From the NCBI GenBank assembly GCA_043754455.1, contig JAYUUT010000110.1:10588-74587 (forward strand): a stretch of 64,000 nucleotides of DNA. The letters are read 5' to 3'. Each line of letters opens with the position of its first letter. Positions within the stretch are counted from its first letter, which is position 1. A program made the position numbers and the translations under genes. Of this stretch, positions 1 through 64,000 are shown in pieces. This DNA is from Myxococcales bacterium (lineage in GTDB: Bacteria > Myxococcota_A > Polyangia > Fen-1088). The notes beneath the pieces are model-generated. The model was not told the DNA's origin. It saw only the letters and a list, made by a program, of their open reading frames with translations, and did no database searches.

Positions 1-180
1 GGCTTTCCCGATTGTTATCAACAAATGTGGGCCGCGTTTCTTGCCGAACGGGCGGGCGTCCTGGGCGACAGGTTGGGGTGTGTGACCGTGGATGAAGCCG
101 TGGCAAGCCATGATCTGTTCGCGGCCGCGATGGTTTCACATAAGGAAAAATCGGTCGTGACGGTTCAGGCCAGCCGATGA
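1..180 (+). CDS. 3' end of an upstream gene, truncated by the window start; function unknown
   Basis: Frame-1 ORF runs from base 1 to a TGA at 178-180 (...AMVSHKEKSVVTVQASR*). No domain recognised. Confidence 0.4.
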   Translation, partial: GFPDCYQQMWAAFLAERAGVLGDRLGCVTVDEAVASHDLFAAAMVSHKEKSVVTVQASR

Positions 181-208
181 CCCCCATCGCATTGATGGAC
201 AGCGACTG

Positions 209-1291
209 GTGCGACGCCGCCTGGTGCGCATGAGCCCCGTCAAAATCGCATCAAAGTCACGTTGTGGGATTCTGGCGGCGGGCAACTTCATCGTTGATCG
301 CGTTGCGATGATCGACAGGTATCCCCAACAGGACGCGTGCGTGTCGATTTCCGGCACGACCCTGTCCAACGGGGGCGCGCCCTTCAACGCTTTATGCGAC
401 TGGGCACGCCTAGGCGTGAAATTTCCCTTGTACGCCGCGGGGCTGATTGGGCGTGACCCCGAAGGCGATTTCATCACCCAGATATTGCGGGATAGCGGCG
501 TGGACATATCGCGCATGAAACGTCACCCAAAGGCGCGCACGTCGTACAGCGAAATCCTGACCGAAACGTCATCAGGACGCCGCACCATCTTCCACCATCA
601 GGGGGCCAGCGCCTTTGTAGGTCCGGACTGTCTGGACATGTCACCAGGACGAAGAGGTGACCCCGGTGCAAAGATTTTTCTACTGGCCTTTATTGCCTTG
701 CTGACCCGCATGGATCGCCCCGACCGCAGGTTCGGAACCGTCGGGGCACGCACCTTGGCCACCGCGCGCGCCCAAGGATATGTCACCGCCGCAGACGTCG
801 TCACTGATCTCAGCGGGCGGCTGCCCGAATTGGTCGACGCCGCCCTTCCTCATCTTGATTTTTTCTTTTGCAACGAACTAGAAGCCAGCACCTTGACCGG
901 CCTGCAAATGCGATCGCGCAAGGGCAAGCTGGACCCCATAGCGTTGGAAAAAGCCGCCGGCATTCTGGCCCGCCGGGGCGATCGCAGCACAGTCGTCATT
1001 CACGCCGCCGAAGGCGCGTTGGCCTTTGCGCCCCAAGGCGTCCCCTATTTTCAAGGCAGCGTCAACATGCCGTCGCGGTTAATCGTGGGGACCAATGGGG
1101 CAGGCGACGCGTTCTTGGCCGGATTTCTCGCAGGTGTTCACGACGGGGCCCCTCCTGCACAATGCCTTCGTCTCGGTGTGTGCGTGGCGGCGGCGTCGCT
1201 AACCGACGGGACGCCGTCCGCAGGTGTGCGCGCGCTGCGTGCCTGCCTGGCCCTGGGCAAACGCCACGGCTTCCGAAGCGATTTGCTCTAA
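209..1291 (+). CDS. PfkB-family carbohydrate kinase (ribokinase/fructokinase-like)
   Basis: N-terminal 'GILAAGNFIVD' glycine motif and C-terminal 'GTNGAGDAFLAGFLAG' (the DTxGAGD anion-hole motif of the ribokinase superfamily). The track start at 209 is a GTG; an in-frame ATG at 230 (MSPVKIAS...) is an alternative start. Confidence 0.8.
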   Translation: MRRRLVRMSPVKIASKSRCGILAAGNFIVDRVAMIDRYPQQDACVSISGTTLSNGGAPFNALCDWARLGVKFPLYAAGLIGRDPEGDFITQILRDSGVDISRMKRHPKARTSYSEILTETSSGRRTIFHHQGASAFVGPDCLDMSPGRRGDPGAKIFLLAFIALLTRMDRPDRRFGTVGARTLATARAQGYVTAADVVTDLSGRLPELVDAALPHLDFFFCNELEASTLTGLQMRSRKGKLDPIALEKAAGILARRGDRSTVVIHAAEGALAFAPQGVPYFQGSVNMPSRLIVGTNGAGDAFLAGFLAGVHDGAPPAQCLRLGVCVAAASLTDGTPSAGVRALRACLALGKRHGFRSDLL

Positions 1292-1418
1292 CCAAAACCG
1301 GACCGACACGATTCGATGTTGCCAGGGTAGGTGCTGAGGGGTCAAAGTGGGGATCGGCGCCGCAGCGTAACGTGATGGAAGCGGCGGTTGGTGACTATCG
1401 GTTTTCGAGGAGGCAAGC

Positions 1419-2600
1419 ATGAAACCATCCCCACATTGTGAACGTCCGTTGCGGTGGGCCCCATTTTGGTTGGCGACCGTGCTGGTCATTCAGGGCGCCT
1501 GCGGGGGCGTCAAGGACCAGACGGGGGATCCAGCCCCGGTGGTGGACAACGGTTCCGGAGGCACCGCCGGGAAGACCGGCGCCGCACAGCCAACAGGCGT
1601 TGCCGGTGCCAGCGGTGCGGCGGGACCCACGGGAGCCGGGGGCACAACGGCTGGGGCCACGGGCGGTACCACCGGGACCATGGGCACCGGAGGCACGACA
1701 GCCGCGGGTGGAACCACGGGACGCGGCGGCACGACGGGTAGTGGCGGTTCAACGGGAACAGGTGGTACAGCCGGAACGGGTGGCGCGGCCGGCACGCCGG
1801 ATGCCGCGGGACCTGTCGGCCCATCGGGAGTCTTCATCAACATCGCAGGCACGATGGTGCCGAAGGAAAAGGCCATCGTCTTTATTCACTTCGGCCATTC
1901 CAACATGGTCGGACACGGAACCGGCACGACCGAACTGACCGACTACTTCTTCAAACCCCAGGCTCGATTGTGGAGTTACGACGGCACGACGTTTACCCCC
2001 GCCAAGGAACGAACGGCCGTCCAGCTCGCCAGCACCGACCAGATGGGCGGAGGCCCGGGGATGGCCTTGCTCAAGGCCGCCGCAGCCCTCGCGGGACCGG
2101 ACTACCATTTCATTTCGGTCGCAAAAGCGTTGGGAGTCTTTGATACGACCACCTGGCAAAAAGGAGGGCCCCTGTACACAGAATTGCTGGCCCGAACCCG
2201 CGGACTTAAGGGCAAGGTGACCTTCGGCGGCGCCTTCGTCATGCTGGGTGTCACCGATCGTCACCTCAAAGAGTCCGACTGGCCCAAATTCCCCGAACGT
2301 TTCACCGCGATCATCAAAGATCTTCGCGCAGACATGGGAGAGCCCACCCTTCCGATTCTTGAATGCGACTATGAGGTGGGCGCCACCGCGTCGGATATCG
2401 TCATCGGTAGTCCTTTCGCCAAGATCATGCGTCCCTTGCTGACATCCCTGCCGACGAAGATTACGAACCTGGCGCTGGTTCCCGCCGACGGGGTTGGCAT
2501 GCAAGATGATCACCATTTCAGCCTGGCGGGCCACAAGGTTTGGGCGGATCGCGCCGTGAACATCATGAAGGAAAAGGGCTGGTTCCCTTGGGCGAAGTGA
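1419..2600 (+). CDS. Secreted lipoprotein with a Gly/Thr-rich linker and a SASA/DUF303 sialate-O-acetylesterase-like (SGNH-type) domain
   Basis: Good RBS (gaggagg) before the ATG. Signal peptide with lipobox 'VIQGAC'. About 110-aa G/T/A low-complexity linker. 'FIHFGHSNMVGHG' matches the GQSNMxG block of carbohydrate esterase DUF303. Confidence 0.7.
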   Translation: MKPSPHCERPLRWAPFWLATVLVIQGACGGVKDQTGDPAPVVDNGSGGTAGKTGAAQPTGVAGASGAAGPTGAGGTTAGATGGTTGTMGTGGTTAAGGTTGRGGTTGSGGSTGTGGTAGTGGAAGTPDAAGPVGPSGVFINIAGTMVPKEKAIVFIHFGHSNMVGHGTGTTELTDYFFKPQARLWSYDGTTFTPAKERTAVQLASTDQMGGGPGMALLKAAAALAGPDYHFISVAKALGVFDTTTWQKGGPLYTELLARTRGLKGKVTFGGAFVMLGVTDRHLKESDWPKFPERFTAIIKDLRADMGEPTLPILECDYEVGATASDIVIGSPFAKIMRPLLTSLPTKITNLALVPADGVGMQDDHHFSLAGHKVWADRAVNIMKEKGWFPWAK

Positions 2601-2609
2601 CATGAATCC

Positions 2610-5600
2610 GTGGGTGTAGCCGACAATACCAATCCGCAACCCGCTCCCGATTCGGCAGGCGGCGGTGCCTTATTTTCAGGGTCCGCGCCTTTTGTAGGGC
2701 GGCAGCACGAACTCGATCAGATCGCCGAGGCGTTGCGCGAAGCCTTGACGGGACGGGGTCGCATCTTGCTTCTGTCCGGCGAGCCCGGCATCGGCAAGAC
2801 CCGACTGGCCGACGAGGCAACCGCGGCGGCGGCGCGCGCGGGGGTCACGGTTCTGTGGGGCCGCTGCTGGGAATCGGGCGGCGCGCCCGCCTACTGGCCC
2901 TGGCTGGACGTGCTTTCGAACCTGGCGTGCGGGCTGGACGATTCGACGCTGACCAAGACCCTGGGTGACGGCGCCATGCTGCTGGCCGATCTGCTGCCGG
3001 AACTACGCGACCGCGTGAATCATTCAGGCGCGCTCGTTGGTGCCGCGCCTCCCAATCCTGATGAGGCCCGGTTTCGATTGTGGCGCGCGGTTGCCGCGCT
3101 GGTTCGTTGCGCGACCGCCGATAAAGGCATCCTCGTCGTGATCGACGATCTTCATTCCGCCGATCGCGCGTCCCTGCTGTTGCTGCATTTTCTCGCCCGC
3201 GAACTGCGATCGATGCGCATGCTTGTGATTGCCAGCTACCGCGATGTGGAGGCGCGGATGGACGCCGAGGCCGGCGAACTTTTGTCGCGCATTGCCCGCG
3301 AGGGCATGACATTGTCGCTTTCACGGCTCGGTCCCGAGTCGGTCGGCAGCTTCTTGCGAAAGCGATCTGGCGCAGCCCTGGGCGCAAACCTCGACGCTGT
3401 CGAAAACACCTTGTTCGAAAGAACGCAGGGCAACCCGCTTTTCCTCACCGAAATGGCGCGCCTTCTCGATGACCAAGGCGCGGCCGCCATCGCTGCGGGT
3501 GCCGTGCCCGATGGCGTCCGCGATGTCATACGGCAGCGTCTGCGCAACGTACCCGTGTCGGCGCGCCCCTTGCTTGATCTGGCGGCCGTGGCGGGTGATG
3601 AACCCGACGTGGCGTTGCTGGCCGCAGCGTCGGGTCGTCATACGTCCGACGTCGATCTGACCCTGTCGGAGGCGGTCCGCACCGGCGTGCTGGCGGTCCG
3701 CGCGGGGCGCCGTCGGTTCTCGCACGCGCTGGTGCGTGAGGTTCTGTATCGCGATCTAGATCCTGAGAACCGGCGCGTGTTGCATGGGCAAGTGGCAACC
3801 GCACTTGAACGCCTGCACCAGCACGATCCCGTGCCACCGCTCGCCGAACTTGCCTACCACAGCATCGAGGGCCCCGTCGCGGGCCTGTCGCGCGCGGTTG
3901 ATTTCGCCGAACGTGCCGCCCGACGCGCGCTCGACCTGGTTGCCTACGACGAGGCTGTCGCGATTCTCGAACGTGCCGCCACCGCGCTCGATTCGTTCGG
4001 GCATATGCCTCTGCCCAGAGCGCATGTGCTGCTGGCGCTGGCCGAAGCCCGGATCCGGCGCGGCGAAAGCGCAATCGGAAAAACGCTGTGTCGAGAGGTC
4101 GCTGGAACCGCCCGCAACCTGGGAGACGCCGATCTCCTGGCACGTGCGGCCCTGGCTTACGGAACAGTTTTCACCTTCGCAGTCGTCGATCCGGTCTTGG
4201 TCGACCTGCTGGAGGAAGCCCTGGCGGCCTTACCTTCCGGTGACAGCCTGCGCCGGGCGGCCTTGCTGGCCCGGCTGGGGGCAGCGCTGCAACCGGCCCT
4301 CAAGACCAATGAACCCGTGGTTATCGCGCGCGAAGCCATGGCGATGGCCCGACGCCTGGGCGATCGCCAAACCTTGCTGCAAACCATGTTCACGGGGTTG
4401 TCGGCGATGATGAACGTCAGCGACGCGCGTGAATGCCAGGCGTTGAACCACGAAGTGGAACAGCTTGCGACCGCTTTGGACGATCGCGACCGCCTGATCA
4501 TCACCCATGCGCGGCTCGTGGTCGATCACATGGAACAGGGCGATCTGCCACCTGCGGACGCTCGTATTGCAGCCTTCGAAAAACTGGCCGAAGAACTGCG
4601 CGCCCCGTGGCACGCGTGGCGCGGCCCCCTGATGCGGTCAATGCGGGCGTTGTTCCACGGCCACTTTGCCTTGGCCGAAGAACTAGCCGCAGAGGCCACC
4701 CGCCTTGGGCGCGCCGCAGGTGATCCTCAGGTCGAACGCTGCATGTTGCTGCATCGAGAAAGTTTTCTGCGCGCTGCCGAGCGACACGAAGAGATGCTGG
4801 CGCATGACCCGAACGCCCGCCGCGAACGCAGCCCGCTTGCCAATGCATCCATGTGGCAGGCTATCTGTTCAGCCCTGACGTTCTCGCGCGTCGAGGACCG
4901 GGAAAACACCCGCATGCATCTAGATCTGCTGCCGAATCCAACGCGCACCTTCGACAACGTGTTTGGGCTGTTTTTCTTCGCCGAACCTGCCGCCTTCTGC
5001 GGTTCCCTCGAAGTTGTGCAGATCTGCCATGACCTTCTGTTGCCCGCCGTCCATCGCGACGTGATGTTCGGGATGTCCTGGATGTCCTGGGAAGGGCCCG
5101 TGACACGACTCATGGGGCTACTCAGCGCGCGTCTGCAACGCTGGGACGAGGCGTGCGGTTATTTTGAATCGGCGATTGCGCGCTGCCAAAAATTAGACGC
5201 CCGCCCATATCTTGCGCGCACCCGCTACGAATACGGGCGGGCGCTGATGGACCGCGCCCTTCCCGGTGACGCGAACAAGGCGCGGATCCTGATCGAGGCG
5301 GCTCATGCGCTCGCCGTTGACCTCGGGCAGACTGGACTTGTGCGGCTGGCCAATCTGCGCCTTGCCGGGTTGAACCCAGACACACACAATGCCCTGCTGA
5401 CACCCCCCACGTCCTCCTTCACGATGGTTGACGAGGGCGAGTGCTGGGCTATCACGTATCGCGGTGCCACCTTTCGTCTGAAGGACAGCTTGGGCCTGCG
5501 CTACCTCGCGCGTCTGCTTGCGGCGCCCAACCAAGAATTGCACGTGATGGATCTGGTCGGATCGCGCACAGTTGTCGACGGAAACGCGGTCACCGCCGTG

Positions 5601-5951
5601 GATGGTGGCGACGCTGGCGAATTGCTCGACGAGGAGGCGCGCGCCACGTACCGCTCCCGGCTCGACGATCTGCGCGAGGAACTGGCCGAAGCCGAGTCCT
5701 TCTTTGACACAGGACGTGCCACCCGGGCCCGCGCAGAGATTGAATTTTTGGCCGCCGAACTGTCGCGCGCGGTGGGACTCGGGGGCCGGACCCGCCGCGC
5801 CGGGGGGGCGTCCGAACGGGCACGTAGCGCCGTGCAACGCCGGATCAAGGACATGATCGCCCGCATCGCCACGCATTCGCCGGAACTGGCCGCAATTCTG
5901 ACGCGAAGCGTTCGCACCGGCAACTTCTGCGAATACCGCGCCAACGTCTAG
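2610..5951 (+). CDS. Large STAND-class (AAA_16) NTPase with TPR-like helical repeats; putative signal-transduction regulator
   Basis: GTG start. Walker A 'LLSGEPGIGKTRLADEA' and Walker B 'ILVVIDDLH' near the N-terminus. Long alpha-helical Leu/Ala-rich repeat region. No canonical LuxR or SARP HTH is recognisable; the C-terminal ~150 aa (FRLKDSLGLRYLARLL...) is unassigned. Confidence 0.75.
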   Translation: MGVADNTNPQPAPDSAGGGALFSGSAPFVGRQHELDQIAEALREALTGRGRILLLSGEPGIGKTRLADEATAAAARAGVTVLWGRCWESGGAPAYWPWLDVLSNLACGLDDSTLTKTLGDGAMLLADLLPELRDRVNHSGALVGAAPPNPDEARFRLWRAVAALVRCATADKGILVVIDDLHSADRASLLLLHFLARELRSMRMLVIASYRDVEARMDAEAGELLSRIAREGMTLSLSRLGPESVGSFLRKRSGAALGANLDAVENTLFERTQGNPLFLTEMARLLDDQGAAAIAAGAVPDGVRDVIRQRLRNVPVSARPLLDLAAVAGDEPDVALLAAASGRHTSDVDLTLSEAVRTGVLAVRAGRRRFSHALVREVLYRDLDPENRRVLHGQVATALERLHQHDPVPPLAELAYHSIEGPVAGLSRAVDFAERAARRALDLVAYDEAVAILERAATALDSFGHMPLPRAHVLLALAEARIRRGESAIGKTLCREVAGTARNLGDADLLARAALAYGTVFTFAVVDPVLVDLLEEALAALPSGDSLRRAALLARLGAALQPALKTNEPVVIAREAMAMARRLGDRQTLLQTMFTGLSAMMNVSDARECQALNHEVEQLATALDDRDRLIITHARLVVDHMEQGDLPPADARIAAFEKLAEELRAPWHAWRGPLMRSMRALFHGHFALAEELAAEATRLGRAAGDPQVERCMLLHRESFLRAAERHEEMLAHDPNARRERSPLANASMWQAICSALTFSRVEDRENTRMHLDLLPNPTRTFDNVFGLFFFAEPAAFCGSLEVVQICHDLLLPAVHRDVMFGMSWMSWEGPVTRLMGLLSARLQRWDEACGYFESAIARCQKLDARPYLARTRYEYGRALMDRALPGDANKARILIEAAHALAVDLGQTGLVRLANLRLAGLNPDTHNALLTPPTSSFTMVDEGECWAITYRGATFRLKDSLGLRYLARLLAAPNQELHVMDLVGSRTVVDGNAVTAVDGGDAGELLDEEARATYRSRLDDLREELAEAESFFDTGRATRARAEIEFLAAELSRAVGLGGRTRRAGGASERARSAVQRRIKDMIARIATHSPELAAILTRSVRTGNFCEYRANV

Positions 5952-6021
5952 GCACGGGCCCCCGCACACGGAACGGAACGTTCCGTTCCATGTCACGCCT
6001 TGTAGGTCAGGAGAACCAACC

Positions 6022-6627
6022 ATGACCAGTGCCGCCCGGAAGCGCTTGCACGACGGATTGCGCGATCTGTACCAGCGCAAGGCCAGCGCCATGACCCGCC
6101 GGCCGGTCTTCGCGGAGGGTTCGGGGCACGCGCGGGCGCGGCTTGGCGACGGTATGATCTGCGACGTCGACCACGGCACGCGCCGGATGCAGGTCGATCT
6201 GCCCGCCGAGGAAGGGGGCACCGCGACCGCTCCGCATCCGGGCGAACTGATGCGCGCCAGCCTCGGCGGCTGCCTCGCGTTTGGCTACCGACTGTGGGGC
6301 GCTCGGCTCGACGTTTCGATAGCATCGGTCGAGATCGACATCACGTGCACTTACGACACGCGCGGCCAGATGGGCGTGTCCGACGATGTACCCGTCGGCT
6401 GGCAAACCCTGAACATCAGCGTCACGATCGTCAGCGACGCACCGGAAGCCGAAGTGCGCAGGGTGGTCCAGACCGCTGACCGGATGAGCCCGATGCTGGC
6501 CAATATTTCCGCCGACGTGAAACGTTCGCACCGGCTGACGGTATTGACCGAAGGAACGAAATGTTCTGTTCAAGGTCACGCCTTGATTGCGAACCGGATC
6601 GAAAACCAGTCACCACACAAAGGATAG
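6022..6627 (+). CDS. OsmC/Ohr-family peroxiredoxin-like protein
   Basis: OsmC-fold signature with paired Cys ('LGGCLAFGY' and 'ITCTYDT'). The ORF length is compatible, though the start or C-terminal tail may be shorter than called. Confidence 0.7.
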   Translation: MTSAARKRLHDGLRDLYQRKASAMTRRPVFAEGSGHARARLGDGMICDVDHGTRRMQVDLPAEEGGTATAPHPGELMRASLGGCLAFGYRLWGARLDVSIASVEIDITCTYDTRGQMGVSDDVPVGWQTLNISVTIVSDAPEAEVRRVVQTADRMSPMLANISADVKRSHRLTVLTEGTKCSVQGHALIANRIENQSPHKG

Positions 6628-6632
6628 AAACC

Positions 6633-7574
6633 ATGAAAACTCAGCTCAAAATCAAGATCCTCCCCTTCATCCTCCTGCTCGGCGTCGGCGCGGCCGCGCT
6701 GGGGACCGAACGTTCAGCGGCGGCAGACAGCACAGCGGTAGCCGCTGCCAAGGCCGACATCGGCAAGACGCTGGGCTTCGTGCCAGACTTCTTCTTGAAG
6801 TTCCCGGCGGTGGCGCTACCCGGCACATGGACAGAGATGAAATCGTTGCAGTTGAACCCGAACACGGCACTTGCGCCCCGACTTAAGGAGCTCATCGGTC
6901 TTGCGGTGGCCGCCCAGGTCCCCTGTCACTACTGCATCGTCGCACACACAGAATTCGCCAAGCTCAATGGCGCGTCCGGCGATGAAATTGGTGAAGCGGT
7001 CGCAATGGCGGCCATCACGCGACACTGGAGTACTTTTCTCAATGGCATTCAGACCGACGAGACCAAGTTCCGTGCCGAGATCGACAAGGTCGTCGCCAAC
7101 GTGAAAACAGCCATGGCCCATCCTCCTGCCACCCCGGGACCAGCTATCGCGGTGGTCGATGGCGACAGCGCGGTCAAAGAGATGACCAATCTGCTGGGGG
7201 GTTACGCGCCGGAGTTCTTGCGCACGTTCCCGACTCAGGGCCGTGCCGGGGCCTGGACCGCGATGCGCGACGTGCAACTAAGCCCCGCCACCAAACTCAG
7301 CGGCAAATCCAAGGAACTGATCGGCCTTGCGGTCGCGTCGCAGGTCCCTTGCCAGTTCTGCATCATTGCCCACACGGAATTTGCTAAATTGAACGGTGCC
7401 ACCGACGCCGAGATCAAAGAAGCCATCGGCATGGCCGCCTTGACCCGCGACCTCAGCACCCAGTTGAACGGCATGCAGATCGATATGGCGCAATTCCACC
7501 GCGACGTGGACCGGCTGGTCAAGGGTGCCCGCGCCGCCGCGCAAAAACCGAAGGCGACAGCACAGGCGCGCTGA
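6633..7574 (+). CDS. Secreted protein with two tandem AhpD-like/carboxymuconolactone-decarboxylase (CMD) domains
   Basis: ATG at 6633 followed by the signal peptide 'MKTQLKIKILPFILLLGVGAAALG'. Two internal repeats each carry the 'L(I/A)GLAVA(A/S)QV(P)C(H/Q)(Y/F)CI(V/I)AHTEFAKLNGA' CxxC-H motif typical of AhpD/CMD. It lies downstream of OsmC, suggesting an oxidative-stress pair. Confidence 0.75.
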   Translation: MKTQLKIKILPFILLLGVGAAALGTERSAAADSTAVAAAKADIGKTLGFVPDFFLKFPAVALPGTWTEMKSLQLNPNTALAPRLKELIGLAVAAQVPCHYCIVAHTEFAKLNGASGDEIGEAVAMAAITRHWSTFLNGIQTDETKFRAEIDKVVANVKTAMAHPPATPGPAIAVVDGDSAVKEMTNLLGGYAPEFLRTFPTQGRAGAWTAMRDVQLSPATKLSGKSKELIGLAVASQVPCQFCIIAHTEFAKLNGATDAEIKEAIGMAALTRDLSTQLNGMQIDMAQFHRDVDRLVKGARAAAQKPKATAQAR

Positions 7575-7725
7575 ACCGCCCCGCCCAAACGTCGCACTGT
7601 CTGTCCGCGACGCTAGGAAAAGCCGGTGTGGCCTTGGTCGCCACCCGGCTTTTTTGCGCATTGCTACAATGCGCAGGGACGAGGGTTGCTTATTATTTGG
7701 CCATGTGTCAGTGGTTGTGCGACAA

Positions 7726-10293
7726 ATGCCTACCTCTAAAGTTCTGTCCATGCTGGCCCTTGGGGCCTTTGTTTCCACCTCCTGCCAAGGGCCGCCCGAC
7801 GCGTCCCCTCAGGCGCACCTCAATCTGCTTGCCCCGACAGGCGGCGGTTCATTCGCTACCTCACGGGTCGCCAGCAACTTTGACCGGCCCACACAAATGG
7901 CGGTGGCTCCTGACGGACGCGTGTTCGTCCTGGAACAAGGGGGAACGATCCGCGTGGTCAAAGACGGCTTGGCGTTGCCGACACCATTCGTCACCTTGTC
8001 GAACGTGTTTTCCACGGGAGACTACGGTCTGTTGGGCATCGCTTTTGATCCGAACTTTGGGATTGATCCGAACTTTGCGACCTATAATTACCTGTATGTG
8101 TTTTACGCCGTTGCGGGAACGCCAGGGCATACGCGCATCAGCCGGCTGACGGCGAATGGCGACGTTGTCCAAAGTGGCAGCGAATACCTGATCTTCCAAC
8201 TAGATGACCGTACCCAAGACGCCACGCACATGGGTGGGTCGTTGAACATTGGCGCCGACGGCAGGTTGTACATCTTCACCGGATCGCCCAACGATCACTG
8301 GGAATACTCCCAGGCCCTGACCAGTACGTTCGGCAAGGTGTTGCGCATAAATACCGATCGCAGCATTCCTGACGACAACCCCTACTACACGACGGCCACA
8401 GGAAAATACCGGGCCATCTGGGCCAGGGGGTTGCGCAACCCTTACACAGCCGCTGTTCAACCCGGCACGAACACGATGTACATCAACGACAACGGCCAAG
8501 ACAGCTGGGAAGAAATCAATGCGCTGGCAAGGAACGCCAACTACGGTTGGCCTGACCGCGAAGGCAACACAGGAACGGTTATGCTTGCCGATTATGTTGG
8601 TCCCATCAGCGTCTACGCGCACGGTGACGGCGATGCCTTGGGCAAATCCGCTGTCGGCGCAGCTTTTTACAACCCGACCACGACGCAGTTCCCAGCGTCC
8701 TTTGTGGGCAAATATTTCTTCGCAGATTACGTAAACGGTTGGATCAAATACCTTGACCCCCTCAACCTTGCCGCTGCGCCCGTCCTTTTTTCAGCGACCA
8801 ATTTGACCCTGCACCCTTTGGACATCGACGTCGCTCCCGATGGCAGCCTGTACTACCTTTCGCGCGGCGATTCATCGGCACCATCCACCGGCCTTTACCG
8901 CGTGACCTACAACAGTGGGGACGCGGCCCCTGTTTTCACCCAACAACCGGTCAACGTTACGAAGGCCGTTGGGCAAACGGCCACATTCTGCGCCAGTGCC
9001 ACTGGCACACCGACCCCCACGTACCAATGGACGACGCGCGGCGGTTCAAACATCGTGGCAAACATCGTGGGGGCGACCGCGGCCTGTTACACAACGCCTG
9101 CGTTGGTCATCGGCGACAACAACGCCCAGTTCCAGGTTGTGGCCACGAACACCGTGGCCAGCGTATCTAGTGCGACGGCGACCCTCACCGTGGTGGCCAA
9201 CGGCATTCCGGTCCCCAAAATCGTTTCCCCTGCGGTGGGCGCCAAATACAACGCGGGCCAGACGATTTCTTTCTCTGGAACCGGCGCCGATCCGGAAGAC
9301 GGCACGTTGCCGCCGTCAGCGTTCACCTGGTGGATTGAATTTCGCCACAACACCCATACGCACAGTGCTTTGCCACAAACACCCGGCATCACCAGTGGTT
9401 CAATCGTCCCGTCACAAACGGATGAAAAATCAACCGACGTGTCGTATCTGGTACATCTCCGGGTGACAGATCTTCAGGGGTTTTCGGCAGAAACGATGAC
9501 CGAAGTGCAGCCGAATCTTGTGAACCTGACGCTCGCGACCAATCCCGCAGGAATACCCTTAAACTTAGACGGCAGGTCAGTCGCCACGCCTTATGCATTT
9601 TCCAGCGTGGTTGGCACCAAATGGGATTTCGCTGCGCCCTTAACCGGCACCGTGGGTTCCACGGCATACAATTTTTCGAATTGGTCCGACGGCGGCGCGG
9701 CCACACACACCATCGTCGCCCCCAGCGCCACGACCACCTTCACAGCCAACTACAACCCCTACGCGGAAACGTTCAGCAGCGGGACGGCAGCAGGTTGGAC
9801 CTTGAGCACGAACGCCAGCATCGTCAACCAGGCCTTGGTGTACAACTCGTGGTCCACAACCGAAATGTCCTACTACAGCGGGAGATCGTTCACCCCGCCG
9901 TATACCTACAAGGTCGACATCATCAACAGTGGCACCGGCAGCGACGCGAATACGTCGCGGGTCGCCTTTCACCTGCTTGATGCGAACAACTTCCTATACT
10001 TGCAGATGAGCAACGCAACGTCGCCGGGGACAAAGACGGTGACCTTGAACAAGAGGGTCAACGGCGTCGAGACAAGAATTGCGACCTCTGCTGGAAACTA
10101 TCCAACCGCGGGAAAGACCGTTACGATCACCGTGTCAGCCTTGGCGGGGAACAAGTTCAGTGTCACCGCGACAACCAGCGGCGTTTCAAAGACTCTGTTC
10201 AGCAACGTCAGCATCAGCACCTTCACCTCGGGCAAGATTGGCGTGGGGATGCGGTCGTCGAACACGCAGTTCGACAACATCGACGTGAGATAG
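7726..10293 (+). CDS. Lipoprotein with an N-terminal glucose/sorbosone-dehydrogenase-like (GSDH) beta-propeller, followed by Ig-like and beta-sandwich domains
   Basis: ATG at 7726 in frame with the long ORF. Lipobox 'VSTSCQG'. 'GLLGIAFDPNF', 'RNPY' and 'NDNGQDSWEE' blocks are typical of soluble PQQ-type GSDH beta-propellers. The middle region resembles Ig I-set ('QFQVVATN', 'ATLTV'). The C-terminal ~250 aa is beta-rich and unassigned. Confidence 0.7.
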   Translation: MPTSKVLSMLALGAFVSTSCQGPPDASPQAHLNLLAPTGGGSFATSRVASNFDRPTQMAVAPDGRVFVLEQGGTIRVVKDGLALPTPFVTLSNVFSTGDYGLLGIAFDPNFGIDPNFATYNYLYVFYAVAGTPGHTRISRLTANGDVVQSGSEYLIFQLDDRTQDATHMGGSLNIGADGRLYIFTGSPNDHWEYSQALTSTFGKVLRINTDRSIPDDNPYYTTATGKYRAIWARGLRNPYTAAVQPGTNTMYINDNGQDSWEEINALARNANYGWPDREGNTGTVMLADYVGPISVYAHGDGDALGKSAVGAAFYNPTTTQFPASFVGKYFFADYVNGWIKYLDPLNLAAAPVLFSATNLTLHPLDIDVAPDGSLYYLSRGDSSAPSTGLYRVTYNSGDAAPVFTQQPVNVTKAVGQTATFCASATGTPTPTYQWTTRGGSNIVANIVGATAACYTTPALVIGDNNAQFQVVATNTVASVSSATATLTVVANGIPVPKIVSPAVGAKYNAGQTISFSGTGADPEDGTLPPSAFTWWIEFRHNTHTHSALPQTPGITSGSIVPSQTDEKSTDVSYLVHLRVTDLQGFSAETMTEVQPNLVNLTLATNPAGIPLNLDGRSVATPYAFSSVVGTKWDFAAPLTGTVGSTAYNFSNWSDGGAATHTIVAPSATTTFTANYNPYAETFSSGTAAGWTLSTNASIVNQALVYNSWSTTEMSYYSGRSFTPPYTYKVDIINSGTGSDANTSRVAFHLLDANNFLYLQMSNATSPGTKTVTLNKRVNGVETRIATSAGNYPTAGKTVTITVSALAGNKFSVTATTSGVSKTLFSNVSISTFTSGKIGVGMRSSNTQFDNIDVR

Positions 10294-10317
10294 GTCCCGC
10301 CCTTCGTGGTATATCGC

Positions 10318-10362
10318 GCCAACGTAACGCGCTAAAAATATTGCGTTACGTTGGCATTTTCG
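10318..10362 (+). terminator. Putative intrinsic terminator after the GSDH lipoprotein gene
   Basis: Perfect 13-bp inverted repeat 'gccaacgtaacgc' / 'gcgttacgttggc' with a 12-nt AT-rich loop, followed by 'cattttcgcttctattt'. Confidence 0.45.
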
Positions 10363-10481
10363 CTTCTATTTCCGGTCGATCTCGTCGGCCTGTTGGTGAT
10401 ACAACTCGCACCCGCAGGTCCGAGCCGATTTGTCGGACATCACGAATGGCAGGAAACACCGTAAGCATCTGAAATCACAAC

Positions 10482-10569
10482 GGAGAGATGGCCGAGTGGC
10501 CGAAGGCGCCTGATTCGAAATCAGGTTTGGGTTTACGCCCAACGTGGGTTCGACTCCCACTCTCTCCTC
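10482..10569 (+). tRNA. tRNA-Ser (anticodon CGA)
   Basis: Begins 'GGAGAGATGGCCGAGTGG...', the class II tRNA-Ser D-arm signature. Anticodon loop 'cctgaTTCGAAAtcagg' gives anticodon CGA. Long variable arm, T-arm 'GGTTCGACTCCC', and a 3' acceptor complementary to the 5' end. Confidence 0.8.
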
Positions 10570-10592
10570 AAAAATAAATACTGGAGAGATGG

Positions 10593-10667
10593 CCGAGTGG
10601 TCGAAGGCGCATGATTGGAAATCATGTTTACCGCAAGGTAACGAGGGTTCGAATCCCTCTCTCTCCT
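10593..10667 (+). tRNA. tRNA-Ser (anticodon GGA)
   Basis: Same 5' sequence 'GGAGAGATGGCCGAGTGGTCGAAGGCGC'. Anticodon loop 'catgaTTGGAAAtcatg' gives anticodon GGA. T-arm 'GGGTTCGAATCCCTC' and acceptor 'tctctcc'. It lies 24 nt after the first tRNA-Ser. Confidence 0.8.
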
Positions 10668-10670
10668 CAA

Positions 10671-12095
10671 ATGCGATCCACCGAGCGCCTGCGAGCTGAT
10701 ATTGCGGCCCTGCGGCTTCGGTTCGAATCGGACCTTGCCGCGTTTGTACAATTGCCGTCGGTCAGCATGGATCCGGCCCGGCGACCCGCCATTGAGGCCT
10801 GTGCCGCCTTGGCGTGTAAGACCCTGCGCGACGCGGGGGCGACGGTCGACCTGATTGACACCGGCGGCCTGCCCCTGGTGTTGGGGCGGTTCATTCGCGA
10901 TCCGTCGTATCCAACGGTCACCGTCTACAACCATATGGACGTGCAGCCAGCGGATCCGTCCGAATGGCAGACGCCGCCCTTCACGTTCACCCGAGATCCC
11001 CAGGATCCCGATGTGTGGCGCGGCCGCGGCACCACCGACGACAAGGGCCCCGCCCTGACCGCCTTTCATGCCGCCCGCCTGGCGATGTCGGATGACGTAA
11101 AGCTGAACATCCATTTTCTGTGGGAAATGGAAGAAGAAATCGGCAGCCCAAATTTTGAAAAGGGTCTCCTCAAGGCGAAAAAGGCCGGATTTACGACCGA
11201 TTCTGTCGTCGTTTCCGACACCATCTGGGTGTCCGCCGATCGCCCCGCCATCCCCTATGGCCTGCGCGGTCTGATGGGATTCACCGTGCGCCTGCAAACC
11301 GGTGCAAAAGATGTCCATTCAGGCACTACAGGCGGCGCCGCTCGCAATCCTGTGGGCGAACTGTGCGGGTTGATCGCCCGGATGTACGATCCTGTGACGG
11401 GGAAGGTGAAAATCCCCGGATTTTACGATGACGTCCGCAAACTGTCGGCGGCCGAACGGGCGGGGTTGGGGCGGGCTGGATTTTCGCGTCGCCACTTTCA
11501 AAAGGCGCATGAACTGCACAGCGTCCGGTTCCAGGACGACAAACGGTTGCGCGAGGCCATCATGGCGCAGCCCACCTTCGAAGTTCACGGGCTTGTCGGG
11601 GGTTATACGGGCCCCGGCATCAAGACCATCGTGCCCCATGTCGCTGAGGCCAAACTATCAACCCGCCTGGTTCCTGATCAAAACCCCGCCCAGATTTTCG
11701 CGCTTCTCAAAAAATTCGTGAAGCGGCACTGCCCAGACGCGGTGGTCACCGCCGAGGGGGCTCTCGATCCCTATATTGCCGACATCGGCGGCCCGTATCA
11801 CGAGGCAGCGGTTGGCGCGATGAAAGACACTTTTGGCCGTATCCCCGGCCTGACGCGTGAAGGCGGCTCCATCGGGGCGGTTCTGACCATACGGCGGTTG
11901 CTCAAGGCGCCGGTGCTATTTTTGGGCCTGTCGCTGCCTGAACACGGCTACCACGCCATCAATGAAAATTACGACTGGCGTCAAACTCGGGGCGGCATGG
12001 AGATGTTCTACCGGTACTTTTTCCGCCTGGCGGGAATACCCTCGGGGGGACCGCGGGTTGCCCCACGAACCCCTCGCGCTAGGATCAAGTCATGA
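10671..12095 (+). CDS. M20-family metallopeptidase (dipeptidase / Cys-Gly-dipeptidase-like)
   Basis: Metal-binding blocks of M20/M25/M40: 'YNHMDVQPAD', 'GRGTTDDKGP', 'EMEEEIGSP' (catalytic Glu-Glu), and the 'HSG' / 'HAINE' region. Start moved to the first ATG after the tRNA, because the track ORF overlaps the tRNA. Confidence 0.8.
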   Translation: MRSTERLRADIAALRLRFESDLAAFVQLPSVSMDPARRPAIEACAALACKTLRDAGATVDLIDTGGLPLVLGRFIRDPSYPTVTVYNHMDVQPADPSEWQTPPFTFTRDPQDPDVWRGRGTTDDKGPALTAFHAARLAMSDDVKLNIHFLWEMEEEIGSPNFEKGLLKAKKAGFTTDSVVVSDTIWVSADRPAIPYGLRGLMGFTVRLQTGAKDVHSGTTGGAARNPVGELCGLIARMYDPVTGKVKIPGFYDDVRKLSAAERAGLGRAGFSRRHFQKAHELHSVRFQDDKRLREAIMAQPTFEVHGLVGGYTGPGIKTIVPHVAEAKLSTRLVPDQNPAQIFALLKKFVKRHCPDAVVTAEGALDPYIADIGGPYHEAAVGAMKDTFGRIPGLTREGGSIGAVLTIRRLLKAPVLFLGLSLPEHGYHAINENYDWRQTRGGMEMFYRYFFRLAGIPSGGPRVAPRTPRARIKS

Positions 12096-12580
12096 CCACC
12101 GCAGTACTGGACGTGGCCCCACCGGTGGACCGCAAAGCCGCCTGGAAGATTGTCGCAACCGTGCTGGCTGCCCTCGGGGGGTTGGGCGGTGTGTTCTACG
12201 CGTCGGCTGAAGATTCGGTGCAGCTATACCGCATGGTGGACGAAGTCGTGACCGATCCGGGCAAATACCAGGGCAAGCGCCTGGATGTTCACGGGTTTGT
12301 CGTAAAGGACTCCATCGAACAGAAGACCGGCAGCCTGTTCTATCGTTTCAAACTTGAATCCAAGGCACCACGAGCCCACCAGGTGATGGACGTGACGTAC
12401 CAGGGCCTGGTCCCCGACACGTTCAAATCAGACGCCGAAGCCGTCGTGACCGGCGTGCTGACGGCGGACAATAAACTGGTCGGCGAAAAAATATCGGCCA
12501 AATGTCCGTCCAAATACGAAGCCAAAGATGGGGTTCCCAAGGGCGGCGCCGCGAACTACGGCGGGGTCGATCGAAAATAG
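12092..12580 (+). CDS. ccmE: Cytochrome c maturation heme chaperone CcmE, CxxxY variant
   Basis: N-terminal membrane anchor, OB-fold core ('LFYRFKL', 'VTYQGLVPDTFKSDAEAVVTG'), and C-terminal 'AKCPSKYE' where canonical CcmE has 'AKHDENY'. Its start overlaps the M20 peptidase stop (ATGA). Confidence 0.75.
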   Translation: MTTAVLDVAPPVDRKAAWKIVATVLAALGGLGGVFYASAEDSVQLYRMVDEVVTDPGKYQGKRLDVHGFVVKDSIEQKTGSLFYRFKLESKAPRAHQVMDVTYQGLVPDTFKSDAEAVVTGVLTADNKLVGEKISAKCPSKYEAKDGVPKGGAANYGGVDRK

Positions 12581-12601
12581 TCCGATCGTACGAACGGACG
12601 T

Positions 12602-14125
12602 TCAGCCGGCGCGCAGGCCGTCGACGACCTTCAACCGGCTGGCGCGCGCGGCAGGGTACAGCGTCGCGACACAACAAATAAGCTGGGTAGCCGCTGCGAC
12701 CACGATCAACTCCGTCACCGAAATCTGCACCGGCAGTTTTTCGATCAGATAGACCTTGGGGTCCAGCGGGTACCCATAGATCCGGGCCATCGCGCACACG
12801 CCCAGGCCAAAAACGGTGCCAAGTCCCGTGCCCACGAACCCCATGAAGCTGCCGGACACAAGGAATAGCCGGCTTAAGGCGCCGCGCCGGGCGCCCATTC
12901 CGGCCAGGATCGCGATCTCACGGATCTTGGACAGCACGATCATGGTCAGCGACGCCATGATGTTGAAAGCCGCCACCACGATGATCAGCACCAAGAACAA
13001 AGCGATGATGGTTTTCTGCATCGTCAGCGCCATGAACAAATTGTGATTCAGTTCACGCCAGTTAATGATCTGCAGATCGCTGCCCAAACGGGCCTCGACT
13101 TCGGGTTCAGCCTCAAGCGCCCGGTGGGGCGTGTCGAACCGAAGCTCTAGTCCAAAAATGACCCCCCGTTTTCCGCTGGCGCGGCGGGCATCTGCCAGAC
13201 TCAAGAAGGCCAGGCGGGTGTCGTATTCGTTGAACCCCATGCGGGAAAGCGCCGCGACTTTGAACCGATACCACGGTGGCGGGGCGGTCAGATCGCCCCC
13301 TGTGGGAATGGGGATGGTCACGTTCACACAATCGCCGACCTTCACGCGCAGGCGTCGGGCCAGCTCTTCGCCCAGAACAATATGGCCAACCTTGGGATCG
13401 TCCGAATCGCCATCTGTTGCGGGTGCAAGCCCCGGCATGGACGGGCGCGCAGGACAAAAGCCGGTTTTTCCAAGGGCGTCGATCGACCCTGCGACCAGCC
13501 ACCGCGACAGTTCAGCGCCGCCCCGTTCCAAATCGACACCTTTTAGGTTGGCGCCAACTTTTCCGATCATCACCTCGCCGGCAGACAGGCTGAACTTCGC
13601 CATCGTGCGAAGGCCCGGTAGCCCCAACAGCTTCTTCATATGAGCGTCGGCGTCGCGGTCAGCCTGTTCCGGCTCCGGCTCTCCGTAGTCCCTAATCAAC
13701 ATATGCGAGTTAACGGATAGGACCTTGTCCTGAAACTCGCGTTCAAACCCGCTGGTCACGGCCAGCACGACCACCAGTGACGCCACCCCCAACACCACGC
13801 CCATGGTCGATACGGTGGTGAAAACCGAAAATACCCGCAAGAGCAGAAACAACATCACGCCCAATCCACCTAAGAGCGCAAAAATCACAGCGATCGTTTC
13901 AAGGGTCCGCAGACCCGCCTTGCCCGCCAAAAACATGGCAGCCAGACTGGATCCCGTAACCAGCGCCGCTACCACGATGCCGACGCCAGCGACCTTTGAT
14001 TGACGTCGCCGGGTCAGGTACCGAATCCCCACAAATCTTTCAAACCGCGCACGGACTATCAACGCCACGCCTGCGGCAAGGACCACGGCGCCCGCAATCA
14101 AAAGGGCTATCAGGAAGGGCTGCAC
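12602..14125 (-). CDS. FtsX/LolE/MacB-family ABC transporter permease
   Basis: N-terminal TM, a large periplasmic domain, a C-terminal 3-TM FtsX domain ending '...ATLYPAARASRLKVVDGLRAG', and MacB_PCD-like 'DLERGG' segments. Confidence 0.75.
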   Translation of the reverse strand: MQPFLIALLIAGAVVLAAGVALIVRARFERFVGIRYLTRRRQSKVAGVGIVVAALVTGSSLAAMFLAGKAGLRTLETIAVIFALLGGLGVMLFLLLRVFSVFTTVSTMGVVLGVASLVVVLAVTSGFEREFQDKVLSVNSHMLIRDYGEPEPEQADRDADAHMKKLLGLPGLRTMAKFSLSAGEVMIGKVGANLKGVDLERGGAELSRWLVAGSIDALGKTGFCPARPSMPGLAPATDGDSDDPKVGHIVLGEELARRLRVKVGDCVNVTIPIPTGGDLTAPPPWYRFKVAALSRMGFNEYDTRLAFLSLADARRASGKRGVIFGLELRFDTPHRALEAEPEVEARLGSDLQIINWRELNHNLFMALTMQKTIIALFLVLIIVVAAFNIMASLTMIVLSKIREIAILAGMGARRGALSRLFLVSGSFMGFVGTGLGTVFGLGVCAMARIYGYPLDPKVYLIEKLPVQISVTELIVVAAATQLICCVATLYPAARASRLKVVDGLRAG

Positions 14126-14149
14126 GACGACACAGACACGGGCCGAAGC

Positions 14150-15436
14150 CTAGACCTCGATTAACAGACGTTCGGGGTTTTCAATACATTCCTTAATCCG
14201 GACCAAAAACTGCACGGCCTCACGGCCATCAACAATGCGGTGATCGTAGGACAAGGCGACGTACATCATAGGCCGCAGCGCGATGGCTTCCCCTACGGCC
14301 ACGGGGCGTTTTTGGATGGAATGAAGCCCCAAGATACCGCTTTGGGGCGGGTTCAGAATGGGCGTCGACAGCAGCGAACCGTAGACGCCGCCGTTGGAAA
14401 TTGTGAAGGTTCCCCCTTCCAGGTCCTTCATCTGAAGTTTGTTATCCTTGGCCTTGACCGCAAGCCCCGCGATGGTGCGTTCAATTTCCGCAAGCGACAG
14501 CTTGTCAGCGCCTCGCACCACCGGGACCACCAGCCCCTTGCCCCCCCCCACGGCGACGCCCACGTCGTAGTAGTCCTTGTAGACGATCTTGTCACCGCCC
14601 CGGACTTCCGCATTCACCACAGGAAACGCCTTGAGGCCATCGACCGCTGCCTTCACAAAAAACGACATGAAACCCAGCTTGATGCCGTGTCGCTTTAAAA
14701 AAGGTTCCTGATACCGCTCACGCAGCGCCATCACCTCAGCCATGTTGATCTCGTTGAAAGTCGTCAGAATGGCAGCGCTTTGTTGCGCTTCAAGCAACCG
14801 CCGGGCAACGGTTTTTCGCAGCGGCGTCATTGCCACAACCCGTTCGGGTCGCACAGGCGGCTCTGCAGCCGTGACAGGGTTCGGGGACGAAACTGGTTGT
14901 GATACGGGCGATGTGCCCAGCGTCGCCGCCCGCTGCACATCACTTCGTTCGATGCGTCCCGCAGGCCCCGTCGCCTGTACGTCTCCCGATCCCAACGCCA
15001 ATTCGTGCATCATCCGCCGCACCGCAGGCGAGGCCTTGAGCGCAGCTTCGTGGGTACCTGACCCGTTCAGGGACGGTAAAATTGCTGCCGTCGGCGGTGG
15101 TGCCACCATGGCGACAGACAGGGCCGCGGCAGGCGACGCTTTTGGGACAGAGACAGTTGGGACAGAGGAGGTTGGGACCGATGCAGCCGCCGAAACGCCG
15201 GTTTCAATCTCGGCCACAACTTCGCCAATGGGAACTGTGTCTCCCTGCTGCCGCAAGATCCGCCGCAGCACACCTGTGCCTGGGGATGGGACTTCGACGG
15301 TGGCCTTGTCGCTTTCCACCTCGACCAGGGGTTCGTCAATCTTAACGGCCTCGCCTTCCTGGCGTTTCCATTTACCCATCAGCGCTTCGGTAATGGATTC
15401 GCCAAGCGATGGGATCTTCAGATACAGCGTGCTCAT
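14150..15436 (-). CDS. sucB: Dihydrolipoyllysine-residue succinyltransferase (E2 of 2-oxoglutarate dehydrogenase)
   Basis: Lipoyl domain '[18 protein letters not shown]', E3-binding region, and catalytic domain ending '[30 protein letters not shown]'. Confidence 0.9.
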
Positions 15437-18339
15437 ATTTTCACCGTGGCCTTGATCTGGCCTTTGCTAACAGTCACGCTGCCCGCCGCGACCCCCAGGG
15501 ATTCTTCCAAAAGTCGGGCGTGTTCCAGATCATGACGAGACGAAGATCCCGTGGCAGGACTGGCAGAAAAGGGCCGACTGACACACGACAGACGGAAAAA
15601 TCCTGCCAAAAATCCTGGCAAATGCCGAGACATAAAATTCCAGGCGCCCATATTGCGGGCTTCTTCTTGCACCCAGATGACAGGGCTGCCTTCGCGATAG
15701 TCCGCGACCGCCTCCAGGATTTCTTCCCGCCGCAGCGGATACAGCTGTTCCACCCTGATGATGGCCACGTTGACCGCGTTGACCGCGGATCGGGCCGCGA
15801 CAAGATCGAAATAAACCTTGCCACTACATAAAAGGACGCGATCGACCAAGGCCGGATCCGCCGTGCTGTCGGCAATGACGTGCTGAAATCCACCCGAGGA
15901 CAAATCTTCCATGCTGGACACCGCTACGGGGTGTCGAAGCAAACTTTTCGGCGACATCACCACAAGGGGCTTGCGATACGGGCGCAAGACCTGGCGACGC
16001 AGCAAATGAAAAATCTGTGCGGGCGTGGTGACGTTACACACCTGCATGTTATCCGTGGCGCACAAATTGAGGAACCGTTCCAGACGCGCGCTGGAATGTT
16101 CGGGCCCCTGTCCTTCCATGCCATGCGGCAGCAACAGCACCAGGCCGCTGACCCGTCGCCATTTGGTTTCAGACGACACCAGGAACTGATCGATGATCAC
16201 CTGGGCGTTATTCACGAAATCGCCGAACTGCGCTTCCCAGACGACCAAGGCATCGGGCATGTCCAGGCTGTAGCCGTATTCGAAACCCAACACACCGGCT
16301 TCGGACAGACACGAATCGTGGATTTCAAACGGCGCTTGACCTGCCGAAACATATTGAAGCGACGTGTATTCAGCGCCCGTCGCGTAGTCGAACAAGGTGG
16401 CGTGCCTGTGGCTGAAGGTCCCGCGCCGCACGTCCTGCCCAGAGAAGCGAATACGAACCCCTTCCAAAAGCAGCGTCCCATAAGCCAGCGCCTCGCCCAT
16501 ACCCCAGTTCAGGGGTTCTTTGCCCAGCCCCATCGCCGCCCGGCGTTCCAGTTCCTTTACGAGTTTTGGATGAGGGGTGAAACCCGGGGGCACCGTCGCC
16601 ATGGCTTGCGCGACTTTTAACAACGCTTCGGAAGGAACCGCCGTCGCCACATCCACCCTGGCTTCGGGACCACCATGAATGGCCGACCACACGCCCGCCA
16701 TGGTGCTGGGGCGCAGCGGCGCGCTCATGTTTTTGGCCGTGTCGAGACCTTCGTCTAGTTGCCGATGTCGTTCGGTTGCTACAGCTTCGGCGTCCGCAAC
16801 GTTCAGCGGTTGCTCCCCTGCTGCGGTCGCCCGCGAAAACGCATCTAAATACGCCGCCCGCACGGATCCCTTTCGGGCGATGGCCCGGTACATCAACGGC
16901 TGGGTGTAGCTGGGTTCGTCACCTTCGTTGTGACCCAGTTTTCGATAACTCCACATGTCGATGACAACATCGCGGCGGAACCGCTGCCGGAAATCGACCG
17001 CCAAATCCACCGCCTGCGCTATCGCTTCTGGATCCTCGCCGTTGATGTGGAAGATCGGGATCTGCAGCATCCGCGCGACGTCGGTGCAGTACCCGCCGCA
17101 ATACGCAAGTTGTGGCCCGGTCGTAAACCCAATCTGGTTGTTCAGGACGATGTGAATCGTACCCCCAACCGAATACGCGTCCAGCCCCGACATGTTGAAA
17201 CCTTCAGCGATGATCCCCTGGCCGGCAAAGGCGGCATCACCATGCAGCAACAGCGACAGGCCCCGACTGCGATCAACATCGGCCAGGCGATCCTGTTTGG
17301 CGCGTGTGCGTCCCTGCACCACCGGGTTGACGATCTCTAGGTGGCTGGGATTGAAGGCCAGCGACAGGTGGACACGCCCACCACCCGCGGTCACCCGATC
17401 GGTCGAATACCCCATGTGGTACTTGACGTCCCCGCCCCCCTCACCGCCCGGCGTGGAGGATCGATCAAGAAATTCAGCAAAGATCTCGGTGGGCGGTTTG
17501 GCCATCACATTGGACAGCACATTGAGCCGTCCCCGGTGAGCCATCCCAATAACGATTTGACTAACGCCCTGGCTGGCAGCGCGTTCGATAACCCGATCCA
17601 TCAGGGGAATGACGCTTTCGGCGCCTTCACATGAGAACCGTTTGTATCCCAGAAATTTAGTCTGCAGAAACTGTTCGAAGACTTCGGCGTCGATCACTTT
17701 AGACAGAAGGCGCAGCTGTTCCGCACGGGTGAACCGGACGCGGTTGCGCGTCGATTCACAGCGGGTCATCAACCAGGTACGCAGTTCGCTGTCGTGAATA
17801 TGGGATAGTTCGACGCCGATGTGGCGACAGTAGGTTTCTTCCAGATGTGCGATGATTTCGCGCAGCAGCCGGGGACGCCCTTCGGTTCCGGGGATATCGT
17901 CAGCATTGACGATGGTATCCAGATCGGAATCGTTCAGACCGTAATCAGCGGGGCGCAGACGGGCCCGGCTGCGGTCCACTATGCCTAACGGATCCAAATC
18001 GACGGACAGGTGGCCCAGTTCGCGCAGATCCTCAATAAGTTTACGGATCCGTTTGCCCCCCAACGCCCGTTCGGCGGCAACCACCGCAATGGCCGTGGCC
18101 TCACGCGTGGCGGCCGATCCGATGGACGACACAACCGCGTCTACGGGACGCGGTGCAGGGTCATCTCCCGGCAGCGCTGCGGGTTGGCCGGTGGCCCAAG
18201 CCTCGAACGCGCGGCGCCACCCCTCGTCCACAGACCCCGGATCGTGCTGCCACGAAACAAACAAATCTTCGACCCACGGAAGATTCGACGGGCTGACGTC
18301 GAAGGGGGTTGGCAATCTCGCAGTGTCACCTGGGTTCAT
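15433..18339 (-). CDS. sucA: 2-oxoglutarate dehydrogenase E1 component
   Basis: TPP-dependent E1 blocks ('[11 protein letters not shown]', 'GDAAFAGQG', '[19 protein letters not shown]') across ~970 aa. Overlaps the sucB start by 4 nt. Start placed at the internal ATG ([10 protein letters not shown]...). Confidence 0.9.
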
Positions 18340-18549
18340 ATGGCAGTTGGGCTCCGGCAGTCGGGTGCGCCCATCACCGTCGCCGCCAAACACCCGTTTT
18401 GTGCCGGACCGCCGAGGCGAATCCGACCGGCGAAGGGTGCGCCATTGTACCCAATCTGGCGAGAAAATTCCTTGTTTCCAAATGTTTTCGGGGACGTACC
18501 CAGGATGACCGGACGAACCTCCCCGAAAACGGACTCGCCGTTTGACGCG

Positions 18550-18873
18550 CTACTTCTTAGCGATCGCTGCCATCAGCTTCTTGAACTTGTCCTTGACGTC
18601 GTCCGCCATCTTGCCGAAATCGGCATCGTCGGTGTGACAATCATCACACTGGAACTTCGTCCCGTTGGCCTTGGCGGTCTTCACCATTTCCTTCATCTTG
18701 GCCTTTGCCGCCTTGACGCCTCCCGCGACACAGGCCTTACCCACGTCGGTTTCCGGTTTGGTGGCAACCTTGCACTTGACGACCGCGTCATCAGCGGCGC
18801 TCACAGCACCCCCCATCGAAAGGGCCGAACCTAAAAGACCAGCAATCACCATTAAACGGAGCGTTCGTGACAT
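18550..18873 (-). CDS. Small secreted Lys-rich protein with a single CxxCH motif; candidate monoheme c-type cytochrome
   Basis: Signal peptide 'MSRTLRLMVIAGLLGSALSMGGAVSA'. Mature ~80 aa carrying 'FQCDDCH' plus a second Cys pair (CKVATKPETDVGKAC). Confidence 0.5.
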   Translation of the reverse strand: MSRTLRLMVIAGLLGSALSMGGAVSAADDAVVKCKVATKPETDVGKACVAGGVKAAKAKMKEMVKTAKANGTKFQCDDCHTDDADFGKMADDVKDKFKKLMAAIAKK

Positions 18874-19017
18874 GAAGATTCCTCCTTAAATGAAACGTAT
18901 CAACAGCGGGACATCATTCCGCGTCGCAAGCCTGAGGTCTGACACACCTTGGGGCTGGCGACAACTCCCCCTATCAGACGCATAAGCTCCCCCGAACAAT
19001 TCACGGCCGCGCAAGGG

Positions 19018-19839
19018 CTAGCTCTGACAGCGATCCTTATCCCTAAGGATCTTGCCAATTTCGCGTGAACGAGCCTTCACCGCGGAGGCGCGGGGGTTTT
19101 TGGGGAAACGTTTACCTAGGTCATCCAAGATGGCCTTGGACTCCCGGCAGAACTTCAGATCCAAAAAGGCCTGACCCAGGTACCACATGGCTTCGGGCAC
19201 CTCGGCAGATTTGGGAAACGCGTCCAGAACCTTCTGAAATTCGGCGGCCGCGTTGGTGTGCTTTCCATCAGTTGAGAAACCCTTGCCAACTTCCAGATAG
19301 GCTTGGGGTGTGCGGGGATCTTGCGGGAATCGCTGAATGAATCCCCGAAAAAACCGTCGCGCCTCTTCTCGGTTGCCGGCGACGGTCAGATCGCTGGCCT
19401 GCTTCCACAGCGCGTCCTTGTCGTCGGCCATGGTTGGGGCGACCTTGTTGACGATCTTGGCCTGGGAGGCCTCAAGGCTATTTAGGCGCGTTTGTTCGTC
19501 GGAGGCTTTCTTTTGGATCTGATCGAGCAGGTGTTTCGCCTCCTCGATCTGTCCCTGGGCAGCCTGAAGCTGGGCCTCGTTGGTTTGGACCCTGGCCCCC
19601 ACGTCGGCAGAATTGCGCGCCAAAAGCGTCGTGGCGTCGTCGAGCACCTTCCGAAGCCGGGTCAGTTGTTCTTCGGTGTCCGCGTCGCGTTTTTCGAGGG
19701 TTTTCACCCGTTCGCGCAGCTTGCTGAGATCAGCGCTGATGCGATCACCTTCCCACATCGACACGCACCCCGACAAAGCCACAGCGACCACGGCGGCCAT
19801 GCCACCTAATCCCAGGACCCGCGAACAAAGAAACGGCAT
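19018..19839 (-). CDS. cpoB: Tol-Pal system protein YbgF/CpoB (coiled-coil plus TPR)
   Basis: Lipoprotein-type signal ('ALSGC'), an N-terminal coiled coil (LSKLRERVKTLEKRDADTEEQLTRLRKV...), and a C-terminal TPR region 'EARRFFRGFIQRFPQDPRTPQAYLEVGKGF... AMWYLGQAFLDL'. It lies immediately downstream of pal. Confidence 0.75.
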   Translation of the reverse strand: MPFLCSRVLGLGGMAAVVAVALSGCVSMWEGDRISADLSKLRERVKTLEKRDADTEEQLTRLRKVLDDATTLLARNSADVGARVQTNEAQLQAAQGQIEEAKHLLDQIQKKASDEQTRLNSLEASQAKIVNKVAPTMADDKDALWKQASDLTVAGNREEARRFFRGFIQRFPQDPRTPQAYLEVGKGFSTDGKHTNAAAEFQKVLDAFPKSAEVPEAMWYLGQAFLDLKFCRESKAILDDLGKRFPKNPRASAVKARSREIGKILRDKDRCQS

Positions 19840-19856
19840 GCGCGCCTTGACGCCCG

Positions 19857-20621
19857 TCACTGCCATTCAGAATCGACGCGGCGGTCTTTGGCCATGCTGG
19901 CGTCATCGCTGCCGGCGGAATCAAGTTCACCACGGGGGACTGGGATCAGGCGGCCCGCCGCGATGCCCGTGCGCTGGTAGTATTCCTTTACTGACTGCGA
20001 TCGGCGATCCGACAGCGCCAAGTTGTATTCAGGAGTGCCGCGTGAATCCGCGCGGCCCACGAGGTTGACGGCGCGGTCGGCCTTCTTCAGACATTCGACG
20101 TTGGACGAAAGCACCGCGGTCGATTCGCTGGAGATCGTGGCTTGGTCAAATCCGAAATACACGGGGGCAAGCGGGCACGGCGGCCCAGACAGCGCCTTTT
20201 TACGGGCAGGAACGCAGGCGGAGTTCTGGCATTCCTGATCCTGCGCGCAATCTTCGTCTTTAGTGCACTGCGGCTTGGCGCAAGCCCCGGCCAAACACTT
20301 CAGGCCCGACGCGCATTCGCTGTCACTGGAACAGGGGCGGCAGCGGTTCGCGATACATTCCTGCCCCGAAGGACACATGGACTTGTCCGTGCAGTATCCC
20401 GGAATCGCAGAGCATTTGCCCGCCTCGCAGGACTGTCCCGCGCGGCAATCCTTGGCGTCGCGGCATTGCTGACACTTCTTATTGACGCAGAACTCGTTCT
20501 TCTCTTTACAGTCGGTGTCCGTATCGCAACTGGGGTAGTCGGGTTTGCAGCCCCCAACACCTGCCGCGAAGATACCAAACACCATGATTCCAAACAGAAG
20601 GGAGACGTTGTTCTTTTGCAT
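19857..20621 (-). CDS. pal: Peptidoglycan-associated lipoprotein Pal (OmpA-like) with an N-terminal Cys-rich repeat region
   Basis: Lipobox 'AGVGGC'. About 110 aa of CxxxC-rich repeats. C-terminal OmpA domain 'VYFGFDQATIS... NLALSDRRSQSVKEYY... RRVD'. Confidence 0.8.
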   Translation of the reverse strand: MQKNNVSLLFGIMVFGIFAAGVGGCKPDYPSCDTDTDCKEKNEFCVNKKCQQCRDAKDCRAGQSCEAGKCSAIPGYCTDKSMCPSGQECIANRCRPCSSDSECASGLKCLAGACAKPQCTKDEDCAQDQECQNSACVPARKKALSGPPCPLAPVYFGFDQATISSESTAVLSSNVECLKKADRAVNLVGRADSRGTPEYNLALSDRRSQSVKEYYQRTGIAAGRLIPVPRGELDSAGSDDASMAKDRRVDSEWQ

Positions 20622-20760
20622 CGAAGGGGTCCTCGTAAGGAACGAACCCTATGGAAGTGAGGGGGGGCTGTCAACGCATATCGGTAAGCGCCGTGGGGTG
20701 AAAGAAACCCACCCCCGCAGTCGGGATGTTCGTGCTATCAGGTCTGTCGGTCCCCCCCTG

Positions 20761-21447
20761 ATGGAATGGTTTCTTCAGCATCTGACGTCGATGTCGCCGA
20801 TGTCGGTTTACGGATTCATAGGGGGAATCCTGTTGCTCTGCGGGTTGGGTCTGCCCATTCCCGAAGACATATCGCTGATAGCGGGTGGGTACATGGCCCA
20901 CCTAGCCGTCGTCAATGTCCACTGGATGTTCGTCCTATGCCTAGCGGCGGTGTTGATAGGCGACACGACGGGTTTCTTTTTCGGACGGTTTTTGGGCAAT
21001 ACCGCCATGCAGAGCCGGTTTGTGCACCGCTTTTTTCCCAAGCGAAAACAGTTTCGGGTACGCGCCTATTTTCGGCGGTACGGCGCCAAGATGATTTTTA
21101 TCGGACGGTTTCTGCCCGGCCTGCGCATGTCGATCTTTGTGGCCGCAGGGGTCCTAAAGGTGCCGTTTTCCCTGTTTATTCTGTACGACGGCCTCGCCGC
21201 CTTGGCCTCGGTGCCCTTCTTGGTTTATCTGGCGTGGTTCTTCGGGGACCGCATCGACAGCGTGGTTCAATGGACCAGGAGATCGGAATACGGAATCCTG
21301 GCCGTGGTGGGGGTGGGGGTCGTTTTTGGCGGCATCAAGATCGTGAGAGCCCGCAGAGATCGGGCCCGGCGGCGGGCGCTTCTGGCAGGGCCGTCTGACC
21401 CCCCCGTGGCCGTCGTTTCGTCAGGGAAACCTGACCTGCACGCCTAA
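20761..21447 (+). CDS. DedA-family (SNARE-associated / VTT domain) membrane protein
   Basis: ATG at 20761. 'GLGLPIPEDISLIAGGY', 'GRFLPGLRMSIFVAAGVLKVP' and the conserved F/YGxxxxGRF motif. Confidence 0.75.
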   Translation: MEWFLQHLTSMSPMSVYGFIGGILLLCGLGLPIPEDISLIAGGYMAHLAVVNVHWMFVLCLAAVLIGDTTGFFFGRFLGNTAMQSRFVHRFFPKRKQFRVRAYFRRYGAKMIFIGRFLPGLRMSIFVAAGVLKVPFSLFILYDGLAALASVPFLVYLAWFFGDRIDSVVQWTRRSEYGILAVVGVGVVFGGIKIVRARRDRARRRALLAGPSDPPVAVVSSGKPDLHA

Positions 21448-22176
21448 TCCGACGTCGATTGAGATCCGGAACCAGCGTTTGAGGCCAATCGTCTCTGCGA
21501 CTTGGACGTAAAACCCTACATTTCGGATCGGGTCGTACATGAATCCGTTGGCGTTCCGAATGCCAAAATCAGTGTTCGACACCCCGCTATTGTTCTGTCC
21601 CTGCGACTCGAACACGCCCTGCAAGGTTGTGTAAAACTTGAACATCAGCTCGGGGTCCAACCAAAAACGCAGGCCCGGAGCCAGGCCGAATTGGCGAGGC
21701 CGGTCGATTGTGTCTTTGACGAGGCCCAGGCGAAGATCAAAAATCAAATCGATGGATTCAGAGGCGCCAAACGCAAACTGCAGATCGACAAACAGCGGCA
21801 CGTTGCCGGTACATACATACTTGCCGTCATCGCCCGACTTGTCGCCACAAGGGGTGCCCGTTTTGTAGGGGACGACGACCTCGAACCCAACGCCAGGCAT
21901 GACCGCCAGGGATGTTTGGTGTTGGTGATCGAAGCGGGGGGGCCGTTCGCGGATAACTGTCGGGGAAGTGGTGGCAGTGGGTGTAACACCGACAGAGGGC
22001 GGCCGTTGAACCGGGGCCGGGGGGGCCTGGGATGCCGGGGGCGGCGCCGCGATTGGGCGGTAGGTGGTCGCTGGGGCCAAAGGAGCGGGTGCCCCCTGGG
22101 CCCAACTAGAGGGGGCGACAGCCAGCAGCATAGCGGTCATACTCGCCGCCCCCATGACACGCGGAATGGTTCCCAT
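21421..22176 (-). CDS. Hypothetical secreted beta-rich protein, possibly an outer-membrane barrel
   Basis: Likely start at the internal ATG giving the signal peptide 'MGTIPRVMGAASMTAMLLAVAPSSWAQG'. Pro-rich linker. C-terminal alternating hydrophobic pattern ending '...GLGVQVRFP'. No recognised domain. Confidence 0.45.
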   Translation of the reverse strand: MGTIPRVMGAASMTAMLLAVAPSSWAQGAPAPLAPATTYRPIAAPPPASQAPPAPVQRPPSVGVTPTATTSPTVIRERPPRFDHQHQTSLAVMPGVGFEVVVPYKTGTPCGDKSGDDGKYVCTGNVPLFVDLQFAFGASESIDLIFDLRLGLVKDTIDRPRQFGLAPGLRFWLDPELMFKFYTTLQGVFESQGQNNSGVSNTDFGIRNANGFMYDPIRNVGFYVQVAETIGLKRWFRISIDVGLGVQVRFP

Positions 22177-22261
22177 TGCGGGTCGGAGTATCCGACTGGT
22201 GGCGCGCGGGTGCAATCCCCCTGACGAAAGAAGACGCGGATTGATCGTGGGGGGGGTGGGC

Positions 22262-22984
22262 ATGGCCACGCTGTTAGGGATGTCCCGACCGCTTTGGGCC
22301 ATGGGGGACCGATCGCGCTTGCGGTTTGCACGGCTGCACCTGCCGGACCTACCAGATGTGCGGACCTCAGCGCTGCGTCGGCTGGCCTGGGAGCTGGAAC
22401 GGCGGACGAGTCTAGTGACCAGCCCTGATCCTGTCGAAATAAAGGCCACGGATCCGGAATTATTTCGTCATCCGTTTCTGGTTCTGTCTGGAGATCGCGG
22501 GTTTGCCGCCCCGCCCGAGGCAGACGTGGTGCGGTTGCGAAGGTTCCTGACCTACGGGGGATTCCTGCTGGTGGATTCGGCCGAAGGTCGGGCGGGGGGA
22601 CGGTTCGATGAAGCGGTACGGAAGCTGCTGCAGCGGGTGCTGCCCGAAGATCTGCCAACACGGGTGCCGCCCCAACACGTGTTGTGGAAGTCCTTTTACA
22701 TGCTGCGTGGTCCCAGCGGACGAATCCTGGCGGCGCCCTATGTCGAAGCGGTCGAGCGCGACCGACGCCTGGCGGTGATCTACACACAAAATGATCTGGC
22801 GGGGGCGCTGGCCCGCGACGGATTTGGGCGGTGGGAACACGAAGTCATCCCCGGGGGTGAATCACAGCGGGAGCAGGCCTTCCGGTTTGCGGTGAACGTG
22901 GTCGTGTACGCGTTGTGCCTGGATTATAAAGAAGAACAGGCACACATCGATTTTATCCTTCGCACCCGGAGACAGCGCCCGTGA
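22262..22984 (+). CDS. DUF4159 domain protein
   Basis: 'FLTYGGFLLVD', 'IYTQNDLAGAL' and 'ESQREQAFRFAVNVVVYAL' match the DUF4159 family, which is usually paired with BatA-like / MoxR-VWA modules. Confidence 0.6.
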   Translation: MATLLGMSRPLWAMGDRSRLRFARLHLPDLPDVRTSALRRLAWELERRTSLVTSPDPVEIKATDPELFRHPFLVLSGDRGFAAPPEADVVRLRRFLTYGGFLLVDSAEGRAGGRFDEAVRKLLQRVLPEDLPTRVPPQHVLWKSFYMLRGPSGRILAAPYVEAVERDRRLAVIYTQNDLAGALARDGFGRWEHEVIPGGESQREQAFRFAVNVVVYALCLDYKEEQAHIDFILRTRRQRP

Positions 22985-25278
22985 ACGACCTGGCCTTGCC
23001 AGTGTTCTCCGATTGGCGGGTGACCTTCGGATCGCACCTGCCATCGAAATGGCTGGTGGTGTTGTGTGTGGGGGCGGTGCTGGCGGTTTTGCTGTCAGGT
23101 GTGTCGTTGTTGTGGGAACGGCGACGCCTGCGGGCCTTGGGGTTGTTTGCGCTGCGGACTGCGGCCGTTAGCGCCTGTCTGCTGGTGGCGCTGCAACCCC
23201 GGCTGGAACTGGGCCAGGTTCAACAGATCCCCAACCATGTCGCCATCTTAGTGGACACGTCCCGTTCGATGGGGGTCAAACCGCCAGAGGGCGGCAAATC
23301 CCGGGCGCAGCGGACAGCGGACGTTATTGCCGCAGGAGCTGCCCTATTCGAAAAGTGGAAGAAGGAAGGTCATCACGTTGATCTGTACACGTTCGACGAA
23401 GCGCTGACCCCTGCAAAGGCGGGCCTAGATCCCCAAGGGGAAGCGACGCGCATAGGGGAAACCCTGGCCGAAGTGCGCACCCGGTACGCGGGGCGAGATC
23501 TGGCAGGCGTGGTTTTATTATCGGATGGTAACGACAACGGGCGGGTGGGCCGCGGGCCTCTGGATGGGGAAACCCGCAAGACGTTGAACGCACTGGCTGT
23601 ACCCGTCCATACCGTGTTGATCGGAGAAACATCGTTACGAGATTTATCGGTCGCCGCTGTGCTGGCTGACGATTTTGCGTTTGTGCGCACGCCCGTGAAA
23701 CTGGAGGCGGTGATTCGGTCAAGCGGTCTGGCCCATCGGCAGATCGAGGTGACCTTGACCCGCGATGGACGATTGCAAGACGTCCGCAGCGTGGTCATTG
23801 AGACCGACGAAAGCGAGACGCGCATAGCGTTTGATTGGACGCCCGATCACCCAGGTAATTTTGTATTCGAAATCGCCACGCCGGTTTTGGGAGGCGAGGC
23901 CCTAGCCACCAACAACAAACAACTGTTTAGTCTGCGCGTGATCCGCGATCGCGTGCGGGTCCTGCATGTCTGTGGAAGGCCGTCCTGGGATCAACGGTTC
24001 TTGCGATCGTTGCTGCGCCTAAATCCGAATGTCGATTTGGTGTCATTTTTCATATTGCGCACGACCACCGACGAGTCCCCCGCCAATAGGGATGAACTGT
24101 CATTGATACAGTTTCCCCACCGGGAAATTTTCGAGGAGCATTTGAAGTCTTTTGATCTGCTGGTGTTCCAGAATTTCAACGCCGCGCCGGAATACGTGGT
24201 CGAACCCTATCTGCCCGGGTTGCGCGACTACATTCAGTCGGGCGGGGCGTTGGCCATGGTGGGCGGCGATCTATCGTTTGCAAGCGGCGGCTATGCGCAC
24301 AGCGCCCTGCGGGACGTGCTGCCGGTGGACCTGGATGGAATTCCCATGGCGGGCGACCGATCCATGTCGAAGGATTCGTTCAAACCAAAACTGACCCCCG
24401 AGGGACTGGGACACCCGGTGACATCGCTGTCGCTGGACGCACGCGCGAACGAGGCAAAATGGGGAGCGCTGCCACCTTTAGAGGGCGTAAACCGGGTGGC
24501 CCGGCTGCGCCCTGGGGCGACCGCCTTGCTGGTCAATCCGGCCCTGCGGGGGGAAAAATCCGAGCCGACGCCTGTCCTGGCGGTCACTGATGCTGGCAAG
24601 GGCCGGACCCTGTCGCTGTTGACGGACACCGCCTGGCATTGGGGATTTCTGGCGGCAGGAGGGGGGGACGATGGCCGTGCGTTTCAAAGGTTCTGGGACA
24701 ACGCCATTCGATGGTTGGTGCGCGATCCAACCCTGACTCTGTTGCGGCTGGAACTGGGACGCATGGAATACCGACGGGGCCAGGTGGTGGCCGCGCGCGT
24801 GCGCACGCTAAACGCCGATTATACGCCCGCAGGGAACGTGCCAGTTGCTATCAAATTGATGCCGGTGGATGCCACGGGCGCCAATAAACCCGTCAAGGAA
24901 CTGGCCGTGGTCACCAACAAAGACGGCGAGCTGAACTTCGATCTGCCCGGCATTCCCGCAGGTGCGTACCGGTTGGTGGCCATAGCGACGTTGTCCGGGC
25001 GGGCCTTGACCGAAGAAGCCACCCTGGTCGTACGAACCGAGGGACGCGAATTAGAGGATGTACTGTCGCGGGACGCGGTGTTGAAAGAAATCGCGGCCCT
25101 ATCCGGTGGATCGTTTCGCGTCGGCAGCCTAGGAGATCCCGTTGTTTTGCCCCCACGGGCGGTGAGGGTGGGGAATTTGAAGAACATTGAGATCTGGTCC
25201 AACCCGGGTCTGTTGGTGCTGGCGGTGTTGTTGCTGACCGCCGAATGGGCCCTGCGACGACGCGCCGGACACGGCTAG
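22981..25278 (+). CDS. BatA-like membrane protein: N-terminal double-TM region, VWA-like domain and a class-I glutamine-amidotransferase-like (ThuA/DUF1355-type) domain
   Basis: Two N-terminal TM helices. 'VAILVDTSRSMG' (VWA MIDAS-like). 'VRVLHVCGRPSWDQRFL... FDLLVFQNF... GGALAMVGGDLSF' (GATase1-like). C-terminal TM. Overlaps the DUF4159 stop by 4 nt. Confidence 0.65.
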   Translation: MNDLALPVFSDWRVTFGSHLPSKWLVVLCVGAVLAVLLSGVSLLWERRRLRALGLFALRTAAVSACLLVALQPRLELGQVQQIPNHVAILVDTSRSMGVKPPEGGKSRAQRTADVIAAGAALFEKWKKEGHHVDLYTFDEALTPAKAGLDPQGEATRIGETLAEVRTRYAGRDLAGVVLLSDGNDNGRVGRGPLDGETRKTLNALAVPVHTVLIGETSLRDLSVAAVLADDFAFVRTPVKLEAVIRSSGLAHRQIEVTLTRDGRLQDVRSVVIETDESETRIAFDWTPDHPGNFVFEIATPVLGGEALATNNKQLFSLRVIRDRVRVLHVCGRPSWDQRFLRSLLRLNPNVDLVSFFILRTTTDESPANRDELSLIQFPHREIFEEHLKSFDLLVFQNFNAAPEYVVEPYLPGLRDYIQSGGALAMVGGDLSFASGGYAHSALRDVLPVDLDGIPMAGDRSMSKDSFKPKLTPEGLGHPVTSLSLDARANEAKWGALPPLEGVNRVARLRPGATALLVNPALRGEKSEPTPVLAVTDAGKGRTLSLLTDTAWHWGFLAAGGGDDGRAFQRFWDNAIRWLVRDPTLTLLRLELGRMEYRRGQVVAARVRTLNADYTPAGNVPVAIKLMPVDATGANKPVKELAVVTNKDGELNFDLPGIPAGAYRLVAIATLSGRALTEEATLVVRTEGRELEDVLSRDAVLKEIAALSGGSFRVGSLGDPVVLPPRAVRVGNLKNIEIWSNPGLLVLAVLLLTAEWALRRRAGHG

Positions 25279-25346
25279 GCTCGCTCCCGCACGAGGACCT
25301 CATTTCGTTTGCTCCTTTCTGCTGGAACACAGGGTAACGTGGGGGG

Positions 25347-26789
25347 GTGAAATCCCGGATTGTCGGAGCGCTGTTGCTGATTCACCTGTTGGCGGGGGAA
25401 ACCCGGGCGGGAGCCCAACCGCCTCCACTTTTGCCCGCCGCCCCCGTGATCGATGGGTCAGCCGACATTGTTTCACGAGATCTCAGGGCTGGGGTGGATG
25501 CGTTGGCGGCAGGGGATCTGCCCACGGCGGAAACCTGGTTTCGGCAGGCCATGGCAGCGGCCACAGATCCGGGTCAGCGGCGGTTTGCCGGCGAGTTGGC
25601 GACCCGGGTGAACCAACTGTGGCACGCGCGCCAGCAGAGCTGGAACGGCGGCGGCCTTCGGGGGGCAGGGGCGCCTCGACAGGGCGGCGCACCCGCGACG
25701 ACAGTGCCAGAATATAAGTTGGGGTTGCCTTCGCAAACGACAACTCCGGATGAGGCCCGCACGCCGTTCTTGCTGACCACAACCTTGGCTGGATTGGCGG
25801 TGTATGGCTGGGCTGTGCCAGTGGCCTTGAATGTGGATTCGGCCCGCGCGAACGTGGGGCTGTACATGCTGACCGCCGGGATTTCCTTCTTTCTGCCCTA
25901 CACCATGACCTCCAAGCGCCCCACAACCTGGGGGCAGGCCAATCTTTCGTTCTGGGGGGCTTCGCGCGGATTGGAAGTGGGGGTGTTGATTTCAAACGTC
26001 GCCTTCGGTGCCGATGGAGGGTTGGGCCTATCGGGGGGCCGCGACCAAAACCGGGCGTTTGCGGCTTCTTTGGCACTGGGCAGCGTGGCCGGGTTATCGG
26101 CAGGTCGGTGGGCTGCGGGGCGCCTGGCCCTGACCCCAGGGGACGCACGGCTTTGGGGGTTGGGCGGGGACATGGGCATGTTGTGGGGGTTTGGAATGGG
26201 CCACATTCTAGAACTAGACGGCGACACGGATTCGCAGGACAGCCGATCGCGGGGGATGGGGTCTGCCGGTTTGGTAGGAACGGCAGCCGGGGTGGCCTGG
26301 GGGGCGTTTCTGGCGAACCGGCGCGATCATTTGTGGGGCGATGGCGAGGTCATGCGCATGGGCGCGGTATTGGGCGCGTTCTGTGGCCTGACCGTGATTG
26401 GCCTTCGGGACAATTTCGACAAGACGACCACAGCGACTCTCATGGCGGGTAGCGCAGTCGGGTTGTTTGCCGCCGATCACCTGGTGTCACAGAAGGATTT
26501 CTCACCAGGACGGGCCTTGCTGGTGGATCTGGCCACCGTCGCTGGCGCCTTGGGAGGTGCAGGCCTGGTGTTTCTAACGACCGAGACCCACGAACCACGG
26601 GCGTTCCTAACAGCAGCAGCGCTGGCAGGCGTGGCCGGATGGGGACTGGCGTATGTGTCGCTGGGTCAAGACCTGGCGGATCGGCCTAGCCACCCGCCCG
26701 CGGGCGTCAGTATTGGGTTGGCGCCGCAGTTCACACGCGAAAGGGACGGCAGTTGGCGCAAGGGCGTGGGTTTGATGGGTGCGTTTTAA
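25347..26789 (+). CDS. Hypothetical Gly/Ala-rich polytopic membrane protein
   Basis: GTG start. Signal/TM at the N-terminus. Multiple hydrophobic segments (YGWAVPVALNV..., GAVLGAFCGLTVIGL..., LATVAGALGGAGLVFL...). No recognised domain. Confidence 0.5.
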   Translation: MKSRIVGALLLIHLLAGETRAGAQPPPLLPAAPVIDGSADIVSRDLRAGVDALAAGDLPTAETWFRQAMAAATDPGQRRFAGELATRVNQLWHARQQSWNGGGLRGAGAPRQGGAPATTVPEYKLGLPSQTTTPDEARTPFLLTTTLAGLAVYGWAVPVALNVDSARANVGLYMLTAGISFFLPYTMTSKRPTTWGQANLSFWGASRGLEVGVLISNVAFGADGGLGLSGGRDQNRAFAASLALGSVAGLSAGRWAAGRLALTPGDARLWGLGGDMGMLWGFGMGHILELDGDTDSQDSRSRGMGSAGLVGTAAGVAWGAFLANRRDHLWGDGEVMRMGAVLGAFCGLTVIGLRDNFDKTTTATLMAGSAVGLFAADHLVSQKDFSPGRALLVDLATVAGALGGAGLVFLTTETHEPRAFLTAAALAGVAGWGLAYVSLGQDLADRPSHPPAGVSIGLAPQFTRERDGSWRKGVGLMGAF

Positions 26790-26803
26790 TACACCCGATT
26801 TCG

Positions 26804-26846
26804 TCACTTCTTCTTGAAGCGATCGAAAAGCCCACCACCCGTGGGG
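26804..26846. repeat. Left copy of a ~42-bp imperfect direct repeat, duplicating the last ~14 codons of the DnaJ/DUF4388 gene
   Basis: 'tcacttcttcttgaaGcgatcgaaaagcccaccAccCgtgggg' matches 27978-28020 ('tcacttcttcttgaaTcgatcgaaaagcccaccGccTgtgggc'), with 3-4 mismatches over ~42 nt. The reverse complement encodes '...TGGGLFDRFKKK*'. Confidence 0.7.
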
Positions 26847-26955
26847 AGACGCGTTCGTGCCGGTCGAGGCGGCGCAACGGGTAGCGCCTTAGCCAAGAAT
26901 CAACCCGCGGCTGGGCGATCTGGCCGTTCTCTGTCGCCCTGGTAAGACTGCGCTC

Positions 26956-27831
26956 GTGGCACACCCACCATCCCGCAAGCAGGCCCCGGCCCTTAAGCTC
27001 GCGCGTCCGTCGGTCGCCAGGTGGCAGGCCGGGTTCGCGATGGCCGACGCCCGCGTCAAGGCCGAGTTGCGTGCCCGCGGCCCTGATCCGCTGCGATCGG
27101 TGGCGATCGCCCTGAGCATGATCGGTGCGGTTCGCGCGCGTCCCGGCCCCCACTACGACGATCCCGTACGCCGCCGGGGCGTCGAGCAGGTGCGGGCGAT
27201 CTGGCAACGTCTTCGGGAGGCTACCTTCGCAAGTGAAGCCCGTCGCCCCACCGAACTGGAGCGAGTTCCCCCTCCGCTGTGGCGGCGATCGAGCGTGCTC
27301 TCAAGAAGGTAGATGCCCCTTCCGCAGTCATAGGCGGGTTGGCGGTGATCGCCCGTGGTGTGCCCCGCTTCACCGAGGATATCGACGCGACCGTCGTGGC
27401 GGCTAACCTGGATCTTCCGGGTATGCTAGCGGCGCTCCGGCGCGAGAAGATCGTGCCCAGGATTGGGGATTGGAAGGATCTGGTCGAACGCGCGCAGATC
27501 CTGCTGCTGGTCCATCGTCCCACAGGCCATCGACGTGAGCCTGGCGTGGCTGCCCTCCGAGGAAGAGGCCGTACGGGCGGCCGAGCTCATAGCGAACCGC
27601 CCGCAGAATCTCTGGGATGTCGAGCGGCTCCTGCTCCTTTGGCGTGAGCGAATGGACCTGAGTCGCGTGCGTCGCGTGCTGGCCGAACTGGCCGAGCACA
27701 TCGAGGGCCCCGACAGACTGCAGACGCTCGCGGACCTGCTCGAATCGATGCCATCGCCGCGTGCTGCCCGTGCCGCGCCACGGGCAGCGGCGAGGAAACC
27801 AAAGGGAAGACCACGCCGAGGCCAACGGTAG
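26956..27831 (+). pseudogene. Frameshifted MNT-like (minimal nucleotidyltransferase) gene
   Basis: Three overlapping + strand ORFs in frames shifting +1 at ~27280-27300 and ~27500-27530 read through as one protein. It contains 'IGGLAVIARGVPRFTEDIDATVV', i.e. the hGS-x9-13-D-x-D nucleotidyltransferase motif. It sits inside the segment bounded by the 42-bp direct repeats. Confidence 0.45.
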
Positions 27832-27977
27832 CGGGTACCCCCCTTGTCCAAGAAAATACCGGCGGCCATGGGGCTGCCCGCGTTTGGCCCGAAGGCCGCG
27901 TGCCAAGTGGGCGTCCCGGGGCCTCTAAAACCTGTGCCGAAAACGCAGCCGCGAGGGGTGATTTGCCCCATCCCACT

Positions 27978-29681
27978 TCACTTCTTCTTGAATCGATCGA
28001 AAAGCCCACCGCCTGTGGGCTTGCTTGCCGTGCCGCCCGTCCGTGCGGCGGCAACCGCCTTGTCACCGGGTAACCGGCTGCGCCGCATTTCGATAAGGCG
28101 GGACTCGCGCTGGGCGTCCAGAAAATCCGGCTTCTGCGCCACAGCTTCGCGAAAAAATCTTCCAGCGGCCAGAATATCACCCTGCATTTTGCTCAGGAGG
28201 CCCCGCCAGTAGTGCCCATCAGGAAACCGCGGCCGTTCTTTGAGCACCTCGTCCAGAAGCTTCGCCGTCTCACGCGCAAGCGATTCTTTGGGTTCAGACG
28301 CAACTTCGAATCGGGCCCAGGCCCAGTGCGCTTTAAAAAACGGTTCGACCGGGTTTCCTTTCATCGCATCAGCAAAGGCATCCACTGCCTTCGCCGCATC
28401 ACCTTTTCGCAATAGGGTAAGGCCCCTCGTGAAATGCTCCTCGGCCGCCAAAATCGCAGCCCCTGTGTCCAAGGTCGGCCCGCCACGGCGGCTGGCAATA
28501 TACGCCGCCCTGGCCTTGGCGTCCGACAGGGCCGCGTGGGCCTGCCCCATTCGCGCCACCACGCGTTCAGCATCAGGGATCTGATCGCGCAATCCCAGGC
28601 TGGCCAATCGGTCGGGATGATATTGGCGAATATTTCGCAGATAGGCCCCCGCGACTTCGTCGGAGCGCGCGGTCTCCGTTACCCCCAACAGCTCGAAATA
28701 TGAAAGCTGTTCAAGACGAGATGAAATATCCAAAAGCCGCGTCTTTAGATCGCTAGCCGAGGTTGTAGCGTCAACTTTTGGGCCGACCGGGCGCGTCCCG
28801 GACGCCGGGACCGACACGACTGGCCGATTCGTAGGCGGCGCCGCAGGCGGCGCGTGTGTTGGGGGCACAGGTGCCTCCGCCAAGGTTGGTGGCGGCGGCG
28901 TGGGCGCCACCGGTACCGTTTCCAACAAGTCCATATACAGCAGCGAAAGCAAGACCGCGCGCCCTTCCTGCGGTTTCACGCCAGAAGGCGGCAGATCCGC
29001 AACCAAGGTGACCTGTCGGCCAAGCAGCGCAATTGTTGGGTCGTCTGGGGGAAAACCCAGCGCGGTCGCAAGACCTGCGGGCATGGGCACCAATTTTACC
29101 CGCTGGGCGGTGATGGGCAGCAGTTCTTCCCGCAGCCGCGCGTCGTCGTATCCGGCCCGGATTCCGGGATAGACCAAACAGCGAGGGTCTAACCTCATGG
29201 CCTCGAATTCAGCACCAATGCCAAATTGATGATCGCTAAGCAGGATTTGAAAACGCCCGCGGCGCACGAAAAAGATCCGCTGCAACTTGCGGCGCAGCTG
29301 GGATTTTAAAGCCTCCCCCAGTTGTTTCGCGGTAAGCGCTGCCGATCCGACCAACATGTCCCCAAGCCGTTTGCCTGTGTCATCCGCCTGCACCCTTGCC
29401 GCATCAAGTACCGCCGGTTTGACAAGGCTGCTATCGGACAGCACGCGGTGCAGTCGATCCATCTCATCAGGTCGTTCGACGTGTACGGGCACGCCGTCGC
29501 GCAGAAAAACCCGGCTTTCGTCGCCCGATTCATCAGCAATCACCAGCACCGACGTCAGACGGCGCCGAAACAGTTCGATGATGAGCCGGGAAAATGGCTT
29601 TTCCTGCAAAGCCCCGGTCGCAACGACCCGACCCGGGTCGGGGACGATGGGGGCGTCAGGCGGGCGAACAGGAACCGTCAT
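27978..29681 (-). CDS. DUF4388 (x2) – J-domain (DnaJ) – TPR protein
   Basis: N-terminal 'FSRLIIELFRRRLTSVLVI' is a DUF4388/PATAN-like fold, with a second copy around 'GEALKSQLRRKLQRIFF'. J-domain 'YFELLGVTETARSDEVAGAYLRNIRQYHPDR'. C-terminal TPR-like helices. Confidence 0.7.
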   Translation of the reverse strand: MTVPVRPPDAPIVPDPGRVVATGALQEKPFSRLIIELFRRRLTSVLVIADESGDESRVFLRDGVPVHVERPDEMDRLHRVLSDSSLVKPAVLDAARVQADDTGKRLGDMLVGSAALTAKQLGEALKSQLRRKLQRIFFVRRGRFQILLSDHQFGIGAEFEAMRLDPRCLVYPGIRAGYDDARLREELLPITAQRVKLVPMPAGLATALGFPPDDPTIALLGRQVTLVADLPPSGVKPQEGRAVLLSLLYMDLLETVPVAPTPPPPTLAEAPVPPTHAPPAAPPTNRPVVSVPASGTRPVGPKVDATTSASDLKTRLLDISSRLEQLSYFELLGVTETARSDEVAGAYLRNIRQYHPDRLASLGLRDQIPDAERVVARMGQAHAALSDAKARAAYIASRRGGPTLDTGAAILAAEEHFTRGLTLLRKGDAAKAVDAFADAMKGNPVEPFFKAHWAWARFEVASEPKESLARETAKLLDEVLKERPRFPDGHYWRGLLSKMQGDILAAGRFFREAVAQKPDFLDAQRESRLIEMRRSRLPGDKAVAAARTGGTASKPTGGGLFDRFKKK

Positions 29682-29758
29682 TGGTGAACCTTTCGATCAT
29701 AGCTCTGTTTTTCCTGGGCGGCGATGACAGCGCCCATCTTCCGGGTAGAGTCAGAGGG

Positions 29759-30700
29759 GTGTCGATCGTCGTCATTTTGAACCCTCGATCCCGGGCCAAT
29801 CGCCGTGATCCAGCACGCGCAGACAGGTTCGCGCAGATCCTTGGCGAGCAGGGCCGGGTCGAACGCCCCCGTTCGCTCGAAGAACTGGAACAATTGTGCG
29901 CCGCTTTGGTCAAAGACCCGCCCCGCGTTTTGGGCATCCACGGTGGGGACGGAACTTTGCACAAAACCGTATCGGCCCTTCTTCAAAGCTTTGGCGAGAT
30001 TCCCCTTCCGCCTATCGCCATTCTCCCCGGAGGGACGATGAACGTCGTGGCCGCGTCTTTGAATCTGAGAATCCCGTCCGAACTCTTGCTGGCACAATTG
30101 GCGAACGACGCACGGGCGGGCACGCCCCCCCTCATCGTGCCGCGCCGATGCCTACAGATTGGCGATCATCATGGCTTCGTTTTCGGCAACGGCTTCATCG
30201 CACACTTTCTCGAACGGTATTACGGCACGGGATCTTATGGCCCCGGACGGGCGTTGTGGATTCTGGCCCGGGCTTTTTTCTCAGGCATCGTCGGCGGTGC
30301 CTACGCAAGGCGCATGTTCGCCCGCTTCGCGGGACGATTCACCCTAGACAACAGCGATTTGCCTTTTAAAAGCCTCAGCGCCCTCAGCGCATCCACGGTG
30401 CGAGAAGTGGGACTTGGTTTCAAACTTAACCACCGGGCCGACGAGGATCCCGACAGGTTCTCGGTATTGGGCATCACGGCCGGGGCTGCGGGGCTTGGCC
30501 TAGATCTATGGGCCGTCTGGCGAGGACGTGGGATCTCGACCCGCCGCGCGTTCAGTGCTCTTGGCACCAAACTAGTCATTTCCCCCGACCACAACAGCGT
30601 CTGGCCTTACACCATCGACGGTGACCTGCTCCACGCCCAAGGTCCCCTGATTCTTGCCATCGGCCCGGTCCTTCGCTTCGTTAAACCCAGGCCGCGTTAG
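29759..30700 (+). CDS. Diacylglycerol-kinase-catalytic-domain lipid kinase (YegS/BmrU/sphingosine-kinase-like)
   Basis: In-frame GTG at 29759, avoiding overlap with the divergent upstream gene. 'VVILNPRS', 'IHGGDGTLH' and 'ILPGGTMNV' are DAGK_cat motifs. Confidence 0.7.
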   Translation: MSIVVILNPRSRANRRDPARADRFAQILGEQGRVERPRSLEELEQLCAALVKDPPRVLGIHGGDGTLHKTVSALLQSFGEIPLPPIAILPGGTMNVVAASLNLRIPSELLLAQLANDARAGTPPLIVPRRCLQIGDHHGFVFGNGFIAHFLERYYGTGSYGPGRALWILARAFFSGIVGGAYARRMFARFAGRFTLDNSDLPFKSLSALSASTVREVGLGFKLNHRADEDPDRFSVLGITAGAAGLGLDLWAVWRGRGISTRRAFSALGTKLVISPDHNSVWPYTIDGDLLHAQGPLILAIGPVLRFVKPRPR

Positions 30701-30719
30701 CAAATGTGTCGCGCGACAG

Positions 30720-32099
30720 CTACTTGGAAGGCTCTGACAAAACCGAGGCCGGGCTGGGCGGCGTTGCGTTCGGATCGGCAGGAGGGGCAACGGGGACTGG
30801 GGCGGCGGCGGCCGCAGGCGGGGCGCCTTCAAGAACCTTGATCTGGCGGCGGGCGGCGGGCGCATCCACACCTCCGGGGGACGCCGCCAGATACCGCCGG
30901 TAGGCCGCAACCGCCTGCGGCTTATCGCCCGCGCTTCTGTGGGCCTCAGCCAGTCCGAAGATGGCAGGCGGATAGGACGCCAGGGACAGCGACCGTTCGA
31001 AATATCCAATCGCGATATCAGCCCGCCCTCGATCGAGGTTGATGTAGCCGAGGCCCGCAATGGCTTCGGCCCCGTTTGGTTTAAGCCCAAGCGCTTGATC
31101 GTACAGTTTCATCGCCTTGGCACCCGCGCCGTTTTCCAGCGCCCGATCGGCGTCTGCCACGAGTCGATCATATCGACCCGCGCCCCCCGGTGCGGCGCGC
31201 GCAGGGTCACGGATTTTCTCGGGAGTCCCGGCCTTGTCGCCAACTTGTACCCGTTCGGCTACAGGCGCTTCGGCTACAGGCGCTTCGGCTACAGATTTTT
31301 CCTGTGCCACAGGCGCTTGGGCAGGCTGCGCGGCTACAGCCACGACAGGCGACCTAGCCGCATCCATTGGTACAATGAGAGGCAGTGAAGGGGATGCGAC
31401 CTTGGCGACCTCCGTCCCGGCGCGATGCGCATCGGCATCATGGCGGCCTCTCCAGGGTTGTTTGATCCCCACCACGGCCACGCCCGCTGCGACGCCCAGC
31501 CCAACCAGGAGTTTGGCCCAAGACCCCGATCCCCCCACGCGCACAACCGACGTCTGTACATCCGATGGCCGGGAAAAGGGCTCTATCTCGCTCGACGGGC
31601 GCGATCTTTGAGACATCTCGGGGTTGATTTCGCGACGAACCGGCTCTGGCGGCGCCATGGGCCGGGTCGGGGTGGGACGCCCTCCTATGCGGCGGGCCTG
31701 CTCGGCCTCTAGAACCAGGTCATGCGCCGCCGAAGATTGTGCCGCCCTGGCCCGATCCGCGTCATCAACCACGTCGAAAAACGGGGCCAGCTCCACGATT
31801 TCTCCCAGCCGCCGCCAGGCGTGGCCCGTGCGCGAGATCTTGTCTTGCCGCGTGACCTTCCGTTCAATGATCCATTTTTGGAGCGACGTCAGGTTCCGGA
31901 ACCGGTGGACCTGCCCGTCACTGGTTTCCAACATCCATTCCGCTGATTGCGGCTCTTCTGAGCCAACGGCCGGGCCGCCGCCCCGCTTGACCAAAAAGGT
32001 ATGCCCACAGGTCGTGCACTGCACCTGAGTGCCGGCTTCGCTGACGCTAGCCGCTTCTAGCTCGTATTCGGTTTGACAACGCTCGCAGCGGACATCCAT
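30720..32099 (-). CDS. MJ0042-type zinc-ribbon protein with a C-terminal TPR domain
   Basis: Start at the internal ATG (32099) giving 'MDVRCERCQTEYELE...VQCTTCGHTF' (CxxC...CxxC zinc ribbon). Mid-protein TM. TPR repeats near the C-terminus (AMKLYDQALGLKPNGAEAIAGLGYINL...). Confidence 0.7.
   Translation of the reverse strand: MDVRCERCQTEYELEAASVSEAGTQVQCTTCGHTFLVKRGGGPAVGSEEPQSAEWMLETSDGQVHRFRNLTSLQKWIIERKVTRQDKISRTGHAWRRLGEIVELAPFFDVVDDADRARAAQSSAAHDLVLEAEQARRIGGRPTPTRPMAPPEPVRREINPEMSQRSRPSSEIEPFSRPSDVQTSVVRVGGSGSWAKLLVGLGVAAGVAVVGIKQPWRGRHDADAHRAGTEVAKVASPSLPLIVPMDAARSPVVAVAAQPAQAPVAQEKSVAEAPVAEAPVAERVQVGDKAGTPEKIRDPARAAPGGAGRYDRLVADADRALENGAGAKAMKLYDQALGLKPNGAEAIAGLGYINLDRGRADIAIGYFERSLSLASYPPAIFGLAEAHRSAGDKPQAVAAYRRYLAASPGGVDAPAARRQIKVLEGAPPAAAAAPVPVAPPADPNATPPSPASVLSEPSK
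31254..31294. repeat. 15-bp tandem repeat (~2.7 copies) inside the zinc-ribbon/TPR gene
   Basis: 'ttcggctacaggcgc' x2 plus a partial third copy. On the coding (minus) strand it encodes the AEAPV-AEAPV-AE repeats. Confidence 0.8.
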
Positions 32100-32163
32100 G
32101 GGCTGGAAACCAGGCTTAGGTCTAGCACATTCTGAGGTCCGTGGGCTGATGTCCTTCGCCCCC

Positions 32164-32829
32164 TCAGGCCAGGCGAAGCCCGAGCACGAACATGGCAAAT
32201 CCCACGACGAAGGCCGCCAAAACCGCCGCCGCTACCCCACCCCGGATGCGGAGATCGCGATCCAAGCCACGACGGAACATCAGCACTGACGCGCAAAGCC
32301 ATAGGCAGGCGCCCGCTAAGGCCGCCACCACGGCCCCTGAAGCAGGACCTGGCCGTAGCCCCAAACGCGCTGCATGCCAGGCTGTCCGCGCCGCCAAAGA
32401 AGCCCCCGGATCTACATCGGGGGCTTCCCCTTCGGCATACAACTGCGCCAACCGGGCGTCGGCCGAACGCAGGGTGTCCTCGTGGGGAACGTATAACGAC
32501 CGCGCCCCCAGAAGCCCCGCCCGGACCGATTCCAGGGCCGTCCGTTCGCCCGATCTGTCCCCCACCGCCCGGGCCTGGGCAGCCAAGGTCGTCAAACCAC
32601 GCAGCCCGCCTTGCACGAAGGGGCTTCCCGGTACGTACATCCGAACCGCCTGCAGATAGTGCCGCGCAGCGCCTTTTTTGTCATTTTTTGCGACCGCCTC
32701 CTCGGCCGCTTGCAAGGCCTCCCGTGAGTCCCACAGGACACGACCCGTAACGACCAACAGCGCCAAAATCATGGCCCCAAGCCAGGTTTTCCACGGCCGC
32801 GTGGGGCCCCCATGATGCGGACGCATCAC
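32164..32829 (-). CDS. Hypothetical membrane protein (N- and C-terminal TM helices)
   Basis: 'WLGAMILALLVVTG' near the N-terminus and 'VAAAVLAAFVVGFAMFVLGL' at the C-terminus. Stop/start coupled with the ABC-2 permease upstream. Confidence 0.45.
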   Translation of the reverse strand: MMRPHHGGPTRPWKTWLGAMILALLVVTGRVLWDSREALQAAEEAVAKNDKKGAARHYLQAVRMYVPGSPFVQGGLRGLTTLAAQARAVGDRSGERTALESVRAGLLGARSLYVPHEDTLRSADARLAQLYAEGEAPDVDPGASLAARTAWHAARLGLRPGPASGAVVAALAGACLWLCASVLMFRRGLDRDLRIRGGVAAAVLAAFVVGFAMFVLGLRLA

Positions 32830-33611
32830 ACAAAATCGCGGCGACGGAAAATCAACATCGCCAGGATCAGCACCACCGCCGAATACCCCAAACCGTAGAC
32901 GGTCGTCGACAGCATATATCCGGCACCCACGAGATCCTTATGTACGGACACATGTTCAGCACCCACGATTGCACCCGAAGGATAGAACAGGTTCAGGTTG
33001 GGCAACACCCGGACAGCCCCGTCAATCACAGTTTTCGCGCCCCCGCCCATGTGTTTGCCCAAGGCCTGAATTTCGGGCACCGATCGACCCACGACAAAAC
33101 AGCCCAAGGCGAACAGGCCCGAGAGGTACGGCGTCGAAAACGACGAAAACAACACCGCAATCGACGTGACCACGATCACGTTGACATATAGCAGCCACAC
33201 CGCCTTGACGGTCGGTAGATCAAAAGACGCCCCTTGCACAGCCAAGGTCAAGGCCAGACAGCCGCCCATCACGAACATCTGCACGCCAAGGGTCAGCAGC
33301 ATCCCCAGCCATTTGCCCAAAACGAATTCCCACCTGTCGATAGGTTTGGGAAGGATGGTGTAAACCGTCTTGAGCTCTAGTTCTTTGTAAAGCAGATTCA
33401 CGCCCAAAAATATGGCGATAATGACGCCAAAAATGTCGATGCCGAACAACCCCATGTCGCGGGTCATCCGGATCTCTTCATGTAGGGTGAGTTGGGCCAC
33501 GGCCACGGATCCGGCGATCATCGCGAGGGCAAAAAACAAGAGGCTGAACAAAATCTTGTTCCGCACGGCCTCGCGAAATGTGTTGCGCGTAATCGCCCAG
33601 ATCCGCCTCAT
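32826..33611 (-). CDS. ABC-2 family transporter permease
   Basis: Six predicted TM segments. N-terminal 'ITRNTFREAVRNKILFSLLFFALAMI' is typical of ABC-2/NosY-like permeases. Overlaps its partner ATPase by 4 nt. Confidence 0.7.
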   Translation of the reverse strand: MRRIWAITRNTFREAVRNKILFSLLFFALAMIAGSVAVAQLTLHEEIRMTRDMGLFGIDIFGVIIAIFLGVNLLYKELELKTVYTILPKPIDRWEFVLGKWLGMLLTLGVQMFVMGGCLALTLAVQGASFDLPTVKAVWLLYVNVIVVTSIAVLFSSFSTPYLSGLFALGCFVVGRSVPEIQALGKHMGGGAKTVIDGAVRVLPNLNLFYPSGAIVGAEHVSVHKDLVGAGYMLSTTVYGLGYSAVVLILAMLIFRRRDFV

Positions 33612-34558
33612 GCGCCCTCCTTTGCGGCGCCCACGCGGCCCGCCTGGGCTTCACGAATGAACAGATCTTCCAGCGATTCCCGACGCGGCGAAACCGAAAT
33701 GATCCGCGCCCCCGATAAAATCCCCGCAGACAGAAAGGCGTCCACCTCGGCGGATTCGGGCAGATCTATGGCCAACCCTTCGGCCGTGGCGTGCGTGCGG
33801 GCCCCTTCGGGTAAATCGGGTGGCCCCCCCGGACCAGGTACCATGACAACATCGGTCGACACCAGCCGCGCTGACAGCAGCTTGCCCAAAGGCCCCACAG
33901 CGGTCGTACGCCCTGCAAATACCATGGCCACGCGATCACAGGTCATTTCCACGTCAGGAAGGATGTGAGTCGAAAAAAACACAGTGCGCCCCTCACGCTT
34001 TAGTTCCAGGATCAGGTCACGAATTTCCTTGCGGCCCAGGGGATCAAGGCCCGTCATAGGTTCATCCAGAACAACCAATTCTGGCTCGCCCATCAACGCC
34101 TGTGCGATGCCCACCCGCTGCAACATACCCTTGGAAAATTTGCGCAACGGGCGCCCCCGGGCGTGATCCAGCCCCACCCGGGTTATCAGCCGGTTGGCCC
34201 GCAGCCGCCGTTCCGCCCTGGGCACGTCGGACAACGCCCCCACCAGATCCAGAAATTCTTCAGGCGTCAGATACTCATAAAAATATGGGGATTCGGGCAG
34301 GTAACCCAACCTTCGCTTCGCCTCGGTGCTGGGAACCGGACGTCCCAAGACCTCTGCGCGCCCCTTGTCCGGGAATACCAGGCCCATCAACATCTTCAGG
34401 CTGGTGGTTTTTCCAGCCCCGTTAGGACCCAGGAACCCAAACACCTCACCCCGCTTCACGTCGAAGGAGACCTCACGCACCGCCTCAACTTTTCGGCGCA
34501 AAAATCCAATGCGAAATGTCTTCGCCAATTTGTCAGCGCATAGGACGACATCACTCAC
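33608..34558 (-). CDS. ABC transporter ATP-binding protein
   Basis: Walker A 'GFLGPNGAGKTT', signature 'FSKGMLQRVGIAQAL', Walker B 'LVVLDEPMTGLD', and an H-loop. About 85 aa of C-terminal extension. Confidence 0.85.
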   Translation of the reverse strand: MSDVVLCADKLAKTFRIGFLRRKVEAVREVSFDVKRGEVFGFLGPNGAGKTTSLKMLMGLVFPDKGRAEVLGRPVPSTEAKRRLGYLPESPYFYEYLTPEEFLDLVGALSDVPRAERRLRANRLITRVGLDHARGRPLRKFSKGMLQRVGIAQALMGEPELVVLDEPMTGLDPLGRKEIRDLILELKREGRTVFFSTHILPDVEMTCDRVAMVFAGRTTAVGPLGKLLSARLVSTDVVMVPGPGGPPDLPEGARTHATAEGLAIDLPESAEVDAFLSAGILSGARIISVSPRRESLEDLFIREAQAGRVGAAKEGA

Positions 34559-34631
34559 GGTGGGGATTCCTCAAAGACACAATAACTTCGGCGGCCTCCC
34601 GAGGAAACTTTTGCACCCGCCAACCCCGGAA

Positions 34632-35384
34632 TCACAAAACGTCGGCGATAATCACGGTGATGTTGTCCTTGCCCCCGCGTTCGTTGGCCAGGGCCACAAG
34701 GCGCGCCGCAACCTGTTCCCGATCCCCGACCATCAGAGGATCCAGTTCGGGCCCTTCCACATAGCCGTGCAATCCGTCCGAACACAGCATGAAACGGTCG
34801 CCAGGCTGCGTTTCCACCTCGAACGTGTCCACCTCGACAAAGTCCTGGTGCCCCACCGCGCGGGTGATGACGTTCTTCCCCGGTGCGTGTTCGGCCTCCT
34901 CGGCGGTAATCAGCCCCATCTTTAGTCGGAAATTCACCAAAGTATGGTCATCCGTTATCTGGATCGTCTTGCCATCGCGATGCAGATACACCCGGCTGTC
35001 GCCCACTTGCCCCACAAAACCGATGGGGGGAACGACCAGCAGCGATGACAGCGTGCTGGACATACCTTTTTGCCGGGGATCTTGTTGCCCCATGCCGAAC
35101 ACCATATAACAAGCCGACTGGACCGCGCTTTCCAGCATACGGCGAACCAGATTGCGGGAATCGGGGGTGGGCGACGCGACGAAATCGTCGATGGTTCGGC
35201 GCCACCGTTTCACCCAGGACTGCACCAGTTCCACGGATTCGGCGCTGGCCACCTCGCCCTTGGCGTTGCCGCCGACCCCGTCGCAGACGATGTACAAACC
35301 CAAATCGTCGTCCGACAACATGGCATCCTCGTTGTGCGGCCGACGCCGCCCCACGTCCGTCAACCCGGCAGATATCGTCTTCAT
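34632..35384 (-). CDS. PP2C-family Ser/Thr protein phosphatase
   Basis: Start at the internal ATG (35384). 'TDVGRRRPHNEDA', 'IVCDGVGGNAKGEVAS' and 'ERGGKDNITVI' are PPM motifs. Divergently paired with the Ser/Thr kinase. Confidence 0.85.
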   Translation of the reverse strand: MKTISAGLTDVGRRRPHNEDAMLSDDDLGLYIVCDGVGGNAKGEVASAESVELVQSWVKRWRRTIDDFVASPTPDSRNLVRRMLESAVQSACYMVFGMGQQDPRQKGMSSTLSSLLVVPPIGFVGQVGDSRVYLHRDGKTIQITDDHTLVNFRLKMGLITAEEAEHAPGKNVITRAVGHQDFVEVDTFEVETQPGDRFMLCSDGLHGYVEGPELDPLMVGDREQVAARLVALANERGGKDNITVIIADVL

Positions 35385-35460
35385 ATTTCTTGGCCCATAG
35401 CGTACTACGAAACACGCGAAGGCTACGACTCCGTTTGCACGCGTGTTATAGTAAGGGCAC

Positions 35461-37869
35461 ATGCGCGAAGAGGGAAAAGACTCACTTCCCTCTTTATTTG
35501 GGCGTTACACCTTGGTCGAACGGCTGGCCATGGGGGGCATGGCCGAGGTGTTCAAGGCCCGGATCATGTCGTCGCATGGTTTCGCGAAGCTGCTGGTCAT
35601 TAAGCGGATTCTGCCCCACCTGGCGGCCGACAAGACCTTCGTCGCCATGTTCATCGACGAAGCCAAGTTGACCGCGCAGCTGATCCACCCAAAAATCGTT
35701 CAGGTCACCGACTTCGGCGAGGTCGAGGGCCAGCTTTATATCGCCCTTGAATTCGTTGACGGGTTCGACGCCCTGGCCCTATTGCGCGCCGCCGCCGGGA
35801 AACACGTCCGGCTGCCGGTTCCGCTGGCCATGTTCATAACGATGGAAATCCTGGACGCCCTGGACTACGCCCACACCTCGCGCGACGTCGAGGGGCGGCC
35901 CATGAAAATTGTTCACCGCGACATTTCGCCTTCGAACGTGTTCATTGCAAAACGCGGCGACGTAAAACTGGGAGATTTCGGGATTGCCCACGCCCAGGAA
36001 CGGGAATCAAAAACCCAGGCGGGCACGTTGAAGGGAAAATACGGGTATATGTCGCCCGAACAGGTCGTGGGCGGCGCCCTCGATGGCCGCAGCGATCTGT
36101 TTGCCGTGGGGATTCTGCTGGCCGAAATGTTGATGGGCCGACGCCTGTTCACGGCCCCCAACGATCTGGACGTCCTTTTGATGGTCCGCGACGGCCGCCT
36201 GGATCGCTTGGACAAATACGGCAGGGACATCCCGCCGGCGGTCGACCAGATTGTCCGCAAATCCCTGGCCAAACGTTTGACCGATCGGTTCCAAACGGCG
36301 GCCGATTTTCGCGACGCCTTGGCAGAACAGATTTTCAAATGGGGATTTCGGGTTTCCCCATCAGATCTGGGGCGCATTTCGGCCGATTTTCTTGACCAGG
36401 ATCCCGCCGCCACCGCCCGGCTGACAGAAAATTGCAAACGCTGGGATCTTCGGACGCCGATAACCGGGGTGAACGAGCCACCCTCGGGGGTGGGCCACAG
36501 TGTGGTGACGAACACCAGCGAAACCGGGGCGGTTCACACAGCGGCTGCATTTCCGCCACCACCGCCACCCTCTCAGGTCGTGATCTCGCCCGAAGCGGCG
36601 GACATGCCGCCCCCGGGGCAATCCGATTCATCAACCAGCGGTCGTGCCCTGCGCAGCCCGGGGTCGGGGGCCGTCGACCTAGGCGGCGGGGATCCCCTGG
36701 ACATCGTCATGGACGACGATTTGGTCCCAGCCTCCCTACCAGCACCTGCCCCGGCATCCCGATACCGACCCACGCTGCCCTTCACCGCCGACGGCCCGCA
36801 GCCCGTGCCACGGCCTCCGGTTGCCGCGATCCCACCGCGCCGCCCCGCTGTCGCGCCACCGGCTGTACCCAAGCCGCCGTCGTATACCGATTTGCCAGCC
36901 CCGCCTGCCCCTTCGGCTCCCAGCTATGAATCTTCGCGGGTCGAAGCCGCGATGAAAGACATAGACTTTAGCAACTTGGTTTCTCTGGACGACTACAGGG
37001 CCGCCCCTCCTTCCCCCAAGGCGCCCGCGCCTAACGCTCAGGCCTTTTCAATGGTCACACCGCCCCTGGGTATGCCCACCCCTATGAGGACTGCCCCCGC
37101 TTCAGGCAGCGCTTCTGTTGAACTGGGTCTCTTCGTGCCTGCCACCATCAACCGGCCCCCTGACACCGTGGCCGATCTCACACAGGTCAGCCCGGTGCGG
37201 GTCTTCGCGGGTCTGGCTGTGGCCGCAGAAACCGGGCTCGTGCGGTTTGAACTGACCCCCCACATCAAAGAAGTCTACGTCGTGCGGGGATCGCCCGAAT
37301 CCGTATCTTCCAGTCTGCGCAGTGAACGATTCGGTGAATATCTGGTTGCACGCGGGCACATCAAACCTGAGGATTTGCAGCGCGCCTTGGCCCAGATGCC
37401 TCAATCGGCAACAAAATTGGGCGACACGCTGGTCGCTATGGGCCTCATCCGACCCCTGGATGCATTTCGGCTGTTGTCCCAGCAGGTCCGTGAACGTGTG
37501 ATGGAAATTTTCGGCTGGGTGCAGGGGCGTGTGACCTTTTATCGTGACGTCCACAGCCCAACCGAAGGGTTTCCCCTGGGCCTCGATCCCTTTGAAATCC
37601 TGGGGGCTGGTGTGGCCACGCTGCCCTACGAATACCTGGAACGGCGATTTGCGGGTGTCATTGATCGCCGCCCGCGCGCCGTCGCGAATGCGCGCGTAAA
37701 CCCCGACGCCTTCCGCCTAGGCGGCACCCCACGTGAAATCTGGAACGTCCTTGATGGCTCCCTCACCATACGCGACTGGATGGGGCGCCTGGTTTCCCCC
37801 GACGAAATGCTCACCTTCCTGCGAACGATCTTCCTCTTGGTCGAAGCCGGACTCGTCGAATTTCCCTGA
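35461..37869 (+). CDS. Ser/Thr protein kinase with a Pro-rich linker and a C-terminal DUF4388-like domain
   Basis: Kinase subdomains 'LAMGGMAEVFKA', 'VIKRI', 'HRDISPSNVFI', 'KLGDFGIA' and 'GYMSPEQ'. About 300 aa of Pro/Ala-rich linker. The C-terminal ~200 aa ('VRFELTPHIKEVYVVRG... LGDTLVAMGLI') resembles DUF4388. Confidence 0.85.
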   Translation: MREEGKDSLPSLFGRYTLVERLAMGGMAEVFKARIMSSHGFAKLLVIKRILPHLAADKTFVAMFIDEAKLTAQLIHPKIVQVTDFGEVEGQLYIALEFVDGFDALALLRAAAGKHVRLPVPLAMFITMEILDALDYAHTSRDVEGRPMKIVHRDISPSNVFIAKRGDVKLGDFGIAHAQERESKTQAGTLKGKYGYMSPEQVVGGALDGRSDLFAVGILLAEMLMGRRLFTAPNDLDVLLMVRDGRLDRLDKYGRDIPPAVDQIVRKSLAKRLTDRFQTAADFRDALAEQIFKWGFRVSPSDLGRISADFLDQDPAATARLTENCKRWDLRTPITGVNEPPSGVGHSVVTNTSETGAVHTAAAFPPPPPPSQVVISPEAADMPPPGQSDSSTSGRALRSPGSGAVDLGGGDPLDIVMDDDLVPASLPAPAPASRYRPTLPFTADGPQPVPRPPVAAIPPRRPAVAPPAVPKPPSYTDLPAPPAPSAPSYESSRVEAAMKDIDFSNLVSLDDYRAAPPSPKAPAPNAQAFSMVTPPLGMPTPMRTAPASGSASVELGLFVPATINRPPDTVADLTQVSPVRVFAGLAVAAETGLVRFELTPHIKEVYVVRGSPESVSSSLRSERFGEYLVARGHIKPEDLQRALAQMPQSATKLGDTLVAMGLIRPLDAFRLLSQQVRERVMEIFGWVQGRVTFYRDVHSPTEGFPLGLDPFEILGAGVATLPYEYLERRFAGVIDRRPRAVANARVNPDAFRLGGTPREIWNVLDGSLTIRDWMGRLVSPDEMLTFLRTIFLLVEAGLVEFP

Positions 37870-37874
37870 ACTAT

Positions 37875-39302
37875 TTATCGCGGACGCAAGGTCAGCGTCG
37901 CTGTATCACGATCGGTCTTGATCTCGCCAACGTAGGCCCGGGTGTCGAAGAAGAAACGCAGATTGCTGCCAGTCCCACGGGTTCGGATCCATAGCTGTGT
38001 GAACTGATCGTTCACTTTGTACACGCCTGTTTCGATGCGCGCGCGGGCCCGGGGCAGATGAATCGCCAGGCCCGGAGGATTCGCAAGAATGTAACGGCGG
38101 GCCCCGCGTACCGAACCCGAAAACGATACCGACAGACTGGCAGCATCGCCCTGGTCATCCAGAGCCAATCCCTGGGGCAGCTTCACCGCCGCCGGGGCTG
38201 GTGCAACCGAAGCCGCGAAAGCGGGGGCAACGGCCACGACCGGATCAGGTTTCGCCACCACGGCCACGGGTGGCGCGGGGGCCGCCACAACCGATGTTAC
38301 GGATCTGGAGGGCAGCGGTGATGGTGTATCGACGGCCCGGCGTCGCAACACGAGGCCCGCCCCCAGCACCAAGACCGCTCCAATCACGAATCCCGTGGCG
38401 GACGCGCGCCAACCGGGTTGTCCAGATCCAGTGACCGACCCGCCCTGCCCCGACGATCGCCGTCCCGTCAGCTTGCCGAAGTCGCCACCCGCCGGGCGAT
38501 CGATCCGCACTGTCCGATCGCGATCGGCCACCGGCACCCGCCGCAACGTCATGCCCGGCGTCAGTTTTATAGGGGTATTGGCAGAAGTGGTCGTCACGTC
38601 TGGTTCAACCACGGTGGACGGTTCGGACAACAGCACCCCTTCGGCGGGGGTGCTCACCCGGGGGGCGGGGGCGACATCGATGATCCCCTTCGCGCTTTGC
38701 TCAGGTGGGGTCGCGACATTCAAACACAACTGAGGGATACCATCGTCACCCGTTTCATCCAGGGTGATGGAACCTAGGGTGCCCGCGCGAACTTCGGTCG
38801 TCCCCGACAGCGTAAAGCTGACCTTCACCCGCGAAGCCAGCCGCAAAAACGGCAGTTTGGTCGTGATCTGAAGCGATTCAGGTGAAATGATCGCGTGGCA
38901 GCGAATGGGTGCCTTCATGCCCTCAAACGACACGTCAACCGGATGGCGTTGCTCGTCGATAGGATCAACCAACCCTTTCAACAAATCGGTATCCGTCGCC
39001 CCTAGGTCAACAAATTCGATTCCGGCACCCGAATGATTTTCTTCCACCGCATCCACGTTGCTAAGTTCTGAATGTCGTACCCAGGCCACCCGACCGCGCA
39101 AAGTACGTGCCTGCCCCGCGATGTCGATCCGACACTGGACGTCGCTTCCCGCTTCGGGCATGTCAGCCGCGGTGACGAAAATCCCGCGTGCGCTTAGGTT
39201 CTGTACGTGCGCAACAACGCTGTGGTCGCGCCCGGACGCGCGCAACCGAACATTCGTGTTATAGGCAATCCGATGTTGCCGCCGCAACTCGGGCATCGCC
39301 AC
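37875..39302 (-). CDS. PilZ-domain protein with a second PilZ-like domain, a TM segment and a C-terminal AMIN-like domain
   Basis: N-terminal 'RRQHRI...N' and 'NLSARGIFV' correspond to the PilZ RxxxR and D/NxSxxG c-di-GMP-binding motifs. TM 'FVIGAVLVLGAGLVL'. C-terminal 'RRYILANPPGLAIHLPRAR' is an AMIN-like beta-sandwich. Confidence 0.6.
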   Translation of the reverse strand: MAMPELRRQHRIAYNTNVRLRASGRDHSVVAHVQNLSARGIFVTAADMPEAGSDVQCRIDIAGQARTLRGRVAWVRHSELSNVDAVEENHSGAGIEFVDLGATDTDLLKGLVDPIDEQRHPVDVSFEGMKAPIRCHAIISPESLQITTKLPFLRLASRVKVSFTLSGTTEVRAGTLGSITLDETGDDGIPQLCLNVATPPEQSAKGIIDVAPAPRVSTPAEGVLLSEPSTVVEPDVTTTSANTPIKLTPGMTLRRVPVADRDRTVRIDRPAGGDFGKLTGRRSSGQGGSVTGSGQPGWRASATGFVIGAVLVLGAGLVLRRRAVDTPSPLPSRSVTSVVAAPAPPVAVVAKPDPVVAVAPAFAASVAPAPAAVKLPQGLALDDQGDAASLSVSFSGSVRGARRYILANPPGLAIHLPRARARIETGVYKVNDQFTQLWIRTRGTGSNLRFFFDTRAYVGEIKTDRDTATLTLRPR

Positions 39303-39313
39303 AGTCTACCCGT

Positions 39314-40189
39314 TCATTCCCCTCGCGCCCAGGCAGGGTGCGGCGCGGTTATGAAAATCTGGGCCTTGGTTATCGGATGAAGAAATGCGACCCGCGCCGC
39401 GTGCAATCGAAACCCTTGCACCCCCAATTTCAGGGCCAACGTCGTCGCTGAGGGATCTCCATAGACATCATCCCCGAGGATTGGGCAGCCCAGATAGGCC
39501 AGATGGACCCGGACCTGATGGGTACGGCCCGACGCCAAGGTGGCCTCGACCAGGCTGCTTGTCCCCCAGCGCGCGACCACCCGAACCTCCGTGCGGGCGG
39601 GCAGTTCGCCCCGTCCGCCCGAAACCTTCACGCGAGATCCCCGTCGCCCGGTGCGCCCTATTCCTGTCGTCACAATGATCAACTGATCCGCACAGGTCAC
39701 ATGGGGGCGCACCGCCGGCTGCGGTTCAAACGCCACCTGGGCAAGATAGGTTTTCTGACTGTCGCCACCGGCCAAGGCCTTGCGCAGGCCCACCCACGCG
39801 GTGCGGGTTTTGGCGGCCACAAGCACGCCACTTGTGCCCGCGTCCAATCGATGTCCAATCCCGCCTTCACGCGGGTCCTCCGACGCTTCTGCGCACCCCG
39901 GACAAAGCGTCACCACCGCCCCCGCCGCTGTGGGCCCCTCGCCCGCGCGCAAAGGATGGCTTGGCAGCCCGGGTGGTTTGTCGACGGCAATCAGGTGTTC
40001 GTCCTCGAAGATCACAGGGGGGAGCAACGCAGGCGCTTCAAGCACCATTGGGGCCCGCCGAACCACCACGATCTGTCCCGCCTGAAGCCGGGTCCCTTTG
40101 GCGACGCCCCCGCCCTGCACCCCAGCCTGTCCGGCGTCGATCCATCGGCGCGCTTGGGCGCCCGAAACCGCCCCCGCCCGGCGCACCAA
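39314..40189 (-). CDS. RluA-family pseudouridine synthase (RluD-like, with an N-terminal S4-like region)
   Basis: 'HLIAVDKPPGLPSHP' and 'HRLDAGTSGVLVAAKT' (catalytic Asp motif). C-terminal 'GRTHQVRVHLAYLGCPILGD'. Confidence 0.8.
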   Translation of the reverse strand: MVRRAGAVSGAQARRWIDAGQAGVQGGGVAKGTRLQAGQIVVVRRAPMVLEAPALLPPVIFEDEHLIAVDKPPGLPSHPLRAGEGPTAAGAVVTLCPGCAEASEDPREGGIGHRLDAGTSGVLVAAKTRTAWVGLRKALAGGDSQKTYLAQVAFEPQPAVRPHVTCADQLIIVTTGIGRTGRRGSRVKVSGGRGELPARTEVRVVARWGTSSLVEATLASGRTHQVRVHLAYLGCPILGDDVYGDPSATTLALKLGVQGFRLHAARVAFLHPITKAQIFITAPHPAWARGE

Positions 40190-40269
40190 GAAGGCATCGA
40201 ACCGAAGGCCAGCGTCCGTGGAATCGACAACCAGCCGGATGCTGTGTTCAGCGTTCAGGGTTCAGCCCC

Positions 40270-42393
40270 TCAGCGGCGTGAGCCCTGGACCCTTGGCGTT
40301 AGCCCCGGACGGGATTTGGCGGGTGTCGAAGGTTTTGCCGCGGTCGCAGATTTTTTCGGCAAGGACGGCGGCGGCGACATTCTGCGCAGCGTGGACAGTG
40401 GTGGCAGGCCACGCGCGGCTATCGGCATTGATGGCCTTCTTGTGGATGCCGGGGAGGCGATGACCGGGCGACGGGACGACGTCGCCCGGTTGGCCGCCAC
40501 TTCTTTAGGCAGGATAGCGGTCGGCGAATACACCACGACCGTCTGACCGGGCCCCAGTTCGGTATTGGCCGACACACGGTTAATACGCGCCAGATCCGCC
40601 GGTTCCATGCCATAGCGCCGCGCGATCTTGGCCAAGGTGTCGCCGGTCCGGGCGGTGTAGGACAGCCGGGTTTTCCCACGGCGGGCCACTTCCAGCGCAT
40701 GAAATTCTTCCGAGCCCAGCGTCACCACCCGGACCTTGTCGGGGTCCAGCAGCAACACGCCCGACCGGTCGAAGCCCTTCTTCACGAAAAGCTGCAGCAC
40801 CAACTTCCCCTGCAACTTCGCGCCCGGATCCAGATTGTTCCATTGCACCACTTCATCCACCGGCAACGCAAAAGCGTCGGCAATTTCCTCCAACGTATCC
40901 CCGTCCCTTGCGCGATAGAACACCTGTTCACGATCCGCATAGACCATCGTGCGCTCGGGCACTGCAACTAGGGTCGCTTCCACATCTTCCGGCGCCAAGG
41001 CCGACGGTGCCGCTCCCATGGCGGCCGGCACCACGATGGTCGTACCGCCCCGCAAGTCGGCCGTGTCCTTCAATCCATTGAGCCTACGCAATTCCTTAAC
41101 CGCGACCCCACGGGCCCGCGCCACGTCGTCCAGGGTTTCCCCAAAACGCAACACCTGCGTAAGAGGGCGATCGGCCAATCCCCGCTGCAAACCTGCAGAC
41201 GCCGCGCCCGCACCACCTGGAGGCACCCGCACCACCTGGGGGCCCTTGTCAGGCGGGGTCCGCTGGCGCAGCAGCGCTGGGTTCAGGTCTGCCAGCGCCT
41301 CAATGGTCGTCCCCGCCGCCTGCGATAGGGCCAAGAGCGTCGTTCCGGGCTTCACTTCCACACGGTCAAATTCAACGGGGGGATCTGGAATCACGTCATC
41401 GAAGCCAAACGCCTCTCGGTTTCTCCCGATAATTGCCGCCGCGAGAATCTTGGGCACGTAGGTCGTTGTTTCCCAGGGAAGCCCCGCTTCGTGCTTACAC
41501 AATTCCCAGTAGTCGTTGGTATTGAACCGGCTGATGGATCGCAGAATCGCCCCATATCCTGCATGAAACGCCGCAAACGCCAGATGCCAGGATCCAAACC
41601 GCTTGTGCAGATCGCCCAAATATTTTGCCGCCGCCTCGGTCGCACGTTCAGGATCCTGGCGCGCGTCGGTCCAGTAGTCGACGTCTAGGCCATACCCACG
41701 CGCGACCCCCGGCATGAACTGCCAGAACCCTCCGGCTGCCTTGTTCGACAGGGCCTTGGCCTGAAATCCGCTTTCCATCATCGCGACGAAAATCAGATCT
41801 TTGGGTGCCCCTCGTTCGGTCAGAATCCGTTCAAACAGGGACTGATATCGCCCCATCCGTTTCATCAAACTGGCCAAAGTTGCGCGGCCCTTGGGATCAT
41901 TTTTGAAATAGTCTAAAAACCGCAACACCGAAGCCTCCCAGCGAATCGGAAGGTCGGGCATCTTCAACGATCGCAAGAAGGCCGAATCCGGGAGGGCCGT
42001 TTTGCTACGAGGCTTTGCCTGACCGGGCGATTTCAGCTCGCCCGGGATGTCCCCTGTCCCCGACCACAAGCCGCGCAAACCAGGAGGCAAGGCACCCCCT
42101 TCTGCGTCAGCGTCGGCCTGCACAACGGGAGGCTCGTAGGCACGGGGAAAAGCCGCTTCTTCAAAACGCCGCACCTCCCGCAGCTCGTCGCTTTCGGTCT
42201 GATTCGGTTCAACCGCGCTGCCGCGAACCGCCCGGCGTTCGGCTGCGGTTCGTTCTGAAGAAGGTGGGGGTCCTTGATCCGATTTGCCCTTGGGGGCAGG
42301 GGCTGCACGCGCTGGAAGAACGGTGCCCAAGAACAGGGCAACCATCAAAGATCTGTGGATTCCCAACGCCATTGCCCCCTGTATCCTAGTCAA
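40270..42393 (-). CDS. MltD-like membrane-bound lytic murein transglycosylase with three LysM domains
   Basis: Signal peptide. SLT domain 'LIFVAMMESGFQAKALSNKAAGGFWQFMP'. Three LysM repeats ('...TLLALSQAAGTTIEALADLNPAL', '...DTLEEIADAFALPVDEVVQWNNL', '...DTLAKIARRYGMEPADLARINRV'). Confidence 0.8.
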   Translation of the reverse strand: MTRIQGAMALGIHRSLMVALFLGTVLPARAAPAPKGKSDQGPPPSSERTAAERRAVRGSAVEPNQTESDELREVRRFEEAAFPRAYEPPVVQADADAEGGALPPGLRGLWSGTGDIPGELKSPGQAKPRSKTALPDSAFLRSLKMPDLPIRWEASVLRFLDYFKNDPKGRATLASLMKRMGRYQSLFERILTERGAPKDLIFVAMMESGFQAKALSNKAAGGFWQFMPGVARGYGLDVDYWTDARQDPERATEAAAKYLGDLHKRFGSWHLAFAAFHAGYGAILRSISRFNTNDYWELCKHEAGLPWETTTYVPKILAAAIIGRNREAFGFDDVIPDPPVEFDRVEVKPGTTLLALSQAAGTTIEALADLNPALLRQRTPPDKGPQVVRVPPGGAGAASAGLQRGLADRPLTQVLRFGETLDDVARARGVAVKELRRLNGLKDTADLRGGTTIVVPAAMGAAPSALAPEDVEATLVAVPERTMVYADREQVFYRARDGDTLEEIADAFALPVDEVVQWNNLDPGAKLQGKLVLQLFVKKGFDRSGVLLLDPDKVRVVTLGSEEFHALEVARRGKTRLSYTARTGDTLAKIARRYGMEPADLARINRVSANTELGPGQTVVVYSPTAILPKEVAANRATSSRRPVIASPASTRRPSMPIAARGLPPLSTLRRMSPPPSLPKKSATAAKPSTPAKSRPGLTPRVQGSRR

Positions 42394-42458
42394 TTGCCGT
42401 CACACCTCAAAAAAACCTCTGGTTTCGCCTCCTTCTGTTGGTTCTATTGGCCCCGTCC

Positions 42459-42488
42459 TTGGCCAGCCCCTGCCCCGCATGCTATAGA
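42459..42488 (+). promoter_or_regulatory. Putative sigma70-like promoter for tatA
   Basis: 'TTGGCC' – 18 nt – 'TATAGA' located 20-50 nt upstream of the tatA RBS (aggagg). Confidence 0.35.
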
Positions 42489-42506
42489 ACCGCGTAGGAG
42501 GGTCAG

Positions 42507-42746
42507 ATGCCCAGTCTTGGAATGCCCGAACTCATCGTAATCTTGGTTATCGTCGTTGTCGTATTCGGGTCGACCAAACTGCCTCAGTTAGGCGACGGCC
42601 TGGGCCGCGCCATCAAGAATTTCAAACGCGCCGTTAATACCGGTGGCGAGATCGACGTCACCCCAAAGAAGGAACTGAAGGGTGACGAAGTGGCGGGCGC
42701 CACGGACAAGACCGCCGAGAAAACCGGCACTACGAAATCTTCCTAG
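42507..42746 (+). CDS. tatA: Twin-arginine translocase subunit TatA/E
   Basis: '[42 protein letters not shown]' is the TatA TM plus amphipathic helix with the conserved 'FG..KLP' motif. Confidence 0.9.
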
Positions 42747-42933
42747 TCCGCACGGGTCATTTTTCGAGGCCTCCGCAGAAATCCACATCGGATTTCGGGG
42801 TTTTCACTGGTTGAGGTCATGTGCGCCAGCGTTCCGCGCATCACGTTGGCGCATGGTGCGAACCCATGTTATCTTCCATCCTAGGGCGTCACTAAGACCG
42901 TAACGCCCTATTACATAAGGGGGCACGAAACTC

Positions 42934-43188
42934 ATGTCGCGTACAATCAAGCGTTACTCAAACCGGAAGCTTTACGACACCACGGATAGCCGATACGTCA
43001 CCTTGCAGCAGATTGCAGGGTTGATCCGAAATGGCGATGAAATCCGCGTGATCGACAAGAACACGCAGCAAGATCTGACCGCCGCCACAATGGCGCAGAT
43101 CATCTTTGAAGAAGAGAAGCGCGGCCCCCGCCTTCCGGTCGAAGGGTTGCGGCGCATTATCCGCAACGGCTTGCAGACCCAGGCCTAA
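42934..43188 (+). CDS. PhaR-like (PHB/PHA accumulation regulator) DNA-binding domain protein, short form
   Basis: '[23 protein letters not shown]' matches the PHB_acc_N signature ('IKKY.NRRLYDT..S.YVTL'). Only 84 aa, so it lacks the C-terminal PhaR domain. Confidence 0.6.
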
Positions 43189-43272
43189 CCGTTCCGGGGC
43201 CCCCCGCCGCCGTCATGCCCGCACCTCCCGGGAAGGAAATGCGGGAATCGACGGCGGTGAGGCGGATGGCTG

Positions 43273-44358
43273 TTAAAAATCGAATCCGCCACTGAGGGAC
43301 AGGCTGTCTTGGCGACCGCTTCCATCCCGAGGCCCGTTGGGGCGCTTCCCATCGCGGCTGCTGCCCGCAGGAACTGTTTCCAGTGATGCCGCCAGGAATA
43401 CGGTGGCAAACTTCAGTTTTGTGCCCGCGAAATAGCGCTGCCGGGTGATGACGTCCTGTTCGGGGAAGCTAAAATTGGCGCGCTGATCGTTGTCAGTGCC
43501 ACGCTGGGCGTTTGCGCACGATCCACCAACGTTCGTGTTGGGGCCCGCCTGGCGAACCGATTCGGCATCACACGCGGGCGTCAGATCGAACACGCCGCTT
43601 GATGCATTGATAAACAAAAAACTGGTCCCGGCGAATAGTTCCATCCGAAACGTACCCCGCACGCCGAAACCTTTGGACGCGATCAAATCCAACGACGTGA
43701 CGGTCATGCGAATTTGGTCAGTGCCTGTTAGATAGGCAACCGCACCACGAACGGCAAACGATGGCAGCGGCCAACCGTGAAACCCTTCGTGCACTGCCAA
43801 TTTTGCGTAGCCCTGCCACGATACCAACTGCGATTCCAAAACGTTGACCGCCCCGGCGCCAAATTCGAAGGCAGGCAGGCCCAGCCAAATGCCCTTGCGC
43901 ACAAAAGCCCCCAGCGTTGTCAGCGAGCCTGATGGCCGCTTCGCATTCGGATTTTCGATGGCAACGCCCTGGACACCATTCCAGTACGAGGCCCGATTGG
44001 AAATGCCGGTGACCCCCAGTTCACCCGAAATCTGAAATCCGGCGAACCCCAACGTGTCAGCAGGCATCACCAATCGTGGGGCCGCCACGACGCCCAATTC
44101 GGACATGAGGCTGCGAAACCGTTCGGTAGCCGCACCATCGGGTGTCACCTCGGTAATCAGCCCGGACCCCGGCTGGCGGCGCACCCAGGAGCATTCAGGA
44201 ACCTGCGCGTTAAGCTGACCGGACGGTGCCGCGCGCTGGTCGCAAAGATTCAGCAGGAACGGATCATGCCGCCCGGCACACGCCACGCGAGATCCTGACG
44301 CCGAGACGGCTAGCGCCAGCGTGCCAATCAAGATCCGGTTAAGGCCGCGTCCCACCAT
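43273..44358 (-). CDS. Hypothetical outer-membrane beta-barrel protein
   Basis: Signal peptide 'LIGTLALAVSASG'. Beta-strand-rich sequence with a C-terminal aromatic 'SLSGGFDF' typical of OMP insertion signals. Confidence 0.5.
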   Translation of the reverse strand: MVGRGLNRILIGTLALAVSASGSRVACAGRHDPFLLNLCDQRAAPSGQLNAQVPECSWVRRQPGSGLITEVTPDGAATERFRSLMSELGVVAAPRLVMPADTLGFAGFQISGELGVTGISNRASYWNGVQGVAIENPNAKRPSGSLTTLGAFVRKGIWLGLPAFEFGAGAVNVLESQLVSWQGYAKLAVHEGFHGWPLPSFAVRGAVAYLTGTDQIRMTVTSLDLIASKGFGVRGTFRMELFAGTSFLFINASSGVFDLTPACDAESVRQAGPNTNVGGSCANAQRGTDNDQRANFSFPEQDVITRQRYFAGTKLKFATVFLAASLETVPAGSSRDGKRPNGPRDGSGRQDSLSLSGGFDF

Positions 44359-44476
44359 TGCCCCTGGACGCTACGGGCGCGGCCTTACACCTGTCAAGCT
44401 GTGCAAGCCAAGGTCGATCCAGATTCAGCAATATGCTCACTCCCTTGGCCCTTACACACCTGGGCCTATAATGACC

Positions 44477-44506
44477 TACATGAACACGACCTACATGAAC
44501 ACAAGG
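44477..44506. repeat. Perfect 15-bp tandem duplication at the 3' flank of the methyltransferase islet
   Basis: 'gacctacatgaacac' x2 in the intergenic region, ~100 nt downstream of the MTase stop. Confidence 0.7.
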
Positions 44507-44602
44507 GCGACAGGGATAGGAAACATATCGTTCGGCCTGGGGGCCATTCCGGTGAAACGCTGGCCGAGGTGATGCGCACCAAGGGAAGGTGACCATAAGT
44601 TT

Positions 44603-46519
44603 TCAATGGGCAATGTCTTTGAGGGAAACTTGGGTGCAACTTTCAACGTGCTTTCGGTGACTTGCGTTCAGCGCGAAAGCTTCCATCACCAAGGCATTTA
44701 TTTCCCGGTATGCCGAAACCCCAGATGGGGGGTCACGCAAGATGATGTCCACCAGCCGAGAGAGTTCTTGGTCAGTCGTATTTGAGATTCGGGGGAAGGG
44801 CATTTTTTCAACATCGCCCTTCAACACCTTGATCGCTTGGAATCGCCTCGCAAAAACAAATTGAAAAAGCTGGGAATTTAGGAACGCCAGCACGCTTTTT
44901 ATGGAATAGCCCTCCAGATTCGGGATCAGCACATTCGCGCTGTTTAGGACGAGCGTCTGCTTGTCGTCATACGCGAAGATCAGTTCATCCGAAATGAAGC
45001 GATACACCAACTTTTCCGCAGCCCGGTATTTCCAAGTTGGAGCCACTTGCTGGAAGGCTTCGGGTTGGAACCTAATGTATTTGGCGGGTTTGTCCGCAAC
45101 AAATCGACACAAGTCCTTTCCGAGCCAAAGAGGCTCCGTCTCATCATCAGGACTATCGAGAACAAAGCGCGAATTGTTTCCAGTTACGATACCAAGAGCC
45201 CACTCTGCGTTCCCGCGGAGCGTTAAGTGCTCCGAAGAAAACACAGCATCGATCACTTCTCGCTCCTCATGACTCGAACGAATATCGAAAATGTAATCCT
45301 CGCCTTTAAGGACACTCTCTTGAAGAACACTGACTTCGGAAACGCCATGACGGGCGATGAAAGTTGTGCTCTGCGAATGGCGGGACTTGAAAGCATCAAC
45401 TCTCACGACCTTGGAAAAGACGTTTTGAAATACTCGGCCCAAGTTACTTACTGAATCGAGTGTTGCGTTCTCGAGCAAAACCCGTCGGAGATTGCGGTGA
45501 GTCTTGATGTTCAAGAAGGCTTCGGGCAGTAGGATGGACAGGCCCCCCCCATTTTTAAGCAGTCTCAGACCAGCCAAAACGAAGAAGGAAAACGAATCGG
45601 AGACGTCAGCATGGAAGCGAGTCCTGAGAGACACCAATTCCTGCGTCGACAAATGACCGCCCCACGGAGGGTTTGTGGCGACCACGTCGAACCGACCGCC
45701 TGCGTCTAATAGTCCGTTTTCATGGTGGATGTTCGGCGTAAACTCGTGATGCGGGTAGCTCAGAAGGAGATTTATCCGCGCAATTCGAACCGCAATCTCG
45801 TCAATATCATACCCCCATACCGCCCTAGGTTCTGTGATGATGCGCGATGCTTTAACTAGGAAAATCCCGGTACCGCAGCATGGGTCTATAAACATTGAGT
45901 CTGGCCGTGTGTGCAGTCGAACCATCGATTCGGCAATCGAGGCTGGTGTGTAATACGAACCAAAGCTCGATTTTGTGCCTTCAGCCAAAAGTGATTGATA
46001 GAGCAATCCCAGAAAATCCGGGTGCGTTTCGGAAATAATCAGCTGGGGCAGAGAATGGAGTGCTGCTGGCTCGTCTCTCCACCAGTCCAGTTCGGCTTCG
46101 ATACTGGGCCGGGGATCCTTTCCTGCGAACATCTGGATCACTACCAGCTTTAGAAACGTCTTAAGACTGGCACCAGAAGCACGGAAATAATGAACGCATC
46201 GTTCGATCTCTTGGATGAGTGGCTTGGAAGCGAGATACTCCTGGGGTACGAAGGTTTCGCAACTCGCCCTTTTGTTTGCGCGCGTTCGGAGCCGGCCACT
46301 CCCGCCACTGCTAATTGAGTCTTTTAGACTGTTAAGCTGCTGCGTGTGAAAGACCATATCGCCGCTTTGGGTGGGCTGAACCGTCAGAACTCCACTTTTG
46401 ACCCAGTTTCTCGCCGTAGCCGTTGAGATTCCAAGGCGTTCGCTCGCGGTCTTAAGGTCGAGCAGTTCGTCCTGAGAGTCTAAAAATGGCAGAGATGTTT
46501 GAATGGTCTGCTTCATCAT
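44603..46519 (-). CDS. Gamma-class N6-adenine DNA methyltransferase (Eco57I/TaqI-like) with an N-terminal HTH_17-type domain and a C-terminal target-recognition domain; no cognate endonuclease nearby
   Basis: HTH 'LKTASERLGISTATARNWVKSGVL'. Motif I 'FIDPCCGTGIFL'. Motif IV 'NPPWGG'. 'GSYYTP' and 'GYDID' blocks are typical of the Eco57I-like N6 MTase family. Local base composition is visibly lower GC than the flanking genes. Confidence 0.8.
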   Translation of the reverse strand: MMKQTIQTSLPFLDSQDELLDLKTASERLGISTATARNWVKSGVLTVQPTQSGDMVFHTQQLNSLKDSISSGGSGRLRTRANKRASCETFVPQEYLASKPLIQEIERCVHYFRASGASLKTFLKLVVIQMFAGKDPRPSIEAELDWWRDEPAALHSLPQLIISETHPDFLGLLYQSLLAEGTKSSFGSYYTPASIAESMVRLHTRPDSMFIDPCCGTGIFLVKASRIITEPRAVWGYDIDEIAVRIARINLLLSYPHHEFTPNIHHENGLLDAGGRFDVVATNPPWGGHLSTQELVSLRTRFHADVSDSFSFFVLAGLRLLKNGGGLSILLPEAFLNIKTHRNLRRVLLENATLDSVSNLGRVFQNVFSKVVRVDAFKSRHSQSTTFIARHGVSEVSVLQESVLKGEDYIFDIRSSHEEREVIDAVFSSEHLTLRGNAEWALGIVTGNNSRFVLDSPDDETEPLWLGKDLCRFVADKPAKYIRFQPEAFQQVAPTWKYRAAEKLVYRFISDELIFAYDDKQTLVLNSANVLIPNLEGYSIKSVLAFLNSQLFQFVFARRFQAIKVLKGDVEKMPFPRISNTTDQELSRLVDIILRDPPSGVSAYREINALVMEAFALNASHRKHVESCTQVSLKDIAH

Positions 46520-46564
46520 GCCGCCAAACGCTGAGTTGAGCCCTGTTCAATCCTTGCGTGCGCC

Positions 46565-47797
46565 CTAGGCCGGGAGTTTTTCCTGGATGCGGCCGATGGC
46601 TTCTTCGACGTTTTGGCGAAGGCCGAATGCGGACAGGCGGAAGTAACCTTCACCACAAGATCCGAAGCCGGATCCGGGGGTGCCGACGACGTGGGCTTCG
46701 GTCAGCAATTTATCGAAGAACTGCCACGAGGTTTGCCCAGGCGGGATCTTGAGCCAGCTATAGGGTGCATTCACGCCGCCGTAGACCGTGTAGCCCGCTT
46801 TTCCCAGGCCTTCGCGGATCAGGCGGGCGTTTTCCATGTAGTACGCGACATTGGCCTGCACCGCGGCCTTCCCTTCTGGGGAAAACACGGCTGCTGCCGC
46901 TTTTTGGATAGGGTACGACACACCGTTGAACTTGGTGGTATGGCGACGGTTCCACAGGGCGTGTAGCAGCACCTTGTCGCCGGATTCGGTTTTCGCCGCC
47001 AATTCTTTGGGCACCACCGTATAGGCACAGCGCGTACCTGTGAATCCCGCCGTTTTGGACAGGCTGCGAAATTCGATAGCGACCTCGCGGGCGCCGGGAA
47101 TCTCGTAAATGCTGCGGGGCAGGCCGGGCTCCCGGATGAAGGCCTCGTAGGCGGCATCGAAGAGAATGATGGCGTCGTTTTTCTTGGCCCAATCCACCCA
47201 CCGCCCTAGGGCCGCACGCGACATCACAGCGCCTGTCGGGTTGTTGGGAGAACACAGATAGACCAGATCCACACGTTTGTCCGGAAGCGCGGGTTCGAAG
47301 CCATTTTCGGCGGTGGTGGGTAAATAGACGAGGCCTGCGAACCGTCCCTGGGCATCAACCGATCCGGTGCGGCCCGCCATCACATTGGTGTCGACATAGA
47401 CCGGATAGACGGGGTCGGTGACGGCGACCACACTGTCGGTGGCGAAGATTTCCTGGATATTGGCCGTGTCGCATTTGGACCCGTCCGAAACGAAAATCTC
47501 GTCGGCGGCAACATCCGCTCCGGCGGCGCGGTAGTCGGCCGCAATGGCATTCAGCAGAAAATCGTAGCCCTGTTCGGGGCCATAGCCACGAAAGCTGTCC
47601 GGTCGGGCCATTTCGTCTGCGGCGGTTTTCAAGGCCTCGACGATGGGGGTGGGCAGCGGCAACACCACATCGCCAATGCCCAAACGGATCACCTTCGCGG
47701 TCGGGTTAGCGGCGCAAAACGTCCGCACCCGCTTGCCGATTTCGGGAAACAGATACCCTGCTTGAAGCTTCTGATAATTCGCGTTGATCCTGGCCAT
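46565..47797 (-). CDS. dapL: LL-diaminopimelate aminotransferase
   Basis: Start at the internal ATG giving '[24 protein letters not shown]', the characteristic DapL N-terminus. PLP-lysine region '[10 protein letters not shown]'. Confidence 0.8.
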
Positions 47798-47829
47798 GGT
47801 CGCGGTTCCATAGCACGCGGGCATAGCCC

Positions 47830-49326
47830 TTAAAAACGGCTGCTGTACGCGAAAGATCCACCCCCAGGGGCGGCCGAAAACAGAAACGATTCTGTGCTGC
47901 TGTTCCGGTATTCGGGGATGGCCAGCAACACCGCACCGGTGACCATCGTCATGCCACCTGCAAACAGGCCTGCACCCCCCCAAAATTTGTAATTGCCTGC
48001 CTGCCGCCGCAGCCGCTGCGACAGATCGAAATCATCCCGGCTGGCTTCGCTTTGGGACAGTTTGCTGTCGGATTTGACGCTGGCCCAGATCCCCGCGGTC
48101 AGGGTGACAGCCCCCGCGCCGATCAAACACCACGCAGGCACGTCTGTGTACCAGGGGTCGATCTGCGAATCGGGATCGACAACCTGGGGGGCCGCCGCCA
48201 CCAAATCGTCCGCCAAGGAGGCCGCGCCGGGTCGCACGACCCCCGGATTTTCTTTGCCTGTCGCTAGATAGTTGCCTAGCAATTTGGCCTTTTCCGTTTC
48301 CAGCCGAACAGCGCCCACGCGGTTCGAAAATCCTGACCTCAAATAGACCTGTCCTTTCATGAAATCCGAACCCTTCAGTTCGCCCACCGAAACCAGCACG
48401 ATCGCTTCGGCATCAAATCGTTCGGCCAGTCGCCGGACATAACTTTCTTCAAGCTGTTTTCTTTCTGCGGTGGAGGCAAACCGGATACGTGCCCCACCCT
48501 CAGCCTGGAAAATGCGTTCGAATTCGGCGTCTAGCAGTTCCTGGCGCGCGGATTCATCAGGACGAAGACCGACACGTTTGACGAAAGACAACGCGGGCTT
48601 GGAACTGGGATCTGACGCTGCGGCGGCGGCTTCACAGCGGGCCTGCGCGTGGTATGTGGTGCCAGGAAGAACGGCAATGTCCACGGGGGACTTCCCCACG
48701 GGTAACCCGCCGACCAAGACCTCACAGGCCTCTGGCCGGGTTTTGAAGGTCAATTTCCCACCAAGACCGGGATTCGGCGTTGCAAGCAACGCCCGCGCTT
48801 CGGGGGAAATTTTCTCGTCCTCGGCGGCCTTGCGCCCGGGGAACAAAAGTCCGGTTTCTTCTGCCACCTTCTTAGCCTTGTCGCCCTCGTTGGCCAAAAC
48901 CAGGGCCGTGACCCAAAGGGCGCTGGCCCGATACCCTAAGGCCTCACCTTTGTCACCCAACGGGGCGGTTTTGCGGGCTGCCAGTATTTCGTCCCGTGCG
49001 GCTTCAAAAATCGAGGCTGCGTCGGCCGCTGCGCCGTTCATTTTGGCGACGGCTTCTTCGATCTTGACGGTTAGGGTGACCATGGCTTCGGGCGAAAGGG
49101 CGACGGCGTCCGCTAACCAGGCCTGTAACCCCGCGCCTTCGGCCACGGTCCATTGGCGGTTCGCCCGCAACCCTTCGGCCAGCGCCTGTACCAAGTTCGA
49201 CGCTGGATCCGGGGCATTGCCCAGAACCACCGGCAGCACAACCACCCGACCCGCGGCGCCCGCCGTCCCTACCAACAGCAGCTGCCCCACCAAGAACAAC
49301 CCAGACAGATTCGACGTGCGTTTCAT
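47830..49326 (-). CDS. Hypothetical secreted/membrane protein, possibly with a PEGA-like domain and two C-terminal TM helices
   Basis: Signal peptide. '[19 protein letters not shown]' resembles PEGA. Hydrophobic '[16 protein letters not shown]' and '[20 protein letters not shown]' near the C-terminus. Confidence 0.45.
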
Positions 49327-49375
49327 ACGGCCCTCCAGGACTGAAACAGCAGCATAGCGCGCCGTTAGGCACAGG

Positions 49376-49885
49376 CTAGTTCCGGGCGAAGGACGTCAAA
49401 ATCCGCACGCCACCTTGCAGGGTCTGGAACACGACACAGTACCGTTCGACCAGCGACAATAATTTGGTCACTTGGTCGTCGGCCGCGCTGGTCTGCAGTA
49501 CAAAATGGACGCGCATTTCCGGCAATCCGACGGGGGTTTCGCGATCGACGCCCAGAGTGCCACGCACATCCAAATCGCCGTGCACCTCGACGGCGGCTTT
49601 TTCCAGCGTGATCCCAAGCGCTGTCGCAACGGCCCCTAGGGTCAAGGCCGCACAACCTGCTAATGATTCCAGCAAGGCGTCGGTTGGGCAACGCCCGCGC
49701 CCGTCGCCACCTGTAGCGGGATGAAGGCCAAACGGGGCCGGTCTGGGCGGAGGATCAAGGTGCCCCAAGATCGCGGCCTGATCCAGCACCACGCGGGCCC
49801 TAAAGGGAACCACCGCAGTGGCCTTGTCGTCTTTATATTTTGCTTTCAGCGGGGCCTGCCGAGCCCGGAGTTCATCGGCGTTCAT
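49376..49885 (-). CDS. OsmC-family protein (second copy in the window)
   Basis: OsmC fold with 'ESLAGCAALTL' and 'RYCVVFQTL' Cys-containing segments. Confidence 0.7.
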   Translation of the reverse strand: MNADELRARQAPLKAKYKDDKATAVVPFRARVVLDQAAILGHLDPPPRPAPFGLHPATGGDGRGRCPTDALLESLAGCAALTLGAVATALGITLEKAAVEVHGDLDVRGTLGVDRETPVGLPEMRVHFVLQTSAADDQVTKLLSLVERYCVVFQTLQGGVRILTSFARN

Positions 49886-49903
49886 GACGAATGGATCCTT
49901 TTG

Positions 49904-51244
49904 CTAAAGCACATATTGGGACAGATCTTCGTCCTTGAGGACCCCGTCTAACCGTTGTTGCACATACGCTGCGGTGATGACAATCGTGCGGGCGCCCAGT
50001 TCTGATGCTTCGAACGACAGTTCATCCAGCAGCCGTTCCATGATGGTGGCCAGCCGCCGCGCGCCGATGTTTTCCATGCGGGCGTTCACGTCGGCAGCGA
50101 TGGCCGCGATGGCTGCGACGGCGTCGGGCTGGAATTCAAGGGTGACCTGGTCGGCTGCCAAAAGCGCGGTGTATTGCCGGGTCAGCGCATTTTCTGGTTC
50201 AGTTAAGATGCGAACAAAATCTTCAGCCGTTAGCGCTTCTAGTTCCACGCGGATTGGGAAACGGCCCTGCAATTCGGGAATCAGATCCTTGGGCTTGGCC
50301 ACATGAAACGCACCTGCGGCAATGAACAGCACGTGGTCGGTTTTCAGTGGCCCATATTTGGTCGATACCGTTGACCCTTCAACGATGGGCAACAGATCGC
50401 GCTGCACGCCCTCGCGCGATACATCGGGCCCGCGGCCGCCGCCTTCGCGCCCGGCCACCTTGTCGATTTCATCAATGAAGATGATGCCGCTGCGTTCAGC
50501 ACGGTTCATGGCTTCTTTGGTGACAAGGTCCATATCCACCAATTTCCCGGCTTCTTCCTCCACCAGCGCCAGCAGGGCTTCGGGCACGGCCATTCGCCGC
50601 CGTTTGGGCTTGCGCGCCCCGGGCATCATGTTTTGGATATTGGCAACCATGTCTTCCATCCCCGTGCCCTGAAACATATCGGGGGGTGGCGGGGGTGAAT
50701 CGGTGGTCTCGATCTCGACGCTGCGATCGTCCAGTTTCCCTTCACGCAAAAGCCGCCGCAAACTGTCGCGCGTGGATGTGTCCGCCGCAGGTGTGGCCCC
50801 GCGCGTGGGCGGCAGCAGAGCATCAAGCAATCGTTCTTCGGCGTTGTCGCGGGCGCGGGGCCGCACCCGTTCGCGTTCTTCGGCGCGCACGAGCGCCACC
50901 GATGTTTCAGCCAGATCGCGCACCATCGAATCGACGTCGCGGCCGACGTACCCCACTTCGGTGAATTTCGACGCTTCAACTTTGATGAACGGGGCGCTAG
51001 CCAGTTTTGCCAAACGCCGCGCGATTTCGGTTTTGCCAACCCCGGTGGGCCCAATCATCATGATGTTCTTGGGTGTAATTTCATCCCGCATCGGAAGGGG
51101 CACCTGTTGTGCCCGCCAACGATTCCGCAACGCCAAGGCCACCGCGCGTTTGGCCGCACGCTGCCCGACGATGTACCTGTCCAGTTCTTCGACGATCGCC
51201 CGCGGTGTCAGGGCATCAAGACGCAGCGGCTGAGCCACGGTCAC
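49904..51244 (-). CDS. hslU: ATP-dependent protease ATPase subunit HslU
   Basis: '[12 protein letters not shown]', Walker A '[15 protein letters not shown]', the I-domain, 'IIFIDEIDK', and the C-terminal 'DLSQYVL'. Confidence 0.95.
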
Positions 51245-51783
51245 AGCTCCTCGAAGACTAGGTTGTGATTTGTATACACGCAGATGTCGGCCGCAATGTT
51301 CAGGCTGCGTTCCACGATCTCACGCGCGGGTAACGTCGTCGCCGACAGCAGGGCCCGGGCCGCCGCCAGCGCAAACGATCCGCCCGATCCCACAGCGGCA
51401 ACGTCACCGTCGGGTTCGATCACATCGCCCGTGCCTGAGATCAATAAAATGCGTTCGTTGTCCGCCACCAACAACAGGGCCTCAAGCCGGCGCAACGCCC
51501 GATCCAGCCGCCAATCTTTGGCCAGTTCTACCGCCGCCCGCACCAAATTGCCGCCCGTGTCCTTTAGCTTGGCCTCGAATTTTTCAAACAGGGTCAGGCC
51601 ATCGGCTGCGGATCCGGCAAACCCTGCCACAAGGCGACCGTCGTGGAGCCTCCGCACCTTGCGCGCGGTGCCCTTGACCACGGTCTGGCCCATCGTCACC
51701 TGACCATCCGAACCAATGACGACCTTGCCATCGCGACGCACCACCAAAACTGTCGTCGCGTGAAACTGGGGTATTTCCATCAC
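51241..51783 (-). CDS. hslV: ATP-dependent protease subunit HslV
   Basis: '[24 protein letters not shown]' is the N-terminal Thr protease signature. Overlaps hslU by 4 nt. Confidence 0.95.
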
Positions 51784-51825
51784 TTCTGGATCTAGCCCGG
51801 TTGTTCGGGTGGTGCCACCAAACTG

Positions 51826-53148
51826 TCAACGCGCGGGACAACCGGGGGATGGTACCCCGTAGCCTGCTATCAACCGGTACATGGTGCCGCCGGGGGCCGG
51901 GCTTGTCGCGGGTGTCCAGGTCAGGCCGTCCATGCTGCGGAAAAAGGTTGAAGCGGTACGGTTCAGGCCGACCCAGGCGCCTCCAGGGGCGCGGACGACC
52001 GCATGCAGCCTGAGGCCGGTGGGCAATTTTCTTTCGGTCCAGGCCACGCCATTAGGACTGACCAGAACCCGTCCGCCGTCGGCCACCCAGAACTGGGTCC
52101 CATCGAAGGAGACTTTGCCGCTTAAAGATCCCTCGGTCGGAACCTGAGCTTCGGTCCAGGTTGCCATATCGGTGCTGGTGCACACTTCTCCCTTGTACCC
52201 GACAAAGACCAAACGCCCAGCCCCCAACGCCCCACCACCATCCTCGCCGACACCCAGAGCATGAAACGTGGAACAACCCGTCGCCAGTTTCCAGGTCTTG
52301 CCGCCATCGACACTGACGTGGGGCGGATTTTTCTCTAGGCCCGCCGGCTGGTTCGCCCCACCCGCCAGGACTATGCCCGGCGAGGGCCCATTGCCGACCA
52401 CCTCGCGAACGTGTTCTGAACGGATCATTGAGTTATTAAACTTGCCAACGGGTTTCCATTTCAACCCATCAAAATCAGATGCGTAGGTCACCCCTGTGTA
52501 GTGAACCATCGTGAAACCCTCACCGTTGAAAGTGACGCCGCCACATTCAGACATACCCGGCAGGCCCACGTCCTTCATCACCAGACGTTGCCAGGTGACG
52601 CCGTCGGTGCTGCGCATGAACGAGCACTGGGCGCCCCATCCCACGATGCGCATAAAAACCCCATGACCAAAGGCCAGTCCTTTTTCGATCAGCTCGGCGG
52701 GATCGGCCACACCTGGAAAATCCTGTGCCTTCCAGGTCAGTCCCTCATCGCAAGACATGGCAGTCCTACCCTTGCTACCGGACGCCACCAGCAACGGCAC
52801 GGTGCCTGCCGGGCGCCCCGACGAGGCCGCGTCAGGAACAGTGAGGCCCCCCCCATCGATGGAACCACCCATCCCCGATCCGCCCGGCCCCGATTTTCCG
52901 CCCGCCCCCGGTGCGCCCCCCAGATTTCGATCCCCGCCGGTGCCAAATCCACCCGAACCTCCAACGCCGACATTCGGGTTGCCCCCAACACCCCCAGCCA
53001 CCCCCCCACCCCCCCGACCGCCGGGGGCCGTCGTGCCTCCCTGCGCCTCCATAGGGCCGCCTGTCCCCATGGGTCCTTCCTGGCCACCCGACCCGCTGGA
53101 ACAGGCCCCAAAAAATAGGATCAGCACCGAAGAACGAGGAAAATGCAT
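51826..53148 (-). CDS. Lipoprotein with a Gly-rich linker and a BNR/Asp-box repeat beta-propeller (sialidase- or Ycf48-like)
   Basis: Lipobox 'FFGACS'. Gly-rich linker. Multiple S/TxDxGxTW repeats (SCDEGLTWK, STDGVTWQ, VDGGKTWK, SMDGLTWT, and others). Confidence 0.65.
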   Translation of the reverse strand: MHFPRSSVLILFFGACSSGSGGQEGPMGTGGPMEAQGGTTAPGGRGGGGVAGGVGGNPNVGVGGSGGFGTGGDRNLGGAPGAGGKSGPGGSGMGGSIDGGGLTVPDAASSGRPAGTVPLLVASGSKGRTAMSCDEGLTWKAQDFPGVADPAELIEKGLAFGHGVFMRIVGWGAQCSFMRSTDGVTWQRLVMKDVGLPGMSECGGVTFNGEGFTMVHYTGVTYASDFDGLKWKPVGKFNNSMIRSEHVREVVGNGPSPGIVLAGGANQPAGLEKNPPHVSVDGGKTWKLATGCSTFHALGVGEDGGGALGAGRLVFVGYKGEVCTSTDMATWTEAQVPTEGSLSGKVSFDGTQFWVADGGRVLVSPNGVAWTERKLPTGLRLHAVVRAPGGAWVGLNRTASTFFRSMDGLTWTPATSPAPGGTMYRLIAGYGVPSPGCPAR

Positions 53149-53201
53149 CGATAGTCTCCCAGGACGAGTTTAACCCGGACCAAGTGTATAAGGGGTGGTC
53201 G

Positions 53202-54179
53202 TCAAGGCAAACCTGGTTTGGCCAGTCTGCGGGCCACGTCCCCCACCGGCCCCGGGCGACGGGCCAATTCGGCCCGCAACGCTGGGGCCTCGGGGCCGGG
53301 CATTCTGCCAAGGCATGGCAGCAGATCTATGACGTCCTCAGCAGGAACCACGTCTGCGACGACCGCCGCGCGCAGCGCCTTGCCCAGGGGTAGCGCCGTC
53401 CAAGGTTTTTTTTCGCGCAGCTCGCGGGTGCAGGCGGCGGCGGCCGCGGCCCCGGCAACTTGAGGAACCACATCATCAAAGGCGAGTGACGGAACGTCGG
53501 CACGCCGGCCGCCGATCCCGGTTAGGATCCAACCCGCGCGGCGGATCGCTGGGTCCAAATCTTTCCCCAATTCAGCCAACAGGGCCGGGCTGGCAGGACA
53601 GGTCGCCGCAGCTTCGCCTAGGGCCTCGATGGCAGCGGCCCGCACCCCCACGTCGGACGTCGCGGGCGTCGCGCGCTGGCGAAGGACGCGGCAGGCGTTA
53701 TTCACAACGTCCCAGGGCAATTCAAAATCGGCCAAGATCCCGTCCGGGCCTTGGCCAAGAAGCCGCCCCAGAATTGCCAAGGCCCGAGGCGCCAATTGGG
53801 GAAGACCTGCTGCCGGGGGCATGTCATCGGGAGTGGCCAACGGCCCTGTGGGCACGCCCGCGGCCACACGAGCCACGTCCTGCATCAACAAGACCCCCGC
53901 GGGCAGGGTCGAGGTCGCCTCAAGCGCGGCGCGGACCAGGTCGCTATCCGGGTCGCCCAGCGCCACCCCCAGCCGCGACGGACCCATGCGTGCCGCCAAA
54001 CGGGCCAGCTCTGAACGATCGGCGCGCGCGTGCGCGGCGATAAGGCTACGCATCGGTACCTCGTAAATCCCCAAACGTGCGTTCGGCACGGCCGGATCGG
54101 GCGCGGGCGCCGCGCGCGCGAAGGTCGCTGCAACCCAAAAAACTGACGAAATCCCTAGAATCCACTGCGACTTGGGCAT
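53202..54179 (-). CDS. Hypothetical secreted Ala/Leu-rich helical-repeat protein
   Basis: Signal peptide 'ILGISSVFWVAATFARA'. Repeated 'A(L/I)EALGE'-type helical segments reminiscent of HEAT/PBS repeats. No catalytic motif. Confidence 0.4.
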   Translation of the reverse strand: MPKSQWILGISSVFWVAATFARAAPAPDPAVPNARLGIYEVPMRSLIAAHARADRSELARLAARMGPSRLGVALGDPDSDLVRAALEATSTLPAGVLLMQDVARVAAGVPTGPLATPDDMPPAAGLPQLAPRALAILGRLLGQGPDGILADFELPWDVVNNACRVLRQRATPATSDVGVRAAAIEALGEAAATCPASPALLAELGKDLDPAIRRAGWILTGIGGRRADVPSLAFDDVVPQVAGAAAAAACTRELREKKPWTALPLGKALRAAVVADVVPAEDVIDLLPCLGRMPGPEAPALRAELARRPGPVGDVARRLAKPGLP

Positions 54180-54259
54180 GGTGTAGGACGATGGCAGGGT
54201 TACCCCGAAGGCTCAAGTTCCCAGGGTGACCGACGAAGGTTCAGGGTGAGGATGTTGTT

Positions 54260-55501
54260 GTGAGCGATACGCGTCATACTAGCAAAGGGCCGGTCCGGAT
54301 CATCACCGTGGGTGGGGGACGTGGGGTGGGTAAAAGCGCCGTGGTGGCCAATTTGGCCGTCACGCTGGCCCAAAGCGGACGCCAGGTTGTGGTGGTCGAT
54401 CTGGACCCCCTCGCGCCGCGCCAGCATCAGCTTTTGGGCGTCGCAGACCTCGATTCGTCGTCCGTGGTTCCGGGGGCCGCCTTGTCGGCACTTTTAGCCC
54501 CAGGCGGGGCGACAGCCCTGGTCGCGACAAAGGCACCAGGGGTGCGGCTGCTGCTGGGCCAAGGTGCCGCGCGGGTTGGCCTTGCACCCGGCGAATCACT
54601 TCGGGCCCTGCGGGCGCTGCAGACCTTGCCGGGCGATGTGCTGATCATCGATGTCGGGGCGGGCGGTGAAGCTGGGATACTGGATGTCCTACAGTTGGGG
54701 GCCCATCGGGTGATCGTGACCACACCGCAGGTCGCATCGATGCATGAATCATTTGGGCTGTTGCGGGCGGCCTTAGGGCGGCTTCTGCGTGCACAATTGG
54801 GGGCGACCCCGACGCGGCTTCTTGATCCCCCCGCGGCCATGCCCGAGGGCGAGAAGGCTGTCGATAGGGACGTGCGGATCAGAGACCTTGATCCCAACCT
54901 CGCGGCCCGGATACGCGACATCCAGTCCAGTTTTGGGGCCTGCGTGGTTGGCAATTTGGTGCAGGAGCCGGGCCAGGTGGGGATCTTTCACGCGCTGGGC
55001 AGGATGATGAACGAGTACCTAGGGCTAGAGGCGCCCATCCTGGGATGGCTGCCCATCAGCGCGAAAGTGGCTGAGGCCTGCCGCGAGGGAAGCCCGTCTG
55101 TGTTGCGGCCAAGCCAAGCGCAAAGCGATGAAGCCCGTGCGCTGCGCACCATGGCCGAAGTCCTGATGGACGCGCCGATAGCGCCGGTCGAGGCCTGGTT
55201 GCGTGCAGCAATCCCAGAGCCCGCCGTCACGCCTTTGGATCCTGATACATCGTTGGCCTCAGGGCGGGTCGGGCCCCCGCCCGTTCCGCGAACCTCGCCA
55301 GAACGCACAACCGTGCCTATCAAAATGGTTTCCCCGACACCGGCACCTTCCCATCCCGTGGCGACGCCCAACAAAACGCGGGTGTACAAACGTCCTTCCC
55401 ACAAAAGAGTTGCGAACGACAACCCCGAAGCCGCAGCGATCCCGGGCGGCCGGCGCCGCATGGCCCTTCCCGGCATGCCCCCAGGACGTTCCAGCGGCTA
55501 G
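54260..55501 (+). CDS. ParA/MinD-family P-loop ATPase with a Pro-rich C-terminal tail
   Basis: GTG start. Deviant Walker A 'TVGGGRGVGKSAVVANLA'. 'VVVVDLD' Walker A' / switch region. 'VLIIDVGAG'. About 130 aa of C-terminal Pro-rich, low-complexity tail. Confidence 0.7.
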   Translation: MSDTRHTSKGPVRIITVGGGRGVGKSAVVANLAVTLAQSGRQVVVVDLDPLAPRQHQLLGVADLDSSSVVPGAALSALLAPGGATALVATKAPGVRLLLGQGAARVGLAPGESLRALRALQTLPGDVLIIDVGAGGEAGILDVLQLGAHRVIVTTPQVASMHESFGLLRAALGRLLRAQLGATPTRLLDPPAAMPEGEKAVDRDVRIRDLDPNLAARIRDIQSSFGACVVGNLVQEPGQVGIFHALGRMMNEYLGLEAPILGWLPISAKVAEACREGSPSVLRPSQAQSDEARALRTMAEVLMDAPIAPVEAWLRAAIPEPAVTPLDPDTSLASGRVGPPPVPRTSPERTTVPIKMVSPTPAPSHPVATPNKTRVYKRPSHKRVANDNPEAAAIPGGRRRMALPGMPPGRSSG

Positions 55502-55553
55502 CCAGGGGCCCGTGCAAAAGACCGTGGTATGAACCCGCCCCCGAGGTTTAACC

Positions 55554-57011
55554 ATGTCTGTCCGTGTTCGCATCGCACCGTCTCCAACCGGCGATCCCCA
55601 CGTCGGCACCGCGTATATCGCCCTGTTCAATTATGCGTTCGCCAAGAAACACGGCGGCCAGTTCCTTTTGCGTATCGAAGACACCGATCGCACACGATCG
55701 ACGCCGGAATCTGAAGCCGCGATCCTAAGCGCGCTGCGCTGGGTGGGCCTGAAATGGGACGAAGGCCCGGACATTGGCGGTCCGTGCGGACCCTATCGGC
55801 AATCGGAACGGGCTGATATCTACAAGGCCGAAGTGGGCAAACTTGTGGAATCAGGCGCGGCCTATCGATGTTTTTGTACCGCTGACCGCCTAGACGCCCT
55901 GCGCGCCGATCAGCGTCGTCAGGGTTTGTTCGTCGGATACGACGGGTTGTGCCGAACCTGTTCGCGCGAAGAATCCGATCAACGTGCCGCCACAGAGCCC
56001 TTCGTCATCCGCATGGCCATGCCCCGCACCGGCACCACGGTCATCACCGACAAACTGCGCGGCGACGTCACGTTCGAGAACACCCAGATCGACGATCAGG
56101 TCCTGATCAAGACGGACGGCTTCCCCACATATCATCTAGCCAACGTGGTCGATGATCACCTGATGGGCATCACGCACGTCATTCGCGCCGAAGAATGGCT
56201 CACCTCGACGCCCAAACATGTGGTGCTGTACCAGGCCTTTGGATGGCAAGTGCCAGAATTCATCCACATGCCGCTGCTGCGAAATGCGGACAAATCCAAG
56301 ATCTCGAAACGAAAAAATCCGGTGTCACTGGACTACTATCGCGCCTCGGGGTTCCTGCCCGAAGCGTTGGTGAATTACCTGGGCACCATGGGATGGAGCA
56401 TTTCTGGCGACCGCGAAAAATTCGATCTGGCCGAAATGATCGAAAAATTCACATGGGATCGCGTCAGCCTGGGTGGCCCGGTATTCGATCTGGTGAAACT
56501 GTCGGCCATGAACGCCGATTATCTGCGTGCCTTGCCCGATGCGGCAGTCGTCGAACGCCTGCGCACCTGGCGTTTTTCCGATGATTTTCTGAAGTCCCTG
56601 GTGCCCCTTGTCCGCGAACGGATTCAGCGCCTCGATGAATTTGTTCCCATGACCGAATTTTTCTTTGCGGGCGACGTTGATCACGCAGCCGTTGCCAAAG
56701 ATCTGCTGCCCAAAGGCCGCACCCCCAAAGAAACCGCTGACATTCTGGAAAAACTGATTGAAACGCTGGACAGTCACCGGGACTGGACCGCCGCGGGGTT
56801 GGAAGCCGGTTTTCGTGGGTTCTGCGAGAAAACCGGGTATTCGACCAAAGAAGTCTTCATGCTGACCCGCCTAGGTGCCACCGCACGCAAGGCCACCCCG
56901 CCCCTGTTCGAAACCGTTTCCGTGCTTGGCAAGGATCTGGTGCGTCGGCGCCTACGCCTTGCGATGGAGTTCGTGAAAAAACTGCCCGAGCCGCCAAAGC
57001 CCGGCGCGTAG
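55554..57011 (+). CDS. gltX: Glutamate--tRNA ligase
   Basis: '[16 protein letters not shown]' (HIGH motif), 'KISKRK' (KMSKS variant) and the anticodon-binding C-terminus. Confidence 0.95.
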
Positions 57012-57269
57012 TCAGATCACAGGCACCTGCGCACCATAGCCGCACTGCTGGTTGGGGCACCACGATGAGGGGAACCACCGCAGCATCACGGGCGACCAAG
57101 GAGGACTAGGTACACGGGTACGTCCGCGAGATCCATGACCCGGCGTGCTCGCTGCCTTTCACCCCTGCGTCTCGGCCAGGCTGGTCGGCTACAAACGCCG
57201 TCGACCCAAGGAAACGTTGTTGTACCGGACGGTCCAGCAGCACTTCGGACCGTTCGAGGCCGCGGTGCC
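56996..57269. repeat. Repeat copy A: a degraded remnant of a gene 3' end (minus strand) plus a shared ~150-nt leader, immediately after the gltX stop
   Basis: It shares 'gcgcaccatagcc', 'ctgctggttgggg', 'cacgatgaggggaaccacc.cagcatc.cgggcgaccaaggagga' and a ~150-nt block ('ggtacacgggtacgtccgcga ... cacttcggac.gttcgaggccg.ggtgc') with copy B at 61009-61535. Internal deletions are present relative to B and C. Confidence 0.75.
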
Positions 57270-57476
57270 CACGACGTGGGCGGCGCGAATTTTACGCAAG
57301 ACATAGGCATTATCGGTCTTGGCGCAACCGGACAAAACTGTTCGAATTACCTATGCTCTGGCCCGGCATCTCAGCTGCCACCCCGATATCTGTACCTCGA
57401 ACCCCAACGCAAACCCTTCCCACCGCGGCGTCGGACGTGGAATATTCCGACGGCGGCTCGTTGCGAAGGGGCACCC

Positions 57477-60400
57477 ATGGACGGAAAGAACATCGTGGTC
57501 GTCGTAGTGGTGGGACTGGCGGCCATGGGGGCCAAAACGACTTGGCATCACGCCACGGCAACAGCCGCAAGCTCACCAACCGTGGCGCCGTTGGACCCTC
57601 CACCTGCCTCAGCCCTGACCAAGCCCTCTTCCGAGGCGGGTTCGTCGGCCACCCTTGACCCAGGTGGGTCTGCGGCTGCTGCGACCGGCAAGGGTTATAG
57701 GTGCGCGGAGAGCCTGGAGTGTCAGCTCGAAGCATCCTTCCCCGGCGCCTTTGCGAAGCCCTCGGAATCCTCAACGATCCGGCCCGATCGGCTGAAATAT
57801 CCCTTGAACGTGGTTCTCGTGACCTTGCCGAATCCCGCATCATCAGGTTTCCCAGCGGAATTCGATCGTGGCGTGGAGGCTATCCTCCGCGCGGCGCAAA
57901 GCCAACGTTATGTCGTTCACCAGCGTTTCTTCCCCTGGGATGCGGCGGTGACACCGGAATCTGCGGCAAAATCAGGCTGGTTGCTCATGCGCCGCGATGG
58001 CAAGACAGTAGATGTAGAGCTTCTGCTGTTTTTAATTGTAGGCGAGCACCTAGGCAGCGGCGTTGATGAGGCGGCCCTTAACCATGCGCTCGATAGCTTC
58101 AAACAGATCGTCCAGCGCGGACACAGCGCCCCCGCTGTTCGACCCCTGTTGCTGCTCGGCCCGTACTTCTCGGGCACCGCCGTCTCTTTAAAGGAACAGC
58201 TGCGATCGTGGTGCCTGGAATCGCAGTTCTGCGCGTCGCGCGACCTCTTCTCAGTCTCCGGAAGCGCCACGCGGCGTCAGACCCAAGGCATACTTGCAGA
58301 CTTGGCGGAATCGTTTAAGACCAGCACGTTTCATGCGACGGTTCTACCGGACGATCTCCTGGTGGCCGGCATGCACCGCTTTTTAAGCGAACGACTGGAC
58401 GTTCCTGACAGCAAAGTAGCTGAGCTCACTGAAGCCAGCACTGACTACGGCAACGCCGTGGCCTCTTCGGAAGTCGTACCCAGAGGCGCGCGTGCGTTTA
58501 ACAAGGGAATCAAGATCCCGTTTCCCTTTCACATAGGCGTGCTTAGAGGCAACGGTGAAAAAGGAAGCCGCGCACCCGTCAATCCCGATTTTCCGAAACC
58601 TTTCGACTCTCTGGCGGCGGCCAAGACACGCCTGCTCTTGGAAAACACATTTTCCGCACTGTCTCGTCACGGCGTCCGTCACGTGGGCGTTCTGGCAACG
58701 TCCACCCAAGATAAGATTTTTCTGGTCACGGAGCTGCGTCGATCCGCCCCGGATCTCCGAATTCATTTGTACGAAAGCAGCGTTGACCTTGCCGACCGCG
58801 ATCTGCGTGAGGCCCTCGAAGGCACAGTCGTGGCATCGTCCTACCCTTTATTCCCCTCAACACAATTGTGGGCCGACGATTCCGGCGGCGCCCTTCAACA
58901 GTTCCCCACCGATGGTGCCGAGGGCGTGTTCAACGCCACGCTCGTTTTGATTGCAAGGTTTGACACCACCTTGGCCCCAACCCTCACGACACGGATGCTC
59001 GACTATGTGTCGCCCTTTTGTCCGGCGCCTGTTTTGGGACCATCGGCCTGGATCAGTGTCGTCATTGCGGGGCGGCTTTGGCCGCTTGCTGTCTATCCCT
59101 CCAGTCTTAGTCCGAAGCTGCAAAACCCGCCTTGCACAACCACCACGCCCGATCCCTACGTTTTTGCGGATCTCTCCAACTCCGGCGGCCTCCGCGTGCC
59201 CCGCCCGCGTATCCAGTCGGGCTTCATGGCTTTGCTGGGGTTGCTTGCGGTATTTCTGTTGTCCCTGGGCAACCTAGCAGCTCTGATCGCCCGATTCTCC
59301 TGGATGCGCGGTGCCTTCTTCTTTGTCACCTACCGCATGCAGCCCTCGCTGCAAAAGAGCCAGCCAATGTCGCATTTCGCCCTGGATGCGAAGGAACCGC
59401 AGCACCGCGTGGCCTTGCTGGGACTGTGGTCACTGGCAATCACGGCGGTGGTCATGGCGAAGATTTTTGGCTTGCCTCATCAGCTTGTGGGAATCGAGGT
59501 ATTGGACCCAGGTCCTCTGCAGCAAGCGGCAGATATTCTGAACTGTCTGGTTCTTGCCGTGGCCGTTGCAATGGTTGTCGCGGGCCTGCTGGCCACTGCC
59601 GCAGGTTTGTGGGGACGATCCCCGTGGCAATCCAGCACAGGGGCCCTCTGGCGCAGCGGATCGGTGTGGACTCAGCTGATTCTTTGCCTGTTCATGGTCG
59701 CCGCGATCTTCCTCCTGCCCCCCACACGCATTGTCGAGCAGCCCGACGGCCACGCATACTTCTTCTATTTGCGGTCCATGGATCCGGGCGTCGGACTGAC
59801 GCCGACACTCCCCCTTTTCATGGTGGGGGCAGCGACCTATATGGCATGTCTTTTGCGCCTGCTGGTCATCCGACGCGCCACCGCGTTGAAAGAACAGGCC
59901 CAGCACTGGTCGGCTGATTCTTTCACGCACTGTCGCAAGGCCATGGAGAACTTCGCGGAGGATGCTTCAGGTTCTTTGCTGCAAATTTGTCTGATAGGCG
60001 GGTTCTTGGGCCTTGCCGTCCTGTTTTTCAGTCCGCTTCAGTTGGGCAGTCTTGAGGGCCGTGGATTTGATGCTGGGACCAGCGCCTGCTTTGGCCTGGC
60101 CTTCGCTTTGACATTAGCCGCAGCCTGGCGGGCGTTCTCGCTGTGGCAAAAACTGAGGGACTTCACCCGTGCGCTCGCTCTGCATCCCGCGCAGGCGGCG
60201 CTTAAGCGGCTGCCTATGTCTGTCGCTCAAACTTTTCGTTCGCCGGTGCCGGGTCAAATTGGCCGCCGTCACATCGAGGTTGCCTTACATATGAAACAGC
60301 GACAATTGGGCTTGTCGGCTTTGCCAGCGTTGGCTGACCTTCTCCCGCGTTTGGACCGGCGCTGGTTTCCGTCCGCTGAAGAGACATCCCCAGATAACCC

Positions 60401-60878
60401 ATCTTCATCACCCTTCGGCCCGCCAGCGCCCCAGCGGACCGCGGCCATGCAGCCTCTTAACGACGTTGAGATCCTGGAGGAAGACTTCCTGGCCCTGCGC
60501 ATGGCCGAGGTACTGGGTTTAATGTGCGATTCAACGCGCACGATGGTCTTGATCGCAACGGTGTCGGGTTTGGCAACGTTGCTGGCAACGGCGCTCTATC
60601 CCTTTCAGCCGGCCGCAACGCTGACCGCGGCGGGCTTGGTATCGGTGGGCTTGGTCGTGGCGGTTGCCTTGCGCGTCCTCCTGGGCATTGAACGCGACGA
60701 AGTCCTAAGCGCCATCGCCAAGACAGAAGCAGGTAAGATTACCCCCACCTTGGGCCTAACCACCCGCCTTGCAGGCTACGTCCTTTTGCCTTTGGCGGGG
60801 CTGATTGGAACGCGACTCCAACGGGCTGGCGCCCTGATTGACTTCATCAAGGAGCTGACCAAGACGTTAGAACGATAA
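57477..60878 (+). CDS. Large membrane protein: N-terminal signal-anchor, periplasmic-binding-protein type-I (Venus-flytrap-like) domain, then a 7-TM block, a cytoplasmic loop and 3 further TM helices. No recognisable output domain.
   Basis: Start set at the ATG at 57477 (MDGKNIVVVVVVGLAAMGA...), because upstream codons of the track ORF lie in the repeat leader. Alternating beta-alpha segments ('NVVLVTLPNPASSGF', 'RPLLLLGPYFSGTAV', 'RHVGVLATSTQDKIFLV') resemble PBP-I / ANF-receptor ligand-binding lobes. There are at least 10 hydrophobic helices from 'GFMALLGLLAVFLLSL' onward. Confidence 0.6.
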   Translation: MDGKNIVVVVVVGLAAMGAKTTWHHATATAASSPTVAPLDPPPASALTKPSSEAGSSATLDPGGSAAAATGKGYRCAESLECQLEASFPGAFAKPSESSTIRPDRLKYPLNVVLVTLPNPASSGFPAEFDRGVEAILRAAQSQRYVVHQRFFPWDAAVTPESAAKSGWLLMRRDGKTVDVELLLFLIVGEHLGSGVDEAALNHALDSFKQIVQRGHSAPAVRPLLLLGPYFSGTAVSLKEQLRSWCLESQFCASRDLFSVSGSATRRQTQGILADLAESFKTSTFHATVLPDDLLVAGMHRFLSERLDVPDSKVAELTEASTDYGNAVASSEVVPRGARAFNKGIKIPFPFHIGVLRGNGEKGSRAPVNPDFPKPFDSLAAAKTRLLLENTFSALSRHGVRHVGVLATSTQDKIFLVTELRRSAPDLRIHLYESSVDLADRDLREALEGTVVASSYPLFPSTQLWADDSGGALQQFPTDGAEGVFNATLVLIARFDTTLAPTLTTRMLDYVSPFCPAPVLGPSAWISVVIAGRLWPLAVYPSSLSPKLQNPPCTTTTPDPYVFADLSNSGGLRVPRPRIQSGFMALLGLLAVFLLSLGNLAALIARFSWMRGAFFFVTYRMQPSLQKSQPMSHFALDAKEPQHRVALLGLWSLAITAVVMAKIFGLPHQLVGIEVLDPGPLQQAADILNCLVLAVAVAMVVAGLLATAAGLWGRSPWQSSTGALWRSGSVWTQLILCLFMVAAIFLLPPTRIVEQPDGHAYFFYLRSMDPGVGLTPTLPLFMVGAATYMACLLRLLVIRRATALKEQAQHWSADSFTHCRKAMENFAEDASGSLLQICLIGGFLGLAVLFFSPLQLGSLEGRGFDAGTSACFGLAFALTLAAAWRAFSLWQKLRDFTRALALHPAQAALKRLPMSVAQTFRSPVPGQIGRRHIEVALHMKQRQLGLSALPALADLLPRLDRRWFPSAEETSPDNPSSSPFGPPAPQRTAAMQPLNDVEILEEDFLALRMAEVLGLMCDSTRTMVLIATVSGLATLLATALYPFQPAATLTAAGLVSVGLVVAVALRVLLGIERDEVLSAIAKTEAGKITPTLGLTTRLAGYVLLPLAGLIGTRLQRAGALIDFIKELTKTLER

Positions 60879-61008
60879 GCGCCCAAAGAGAGCCCTCTGA
60901 TGTTGCCGTTAGTTTACCAGCCGCTATCTCCGTCATCCACCTCGCCACATGCCCGTCGGTGGGGGTGAATCCGCGCACGCGGCCTTCCGGGCCGAAGGCG
61001 GGCAGACC

Positions 61009-61535
61009 CATCGCTGCCCGGCGCGTAGTCGGTTCACAGCAACCCGCGCACCATAGCCAGCAGATCTTCGGCAGCGTCGTCGGCCTGCTGGTTGGGGGTC
61101 AGCACCTGAACCGTGTCCTCGACAAGATCCACAAGTGCCACCACCGCAACAACCCCATGAGCTTCCCGCAACGACGCGCGTACGTGCCCCTGCGCGCGCG
61201 TCGAGAAGCCCTGGGGCGCCACGATGAGGGGAACCACCACAGCATCCCGGGCGACCAAGGAGGACCCCATTGAGAAGGCGGTGGAATTTCGGTCCTTAGG
61301 CTTCAGGTACACGGGTACGTCCGCGAACATCGTCGTCACGAAGTGGCCAGGTCGCTGCCGTTGTGCAGATGAAAAGGGCAGCTTGAGTAGCGAAGGAACA
61401 ATGACCCGGGGTGCTCGCTGCCCTTCACCCCTGCTTCTCGGCCACACTGGTCGGCCACGAACGCCGTCGACCCGAGGAAACGTTGTTGTACCGCACGGTC
61501 CAGCAGCACTTCGGACGGTTCGAGGCCGAGGTGCG
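61009..61535. repeat. Repeat copy B: a partially decayed copy of the same gene 3' end (minus-strand ORF ending ...LAMVRGLL*) plus the shared leader, upstream of the GH32 gene
   Basis: It begins with 'gcccggcgcgtag', identical to the last 13 nt of gltX. About 250 nt are near-identical to copy C (63301-63550), then ~280 nt are shared only with copy A. Confidence 0.75.
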
Positions 61536-61743
61536 AGATGCCACCCCCGGTGACGGCCTTCCGTCCTTCATTCGCGCCGCATGAACGAGACCCCGGCGCA
61601 TCTGGTGAACGACGTGCTGCCCCACATGCCCGTGCGCCCGTGGGTGCCGATGATTGCGCCAACCCCCGCAGATCAGTTTTACGGCGTCGCTGTTCGAACG
61701 AGAAGATATTTCACCGCCCCCCCAGGGCGTGCAACAGTCCACC

Positions 61744-63282
61744 ATGGCCGATAACGACGCTGGCTATCACGCTGACCTGCCGACGTGTGGCCGTGCCCTG
61801 CGGCTCACACTTTTTCTGCTGTTCGTGACCCCGGCTTTGGCGATCAGCACACCGGCGCAGGCGGACGCGGGATTTCCCCGGCCGCGTTACCACTTCACGC
61901 CGCCGCAGAACTTCATGAACGATCCCAATGGCCTCGTGTTCTTTCGCGGTAACTGGCACCTCTTCTACCAGCACAACCCGGAAGGCCCGACTTGGGGCCA
62001 CATGAGCTGGGGACACGCACAAAGCCGCGATCTGGTTCATTGGCAGCACCTGCCAATTGCGCTGCGCGAGGAGGCGGGAATCATGATCTTCTCGGGCAGC
62101 GCCGTTGTGGATCAGCACAACACAACTGGCCTCTGCAAGACGAAGGAGCCGTGCCTGATCGCTGTTTACACCGGCCATAGAAACGATCGACAGACCCAGA
62201 ACTTGGCGTTCAGTCAGGACGGCGTCCACTTCGAGAAATTTTCTGGGAACCCAGTGCTGGACATCGGTCAAAAGGACTTCCGTGATCCTAAGGTGTTCTG
62301 GCATGAAAAGAGCAAAAGCTGGATCATGGTGGTGGCGTGGCCCGCTGTTCACCAGATCCGCATCTATCGTTCGCGTGATCTGATTCACTGGGCGCACGCC
62401 AGTGACTTCGGCCCTTCGGGCACGACCCAAGGGATCTGGGAGTGCCCTGATCTGTTTCCCCTTTCCACCAGCAAAGGCGAGCGGTGGGTGATGTTGGTGA
62501 ACCTGAACCCGGGCGGACCAGCGGGGGGATCCGGGGGCCAGTACTTCGTCGGTCGCTTTGACGGCAGCACCTTCGTTGAAGAAACCCCTCGCAAAACGCC
62601 TCGTTGGATTGATTACGGCAAGGACGCGTATGCCACCGTCACGTTCGCGGATGTGCCGGCCCGCGATGGCCGCAGGATCGCGCTGTCCTGGGCCAGTAAC
62701 TGGGAATACACCAATCAGGAGCCGACCGGTGACTTCCGGGGCGCGATGAGCATCCCGAAGGTCTTAAGCCTGCGCTGGGACAAAGGCGACTGGTTCTTGC
62801 ACCAGGCCCCCCCCGCAGAGCTGGCGAAGATCCGGGGCGTACGTACGACGATGCCACCGGGGCGGCTGGACAGAGCGACGGGACTGGCCGGATTTGCGCA
62901 GGCGTCGTTCGAACTACAGGCGAAGATTGAGCCCCGCACGGCCGACACCGTCACCATCGAGCTGCGCGGCCCCGGGACAGAGGTGACCACCATCGGCTAC
63001 GACACCAAAACCGCGTCGCTGTTCGTGGACCGCAGCCAATCGGGCGTCGTGAATTTTCACCCGAAGTTCGCGGGGCGCCACAGTGCGCCGCTGCTGCTCG
63101 ACAGCGGAAACCTGCATCTTCAGATTCTGGTCGACACCACCAGCGTCGAGGTCTTTGCCGCCCAGGGGCGCGTGGTGCTAAGCGATCGGATCTTTCCGGC
63201 CGCGGGATCACGTCAGGTGGTGGTCACCGGCGCCGGCGCCATGGTCCACCGGCTGGAGGCGTGGCCGCTGGCGGCGCCATGA
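61744..63282 (+). CDS. Secreted glycoside hydrolase family 32 (beta-fructofuranosidase / levanase / invertase)
   Basis: Signal peptide 'LRLTLFLLFVTPALAISTPAQA'. 'FMNDPNGL' (catalytic nucleophile Asp), 'FRDPKVF' (RDP) and 'WECPDLF' (EC acid/base). C-terminal beta-sandwich. Confidence 0.9.
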   Translation: MADNDAGYHADLPTCGRALRLTLFLLFVTPALAISTPAQADAGFPRPRYHFTPPQNFMNDPNGLVFFRGNWHLFYQHNPEGPTWGHMSWGHAQSRDLVHWQHLPIALREEAGIMIFSGSAVVDQHNTTGLCKTKEPCLIAVYTGHRNDRQTQNLAFSQDGVHFEKFSGNPVLDIGQKDFRDPKVFWHEKSKSWIMVVAWPAVHQIRIYRSRDLIHWAHASDFGPSGTTQGIWECPDLFPLSTSKGERWVMLVNLNPGGPAGGSGGQYFVGRFDGSTFVEETPRKTPRWIDYGKDAYATVTFADVPARDGRRIALSWASNWEYTNQEPTGDFRGAMSIPKVLSLRWDKGDWFLHQAPPAELAKIRGVRTTMPPGRLDRATGLAGFAQASFELQAKIEPRTADTVTIELRGPGTEVTTIGYDTKTASLFVDRSQSGVVNFHPKFAGRHSAPLLLDSGNLHLQILVDTTSVEVFAAQGRVVLSDRIFPAAGSRQVVVTGAGAMVHRLEAWPLAAP

Positions 63283-63300
63283 CGCTTGGAAGTGGCCGGT

Positions 63301-64000
63301 CTACGGATCTTGTGTGATGGAAAGCAAGCCGCGCACCATAGCCAGTAGGTCATCGGCATCATCACCGGCCTGCTGGTTGGGGGTCAGCACCTGAACCGTG
63401 TCCTCGACAAGATCCACAAGTGCCACCACCGCAACAACCCCATGAGCTTCACGCAACGACGCGCGTATGTGCCCCTGCGCGCGCGTCGAGAAGCCCTGGG
63501 GCGCCACGATGAGGGGAACCACCACAGCATCCCGCGCGACCAAGGAAGACCAGAAGCTGACCGGTTCGTGAGCGCTTGCATCGACCACGGTCTGCGCAAA
63601 CAGCGCGCAGGCGACCGGTTCAAGCGGTCGGCCCAAAACAGATCCTTCGATACTATCGCCCCTCACGGCGTAAACATTAACCGCGCGGCCCGTTACCCCG
63701 TCGGCTTCGCGGTGGGCGACAACAGCCACGGTCGTTGGGCCAAGGGCAATCCCGGAGGTGTCCACATCAAACCCTGCGGCCCCCAGCGCCACAGCCAGGC
63801 GTTCCAAATACGCATCGGCGTCAACCGGCAAGGCCACAGCTTCAGACAGAGCAGGCCCCAGGACGCCCCTGGCACCCCGCAGCCGCCCCAACAACGATAG
63901 GGCCTCGTCCGCACGCTGCAAACGCTGACGGGGATCCGGGGCGGTCATCGATTCCAGCAACCGAATAAGCTGCGGATCGGCGGCAGGCAGGGCCTTTCGG
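63301..64000 (-). CDS. 3' part of a gene of unknown function (intact source of repeats A/B); continues beyond the window end
   Basis: The minus-strand ORF reaches the window edge (...SLVARDAVVVPLIVAPQGFSTRAQGHIRASLREAHGVVAVVALVDLVEDTVQVLTPNQQAGDDADDLLAMVRGLLSITQDP*). Its last ~250 nt are the template of repeats A and B. Confidence 0.55.
   Translation of the reverse strand, partial: RKALPAADPQLIRLLESMTAPDPRQRLQRADEALSLLGRLRGARGVLGPALSEAVALPVDADAYLERLAVALGAAGFDVDTSGIALGPTTVAVVAHREADGVTGRAVNVYAVRGDSIEGSVLGRPLEPVACALFAQTVVDASAHEPVSFWSSLVARDAVVVPLIVAPQGFSTRAQGHIRASLREAHGVVAVVALVDLVEDTVQVLTPNQQAGDDADDLLAMVRGLLSITQDP

What the first reader, a model, noticed from the sequence alone, without database searches (positions are those of the whole stretch)
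44360..46560. Low-GC ~2.2 kb islet carrying an orphan gamma-class N6-adenine DNA methyltransferase with an N-terminal HTH
The 638-aa minus-strand gene has motif I (DPCCGTG) before motif IV (NPPWG), with GSYYTP and GYDID blocks of the Eco57I/TaqI-like family and a TaqI_C-like C-terminal half. It is preceded by a ~150-aa excisionase/MerR-type HTH. Base composition across 44.4-46.5 kb is visibly AT-richer than both flanks (OMP gene and dapL). A perfect 15-bp tandem duplication ('gacctacatgaacac' x2) sits at the downstream boundary. No restriction endonuclease, BREX or DISARM partner is present on either side. Together this points to a horizontally acquired solitary MTase, either an epigenetic regulator or the remnant of an RM or defence system.
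Basis: partly seen in the sequence, partly recalled or inferred. Interest (0 to 1): 0.55.

Follow-up and report, generated by a model that had tools for sequence, protein, structure and literature searches.

The report
Orphaned restriction-modification methyltransferase gene
This is a foreign DNA adenine methyltransferase gene left behind after its partner restriction enzyme gene was cut away just past its start codon, which is a clean but ordinary example of how bacteria end up with solitary methylases.

Summary
An intact minus-strand ORF (44603..46519, 637/638 aa) encodes a gamma-class N6-adenine DNA methyltransferase with an N-terminal winged HTH. It lies in the most AT-rich stretch of the window (GC 0.51 vs 0.615, z = -4.6; GC3 z = -5.3). 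No defence partner occurs anywhere in the 64 kb.

Three details need correcting:
- The foreign segment is 1.94 kb (44593..46536), not 2.2 kb.
- The HTH is about 55 aa, not about 150 aa.
- The 15-bp tandem repeat (44473..44502) lies 90 bp outside the foreign DNA. It resembles several other short duplications in the window, so it does not mark a boundary.

- All six closest relatives (67-86% identical) carry a 243-aa PD-(D/E)xK Type II restriction endonuclease 4-7 bp downstream.
- The window's gene nests inside that M+R clade.
- The window keeps the MTase stop, the 6-nt spacer and the first four bases (ATGG) of the endonuclease gene. Homology then ends.

The MTase keeps every family-invariant residue. 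dN/dS is 0.10-0.17 and its rate is not accelerated, so it is probably still active. It is likely read through from dapL.

This is a new member of a known kind and of low interest. An empty-site genome, the recognition sequence and the rest of the genome could not be examined.

The parts
44593..46536 (-). Foreign segment (the 'islet'), 1,944 bp. It holds the MTase gene plus about 17-20 nt upstream and 10 nt downstream. GC is 0.509.
   Evidence: blastn homology to L001 (86-88% identity) spans exactly 46536..44593; homology to L002 (73-75%) spans 46527..44600. Base-level alignments are A1 and A2.
44603..46519 (-). Intact ORF for an HTH-fused gamma-class N6-adenine DNA methyltransferase. It is 638 aa from the first ATG; the probable start is the second Met at 46516 (637 aa).
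   Evidence: PADLOC MTase_II PDLC03348 scores 1.1e-113. All invariant columns of the 45-member family alignment are kept. dN/dS is 0.10-0.17. The AF2 model has pLDDT 86, and Foldseek best hits are CamA, M.BseCI and M.TaqI.
46307..46465 (-). N-terminal winged helix-turn-helix (HTH_17 / excisionase-MerR type), residues about 19-71. The recognition helix reads 'LGISTATARNWVKSG'.
   Evidence: Pfam HTH_17 matches residues 19-47 at E = 1e-3. 45 of 45 family members match HTH_17. AF2 secondary structure is E18-20, H21-28, H32-40, E55-57, H58-70. A33, T34, N37 and W38 are invariant.
46235..46294 (-). Conserved linker block 'RLRTRANK...FVPQEY' between the HTH and the MTase core. Its function is unknown.
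   Evidence: Invariant columns L76, R79, A80, N81, K82, F89, P91, E93. pLDDT is low at residues 74-80.
45422..46021 (-). AdoMet-dependent catalytic domain, carrying motif X GSYYTP (45944-45961), motif I DPCCGTG (45866-45886), GYDID (45800-45814) and motif IV NPPWG (45659-45673).
   Evidence: Pfam N6_Mtase matches residues 167-366.
44828..45133 (-). TaqI_C-type target recognition domain.
   Evidence: Pfam TaqI_C 2.4e-19 over residues 463-564. dN/dS is lowest in this part of the protein (0.06-0.14).
44593..44602 (-). Scar of the lost restriction endonuclease gene: the 6-nt M-R spacer (AAACTT) plus 'ATGG', the first four bases of R. Homology to all M+R relatives stops here.
   Evidence: Alignment A1 and the six-way junction comparison. 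Relatives read TGA-spacer-ATGGA(A/G)GC.TTAAAAGC; the window reads TGA-AAACTT-ATGG then TCACCTTCCC. tblastn finds no other R remnant.
44339..44596 (-). 85-aa ORF that opens at the retained R start codon and reads across the spacer into the start of the OMP-like gene. It is most likely a meaningless by-product of the deletion.
   Evidence: It has no similarity to R.
44359..44592 (.). 234-bp spacer with host-like composition (GC 0.568) between the foreign segment and the OMP-like gene. It presumably contains that gene's promoter region.
   Evidence: its GC lies within the range of the other intergenic regions (0.54-0.74), and blastn finds no match to any locus or to the rest of the window.
44473..44502 (+). 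Perfect 15-bp x 2 tandem duplication (GACCTACATGAACAC). It lies 90 bp outside the foreign segment and 115-144 nt upstream of the OMP-like gene's start codon. It is not a target-site duplication.
   Evidence: Comparable perfect short tandem duplications occur at 9047 (12 x 2) and 31254 (15 x 2.7).
46565..47797 (-). dapL (LL-diaminopimelate aminotransferase), the intact upstream neighbour on the same strand. Its stop codon lies 26 nt before the foreign segment. It is the likely source of read-through transcription of the MTase.
   Evidence: Pfam Aminotran_1_2 5.5e-36. Full-length matches of 74-79% to DapL of Myxococcota-like MAGs. No terminator-like site after dapL and no promoter-like site on the minus strand.
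43273..44358 (-). OMP-like 361-aa gene with no Pfam match, the downstream neighbour. It is the first gene of a conserved block: OMP, PHB_acc_N, TatA, MltD/LysM, RluD.

Best explanation
The gene is the methyltransferase half of a horizontally acquired two-gene Type II restriction-modification module. In that module an HTH-fused gamma-class m6A MTase is followed 4-7 bp later by a 243-aa PD-(D/E)xK endonuclease.

In this genome the endonuclease gene was removed from its second codon onward. This happened either by deletion after integration or by truncated integration. What remains is a 1.94-kb MTase-only insert, 26 nt downstream of dapL.

What is shown:
- The composition is foreign.
- All close relatives are M->R pairs.
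- The window's copy nests among those pairs.
- The M-R spacer and the R start codon are retained.
- No R remnant or other partner exists in the 64 kb.
- The ORF is intact, keeps all family-invariant residues and is under purifying selection.

What is inferred:
- The enzyme still methylates adenine in a short specific sequence throughout the chromosome.
- It is transcribed by read-through from dapL, because its native upstream region was not retained and no promoter or terminator separates the two genes.
- Its main present-day effect is passive. It gives immunity to re-invasion or post-segregational killing by the very widespread cognate RM family, and it leaves an incidental epigenetic mark.
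- In the intact module the N-terminal HTH probably auto-represses the operon (the 'regulatory MTase' arrangement). Here it has probably lost its operator.
For: Foreign origin:
- GC 0.509 against 0.615 (z = -4.6) and GC3 z = -5.3, the lowest in the window.
- The same module is AT-rich (0.46-0.51) in two other high-GC hosts (0.58-0.60).

RM origin:
- In relatives P0002-P0007 (67-86% identical) a 243-aa gene lies 4-7 bp downstream (a 160-aa fragment where the contig ends).
- Where DNA was held, that gene is 85-93% identical to the L001 copy.
- It matches PADLOC REase_II PDLC03414 at 2e-71 and carries a D...E-V-K motif.
- Its AF2 core matches the NhoI REase, I-Ssp6803I, EcoRV and Hjc.
- The pairing persists at 40% MTase identity: in L100, R is 58% identical.
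- In the NJ tree the window's MTase nests inside the M+R clade.
- Junction alignments show TGA, the spacer and ATGG retained, then no homology.

No partner: tblastn of R against the window gives nothing, and PADLOC/Pfam scans of 20 other ORFs show no defence genes.

Still functional:
- All invariant columns of the 45-member alignment include the window residue.
- dN/dS is 0.17 against L001 and 0.10 against L002, and is similar in the HTH, core and TRD.
- Tajima relative-rate test: 38 against 30 unique changes, chi2 = 0.94.
- The AF2 model is confident (pLDDT 86) and matches CamA, M.BseCI and M.TaqI.

Expression: there is no promoter-like site on the minus strand and no terminator between dapL and the MTase.

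Not an assembly artefact: an independently assembled Logan contig (SRR22198329) shows the same dapL-M-OMP order.

Literature:
- PMC3424554 proposes that orphan MTases arise from horizontally acquired RM systems by selective loss of the REase.
- PMC12707154 describes regulatory MTases with N-terminal HTH fusions.
Against: - No genome with an empty dapL/OMP junction, or with the intact M-R pair at this site, was found. Whether R was lost in situ or never integrated is therefore unresolved.
- Only 64 kb of the genome is visible, so an unlinked R copy elsewhere cannot be excluded.
- Activity, recognition sequence and transcription are all inferred.
- The purifying-selection signal mostly reflects history shared with R-linked relatives and cannot date the loss of R.
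- The R-scar evidence rests on only 10 nt (9 of 10 identical to L001).
Confidence: 0.8

Rival explanations
1. It is a domesticated epigenetic regulator of the Dam/CcrM/CamA type. The solitary MTase has been recruited to control gene expression or replication and is maintained for that role.
For: - The ORF is intact with all invariant residues, and dN/dS is 0.10-0.17.
- It is co-oriented with dapL and probably co-transcribed with it.
- Its closest solved structure is CamA, an orphan MTase.
- Orphan MTases often show regulatory signatures (PMC4752239).
Against: - The exact protein cluster has a single member. It is seen only on the source contig and one Logan contig with the same arrangement.
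- None of the 15 metagenomic relatives that share the OMP block has it, nor do the four closest DapL relatives.
- Its composition is still strongly foreign (GC3 0.56 against 0.70).
- All close homologues belong to RM pairs.
Confidence: 0.08
2. It is still part of a working RM system whose endonuclease is encoded elsewhere in the genome, outside the 64-kb window.
For: Only 64 kb is visible. The MTase is intact and constrained.
Against: - In the seven family members with a recognisable full-length R, that gene lies immediately downstream on the same strand.
- The window retains the scar of exactly that R gene.
- No R-like sequence occurs in the 64 kb.
Confidence: 0.05
3. It is a decaying relic: an MTase that is no longer expressed or active and is on its way to becoming a pseudogene.
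For: - It lost the module's native upstream region; only about 20 nt is retained, whereas L001, L002 and L103 share conservation out to about -65.
- No recognisable promoter is present.
- dN/dS against L001 (0.17) is somewhat higher than between R-linked relatives (0.09).
Against: - The 638-codon ORF is uninterrupted and all invariant family residues are present.
- Amino-acid change is not accelerated relative to L001 (38 against 30, not significant).
- Its position 26 nt after an essential-pathway gene, with no terminator between, favours read-through expression.
Confidence: 0.07

Closest known systems
Orphan (solitary) Type II MTases formed by degradation of horizontally acquired RM systems (model of Seshasayee et al. 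2012, PMC3424554)
   Same: - The composition is foreign.
- Orthologues are bona fide RM MTases.
- The REase is lost while the MTase stays intact.
- The expected consequence is immunity to the same RM type.
   Different: The REase is not a diverged or degraded neighbour. It is removed cleanly from codon 2, leaving only its start codon, so this case is at the 'fully orphaned' end of the spectrum.
The uncharacterised M->R module represented by PADLOC MTase_II PDLC03348 and REase_II PDLC03414 (as in L001, L002, L100, L103-L105)
   Same: The MTase is a clear member: 1.1e-113 against the profile, 67-86% identical to members, with the same HTH, core and TaqI_C architecture.
   Different: The window lacks the R gene. 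It also lacks the short conserved stretch upstream of M that the complete modules share.
M.TaqI, M.BseCI and CamA (gamma-class m6A MTases with a TaqI-like TRD; solved structures)
   Same: Same fold and domain order, and the same catalytic NPPW/Y and AdoMet motifs. Foldseek E-values range from 1e-19 to 1e-28.
   Different: Sequence identity is only 16-19%, so specificity cannot be transferred. None of these is reported here to carry the N-terminal HTH_17 domain. CamA is a lineage-conserved orphan, whereas this gene is strain-specific.
Regulatory MTases with an N-terminal HTH, which auto-repress and so control the M/R balance (described in PMC12707154; from my own knowledge the classic examples are the C5-MTases M.SsoII, M.EcoRII and M.MspI)
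   Same: An N-terminal HTH is translationally fused to a Type II MTase, and the family lacks a separate C protein in the co-directional M->R form.
   Different: - This is an m6A gamma-class enzyme with an HTH_17 (excisionase/MerR-like) winged helix.
- No operator has been identified.
- In the window, the upstream DNA where an operator would lie was not retained.

Membership tests
Gamma-class N6-adenine DNA methyltransferase (Pfam N6_Mtase / Eco57I / TaqI_C; M.TaqI-like) | Motif order X - I - IV with the TRD at the C-terminus | tested here: met
   GSYYTP (res 187-192), then DPCCGTG (212-218), then NPPWG (283-287), then TaqI_C (463-564).
Gamma-class N6-adenine DNA methyltransferase (Pfam N6_Mtase / Eco57I / TaqI_C; M.TaqI-like) | Profile matches above the curated thresholds | tested here: met
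   N6_Mtase 76.2 bits (cut-off 20.4), TaqI_C 70.2 (26.5), Eco57I 57.5 (25.3).
Gamma-class N6-adenine DNA methyltransferase (Pfam N6_Mtase / Eco57I / TaqI_C; M.TaqI-like) | Fold of the catalytic and recognition domains | tested here: met
   AF2 pLDDT 86. Foldseek: CamA 1.5e-28 (TM 0.55-0.64), M.BseCI 2e-25, M.TaqI about 1e-19.
Gamma-class N6-adenine DNA methyltransferase (Pfam N6_Mtase / Eco57I / TaqI_C; M.TaqI-like) | m6A activity on a defined recognition sequence | not testable with these tools
   This needs a methylome or a biochemical assay. No characterised close homologue was found (best NCBIfam hit 71.7 bits against a cut-off of 353.5).
Complete Type II restriction-modification system | A cognate restriction endonuclease gene linked to the MTase | tested here: not met
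   No R gene or remnant beyond its first 4 bases occurs in the window. No REase hits among 20 other ORFs. The feature is met in all six close relatives.
Orphan MTase derived from an RM system | Close orthologues are MTases of intact RM pairs, and the orphan nests among them | tested here: met
   Six of six relatives at 67-86% identity are M->R pairs. The NJ tree nests the window copy within them.
Orphan MTase derived from an RM system | A physical trace of the lost REase gene | tested here: met
   The M stop, 6-nt spacer and ATGG of R are retained (9 of 10 post-stop bases identical to L001), followed by an abrupt loss of homology.
Orphan MTase derived from an RM system | The MTase is intact and constrained | tested here: met
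   All invariant columns are retained. dN/dS is 0.10-0.17 and the relative-rate test is not significant.
Orphan MTase derived from an RM system | No cognate REase anywhere in the genome | not testable with these tools
   Only the 64-kb window is available.
Lineage-conserved regulatory orphan MTase (Dam / CcrM / CamA type) | Conserved at the same locus across related genomes, with host-like composition | tested here: not met
   It is absent from 15 loci sharing the OMP block and from the four nearest DapL loci. GC3 z = -5.3. The protein cluster has a single member. Caveat: the available relatives are distant (48-55% OMP identity, 74-79% DapL identity).
Regulatory (HTH-fused, autoregulating) MTase | An N-terminal sequence-specific HTH domain fused to the MTase | tested here: met
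   HTH_17 matches 45 of 45 family members. The AF2 model shows a winged HTH at residues 18-70. Recognition-helix residues are invariant.
Regulatory (HTH-fused, autoregulating) MTase | An operator for the HTH in the promoter region of the RM genes | tested here: inconclusive
   Relatives L001, L002 and L103 share a conserved stretch about 40-65 nt upstream of M, but it lies inside upstream ORFs and no dyad was identified. The window retains only about 20 nt upstream.
BREX PglX / Type IIG / Type I HsdM | A full-length match to the family model and the accompanying system genes | tested here: not met
   NCBIfam BREX-1 PglX scores 63 bits against a cut-off of 500, and hsdM 24.7 against 242.75. Matches are local to the catalytic motifs. 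No BREX, HsdS or HsdR genes are in the window.
Integrative mobile element or genomic island | Integrase or transposase, tRNA target, flanking direct repeats | tested here: not met
   The only tRNAs are at 10.5 kb. No recombinase is in the flanks. No repeats lie at the two boundaries; only chance-level 10-13-mers were found.

The most novel reading that the evidence does not exclude
The orphaned HTH-MTase has been co-opted. Inserted directly behind dapL and read through from it, it would impose a strain-specific m6A pattern. Its HTH, freed from its native operator, could bind host sites, so the protein would act as a dual transcription factor and epigenetic writer. Separately, its lost partner belongs to a very large family (more than 4,000 clusters) that is highly conserved (about 70% identity across phyla). 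That family has no Pfam or NCBIfam model and is labelled 'hypothetical' everywhere, so characterising it would name a common restriction enzyme of uncultured bacteria, notably Patescibacteria.
Probability: 0.07. Interest if true: 0.5.

Novelty: new member of a known kind. Interest (0 to 1): 0.2.

Why it matters
As a biological finding it is modest. It is a particularly clean, base-resolved snapshot of how a solitary methyltransferase arises from a restriction-modification module. The endonuclease is excised from codon 2 while the methylase stays intact and constrained.

It has some practical value:
- This MAG's annotation should call the gene an orphan Type II m6A MTase rather than a possible defence system.
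- The methylase predicts a strain-specific m6A motif that could help with methylation-based binning.
- The partner endonuclease family is abundant in metagenomes but has no name in Pfam, NCBIfam or the source annotations, so a curated model for it would improve RM annotation.

Tried and rejected
Empty-site test:
- DapL was searched in one genome per species. The nearest hits are only 74-79% identical Myxococcota-like MAGs and share no synteny beyond dapL.
- The OMP-like gene was searched in metagenomes. The 15 relatives (48-55% identity) conserve the block OMP, PHB_acc_N, TatA, MltD. Upstream of it, however, the seven loci checked that reach far enough carry homologues of window genes 12602-14125 and, in three of them, 10611-12095, not dapL. 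No comparable empty site exists in the data reached.

R-gene remnant: tblastn (word size 2, E up to 100) and blastn (word size 7) of the L001 and L002 R genes and their downstream flanks found nothing in the window beyond the 10-nt scar.

The 15-bp tandem repeat as an insertion signature: rejected. It lies 90 bp outside the foreign DNA, is not duplicated at the other boundary, has no further copies, and similar duplications occur elsewhere.

Terminal, direct or inverted repeats at the islet ends: only chance-level 10-13-mers were found.

Mobile-element cargo: no tRNA, integrase or transposase is nearby.

Naming the system or its specificity:
- R has no NCBIfam hit and no sequence hit in the PDB.
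- R is essentially absent from plasmids.
- The MTase is only 16-19% identical to solved MTases.
- Specificity therefore could not be inferred.

Other points:
- The exact 638-aa protein is not on record; the 637-aa form is.
- The BREX, Type I and Type IIG readings were rejected on scores far below the family cut-offs.
Full report
**1. What is in the sequence**

The minus-strand ORF 44603..46519 (638 aa) is real. It is recorded in public data as a 637-aa protein starting at the second Met (P0001, 100% identity). In relative L002 the first position is GTG, so 46516 is the likelier start.

- GSYYTP (motif X, residues 187-192)
- DPCCGTG (motif I, 212-218)
- GYDID (236-240)
- NPPWG (motif IV, 283-287)

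Pfam gives N6_Mtase, Eco57I and TaqI_C above their gathering scores. PADLOC gives a near-full-length match to a Type II MTase profile (PDLC03348, 1.1e-113). Matches to BREX PglX, MADS, hsdM and Alw26I-type models are local and far below the curated cut-offs.

**2. The HTH**

In the window protein alone the HTH_17 match is sub-threshold (E = 1e-3, 19.8 bits against a cut-off of 27). However, all 45 aligned family members match HTH_17 (best 3.5e-10) and some also match MerR models. The recognition-helix residues A33, T34, N37 and W38 are invariant. An AlphaFold model (pLDDT 86, pTM 0.75) shows a beta-alpha-alpha-beta winged helix at residues 18-70.

The HTH is therefore genuine but spans about 55 residues, not about 150. 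The rest of the N-terminal region has two parts: an invariant 'RLxxRANK...F.P.E' linker of unknown function, and a helical segment (residues 98-147) that precedes the catalytic core.

**3. Composition**

The gene's GC is 0.509. Thirty-one non-overlapping windows of the same length average 0.615 +/- 0.023, which gives z = -4.6, and the gene is the minimum of all sliding windows. Its GC3 is 0.560 against 0.696 +/- 0.026 in 35 other ORFs, z = -5.3.

**4. Exact extent and boundaries**

- DNA homology to the closest relatives with available DNA runs only from 46536 to 44593 for L001 (86-88% identity) and from 46527 to 44600 for L002 (73-75%). The foreign segment is 1,944 bp.
- The 5' end lies about 17-20 nt before the start codon and 26 nt after the dapL stop.
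- The remaining 234 bp up to the OMP-like gene has GC 0.568, which is typical of the window's intergenic regions. It matches nothing else.
- No direct or inverted repeats mark the two ends.
- The nearest tRNAs are 34 kb away.
- The perfect 15-bp x 2 duplication is at 44473..44502, 90 bp outside the foreign DNA. TRF reports comparable perfect short duplications at 9047 and 31254. It is incidental.

**5. The missing partner**

Each of the six closest relatives (P0002-P0007, 67-86% identical) has a 243-aa gene 4-7 bp downstream of the MTase on the same strand. In one of them the gene is cut to 160 aa by the contig end. For four of the five relatives with held DNA (L002, L103-L105), tblastn shows this gene to be 85-93% identical to the L001 copy.

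Evidence that this protein is a restriction endonuclease:
- It matches the PADLOC Type II REase profile PDLC03414 at 2e-71 over almost the whole profile.
- It carries a 'DF..PE...IRIEVKAS' PD-(D/E)xK signature.
- Its AlphaFold model (pLDDT 79) has a core that matches the NhoI restriction endonuclease, I-Ssp6803I, EcoRV and Hjc resolvases.

The pairing is old. At only 40% MTase identity (L100), the gene 2 bp downstream is the same REase at 58% identity.

The R family is large (4,489 hits) and strikingly conserved (about 70% identity across phyla, many of them Patescibacteria). It has no Pfam or NCBIfam model and is labelled 'hypothetical' throughout. It is almost absent from plasmids.

Other arrangements also occur in the wider family. 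L099 has a convergent, shortened R-like gene plus a C protein on a mobilisable element. L098 and L102 have no recognisable R.

**6. Polarity and the scar**

A neighbour-joining tree places the window's MTase inside the clade of M+R relatives, next to L001. The M-only state is therefore derived.

At base level, every relative reads TGA, a 4-7-nt spacer, then ATGGA(A/G)GC.TTAAAAGC... The window reads TGA, AAACTT, ATGG, and then unrelated sequence (TCACCTTCCC...). The intergenic spacer and the first four bases of the endonuclease gene survive, with 9 of 10 post-stop bases identical to L001. Nothing else of R is detectable anywhere in the 64 kb.

The retained ATG now opens a spurious 85-aa ORF (44339..44596). 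The window also lacks a short stretch, about 40-65 nt upstream of the MTase start, that L001, L002 and L103 share. The window's copy is thus trimmed at both ends relative to the circulating module.

**7. Is the MTase still functional?**

- It retains every invariant column of the 45-member alignment.
- Nei-Gojobori dN/dS is 0.17 against L001 and 0.10 against L002, compared with 0.09 between the two R-linked relatives. The values are similar for the HTH, the core and the TRD.
- A Tajima relative-rate test with L002 as outgroup shows no acceleration (38 against 30 unique substitutions, chi2 = 0.94).
- No sigma-70-like promoter on the minus strand and no terminator-like hairpin lies between dapL and the MTase. 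Read-through from dapL is the simplest expression route, but this is an inference.

**8. Context**

The neighbours are housekeeping genes:
- on one side: RluD-like, MltD/LysM, TatA, PHB_acc_N and an OMP-like gene;
- on the other side: DapL, a 498-aa protein of unknown function, OsmC and HslUV.

PADLOC finds nothing specific among 20 other ORFs. A Ser/Thr kinase gives generic kinase-domain hits and a LolE-like protein gives a membrane-domain hit.

The host is a Myxococcota-like MAG lineage (nearest DapL 78-79%). An independently assembled Logan contig (SRR22198329) shows the same dapL-M-OMP order, so the arrangement is not a binning artefact.

An empty-site comparison was not possible. The nearest genomes share no synteny at dapL. 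The 15 metagenomic relatives that share the OMP block carry other genes upstream of it.

**9. Interpretation**

The data fit the established route described by Seshasayee et al. (PMC3424554): horizontal acquisition of an RM module, selective loss of the endonuclease (the only loss order that is not lethal), and persistence of an orphan MTase that confers immunity to the same RM type.

The N-terminal HTH fits the 'regulatory MTase' arrangement summarised in PMC12707154. In the window its presumed operator region is not retained.

The alternative readings are less likely. They are a domesticated Dam/CcrM/CamA-type regulator, an RM system with an unlinked R gene, and an inactive relic. Sections 5-8 give the reasons. 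None of them is formally excluded without the whole genome and a methylome.

**10. Verdict**

This is a new member of a known kind and a tidy, base-resolved example, but not surprising to a specialist. Interest is 0.2.

Noticed in passing
window ~14.13-14.15 kb and ~44.36-44.60 kb; loci L083-L097: In the seven metagenomic relatives that share the OMP, PHB_acc_N, TatA, MltD, RluD block and were checked that far, the genes upstream of the OMP gene are homologues of window gene 12602-14125 and, in three of them, also 10611-12095. These lie 30 kb away in the window. The orientations fit a roughly 30-kb inversion in the window's lineage, with one breakpoint at the OMP|MTase junction. The MTase therefore sits at a synteny breakpoint.
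   Followed up: partly
L001:11924-12655, L002:11922-12653, L100:6994-7719 and 4,489 database hits: The partner endonuclease family is very large and unusually conserved, with about 70% identity across distant phyla. R is 90% identical between L001 and L002 where M is only 73%, and 58% against 40% for L001 and L100. It has no Pfam or NCBIfam model and is annotated 'hypothetical protein' everywhere.
   Followed up: partly
window 46235-46294 (residues 76-95 of the MTase): An invariant 'RLxxRANK...F.P.E(Y)' block lies between the HTH and the catalytic domain and is conserved in all 45 family members. The structure model has low confidence there (residues 74-80). Its function is unknown.
   Followed up: no
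L001:9940-9975, L002:9940-9975, L103:~215-250: A conserved stretch about 40-65 nt upstream of the MTase start is shared by three M+R relatives. It lies at the 3' end of different upstream ORFs: an HsdM-like fragment in L001 and a TIR-domain protein in L002. It translates to a similar 'DF(H/R)(D/Y)K(F/L)' peptide. It could be a remnant of an ancestral upstream gene or part of the module's control region. The window lacks it.
   Followed up: partly
L002:9594-13644: In L002 the M-R pair is embedded among other defence-type genes. A 135-aa TIR-domain gene overlaps the MTase start, and a DUF4365 / REase-like 304-aa gene lies downstream. This looks like a defence island.
   Followed up: no
L099:3291-6022: A family variant (47% MTase identity) sits on a mobilisable element carrying a relaxase and ArdC. 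Its MTase faces a convergent pair: an HTH_3 controller (C) protein and a shortened 187-aa protein that matches only the C-terminal part of the same REase profile.
   Followed up: no
window 44339-44596 (-): An 85-aa ORF begins at the retained start codon of the deleted endonuclease gene. It runs through the 15-bp tandem repeat into the start of the OMP-like gene. It is probably a non-functional by-product, though it inherits whatever translational coupling the R gene had.
   Followed up: no
window 10482-10668: Two tandem tRNA-Ser genes (anticodons CGA and GGA) are 81% similar to each other over a 101-bp period. They lie immediately before gene 10611-12095, which is near the other end of the putatively rearranged region.
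   Followed up: no
window 44445-44472 (+): The only sigma-70-like match in the region (TTGGCC-16-TATAAT, 10 of 12) is on the plus strand, directly before the tandem repeat. It points antisense into the 3' end of the MTase gene. The count is no higher than in shuffled sequence (1 found, 1.3 expected).
   Followed up: no

Follow-up and report, generated by a model that had tools for sequence, protein, structure and literature searches.

Toward the right-hand end of the window (the whole 64-kb stretch of DNA that was analyzed), two single genes are found between gltX, encoding glutamyl-tRNA synthetase, and a convergent gene for a Ser/Thr protein kinase, called X here. Starting from gltX, the locus reads X tail, dead ISCR, cargo 1, X tail, dead ISCR, cargo 2, and intact X (Table 1). 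The dead elements are remnants of ISx, the name given here to a putative rolling-circle insertion sequence of the IS91/ISCR family. Both inserts consist of a single gene with short flanks.

Table 1. Features of the gltX–X locus (window positions; gltX13, last 13 nt of gltX; J, the X–ISx junction)
Feature	Position	Strand	Basis or content
gltX (glutamyl-tRNA synthetase)	55554..57011	+	translation; 33 relatives by tblastn; exact protein P0003
Copy A, X-tail part	56999..57106	-	gltX13, 5-nt spacer, X stop 57017-57019, X 3' end with two deletions
Copy A, transposon part	57107..57268	+	22-nt left (terIS-side) end block 57108-57129; transposase 5' remnant
Candidate decayed oriIS (right end), copy A element	57338..57357	+	CTGTTCGAATTACCTATGCT; PWM
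Cargo 1, 1133-aa membrane protein	57477..60878	+	P0005, self match, 100% identity
44-nt motif	60975..61018	+	cargo 1 3' flank, ends 3 nt inside copy B
Copy B, X-tail part	61016..61266	-	gltX13 61016-61028, spacer, X stop 61034-61036, 230 nt of X 3' end to J
Copy B, transposon part	61267..61646	+	left (terIS-side) end 61267 to ~61400; two transposase 5' pieces
Cargo 2, secreted GH32 beta-fructofuranosidase/levanase-type enzyme	61654..63282	+	Pfam
Gene X, intact copy C	63301..64000, runs off window	-	Ser/Thr protein kinase, orphan C-terminal domain; repeated part 63319-63551
A–B block 1	56999-57041 = 61016-61058		88%
A–B block 2	57053-57106 = 61212-61265		94%
A–B block 3	57108-57129 = 61305-61326		100%
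A–B block 4	57135-57268 = 61401-61534		92%

The repeated segments were compared by an all-against-window blastn and by a repeat search, which agree. Both recover the three copies reported in the initial annotation, at 56999-57268 (A), 61016-61534 (B), and 63319-63551 (C), and blastn detects no further copy in the 64-kb window. Copies B and C are 94.8% identical over 229 nt (61038-61266 versus 63323-63551, E 2e-101). Copies A and B align in four colinear blocks, and A is therefore B minus three internal deletions, one of them flanked by a TGGGG microhomology; A is indeed the more heavily deleted copy, as first described. The copies had been taken purely for gene 3' ends, but only ~250 nt of each is the 3' end of X. 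A and B are composite units, in which the X tail is followed by the left end of a transposon and the 5' end of its transposase gene. The junction between X and ISx (J; 61266|61267 in copy B) is identical in A and B.

The opposite ends of the X tails differ. As had been noticed, A and B begin with the final 13 nt of gltX (GCCCGGCGCGTAG); a 5-nt spacer separates these from the stop codon of X. The 13-nt stretch, 56999-57011 in gltX itself, is the left end of copy A and is duplicated in copy B, where it matches the resident gltX at 13/13 positions; a related Logan contig, L034, differs at 5/13. The perfect match indicates that the donor of copy B came from this lineage. The 13 nt agree with read-through copying beyond X and not with an evolved attachment site. 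Copy C has neither these 13 nt nor the spacer, and its similarity stops 1-2 nt short of the X stop codon, so that X now ends in ...GLLSITQDP-stop instead of ...GLL-stop, with its final 6 codons (SITQDP-stop) supplied by the terminal part of the cargo 2 segment. The X tail of copy A is what was once the 3' end of X, now displaced but still adjoining gltX. Of the 12 differences between B and C, 9 fall at third codon positions (binomial p ~0.004 versus 1/3), the pattern expected for alleles of a functional gene. The differences between A and B are spread evenly across codon positions, the pattern expected for neutral decay.

An empty site was predicted for related genomes and is present in L034, where only 5 nt separate the convergent genes gltX and X. 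One unbroken alignment runs from gltX into the X tail of copy A (L034 276-1794 = 55523-57041), and another crosses the position of junction J (L034 1774-2451 = 63322-64000). The gltX/X junction is an accretion locus, as proposed at the outset. The L034 ortholog of X has a Pkinase domain (E 2e-21), and searches returned no homologs of the C-terminal domain of X.

The initial annotation saw no transposase. However, a remnant of an IS91/ISCR-family transposase follows both displaced copies at one identical junction, on the + strand and colinear with transposases of this family. In copy A, the remnant corresponds to approximately residues 11-34 of ISVsa3 at 57190-57261 (tblastn E 0.01), and the fragment 57139-57303 matches a profile HMM at E 7e-8. 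In copy B there are two pieces colinear with ISVsa3, residues 11-48 at 61456-61575 and 93-117 at 61572-61646 (tblastn E 5e-4 and 2e-3; HMM E 3e-10 and 3e-8, with the next best fragment of the window overall at 0.75). The HMM training set was chosen by similarity to the fragment, which makes the N-terminal match partly circular; the match of the second segment and a match to the NCBIfam model ISCR_clade_Ia are independent of that choice. The latter, in copy B, has an E value of 1.2e-4 and lies far below the model's full-length cutoff. The Zn-finger region between the two pieces is deleted in copy B, and everything past about residue 120 is missing.

Only ~25-60 N-terminal codons of the transposase survive, with the catalytic HUH/Y2 part absent; no further remnant (Zn-finger, Y2) was found at the locus, and none of 37 ORFs tested across the 64-kb window has an integrase or transposase Pfam domain. 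The annotated plasmid tblastn matches, among those listed, are all IS91/ISVsa3 transposases. There are 332 metagenomic relatives, the best N-terminal match found being 50% identical, and both full-length relatives tested (2/2) have Y2_Tnp and Zn_Tnp_IS91 domains. Judged by sequence similarity, the N-terminal homology to IS91/ISCR transposases is clear, and the remnants would represent homologous debris rather than an intact member of the family.

The ends of ISx are less well preserved. Intact relatives supplied 16 oriIS motifs (..TTCCTAT(C/A)C, 160-300 nt past the transposase gene) for a PWM. Its candidate in the copy A element has the expected orientation. With the transposase remnant ending 70 nt before it and the start codon of cargo 1 following 120 nt later, it lies where the capture model set out below puts the right end. 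This candidate ranks third of 127,960 window positions and scores 10.5 versus 19-32 for true sites; the two higher-scoring sites sit inside real genes. Copy B holds no scoring oriIS, only CTGTTCGAA in common with A. The putative terIS region, from J to the transposase start, is ~130 nt long and shows no significant fold (z 0.18); reported ISCR terIS regions span 87-369 bp (PMC13393415). No GTTC/CTCG is recognizable at J, and no IS91-type target tetranucleotide is evident beside the oriIS candidate. The units lack terminal inverted repeats and target-site duplications, as is characteristic of IS91/ISCR elements, and the repeat search of the window found no inverted or short direct repeats bracketing them.

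The two cargo genes share no similarity. Cargo 1 was originally read as a 1247-aa ORF, which is over-extended through the transposon module; the recorded protein (P0005) begins at 57477 and is 1133 aa long. Its parts are an N-terminal anchor, a type I periplasmic-binding/Venus-flytrap domain at approximately residues 110-540, and eight predicted TM helices. The label VFT-7TM is roughly right: it holds for the Venus-flytrap fold, which Foldseek recovers (GABA-B receptor, E 3e-7; LIV-binding proteins, TM 0.62) from an AlphaFold model with a pLDDT of 75.6, but not for the helix count, as hydropathy gives eight plus the anchor rather than seven. There are ~24 further homologs, at most 51% identical, and none of them has a Pfam domain. 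The 44-nt motif in the 3' flank of cargo 1 has a second, inverted copy at 27861-27903. For cargo 2, the earlier GH32 identification is secure (Pfam Glyco_hydro_32N, E 3e-94; Glyco_hydro_32C, E 6e-30), and its likely start is the ATG at 61741.

We read the locus as the fossil of two successive capture-and-rescue events by an IS91/ISCR-family element, with a probability of about 0.6. The two unrelated genes were probably placed between gltX and the kinase gene by a now-dead rolling-circle transposon of the IS91/ISCR type, which probably carried a copy of the kinase-gene tail as a homology handle; the capture route of both cargos we infer. In the ancestral state, gltX and X would have been convergent and 5 nt apart, as exists in L034. 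In the same lineage, ISx would have inserted into X ~250 nt from its 3' end, at J, with the terIS/transposase-5' side facing the X tail. Rolling-circle copying would run from oriIS through the transposase gene to terIS and, overrunning terIS (one-ended transposition), would copy the X tail. One such read-through may have reached 13 nt into gltX and another may have stopped 1-2 nt before the X stop codon; read-through past terIS would give the fixed junction J and the variable distal ends. The [X-tail + ISx] composites would then land just downstream of other genes, and a second read-through that also takes up the neighboring gene would produce circles (cargo, X tail, ISx), closed from oriIS to cargo.

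Each circle would recombine through its ~230-250-nt X tail with the resident gltX–X locus, giving X tail, ISx (oriIS), cargo, X tail, and the rest of X. Because the rescue takes place within the X tail, X would never be destroyed and a displaced tail would be left behind. Two rounds would produce the present order of A, cargo 1, B, cargo 2, and C, after which the transposase genes would have decayed by independent deletions. These steps match the published model for ISCR1 in complex class 1 integrons, where the 3'-CS takes the part that the X tail has here. Searches found neither an intact copy of ISx nor an intermediate stage of the locus, and they located no donor locus of cargo 1 or cargo 2.

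The part of the initial annotation that spoke of serial insertion stands as far as geometry is concerned, with the X tail displaced and X restored each time; the att core, integrase, and tRNA expected of gene-end islands were not found. An unlikely account, and the main reading of the initial annotation, is that two small integrative elements integrated site-specifically, one after the other, at an att in the 3' end of X, each bringing a replacement tail, with the IS91-like remnant as a passenger. This would give identical geometry, down to the displaced tail beside gltX and the restored gene beside the newest insert, and the synonymous bias of the B–C differences is also expected of a functional replacement tail. 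However, neither insert has a recombinase (one cargo gene each), nor do any of the 37 window ORFs tested, and there is no tRNA in the 50-64 kb part of the window. The only recombinase-related sequence is the IS91-like remnant, found at the recombination junction in both units. The boundaries share no att core and consist of 230-250 nt of homology; J is fixed and the distal ends differ between events. In addition, the 13 nt of gltX in copy B would be useless for restoring X and are typical of read-through capture. A somewhat less improbable alternative keeps ISx and dispenses with circle rescue: direct transposition of [gltX13, X tail, ISx] into the locus, or recombination between dispersed copies of ISx that brought neighboring genes here. 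It rests on the same transposase remnants and junction J, one-ended transposition by IS91 elements does move flanking DNA (PMC13181058), and 'sandwich' capture between two oriIS ends has been described for ISCR28 (PMC12772301). Direct transposition nonetheless leaves unexplained how X was regenerated in frame to its last codon at each insertion, and recombination between ISx copies alone would not duplicate the X tail.

Two head-to-tail units with the same left boundary elements might also suggest tandem segmental duplication of [gltX13, X tail, ISx, cargo] with later replacement of one cargo, an option raised in the initial annotation that we consider very unlikely, as it requires an additional, unsupported, and precise replacement event. 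The two cargos are unrelated, so the units are not homologous along their whole length; the left boundary of copy C differs from that of B, and the B–C differences look allelic rather than post-duplication. Such allelic-looking differences could instead point to a metagenome contig misjoined across repeats of different strains, given that the closest relatives by tblastn are all MAGs and the source is possibly one as well. An artefact of this kind is highly improbable: the copies are 5-8% different, with distinct deletions, and the novel joints (cargo 1 tail/gltX13, cargo 2 tail/X) lie in unique sequence with no repeats.

The geometry of the locus is that of known systems, here in an uncultured myxobacterium and with ordinary cargo. 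In the complex class 1 integrons of resistance plasmids, the order of 3'-CS, ISCR1, variable region, and partial 3'-CS duplicate is the same as here; the variable region adjoins oriIS, and the 3'-CS is duplicated (PMC6218425, PMC3575428). The model for ISCR1 involves two aberrant rolling-circle events and then homologous rescue, a sequence that can be repeated to give multicopy arrays (PMC7707992). ISCR transposition has never been demonstrated by experiment (PMC6218425). As in integrons of the In6/In7 type and the multicopy ISCR1-qnrB arrays, a truncated host segment comes first. It is followed by an IS91-like element whose transposase 5' end points to that segment, then by a variable cargo of one gene beside oriIS, and last by a partial direct duplicate of the host segment with a variable start; such units can be repeated. 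At this locus the segment next to the terIS side is partly duplicated in direct orientation and brackets ISCR and cargo, with the proximal junction fixed and the distal end variable. The locus behaves like one of these structures without being a member of the group: the window has no intI1, attI1, or qacEdelta1/sul1 3'-CS, and the homology is anchored in the tail of a chromosomal kinase gene, which stays intact. The host is an uncultured member of the Polyangia (Myxococcota), the cargo is not antibiotic resistance, and the element is a distant IS91-family lineage reduced to stubs.

The IS91, IS801, and IS1294 elements of the HUH-Y2 family have distinct terIS and oriIS ends, and read-through past terIS mobilizes the DNA upstream of the transposase; neither target duplications nor inverted repeats occur, as at this locus (PMC13181058). 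The geometry of the family, its one-ended transposition, and its circular intermediates are described in the same work (PMC13181058). Unlike these elements, the remnants of ISx retain no catalytic domain and no recognizable GTTC/CTTG target or terIS palindrome, and its activity is entirely inferred. In ISCR28/ISCR2 'sandwich' structures and CR2-sul2 units, cargo is likewise bracketed by intact or remnant, often truncated, ISCR copies (PMC12772301, PMC9376610). Those units are defined by two oriIS ends, whereas here the brackets are host-gene tails, with one candidate oriIS.

A further likeness is with prophages and islands that integrate in the 3' end of a protein-coding gene and carry a replacement end; e14 and phage 21 do so in icd. 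In these cases too, integration restores the target gene and leaves a partial copy displaced, and the differences between copies are largely synonymous. Such elements encode a tyrosine integrase beside attP and share a short common core, and the search of the window found neither at this locus.

ISCR elements are held responsible for building complex resistance loci, and the model of their action rests almost wholly on class 1 integron contexts. The same architecture is seen here in a Myxococcota chromosome, where a kinase gene is the anchor, the cargo is a sensor-like membrane protein plus a GH32 enzyme, and a relative has the empty site. This suggests a general mechanism that predates clinical resistance. 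We tentatively propose that IS91/ISCR-type elements may turn the captured tail of a host gene into a portable homology arm, through which circles would home repeatedly to one gene end with the gene not inactivated, as a general route to accretion arrays outside integrons and antibiotic resistance. If so, the locus would lend natural and independent support to the ISCR model of two read-throughs plus homologous rescue, which has never been demonstrated. There is also a lesson for annotation. NCBI annotates the two transposase pieces in copy B as a pair of 57-aa ORFs (P0001 and P0002); like the over-extension to 1247 aa, these 'hypothetical proteins' are transposon debris, which can be used to recognize horizontally inserted single genes.

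The junction between gltX and the convergent kinase gene X is best read as an accretion locus, as initially proposed, given an empty site in a related contig and the displaced X ends described here. Three copies of the 3' end of X (the X tail; copies A, B and C) lie in one orientation, a count and arrangement borne out by repeat finding and by an all-against-window blastn, which found no fourth copy in the 64-kb window. Copies B and C are 94.8% identical over 229 nt (blastn). Copy A aligns with B in four colinear blocks at 88–100% identity and is equivalent to B minus three internal deletions, which agrees with the earlier description of A as the more degraded copy. The internal deletions differ between A and B, which means that each element decayed on its own once inserted. 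The X tail accounts for only the first ~250 nt of A and B, and no similarity was found by MAFFT in their right flanks past 57268 and 61534.

On the left, A and B both start with the last 13 nt of gltX (gltX13); a 5-nt spacer comes next, then the stop codon of X, which is a minus-strand gene. Copy C has none of these. Its divergence begins 1–2 nt before the X stop, so X in C ends with GLLSITQDP; the A and B ends read GLL or CL before the stop. The gltX13 in B matches the resident gltX at 13/13 positions, while that of the related contig L034 differs at 5/13, indicating that the captured flank came from the window's own lineage. A terminator-like hairpin and T-run for X lie inside the last gltX codons, and the left boundary of B falls within this hairpin. 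A GTTC is found 2 nt from the donor position of the left boundary of C; it has no counterpart at the B boundary and is too weak to use.

Coordinates of features in the window
Feature	Position	Strand	Remark
Copy A (X tail and transposon part), blocks aligned with B	56999-57041, 57053-57106, 57108-57129, 57135-57268		
X-tail copy B, match to C	61038-61266		
X-tail copy C, match to B	63323-63551		
Junction J in B	between 61266 and 61267		X tail to ISx
Terminator-like hairpin and T-run	56986-57004	-	
ISVsa3 match	61456-61575		residues 11-48
ISVsa3 match	61572-61646		residues 93-117; 56% identity
ISVsa3 match	57190-57261		residues 11-34
Candidate oriIS of A	57338-57357		CTGTTCGAATTACCTATGCT
Cargo 1 (P0005)	57477-60878		1133 aa
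oriIS matrix site	55922-55941		inside gltX
oriIS matrix site	9981-10000		inside GSDH/Ig-domain protein gene
44-nt GC-rich motif	60975-61018		
44-nt GC-rich motif, inverted	27861-27903		
Two overlapping 122-aa ORFs	27279-27831	+	different frames
Likely spurious ORF, 137 aa	61034-61447	-	B X tail into transposon left end
Likely spurious 57-aa ORFs P0001, P0002	61405-61751	+	made by transposon debris
Type IIG-like ORF	44603-46516	-	

The differences among copies carry some information about their history. Nine of the 12 B–C differences fall at third codon positions of X (binomial p ~0.004 against 1/3), a bias suggesting that the two diverged while each still formed the end of a functional gene, whether as alleles or with B as the working end until the second event. 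Differences between A and B are spread evenly, both at X-coding positions (n = 6) and in the transposase stub that follows (n = 11; 5/3/3 by codon position), a pattern that looks like neutral decay. Substitutions amount to ~7.5% for A–B and 5.2% for B–C, too few for a firm order of the two events.

An empty site was expected in relatives and is found in one. The best relative of the window's GltX has 79% amino acid identity and its close relatives are all metagenome-assembled genomes (MAGs), a similarity that places the window among uncultured Polyangia/Myxococcales. The 90%-identity GltX cluster has one other member, on the 2,995-nt Logan contig L034 (source sample SRR22198320). There gltX is 85% identical to that of the window at the nucleotide level, and a convergent gene follows at a distance of 5 nt. 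Positions 1774-2451 of L034 correspond to 63322-64000 of the window, the alignment with C runs unbroken across the point where the B match stops, and the convergent gene ends with LLAMVRAWL, the A/B type of end. This direct convergence implies that the arrangement is ancestral, that A is the original X tail in place and that C is uninterrupted. The L034 ortholog carries a Pkinase domain (E 2e-21), which makes X a Ser/Thr protein kinase. The C-terminal 232 aa of X had no match in a database of 5.8 billion proteins, and an X alignment run against JGI metagenome contigs gave 600 pattern matches, none of them real. More distant GltX relatives, at 33 loci in genome contigs, were set aside as a guide to the site because they are too distant; those at 55–79% amino acid identity are all myxobacterial or unclassified MAGs. 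At these loci X, either cargo and even the genes upstream of gltX are absent within 10 kb, and there is no synteny.

The initial annotation saw no transposase in the window. Past J, the same junction in A and B, there is a second module on the plus strand that reads RRRPEETLLYRTVQQHFGRFEAEV..GLPSFIRAA in one frame and SRRMNETPAHLVNDVLPHMPVRPWV after a frameshift. Similarity identifies this module as the N-terminal end of an IS91/ISCR-family transposase that has lost its zinc-finger segment, and we call the inferred element ISx. NCBIfam ISCR_clade_Ia matches it in two stretches (E 1.2e-4), and tblastn against plasmids gave weak matches, every annotated one among those listed being an IS91/ISVsa3 transposase. 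The three best window matches to an ISVsa3 query are colinear and on one strand. A degenerate-pattern scan recovered 332 relatives of the fragment in metagenomes, and the two full-length relatives tested both have Zn_Tnp_IS91 and Y2_Tnp domains. A profile built from 34 full-length relatives matched window fragments at E 3e-10, 3e-8 and 7e-8, and among the 1,800 six-frame fragments the next in rank reached 0.75. The training set was picked by similarity to the fragment, making the first match partly circular; the NCBIfam result and the second-segment profile match are independent of that choice.

Nothing is left of the transposase past ~residue 120 in the ISVsa3 and profile searches of the window, and the catalytic part is gone. 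Pfam gave no match to the fragment, which is too short, and no intact ISx-type protein close to it turned up in a word-based search of the protein database. In the NCBI annotation the debris is recorded as two 57-aa ORFs without other cluster members; these and a 137-aa ORF are likely annotation artefacts. The transposase N-terminus closest to ISx (RRRRPERTLLYRTVQTHF) is on metagenome contig Ga0163153_10012088 (GC 0.67) at 3863-5100, in a frameshifted and truncated gene, and a second copy (7383-7639) begins 3.5 kb farther on, where the contig ends, so this contig may be another decayed array. It was not retained as a second example, since it has two decayed copies but no duplicated host fragment was noted, and the case is not clear.

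Intact relatives share the motif G(G)TT(G/T)A..TTCCTAT(C/A)C 160–300 nt past the transposase stop codon, which we take as the oriIS of the family, the terminus where copying starts. A position weight matrix from 16 such sites was used to score 127,960 window positions. A modest candidate for the decayed oriIS of A ranks third, scoring 10.5 against 19–32 for real sites; it is on the same strand as the A transposase remnant, 70 nt past it and 120 nt before the cargo 1 start codon, and the chance of this score in a stretch of ~200–400 nt is ~0.005–0.01. The two better-scoring sites, inside gltX and a GSDH/Ig-domain protein gene, are chance matches and calibrate the weakness of the oriIS evidence. 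The matrix finds no scoring oriIS in B, with only CTGTTCGAA common to A and B, and no circle-closing ori ends left of B or left of C. No significant secondary structure was found in the ~130-nt region at the left end, the side of terIS, where copying ends. A 44-nt GC-rich motif has only two copies in the window, 86% identical, one of which ends 3 nt inside B at the joint with cargo 1. It was rejected as an alternative ori, having no conserved hairpin and a single other copy, which is found between two convergent genes. That inverted copy is directly downstream of two overlapping ORFs that read like one frameshifted gene and have no Pfam match.

Cargo 1 is shorter than the 1247 aa first assigned to it, a length reached by extending the ORF back through transposon debris. 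It has no Pfam or NCBIfam match and ~24 metagenomic homologs at no more than 51% identity, in unrelated gene contexts that vary and have no IS linkage; the family thus comprises ~25 bacterial proteins including P0005, without a Pfam model. In its AlphaFold model (pLDDT 75.6), an N-terminal anchor precedes an alpha/beta domain and a membrane part made of helices. Foldseek relates the alpha/beta domain to the GABA-B receptor (E 3e-7) and the LIV-binding protein 4q6b (TM 0.62), and the modeled fold matches the type I periplasmic-binding, or Venus-flytrap, type; the top match is a full-length GABA-B receptor, with poor global superposition. The earlier label of a Venus-flytrap protein with seven transmembrane segments is approximately right, with hydropathy predicting eight at the C terminus. 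From the modeled architecture, cargo 1 may act in the membrane as a ligand-gated sensor or transporter. Pfam confirms cargo 2 as a GH32 enzyme. The GC content of the window is 61%. No foreign base composition was seen for either gene, and a promoter and terminator scan gave nothing above chance.

The locus reads gltX, g-x(A), ISx(A) with oriIS, cargo 1, g-x(B), ISx(B), cargo 2 and x(C) continuing into the rest of X, with g standing for gltX13, spacer and stop codon and x for the X tail. In the IS91 family, copying begins at oriIS and proceeds across the transposase gene to terIS, which it often overruns, carrying along DNA upstream of the transposase gene; circular intermediates have been described (PMC13181058). 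With ISx inserted at J, x and then g would lie upstream of terIS, and read-through would produce composites in which J is fixed and the distal end varies. Variable read-through would explain why B extends 13 nt into gltX whereas C stops just before the stop codon. A composite landing downstream of another gene would add that gene in a second read-through, giving a circle of cargo, [g]x and ISx closed from oriIS to cargo. A single crossover of this circle with the resident gltX–X locus would yield g-x, ISx(oriIS), cargo, [g]x and the rest of X. The displaced tail by gltX, oriIS abutting cargo, the cargo tail joined to gltX13 and the regenerated X expected of this product are all seen here, and a second round would give the present locus. 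At a native cargo locus with X tail and ISx downstream, the predicted joints are CCCATCGCT to GCCCGGCGCG and GGAA to AGCAAGCC. Taken from locus geometry and the family literature, these steps, from insertion at J through homologous rescue, have a probability of roughly 0.6. Searches of the protein database, genome contigs and metagenome contigs found no intact ISx, intermediate locus state or cargo donor locus.

The agent is probably an ISCR-like rolling-circle element and not an att/integrase system. An integrase-type island carrying a replacement gene end, as first envisaged, would look identical in its geometry and would likewise lead to differences biased toward synonymous sites, yet it is very unlikely: neither of the two inserts, each a single gene, contains or adjoins a recombinase gene, the boundaries share no common core, gltX13 is useless for restoring X, and the only recombinase-related sequence is the IS91-like stub found at the junction in each unit. 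Tests of 37 ORFs from across the window detected no integrase or transposase domain, and the 50-64 kb stretch has no tRNA. The other early suggestion, a tandem duplication in which a cargo was later replaced, appears highly improbable, as it requires an extra precise event and leaves the different boundary of C unexplained. Other routes involving ISx, in which composites transposed directly or dispersed copies recombined with one another, are unlikely since they do not account for the in-frame regeneration of X. Mis-assembly is unlikely, with copies that differ by 5–8% and novel joints of unique sequence.

The mechanism proposed here is the model for ISCR1-linked complex class 1 integrons. Those have a truncated 3'-CS, ISCR1, a variable region on the oriIS side and a partial 3'-CS duplicate, and the ISCR1 model has also been invoked for multicopy arrays (PMC6218425, PMC3575428, PMC7707992). 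By analogy, the locus can be viewed as the decayed equivalent, on a myxobacterial chromosome, of a complex class 1 integron.

Elsewhere in the window, an ORF with N6_Mtase, Eco57I and TaqI_C domains resembles a type IIG restriction-modification enzyme. Its GC3 is 0.56, against ~0.67–0.73 in its neighbors, and so it may represent a separate horizontal acquisition.

Follow-up and report, generated by a model that had tools for sequence, protein, structure and literature searches.

A predicted Venus-flytrap domain fused to a ten-helix membrane domain in a very large, unnamed bacterial protein family

Gene model and predicted architecture

We analysed a gene within a 64,000-nucleotide stretch of Myxococcales DNA (the window), located at 57477..60878 on the + strand and encoding 1133 amino acids plus stop. 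An earlier note on this DNA had assigned a 1247-aa protein to these coordinates; the open reading frame, ending at 60878, holds, and the length of 1247 aa is that of the maximal reading frame, which opens at 57135. The start at 57477 is backed by (i) an NCBI protein of 1133 aa identical to the gene product (P0001), (ii) the N-terminus MDGKN, which is kept among relatives, and (iii) an AGGGG motif 7–11 nt 5′ of this start. The upstream in-frame extension sits within the 465-nt gap after gltX and is probably left untranslated. An Rfam scan of the 5′ leader (56900–57600) gave no match, and a promoter and terminator scan was uninformative, returning no promoter-like site.

The protein comprises an N-terminal hydrophobic anchor, a periplasmic α/β domain, seven transmembrane (TM) segments, a cytoplasmic insert, three further TM segments and a short C-terminal helix (Table 1). 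Kyte-Doolittle (KD) analysis places a hydrophobic segment at aa 5–24, seven segments within aa 577–889, a hydrophilic stretch at ~890–1020 and three more hydrophobic segments within 1021–1110, in agreement with the N-terminal signal anchor and the 7 + 3 helices around a hydrophilic loop described in the earlier note. All 11 hydrophobic segments are present in at least 90% of 164 family members and can therefore not be ascribed to chance; the first is hydrophobic in 96% of the members having that region. The density of K + R alternates in a manner that fits a flytrap outside and an insert inside. In the full-length AlphaFold2 (AF2) model (pTM 0.77), residues 110–540 form 14 strands alternating with helices and are followed by long helices, while pLDDT is <50 for residues 13–74. 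The linker between flytrap and TM1 (residues 546–582) reaches a pLDDT of about 68–77, below that of the flanking flytrap and TM1, and apart from a 3-residue helical turn is modelled without regular secondary structure. It contains one Cys and no residue that is at least 80% conserved, and has no cysteine-rich domain.

Table 1 Features of the gene and its product
Feature	Residues	Position in window	Strand	Basis
Whole gene, flytrap fused to polytopic membrane domain		57477..60878	+	ORF, identical NCBI protein, start kept in relatives
In-frame upstream ORF extension, 114 codons		57135..57476	+	Deposited protein and relatives begin at 57477
N-terminal hydrophobic segment, signal anchor or signal peptide	5–24	57489..57548	+	KD 1.61
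Pro/Ala/Ser-rich low-complexity linker, predicted disordered	25–104	57549..57788	+	pLDDT
Predicted periplasmic type-I PBP / Venus-flytrap domain	105–545	57789..59111	+	AF2 strands and helices, Foldseek, conservation
Flytrap-to-TM1 linker	546–582	59112..59222	+	Conservation, AF2 model
Seven-helix block TM1–TM7	583–901	59223..60179	+	KD, AF2, conservation, K+R distribution
Cytoplasmic helical insert TM7–TM8	902–995	60180..60461	+	AF2 helices 906–969, K+R-rich
Long helix/TM8, TM9, conserved loop, TM10, C-terminal amphipathic helix	996–1133	60462..60875	+	AF2, conservation

No family of any kind in Pfam or NCBIfam matches the protein at E ≤ 1. The same scan of 23 + 36 relatives and of family consensus sequences likewise matched no family at this threshold, and signatures of a kinase, cyclase, GGDEF, MCP or transporter protein were absent throughout, as the earlier note had stated for this protein. 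A combined PADLOC, Pfam and NCBIfam search with the protein, 59 relatives and the consensus sequences gave no useful match, and a reading as defence gene was rejected. Matches to DUF6594 were weak and inconsistent (best E 2e-4, 2 of 36 members).

Flytrap fold and membrane domain

Comparison of the AF2 model with the PDB by Foldseek yielded 35 matches at E ≤ 1e-3, all of them type-I periplasmic binding proteins (PBPs) or Venus-flytrap domains. They included GABA-B1b (2.9e-7), the CaSR ECD (5e-7) and AmiC (8.6e-5), as well as T1R flytraps and Leu-binding proteins, among the latter 4q6b (1.1e-6, with a TM-score of 0.59 on target). Structure prediction thus recovered the PBP-like N-terminal domain that the earlier note had proposed, and on the basis of this model the N-terminal ~450 residues adopt a type-I PBP / ANF-receptor-like flytrap fold. 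At the sequence level, the domain matches neither Pfam Peripla_BP_6 (PF13458) nor ANF_receptor (PF01094). Neither LivJ nor PDB sequences gave a significant result in profile-profile and profile-sequence comparisons, and hhalign runs that set the family profile against LivJ or a LivJ/LivK alignment were likewise not significant; the search for LivJ homologues gave only proteins >86% identical, so that no usable LivJ profile was available.

Within the family, conservation is highest in the flytrap: among 164 representatives sharing 25–50% identity, 42 of its 441 residues are at least 90% conserved, and four acidic residues (D130, E190, E319 and D412) are invariant. Conserved residues are enriched just past the C-termini of the modelled strands (OR 3.2, P 4e-4), which suggests a putative functional inter-lobe cleft. 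In a manual motif alignment that is statistically weak, Ser232, Thr265 and Tyr324 fall at the positions of LivJ Ser79, Thr102 and Tyr150, and Tyr456 takes the position of LivJ Glu226.

Modelled alone, the membrane domain reaches a pLDDT of 83 and a pTM of 0.86. Its conservation is uneven. TM1–3 are poorly conserved, the periplasmic TM4–5 loop carries R766, G773, P776 and P779, and the cytoplasmic insert (about 95–130 aa, no Pfam match) is among the less conserved parts, none of its residues reaching 90%. The most conserved membrane part is aa 996–1133, with the Y1041-P-F-Q-P1045 hairpin, R1073, L1077, S1078, T1083 and P1105. We found no conserved charged residues within the membrane helices and no internal repeats in the domain.

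Foldseek searches with the membrane-only model retrieved nothing significant from the PDB (best E 0.49, TM-score ≤0.22) or from BFVD. Searching the sequences of the PDB with profiles built from 23 and 150 sequences gave only transmembrane-composition noise, to which the GPCR matches at E 0.015–8 belong, and hhalign of the family profile against LivM was not significant. As modelled, the membrane domain is a fold without counterpart among solved structures. Because it has no relative in Pfam, NCBIfam, PADLOC or the PDB, we conclude that it is not a class C GPCR 7TM domain, an MFS or RND protein or an ABC permease; the known transporter family that the earlier note had named as the ordinary outcome was not found. 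MFS chains appeared in Foldseek only at E 0.6–5 with TM-scores of ~0.1, and neither MFS nor RND had a Pfam match. Fused-binding-domain transporters of the ABC, TRAP and TTT types were rejected in the absence of BPD_transp_1/2, DctQ/DctM and TctA matches in Pfam and NCBIfam and of any transporter fold in Foldseek, and an ABC permease additionally because no ATPase is conserved among the neighbours. The likeness to class C GPCRs raised in the earlier note survives as an analogy of domain order and fails for the membrane domain, where there is no 7tm_3 match in Pfam and no GPCR among the Foldseek matches listed. The full model aligns with GABA-B and T1R over long stretches at an rmsd of 23–36 Å, which suggests that these alignments rest on the flytrap alone.

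Family distribution and genomic context

The protein had been described as an orphan, a view at odds with the 25 relatives retrieved by word search and the 6199 family clusters at 50% identity retrieved by profile search, the best 150 of which are nearly all full length. It belongs to a very large bacterial family without a name or any previous study, whose members are annotated as ‘hypothetical proteins’ of 1100–1400 aa. The family is common among soil Myxococcota and, presumably, in further phyla. Two scans of genome contigs detected no family locus, and a metagenome scan detected six, mostly from one clade. With thousands of clusters, no Pfam or NCBIfam model and no publication describing the family found in the literature, it represents a major overlooked area of bacterial membrane biology.

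The gene was also proposed to be recently acquired cargo of an insertion hotspot. Its composition (GC 0.597, GC3 0.668) matches that of its housekeeping neighbours, as in the adjoining gltX (0.583, 0.675), and no tRNA, integrase or transposase adjoins it, so that both proposals, and mobile cargo as such, were dropped; the sole compositional island is a methyltransferase at 44.6–46.5 kb. No gene neighbour is common to about nine independent contexts, and synteny is confined to clades. An upstream gene of 278 aa is shared by two members that are themselves 85% identical, a tandem paralogue pair is present on one locus (L012), and ABC transporter genes were not found near the gene.

Proposed mechanism, alternatives and comparison with known systems

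We consider a self-contained ligand-gated conduit, either a channel or a binding-domain-fused transporter, in which a flytrap is mounted on a ten-helix membrane domain of new fold, to be the most likely function, with a probability of roughly 45%, and rank it above a partner-dependent sensor. The protein would reside in the inner membrane, with its LIVBP-type flytrap in the periplasm tethered to, and probably docked on, the ten helices. We infer ligand binding, ligand class, coupling and output as three steps. The flytrap would close around a small ligand, likely carboxylate- or amino-acid-like because Ser232, Thr265 and Tyr324 occupy ligand-contact-equivalent positions of LivJ as aligned above. 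Closure would then reach the TM8–TM10 bundle, itself conserved, together with its cytoplasmic extensions, by way of two conserved periplasmic loops, the one with R766 and the YPFQP hairpin. Finally, the protein would act alone as ligand-gated conduit, most likely so because no partner gene is conserved beside it; a partner encoded at an unlinked site would still be compatible with the lack of a linked one. The lack of conserved intramembrane charge argues against ion-coupled transport. It is a tentative and rather doubtful extension that the family forms a new prokaryotic class of flytrap-coupled receptors or channels, in which a conserved LIVBP-type sensor gates a fold absent from the PDB, as a bacterial functional analogue, built independently, of either class C GPCRs or the ionotropic receptors for glutamate.

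The same domain order, from flytrap through helical bundle to cytoplasmic surface, would also suit a transmembrane sensor without enzymatic output, whose flytrap ligand alters the insert and the extended TM7/TM8 so that these bind or release a cytoplasmic partner encoded at an unlinked site, for example a regulator, a kinase or a sigma/anti-sigma factor, functionally similar to class C GPCRs, which signal through a separate protein. Conserved cytoplasmic motifs (W890, P904, R911, E1002 and R1073-L1077-S1078-T1083) and the absence of conserved intramembrane charges are consistent with such a sensor, as are the ECF sigma factor genes that three of the contexts show no more than a few kb away, and the tandem pair on L012 is compatible with heterodimeric flytrap receptors. 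However, dedicated bacterial sensor–partner pairs are usually linked and no partner gene recurs here, ECF sigma genes are so common in these genomes that their proximity may be chance, and the insert is among the less conserved parts; we regard a sensor as unlikely. Less probable still is a role as neither receptor nor conduit. The protein would then be an enzyme embedded in the membrane, or a structural or envelope-biogenesis factor, and its PBP-like domain would either recognise a polymer or lipid-linked substrate or no longer bind a ligand. The flytrap is unusually conserved for a binding protein, its invariant acidic residues could indicate catalysis, and one clade adjoins rodA-pbp2-mreDCB and a PEGA protein. 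Yet this cell-wall neighbourhood is restricted to that clade, every significant structural neighbour is a receptor or a ligand-binding protein and none is an enzyme, and no resemblance to families of GT-C proteins, acyltransferases, flippases or ligases was found.

TM4–TM10 might alternatively represent a 7TMIC-type fold (insect odorant/gustatory-receptor-like) placed after three connector helices, yielding a flytrap-gated tetrameric cation channel. This block would begin inside and finish outside, its helices 4 and 5 (862–901 and 996–1040) span 40–45 residues and reach into the cytoplasm, a short cytoplasmic helix (1075–1080) precedes the last helix like the split TM7a/7b, and its outer loops are shorter than its inner loops. 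Conservation is highest at the cytoplasmic helix ends, the 5–6 hairpin and the last helix, the pattern reported for 7TMICs in a screen that retained only prokaryotic proteins with exactly seven TMs (bioRxiv 10.1101/2023.08.30.555482). The block thus fits the topological criteria, but these are permissive and would be passed by numerous other helical membrane proteins, and the present protein has ten helices plus anchor. Pfam 7tm_6, 7tm_7 and DUF3537 gave no match. The PDB is expected to hold many Or/Gr/Orco chains, and only one was among the 50 Foldseek matches listed (rank 45, E 5, TM-score 0.22, rmsd 12 Å). We regard a 7TMIC-type channel as very improbable.

In animals, coupling of a flytrap to a membrane domain underlies the sensing of glutamate, GABA, calcium and taste, and in bacteria it underlies binding-protein-dependent uptake. 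Should the membrane domain turn out to be a ligand-gated conduit, or else a transducer of a new type, this would represent a new solution to transmembrane signalling and a tractable bacterial model for flytrap-to-membrane coupling. At a minimum, the family merits naming and a profile model, which would make its members visible in annotation.

Among known systems, LIVBP-type PBPs (type I, cluster B; LivJ/LivK, AmiC) share the two-lobed α/β fold predicted for the N-terminal domain (Foldseek E 1e-6 to 1e-4, TM-score 0.5–0.6 on target) and the order of LivJ motifs, with GPxxSG, SGSAT, ATVxPDD and ExxTxYG corresponding to GHLCSS, TPAAT, RTTGLDS and HDKQQYG. Unlike these proteins, the domain is covalently joined to ten membrane helices, lacks a Pfam- or HMM-level match and is encoded away from ABC transporter genes. 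Class C GPCRs (mGluR, CaSR, GABA-B, T1R) have the same order of a flytrap outside followed by a bundle that begins outside and ends inside after seven helices, and their flytraps (6w2y, 5fbh) are among the best structural matches. They differ in their 7tm_3/GPCR fold and in their cysteine-rich domain, which GABA-B also lacks, and have neither the three extra helices nor the cytoplasmic insert; the host here is a bacterium without known G proteins, and to our knowledge bacteria lack heterotrimeric G proteins. 7TMR-DISM receptors likewise place a bacterial extracytoplasmic sensor domain before a seven-helix block. They carry cytoplasmic kinase, cyclase or GGDEF outputs, and assignment to them was rejected because the present protein has no output domain and no match to the 7TMR-DISM_7TM or DISMED models of Pfam. 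The 7TMIC superfamily (insect Or/Gr-like channels and bacterial relatives) resembles TM4–TM10 in topology, helix lengths and conservation as judged by published criteria, in contrast to the lack of a significant structural or sequence match, the three more helices and the large N-terminal flytrap. GlnPQ/OpuA-type SBD–permease fusions and iGluR/GluR0 differ from the present protein, which has no ABC permease, ATPase, pore-loop or known conduit fold and a binding domain of type I, whereas GlnPQ and the iGluR ligand-binding domain are of type II; what they have in common with it is the logic of linking an extracellular or periplasmic binding domain covalently to a conduit in the membrane.

Start, layout and family of the protein

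The longest open reading frame at this locus comprises 1247 codons, the length that the earlier note had assigned to the protein. We place the true start at an internal ATG (57477), since the identical NCBI protein (P0001) likewise has 1133 aa, the N-terminus MDGKN is kept in relatives and an AGGGG motif lies 7–11 nt 5′ of this codon. Once the length is corrected, the layout described in that note, a flytrap-like domain fused to seven plus three transmembrane helices, is largely borne out by hydropathy, by an AlphaFold2 full-length model (23 relatives as input; mean pLDDT 77.5, pTM 0.77) and by the alignment of 164 family representatives, in which each of the 11 hydrophobic segments is retained in 90–100% of members. 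The K+R density alternates between 0.12–0.20 in predicted cytoplasmic loops and 0.06–0.11 in predicted periplasmic loops, a pattern consistent with a flytrap and a C-terminus that face outward and an insert on the inner side. Because the segments are kept across the family and the alternation fits this topology, we consider the architecture to be real and under selection. The protein contains no output domain.

The protein had also been called an orphan, which is wrong: a word-indexed search returned 25 relatives, all 'hypothetical' and none with Pfam domains, and a HMMER profile, run over 1.84 billion cluster representatives, detected 6199 proteins at E ≤ 1e-3, of which 2838 reach E ≤ 1e-30. 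The 150 top-scoring proteins measure 1048–1491 aa, and nearly all of them span the whole profile in a single stretch. Named sources carry only 'hypothetical protein' for members, and a literature search found no paper that describes the family. The family is very large, unnamed and of fixed architecture.

Features of the window (nt), of contigs carrying relatives (nt) and of the 1133-aa protein (aa)
Feature	Position	Strand	Detail
Window
Two tandem tRNA-Ser genes	10482-10668	+	anticodons CGA, GGA; 13 nt between
ORF, 361 aa	43273-44358	-	no family match; adjoins methyltransferase
Type II DNA methyltransferase	44603-46519	-	GC 0.509; PADLOC MTase_II 1e-113; Pfam N6_Mtase, TaqI_C
ORF	47830-49326		no Pfam or PADLOC match
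hslV-hslU protease pair	49904-51783	-
ORF	51826-53148		no Pfam or PADLOC match
ORF	53202-54179	-	no Pfam or PADLOC match
ParA/MinD-like P-loop ATPase	54260-55501	+	413 aa; good match only in N-terminal ~60 residues
gltX	55554-57011		TIGR00464, 8e-143; ends 465 nt upstream of the gene
Longest ORF	57135-60878	+	1247 codons
The gene	57477-60878	+	1133 aa
ORF	63301-63960	-	no Pfam or PADLOC match
Contigs of relatives
Toxin/effector cluster (L002)	13868-23633		around distant member P0019
Tandem paralogues (L012)	9490-16430		soil-metagenome contig
Protein, hydropathy
Hydrophobic N-terminal segment	5-24		followed by ~550-aa hydrophilic region
Seven hydrophobic segments	577-889
Hydrophilic stretch	~890-1020
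Three hydrophobic segments	1021-1110
Protein, AlphaFold2 model
Pro/Ala/Ser linker	13-74		disordered
14 strands alternating with helices	110-540
Seven long helices	583-604, 641-672, 680-713, 720-746, 777-809, 835-851, 862-901
Helical insert	906-969
Last helices	996-1040, 1046-1073, 1092-1113		terminal helix 1117-1132
Protein, conserved membrane-part residues
Periplasmic TM4-5 loop	R766, G773, P776, P779
Cytoplasmic ends of TM5 and TM7	R800, W890
TM8-9 hairpin	Y1041-P-F-Q-P1045
Loop after TM9	R1073, L1077, S1078, T1083
TM10	P1105

A conserved flytrap domain

At the level of fold, the flytrap reading holds. With the full model as query, Foldseek found 35 PDB matches at E ≤ 1e-3, each of them either a flytrap domain or a type-I periplasmic binding protein: GABA-B1b (6w2y, E 2.9e-7), the CaSR ectodomain (5fbh, E 5e-7), a Leu-binding protein (4q6b, E 1.1e-6, TM-score 0.59 on target), T1R flytraps (E about 1e-5), AmiC (E 8.6e-5), and branched-chain amino-acid and urea binding proteins (E about 1e-4 to 1e-3). 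By sequence, the domain belongs to no curated family: at E ≤ 1 neither Pfam nor NCBIfam yields a match, sequence-profile searches of the PDB return only transmembrane noise, and an hhalign comparison with LivJ falls short of significance. Compared by eye, GPYFSG (228–233), SGSAT (261–265), ATVLPDD (287–293) and ExxTxYG (319–325) follow the order and spacing of the motifs GHLCSS, TPAAT, RTTGLDS and HDKQQYG in LivJ, whose numbering was checked against the translated E. coli gene. On this manual mapping, for which the alignment is not significant, Ser232, Thr265 and Tyr324 would occupy the positions of LivJ Ser79, Thr102 and Tyr150, which are ligand contacts in LivJ.

Conservation is concentrated here. 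Residues conserved at ≥90% number 42 in the flytrap (441 aa), four in TM4–7, seven in TM8–10 and the tail, and none in the linker, TM1–3 or the cytoplasmic insert. The flytrap set includes P120, D130, E190, G195, G228-P229, S232-G233, G262, A264, T288, E319, T322, G325, P350, D412, G449, Y456-P457, N486-A487, W525 and P536. Just over half (22 of 42) lie just after strand C-termini, where the clefts of periplasmic binding proteins are located, an enrichment with an odds ratio of 3.2 (P 4e-4).

Genomic setting of the gene and its relatives

The gene matches its surroundings in GC and GC3 (0.597, 0.668), as compared with gltX (0.583, 0.675) and hslU (0.606, 0.682); no tRNA gene lies within 45 kb, and the flanking ORFs scanned contain no integrase or transposase domain. 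The only compositional anomaly nearby is the methyltransferase island, 11 kb off and beyond hslVU, OsmC and an aminotransferase gene. These data do not support the proposal that the gene sits in an insertion hotspot as cargo, and recent acquisition is wrong. The island itself (43273–46519) is probably a restriction-modification island. GltX shares 75–77% identity with proteins from 'Polyangia bacterium' MAGs, which assigns the window to an uncultured myxobacterium. A GH32 glycosidase gene lies 775 nt downstream of the gene for the 1133-aa protein, 5′ of which no riboswitch is present. For HslV, the deposited start is one codon further 3′ than the called ORF start: the 179-aa form is on record, the 180-aa form is not. 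The four ORFs without a Pfam or PADLOC match (219–498 aa) may not all be genes, since high-GC shadow ORFs overlap them.

No neighbour gene is common to the roughly nine independent contexts in which relatives occur; apparent sharing arises because genomes are closely akin. In the P0010/P0013 clade (L003–L008, L010) the family gene always lies between the last genes of the nuoA-I cluster and a convergent PEGA protein/rodA/pbp2/mreDCB block, a synteny not seen in other clades. A second clade has ECF sigma/FecR genes in the neighbourhood of the family gene, and another has eCIS/T6SS effector genes. In the L002 cluster, eCIS_core-domain proteins carrying T6SS Tse3-like toxin domains occur together with a Tsi3 immunity gene and a Tle1-like lipase; this cluster is unrelated to the finding on the 1133-aa protein. 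In L012 the paralogues P0005 (1094 aa) and P0009 (1174 aa), which might form a heterodimer, are followed by an Amidohydro_2 gene, as is the family gene in L009.

The ten-helix membrane domain and its possible function

Modelled alone (aa 550–1133), the membrane domain is predicted confidently (pLDDT 83.3, pTM 0.86), and it is a conserved ten-helix domain of a fold without known match. Foldseek with this model found nothing significant in the PDB (best E 0.49, a soluble ammonia-lyase; TM-scores ≤0.22) or in BFVD (best E 0.48), and no internal repeat is detectable. Among the 50 PDB matches listed there are no GPCR or RND chains, MFS is represented by NorC (E 0.6) and ABC by BceAB (E 4.2), both at TM-score ≤0.22, and the ion-channel chains OSCA, HKT, otopetrin and TRPM7 appear only at E > 0.5 with TM-score ≤0.22. 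LivM, the permease type cognate to LIVBP, does not match the family. Membership of a known transporter family, which the earlier note had named as grounds for rejecting its reading, is accordingly negative. Full-model alignments to full-length GABA-B and sweet-taste receptors (rmsd 23–36 Å) disappear once the flytrap is removed, and therefore reflect the flytrap and generic helix matching.

The protein combines a periplasmic flytrap fold and a strongly conserved cleft region with conserved periplasmic and cytoplasmic interface motifs. The conserved positions of the membrane part sit at interfaces, and no conserved charged residue lies within a membrane helix. The flytrap would bind a small ligand, probably of carboxylate or amino-acid type, and its closure could be relayed to the TM8–10 bundle, with the R766 loop and the YPFQP hairpin as the route. 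Dedicated sensor–partner pairs are normally linked in bacteria, and no linked partner occurs here; for this reason we tentatively favour an autonomous function, whether as a ligand-gated channel or as a transporter with a fused binding domain, with a probability of about 0.45, general frame included. A sensor that depends on a separate partner is a less likely reading, against which the lack of a linked partner in about nine neighbourhoods argues, and an enzymatic or envelope role is more doubtful still.

As a more specific lead, TM4–TM10 mimic the insect Or/Gr-like seven-helix ion channels (7TMIC; bioRxiv 10.1101/2023.08.30.555482) in topology, helix lengths and conservation pattern, but the sole structural match to such a channel among the 50 PDB matches listed for the membrane-only model is insignificant, and we therefore regard a channel of this type as very improbable. 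For class-C GPCRs, kinship with the heptahelical domain is negative by the same search, and the likeness is an analogy of layout rather than homology.
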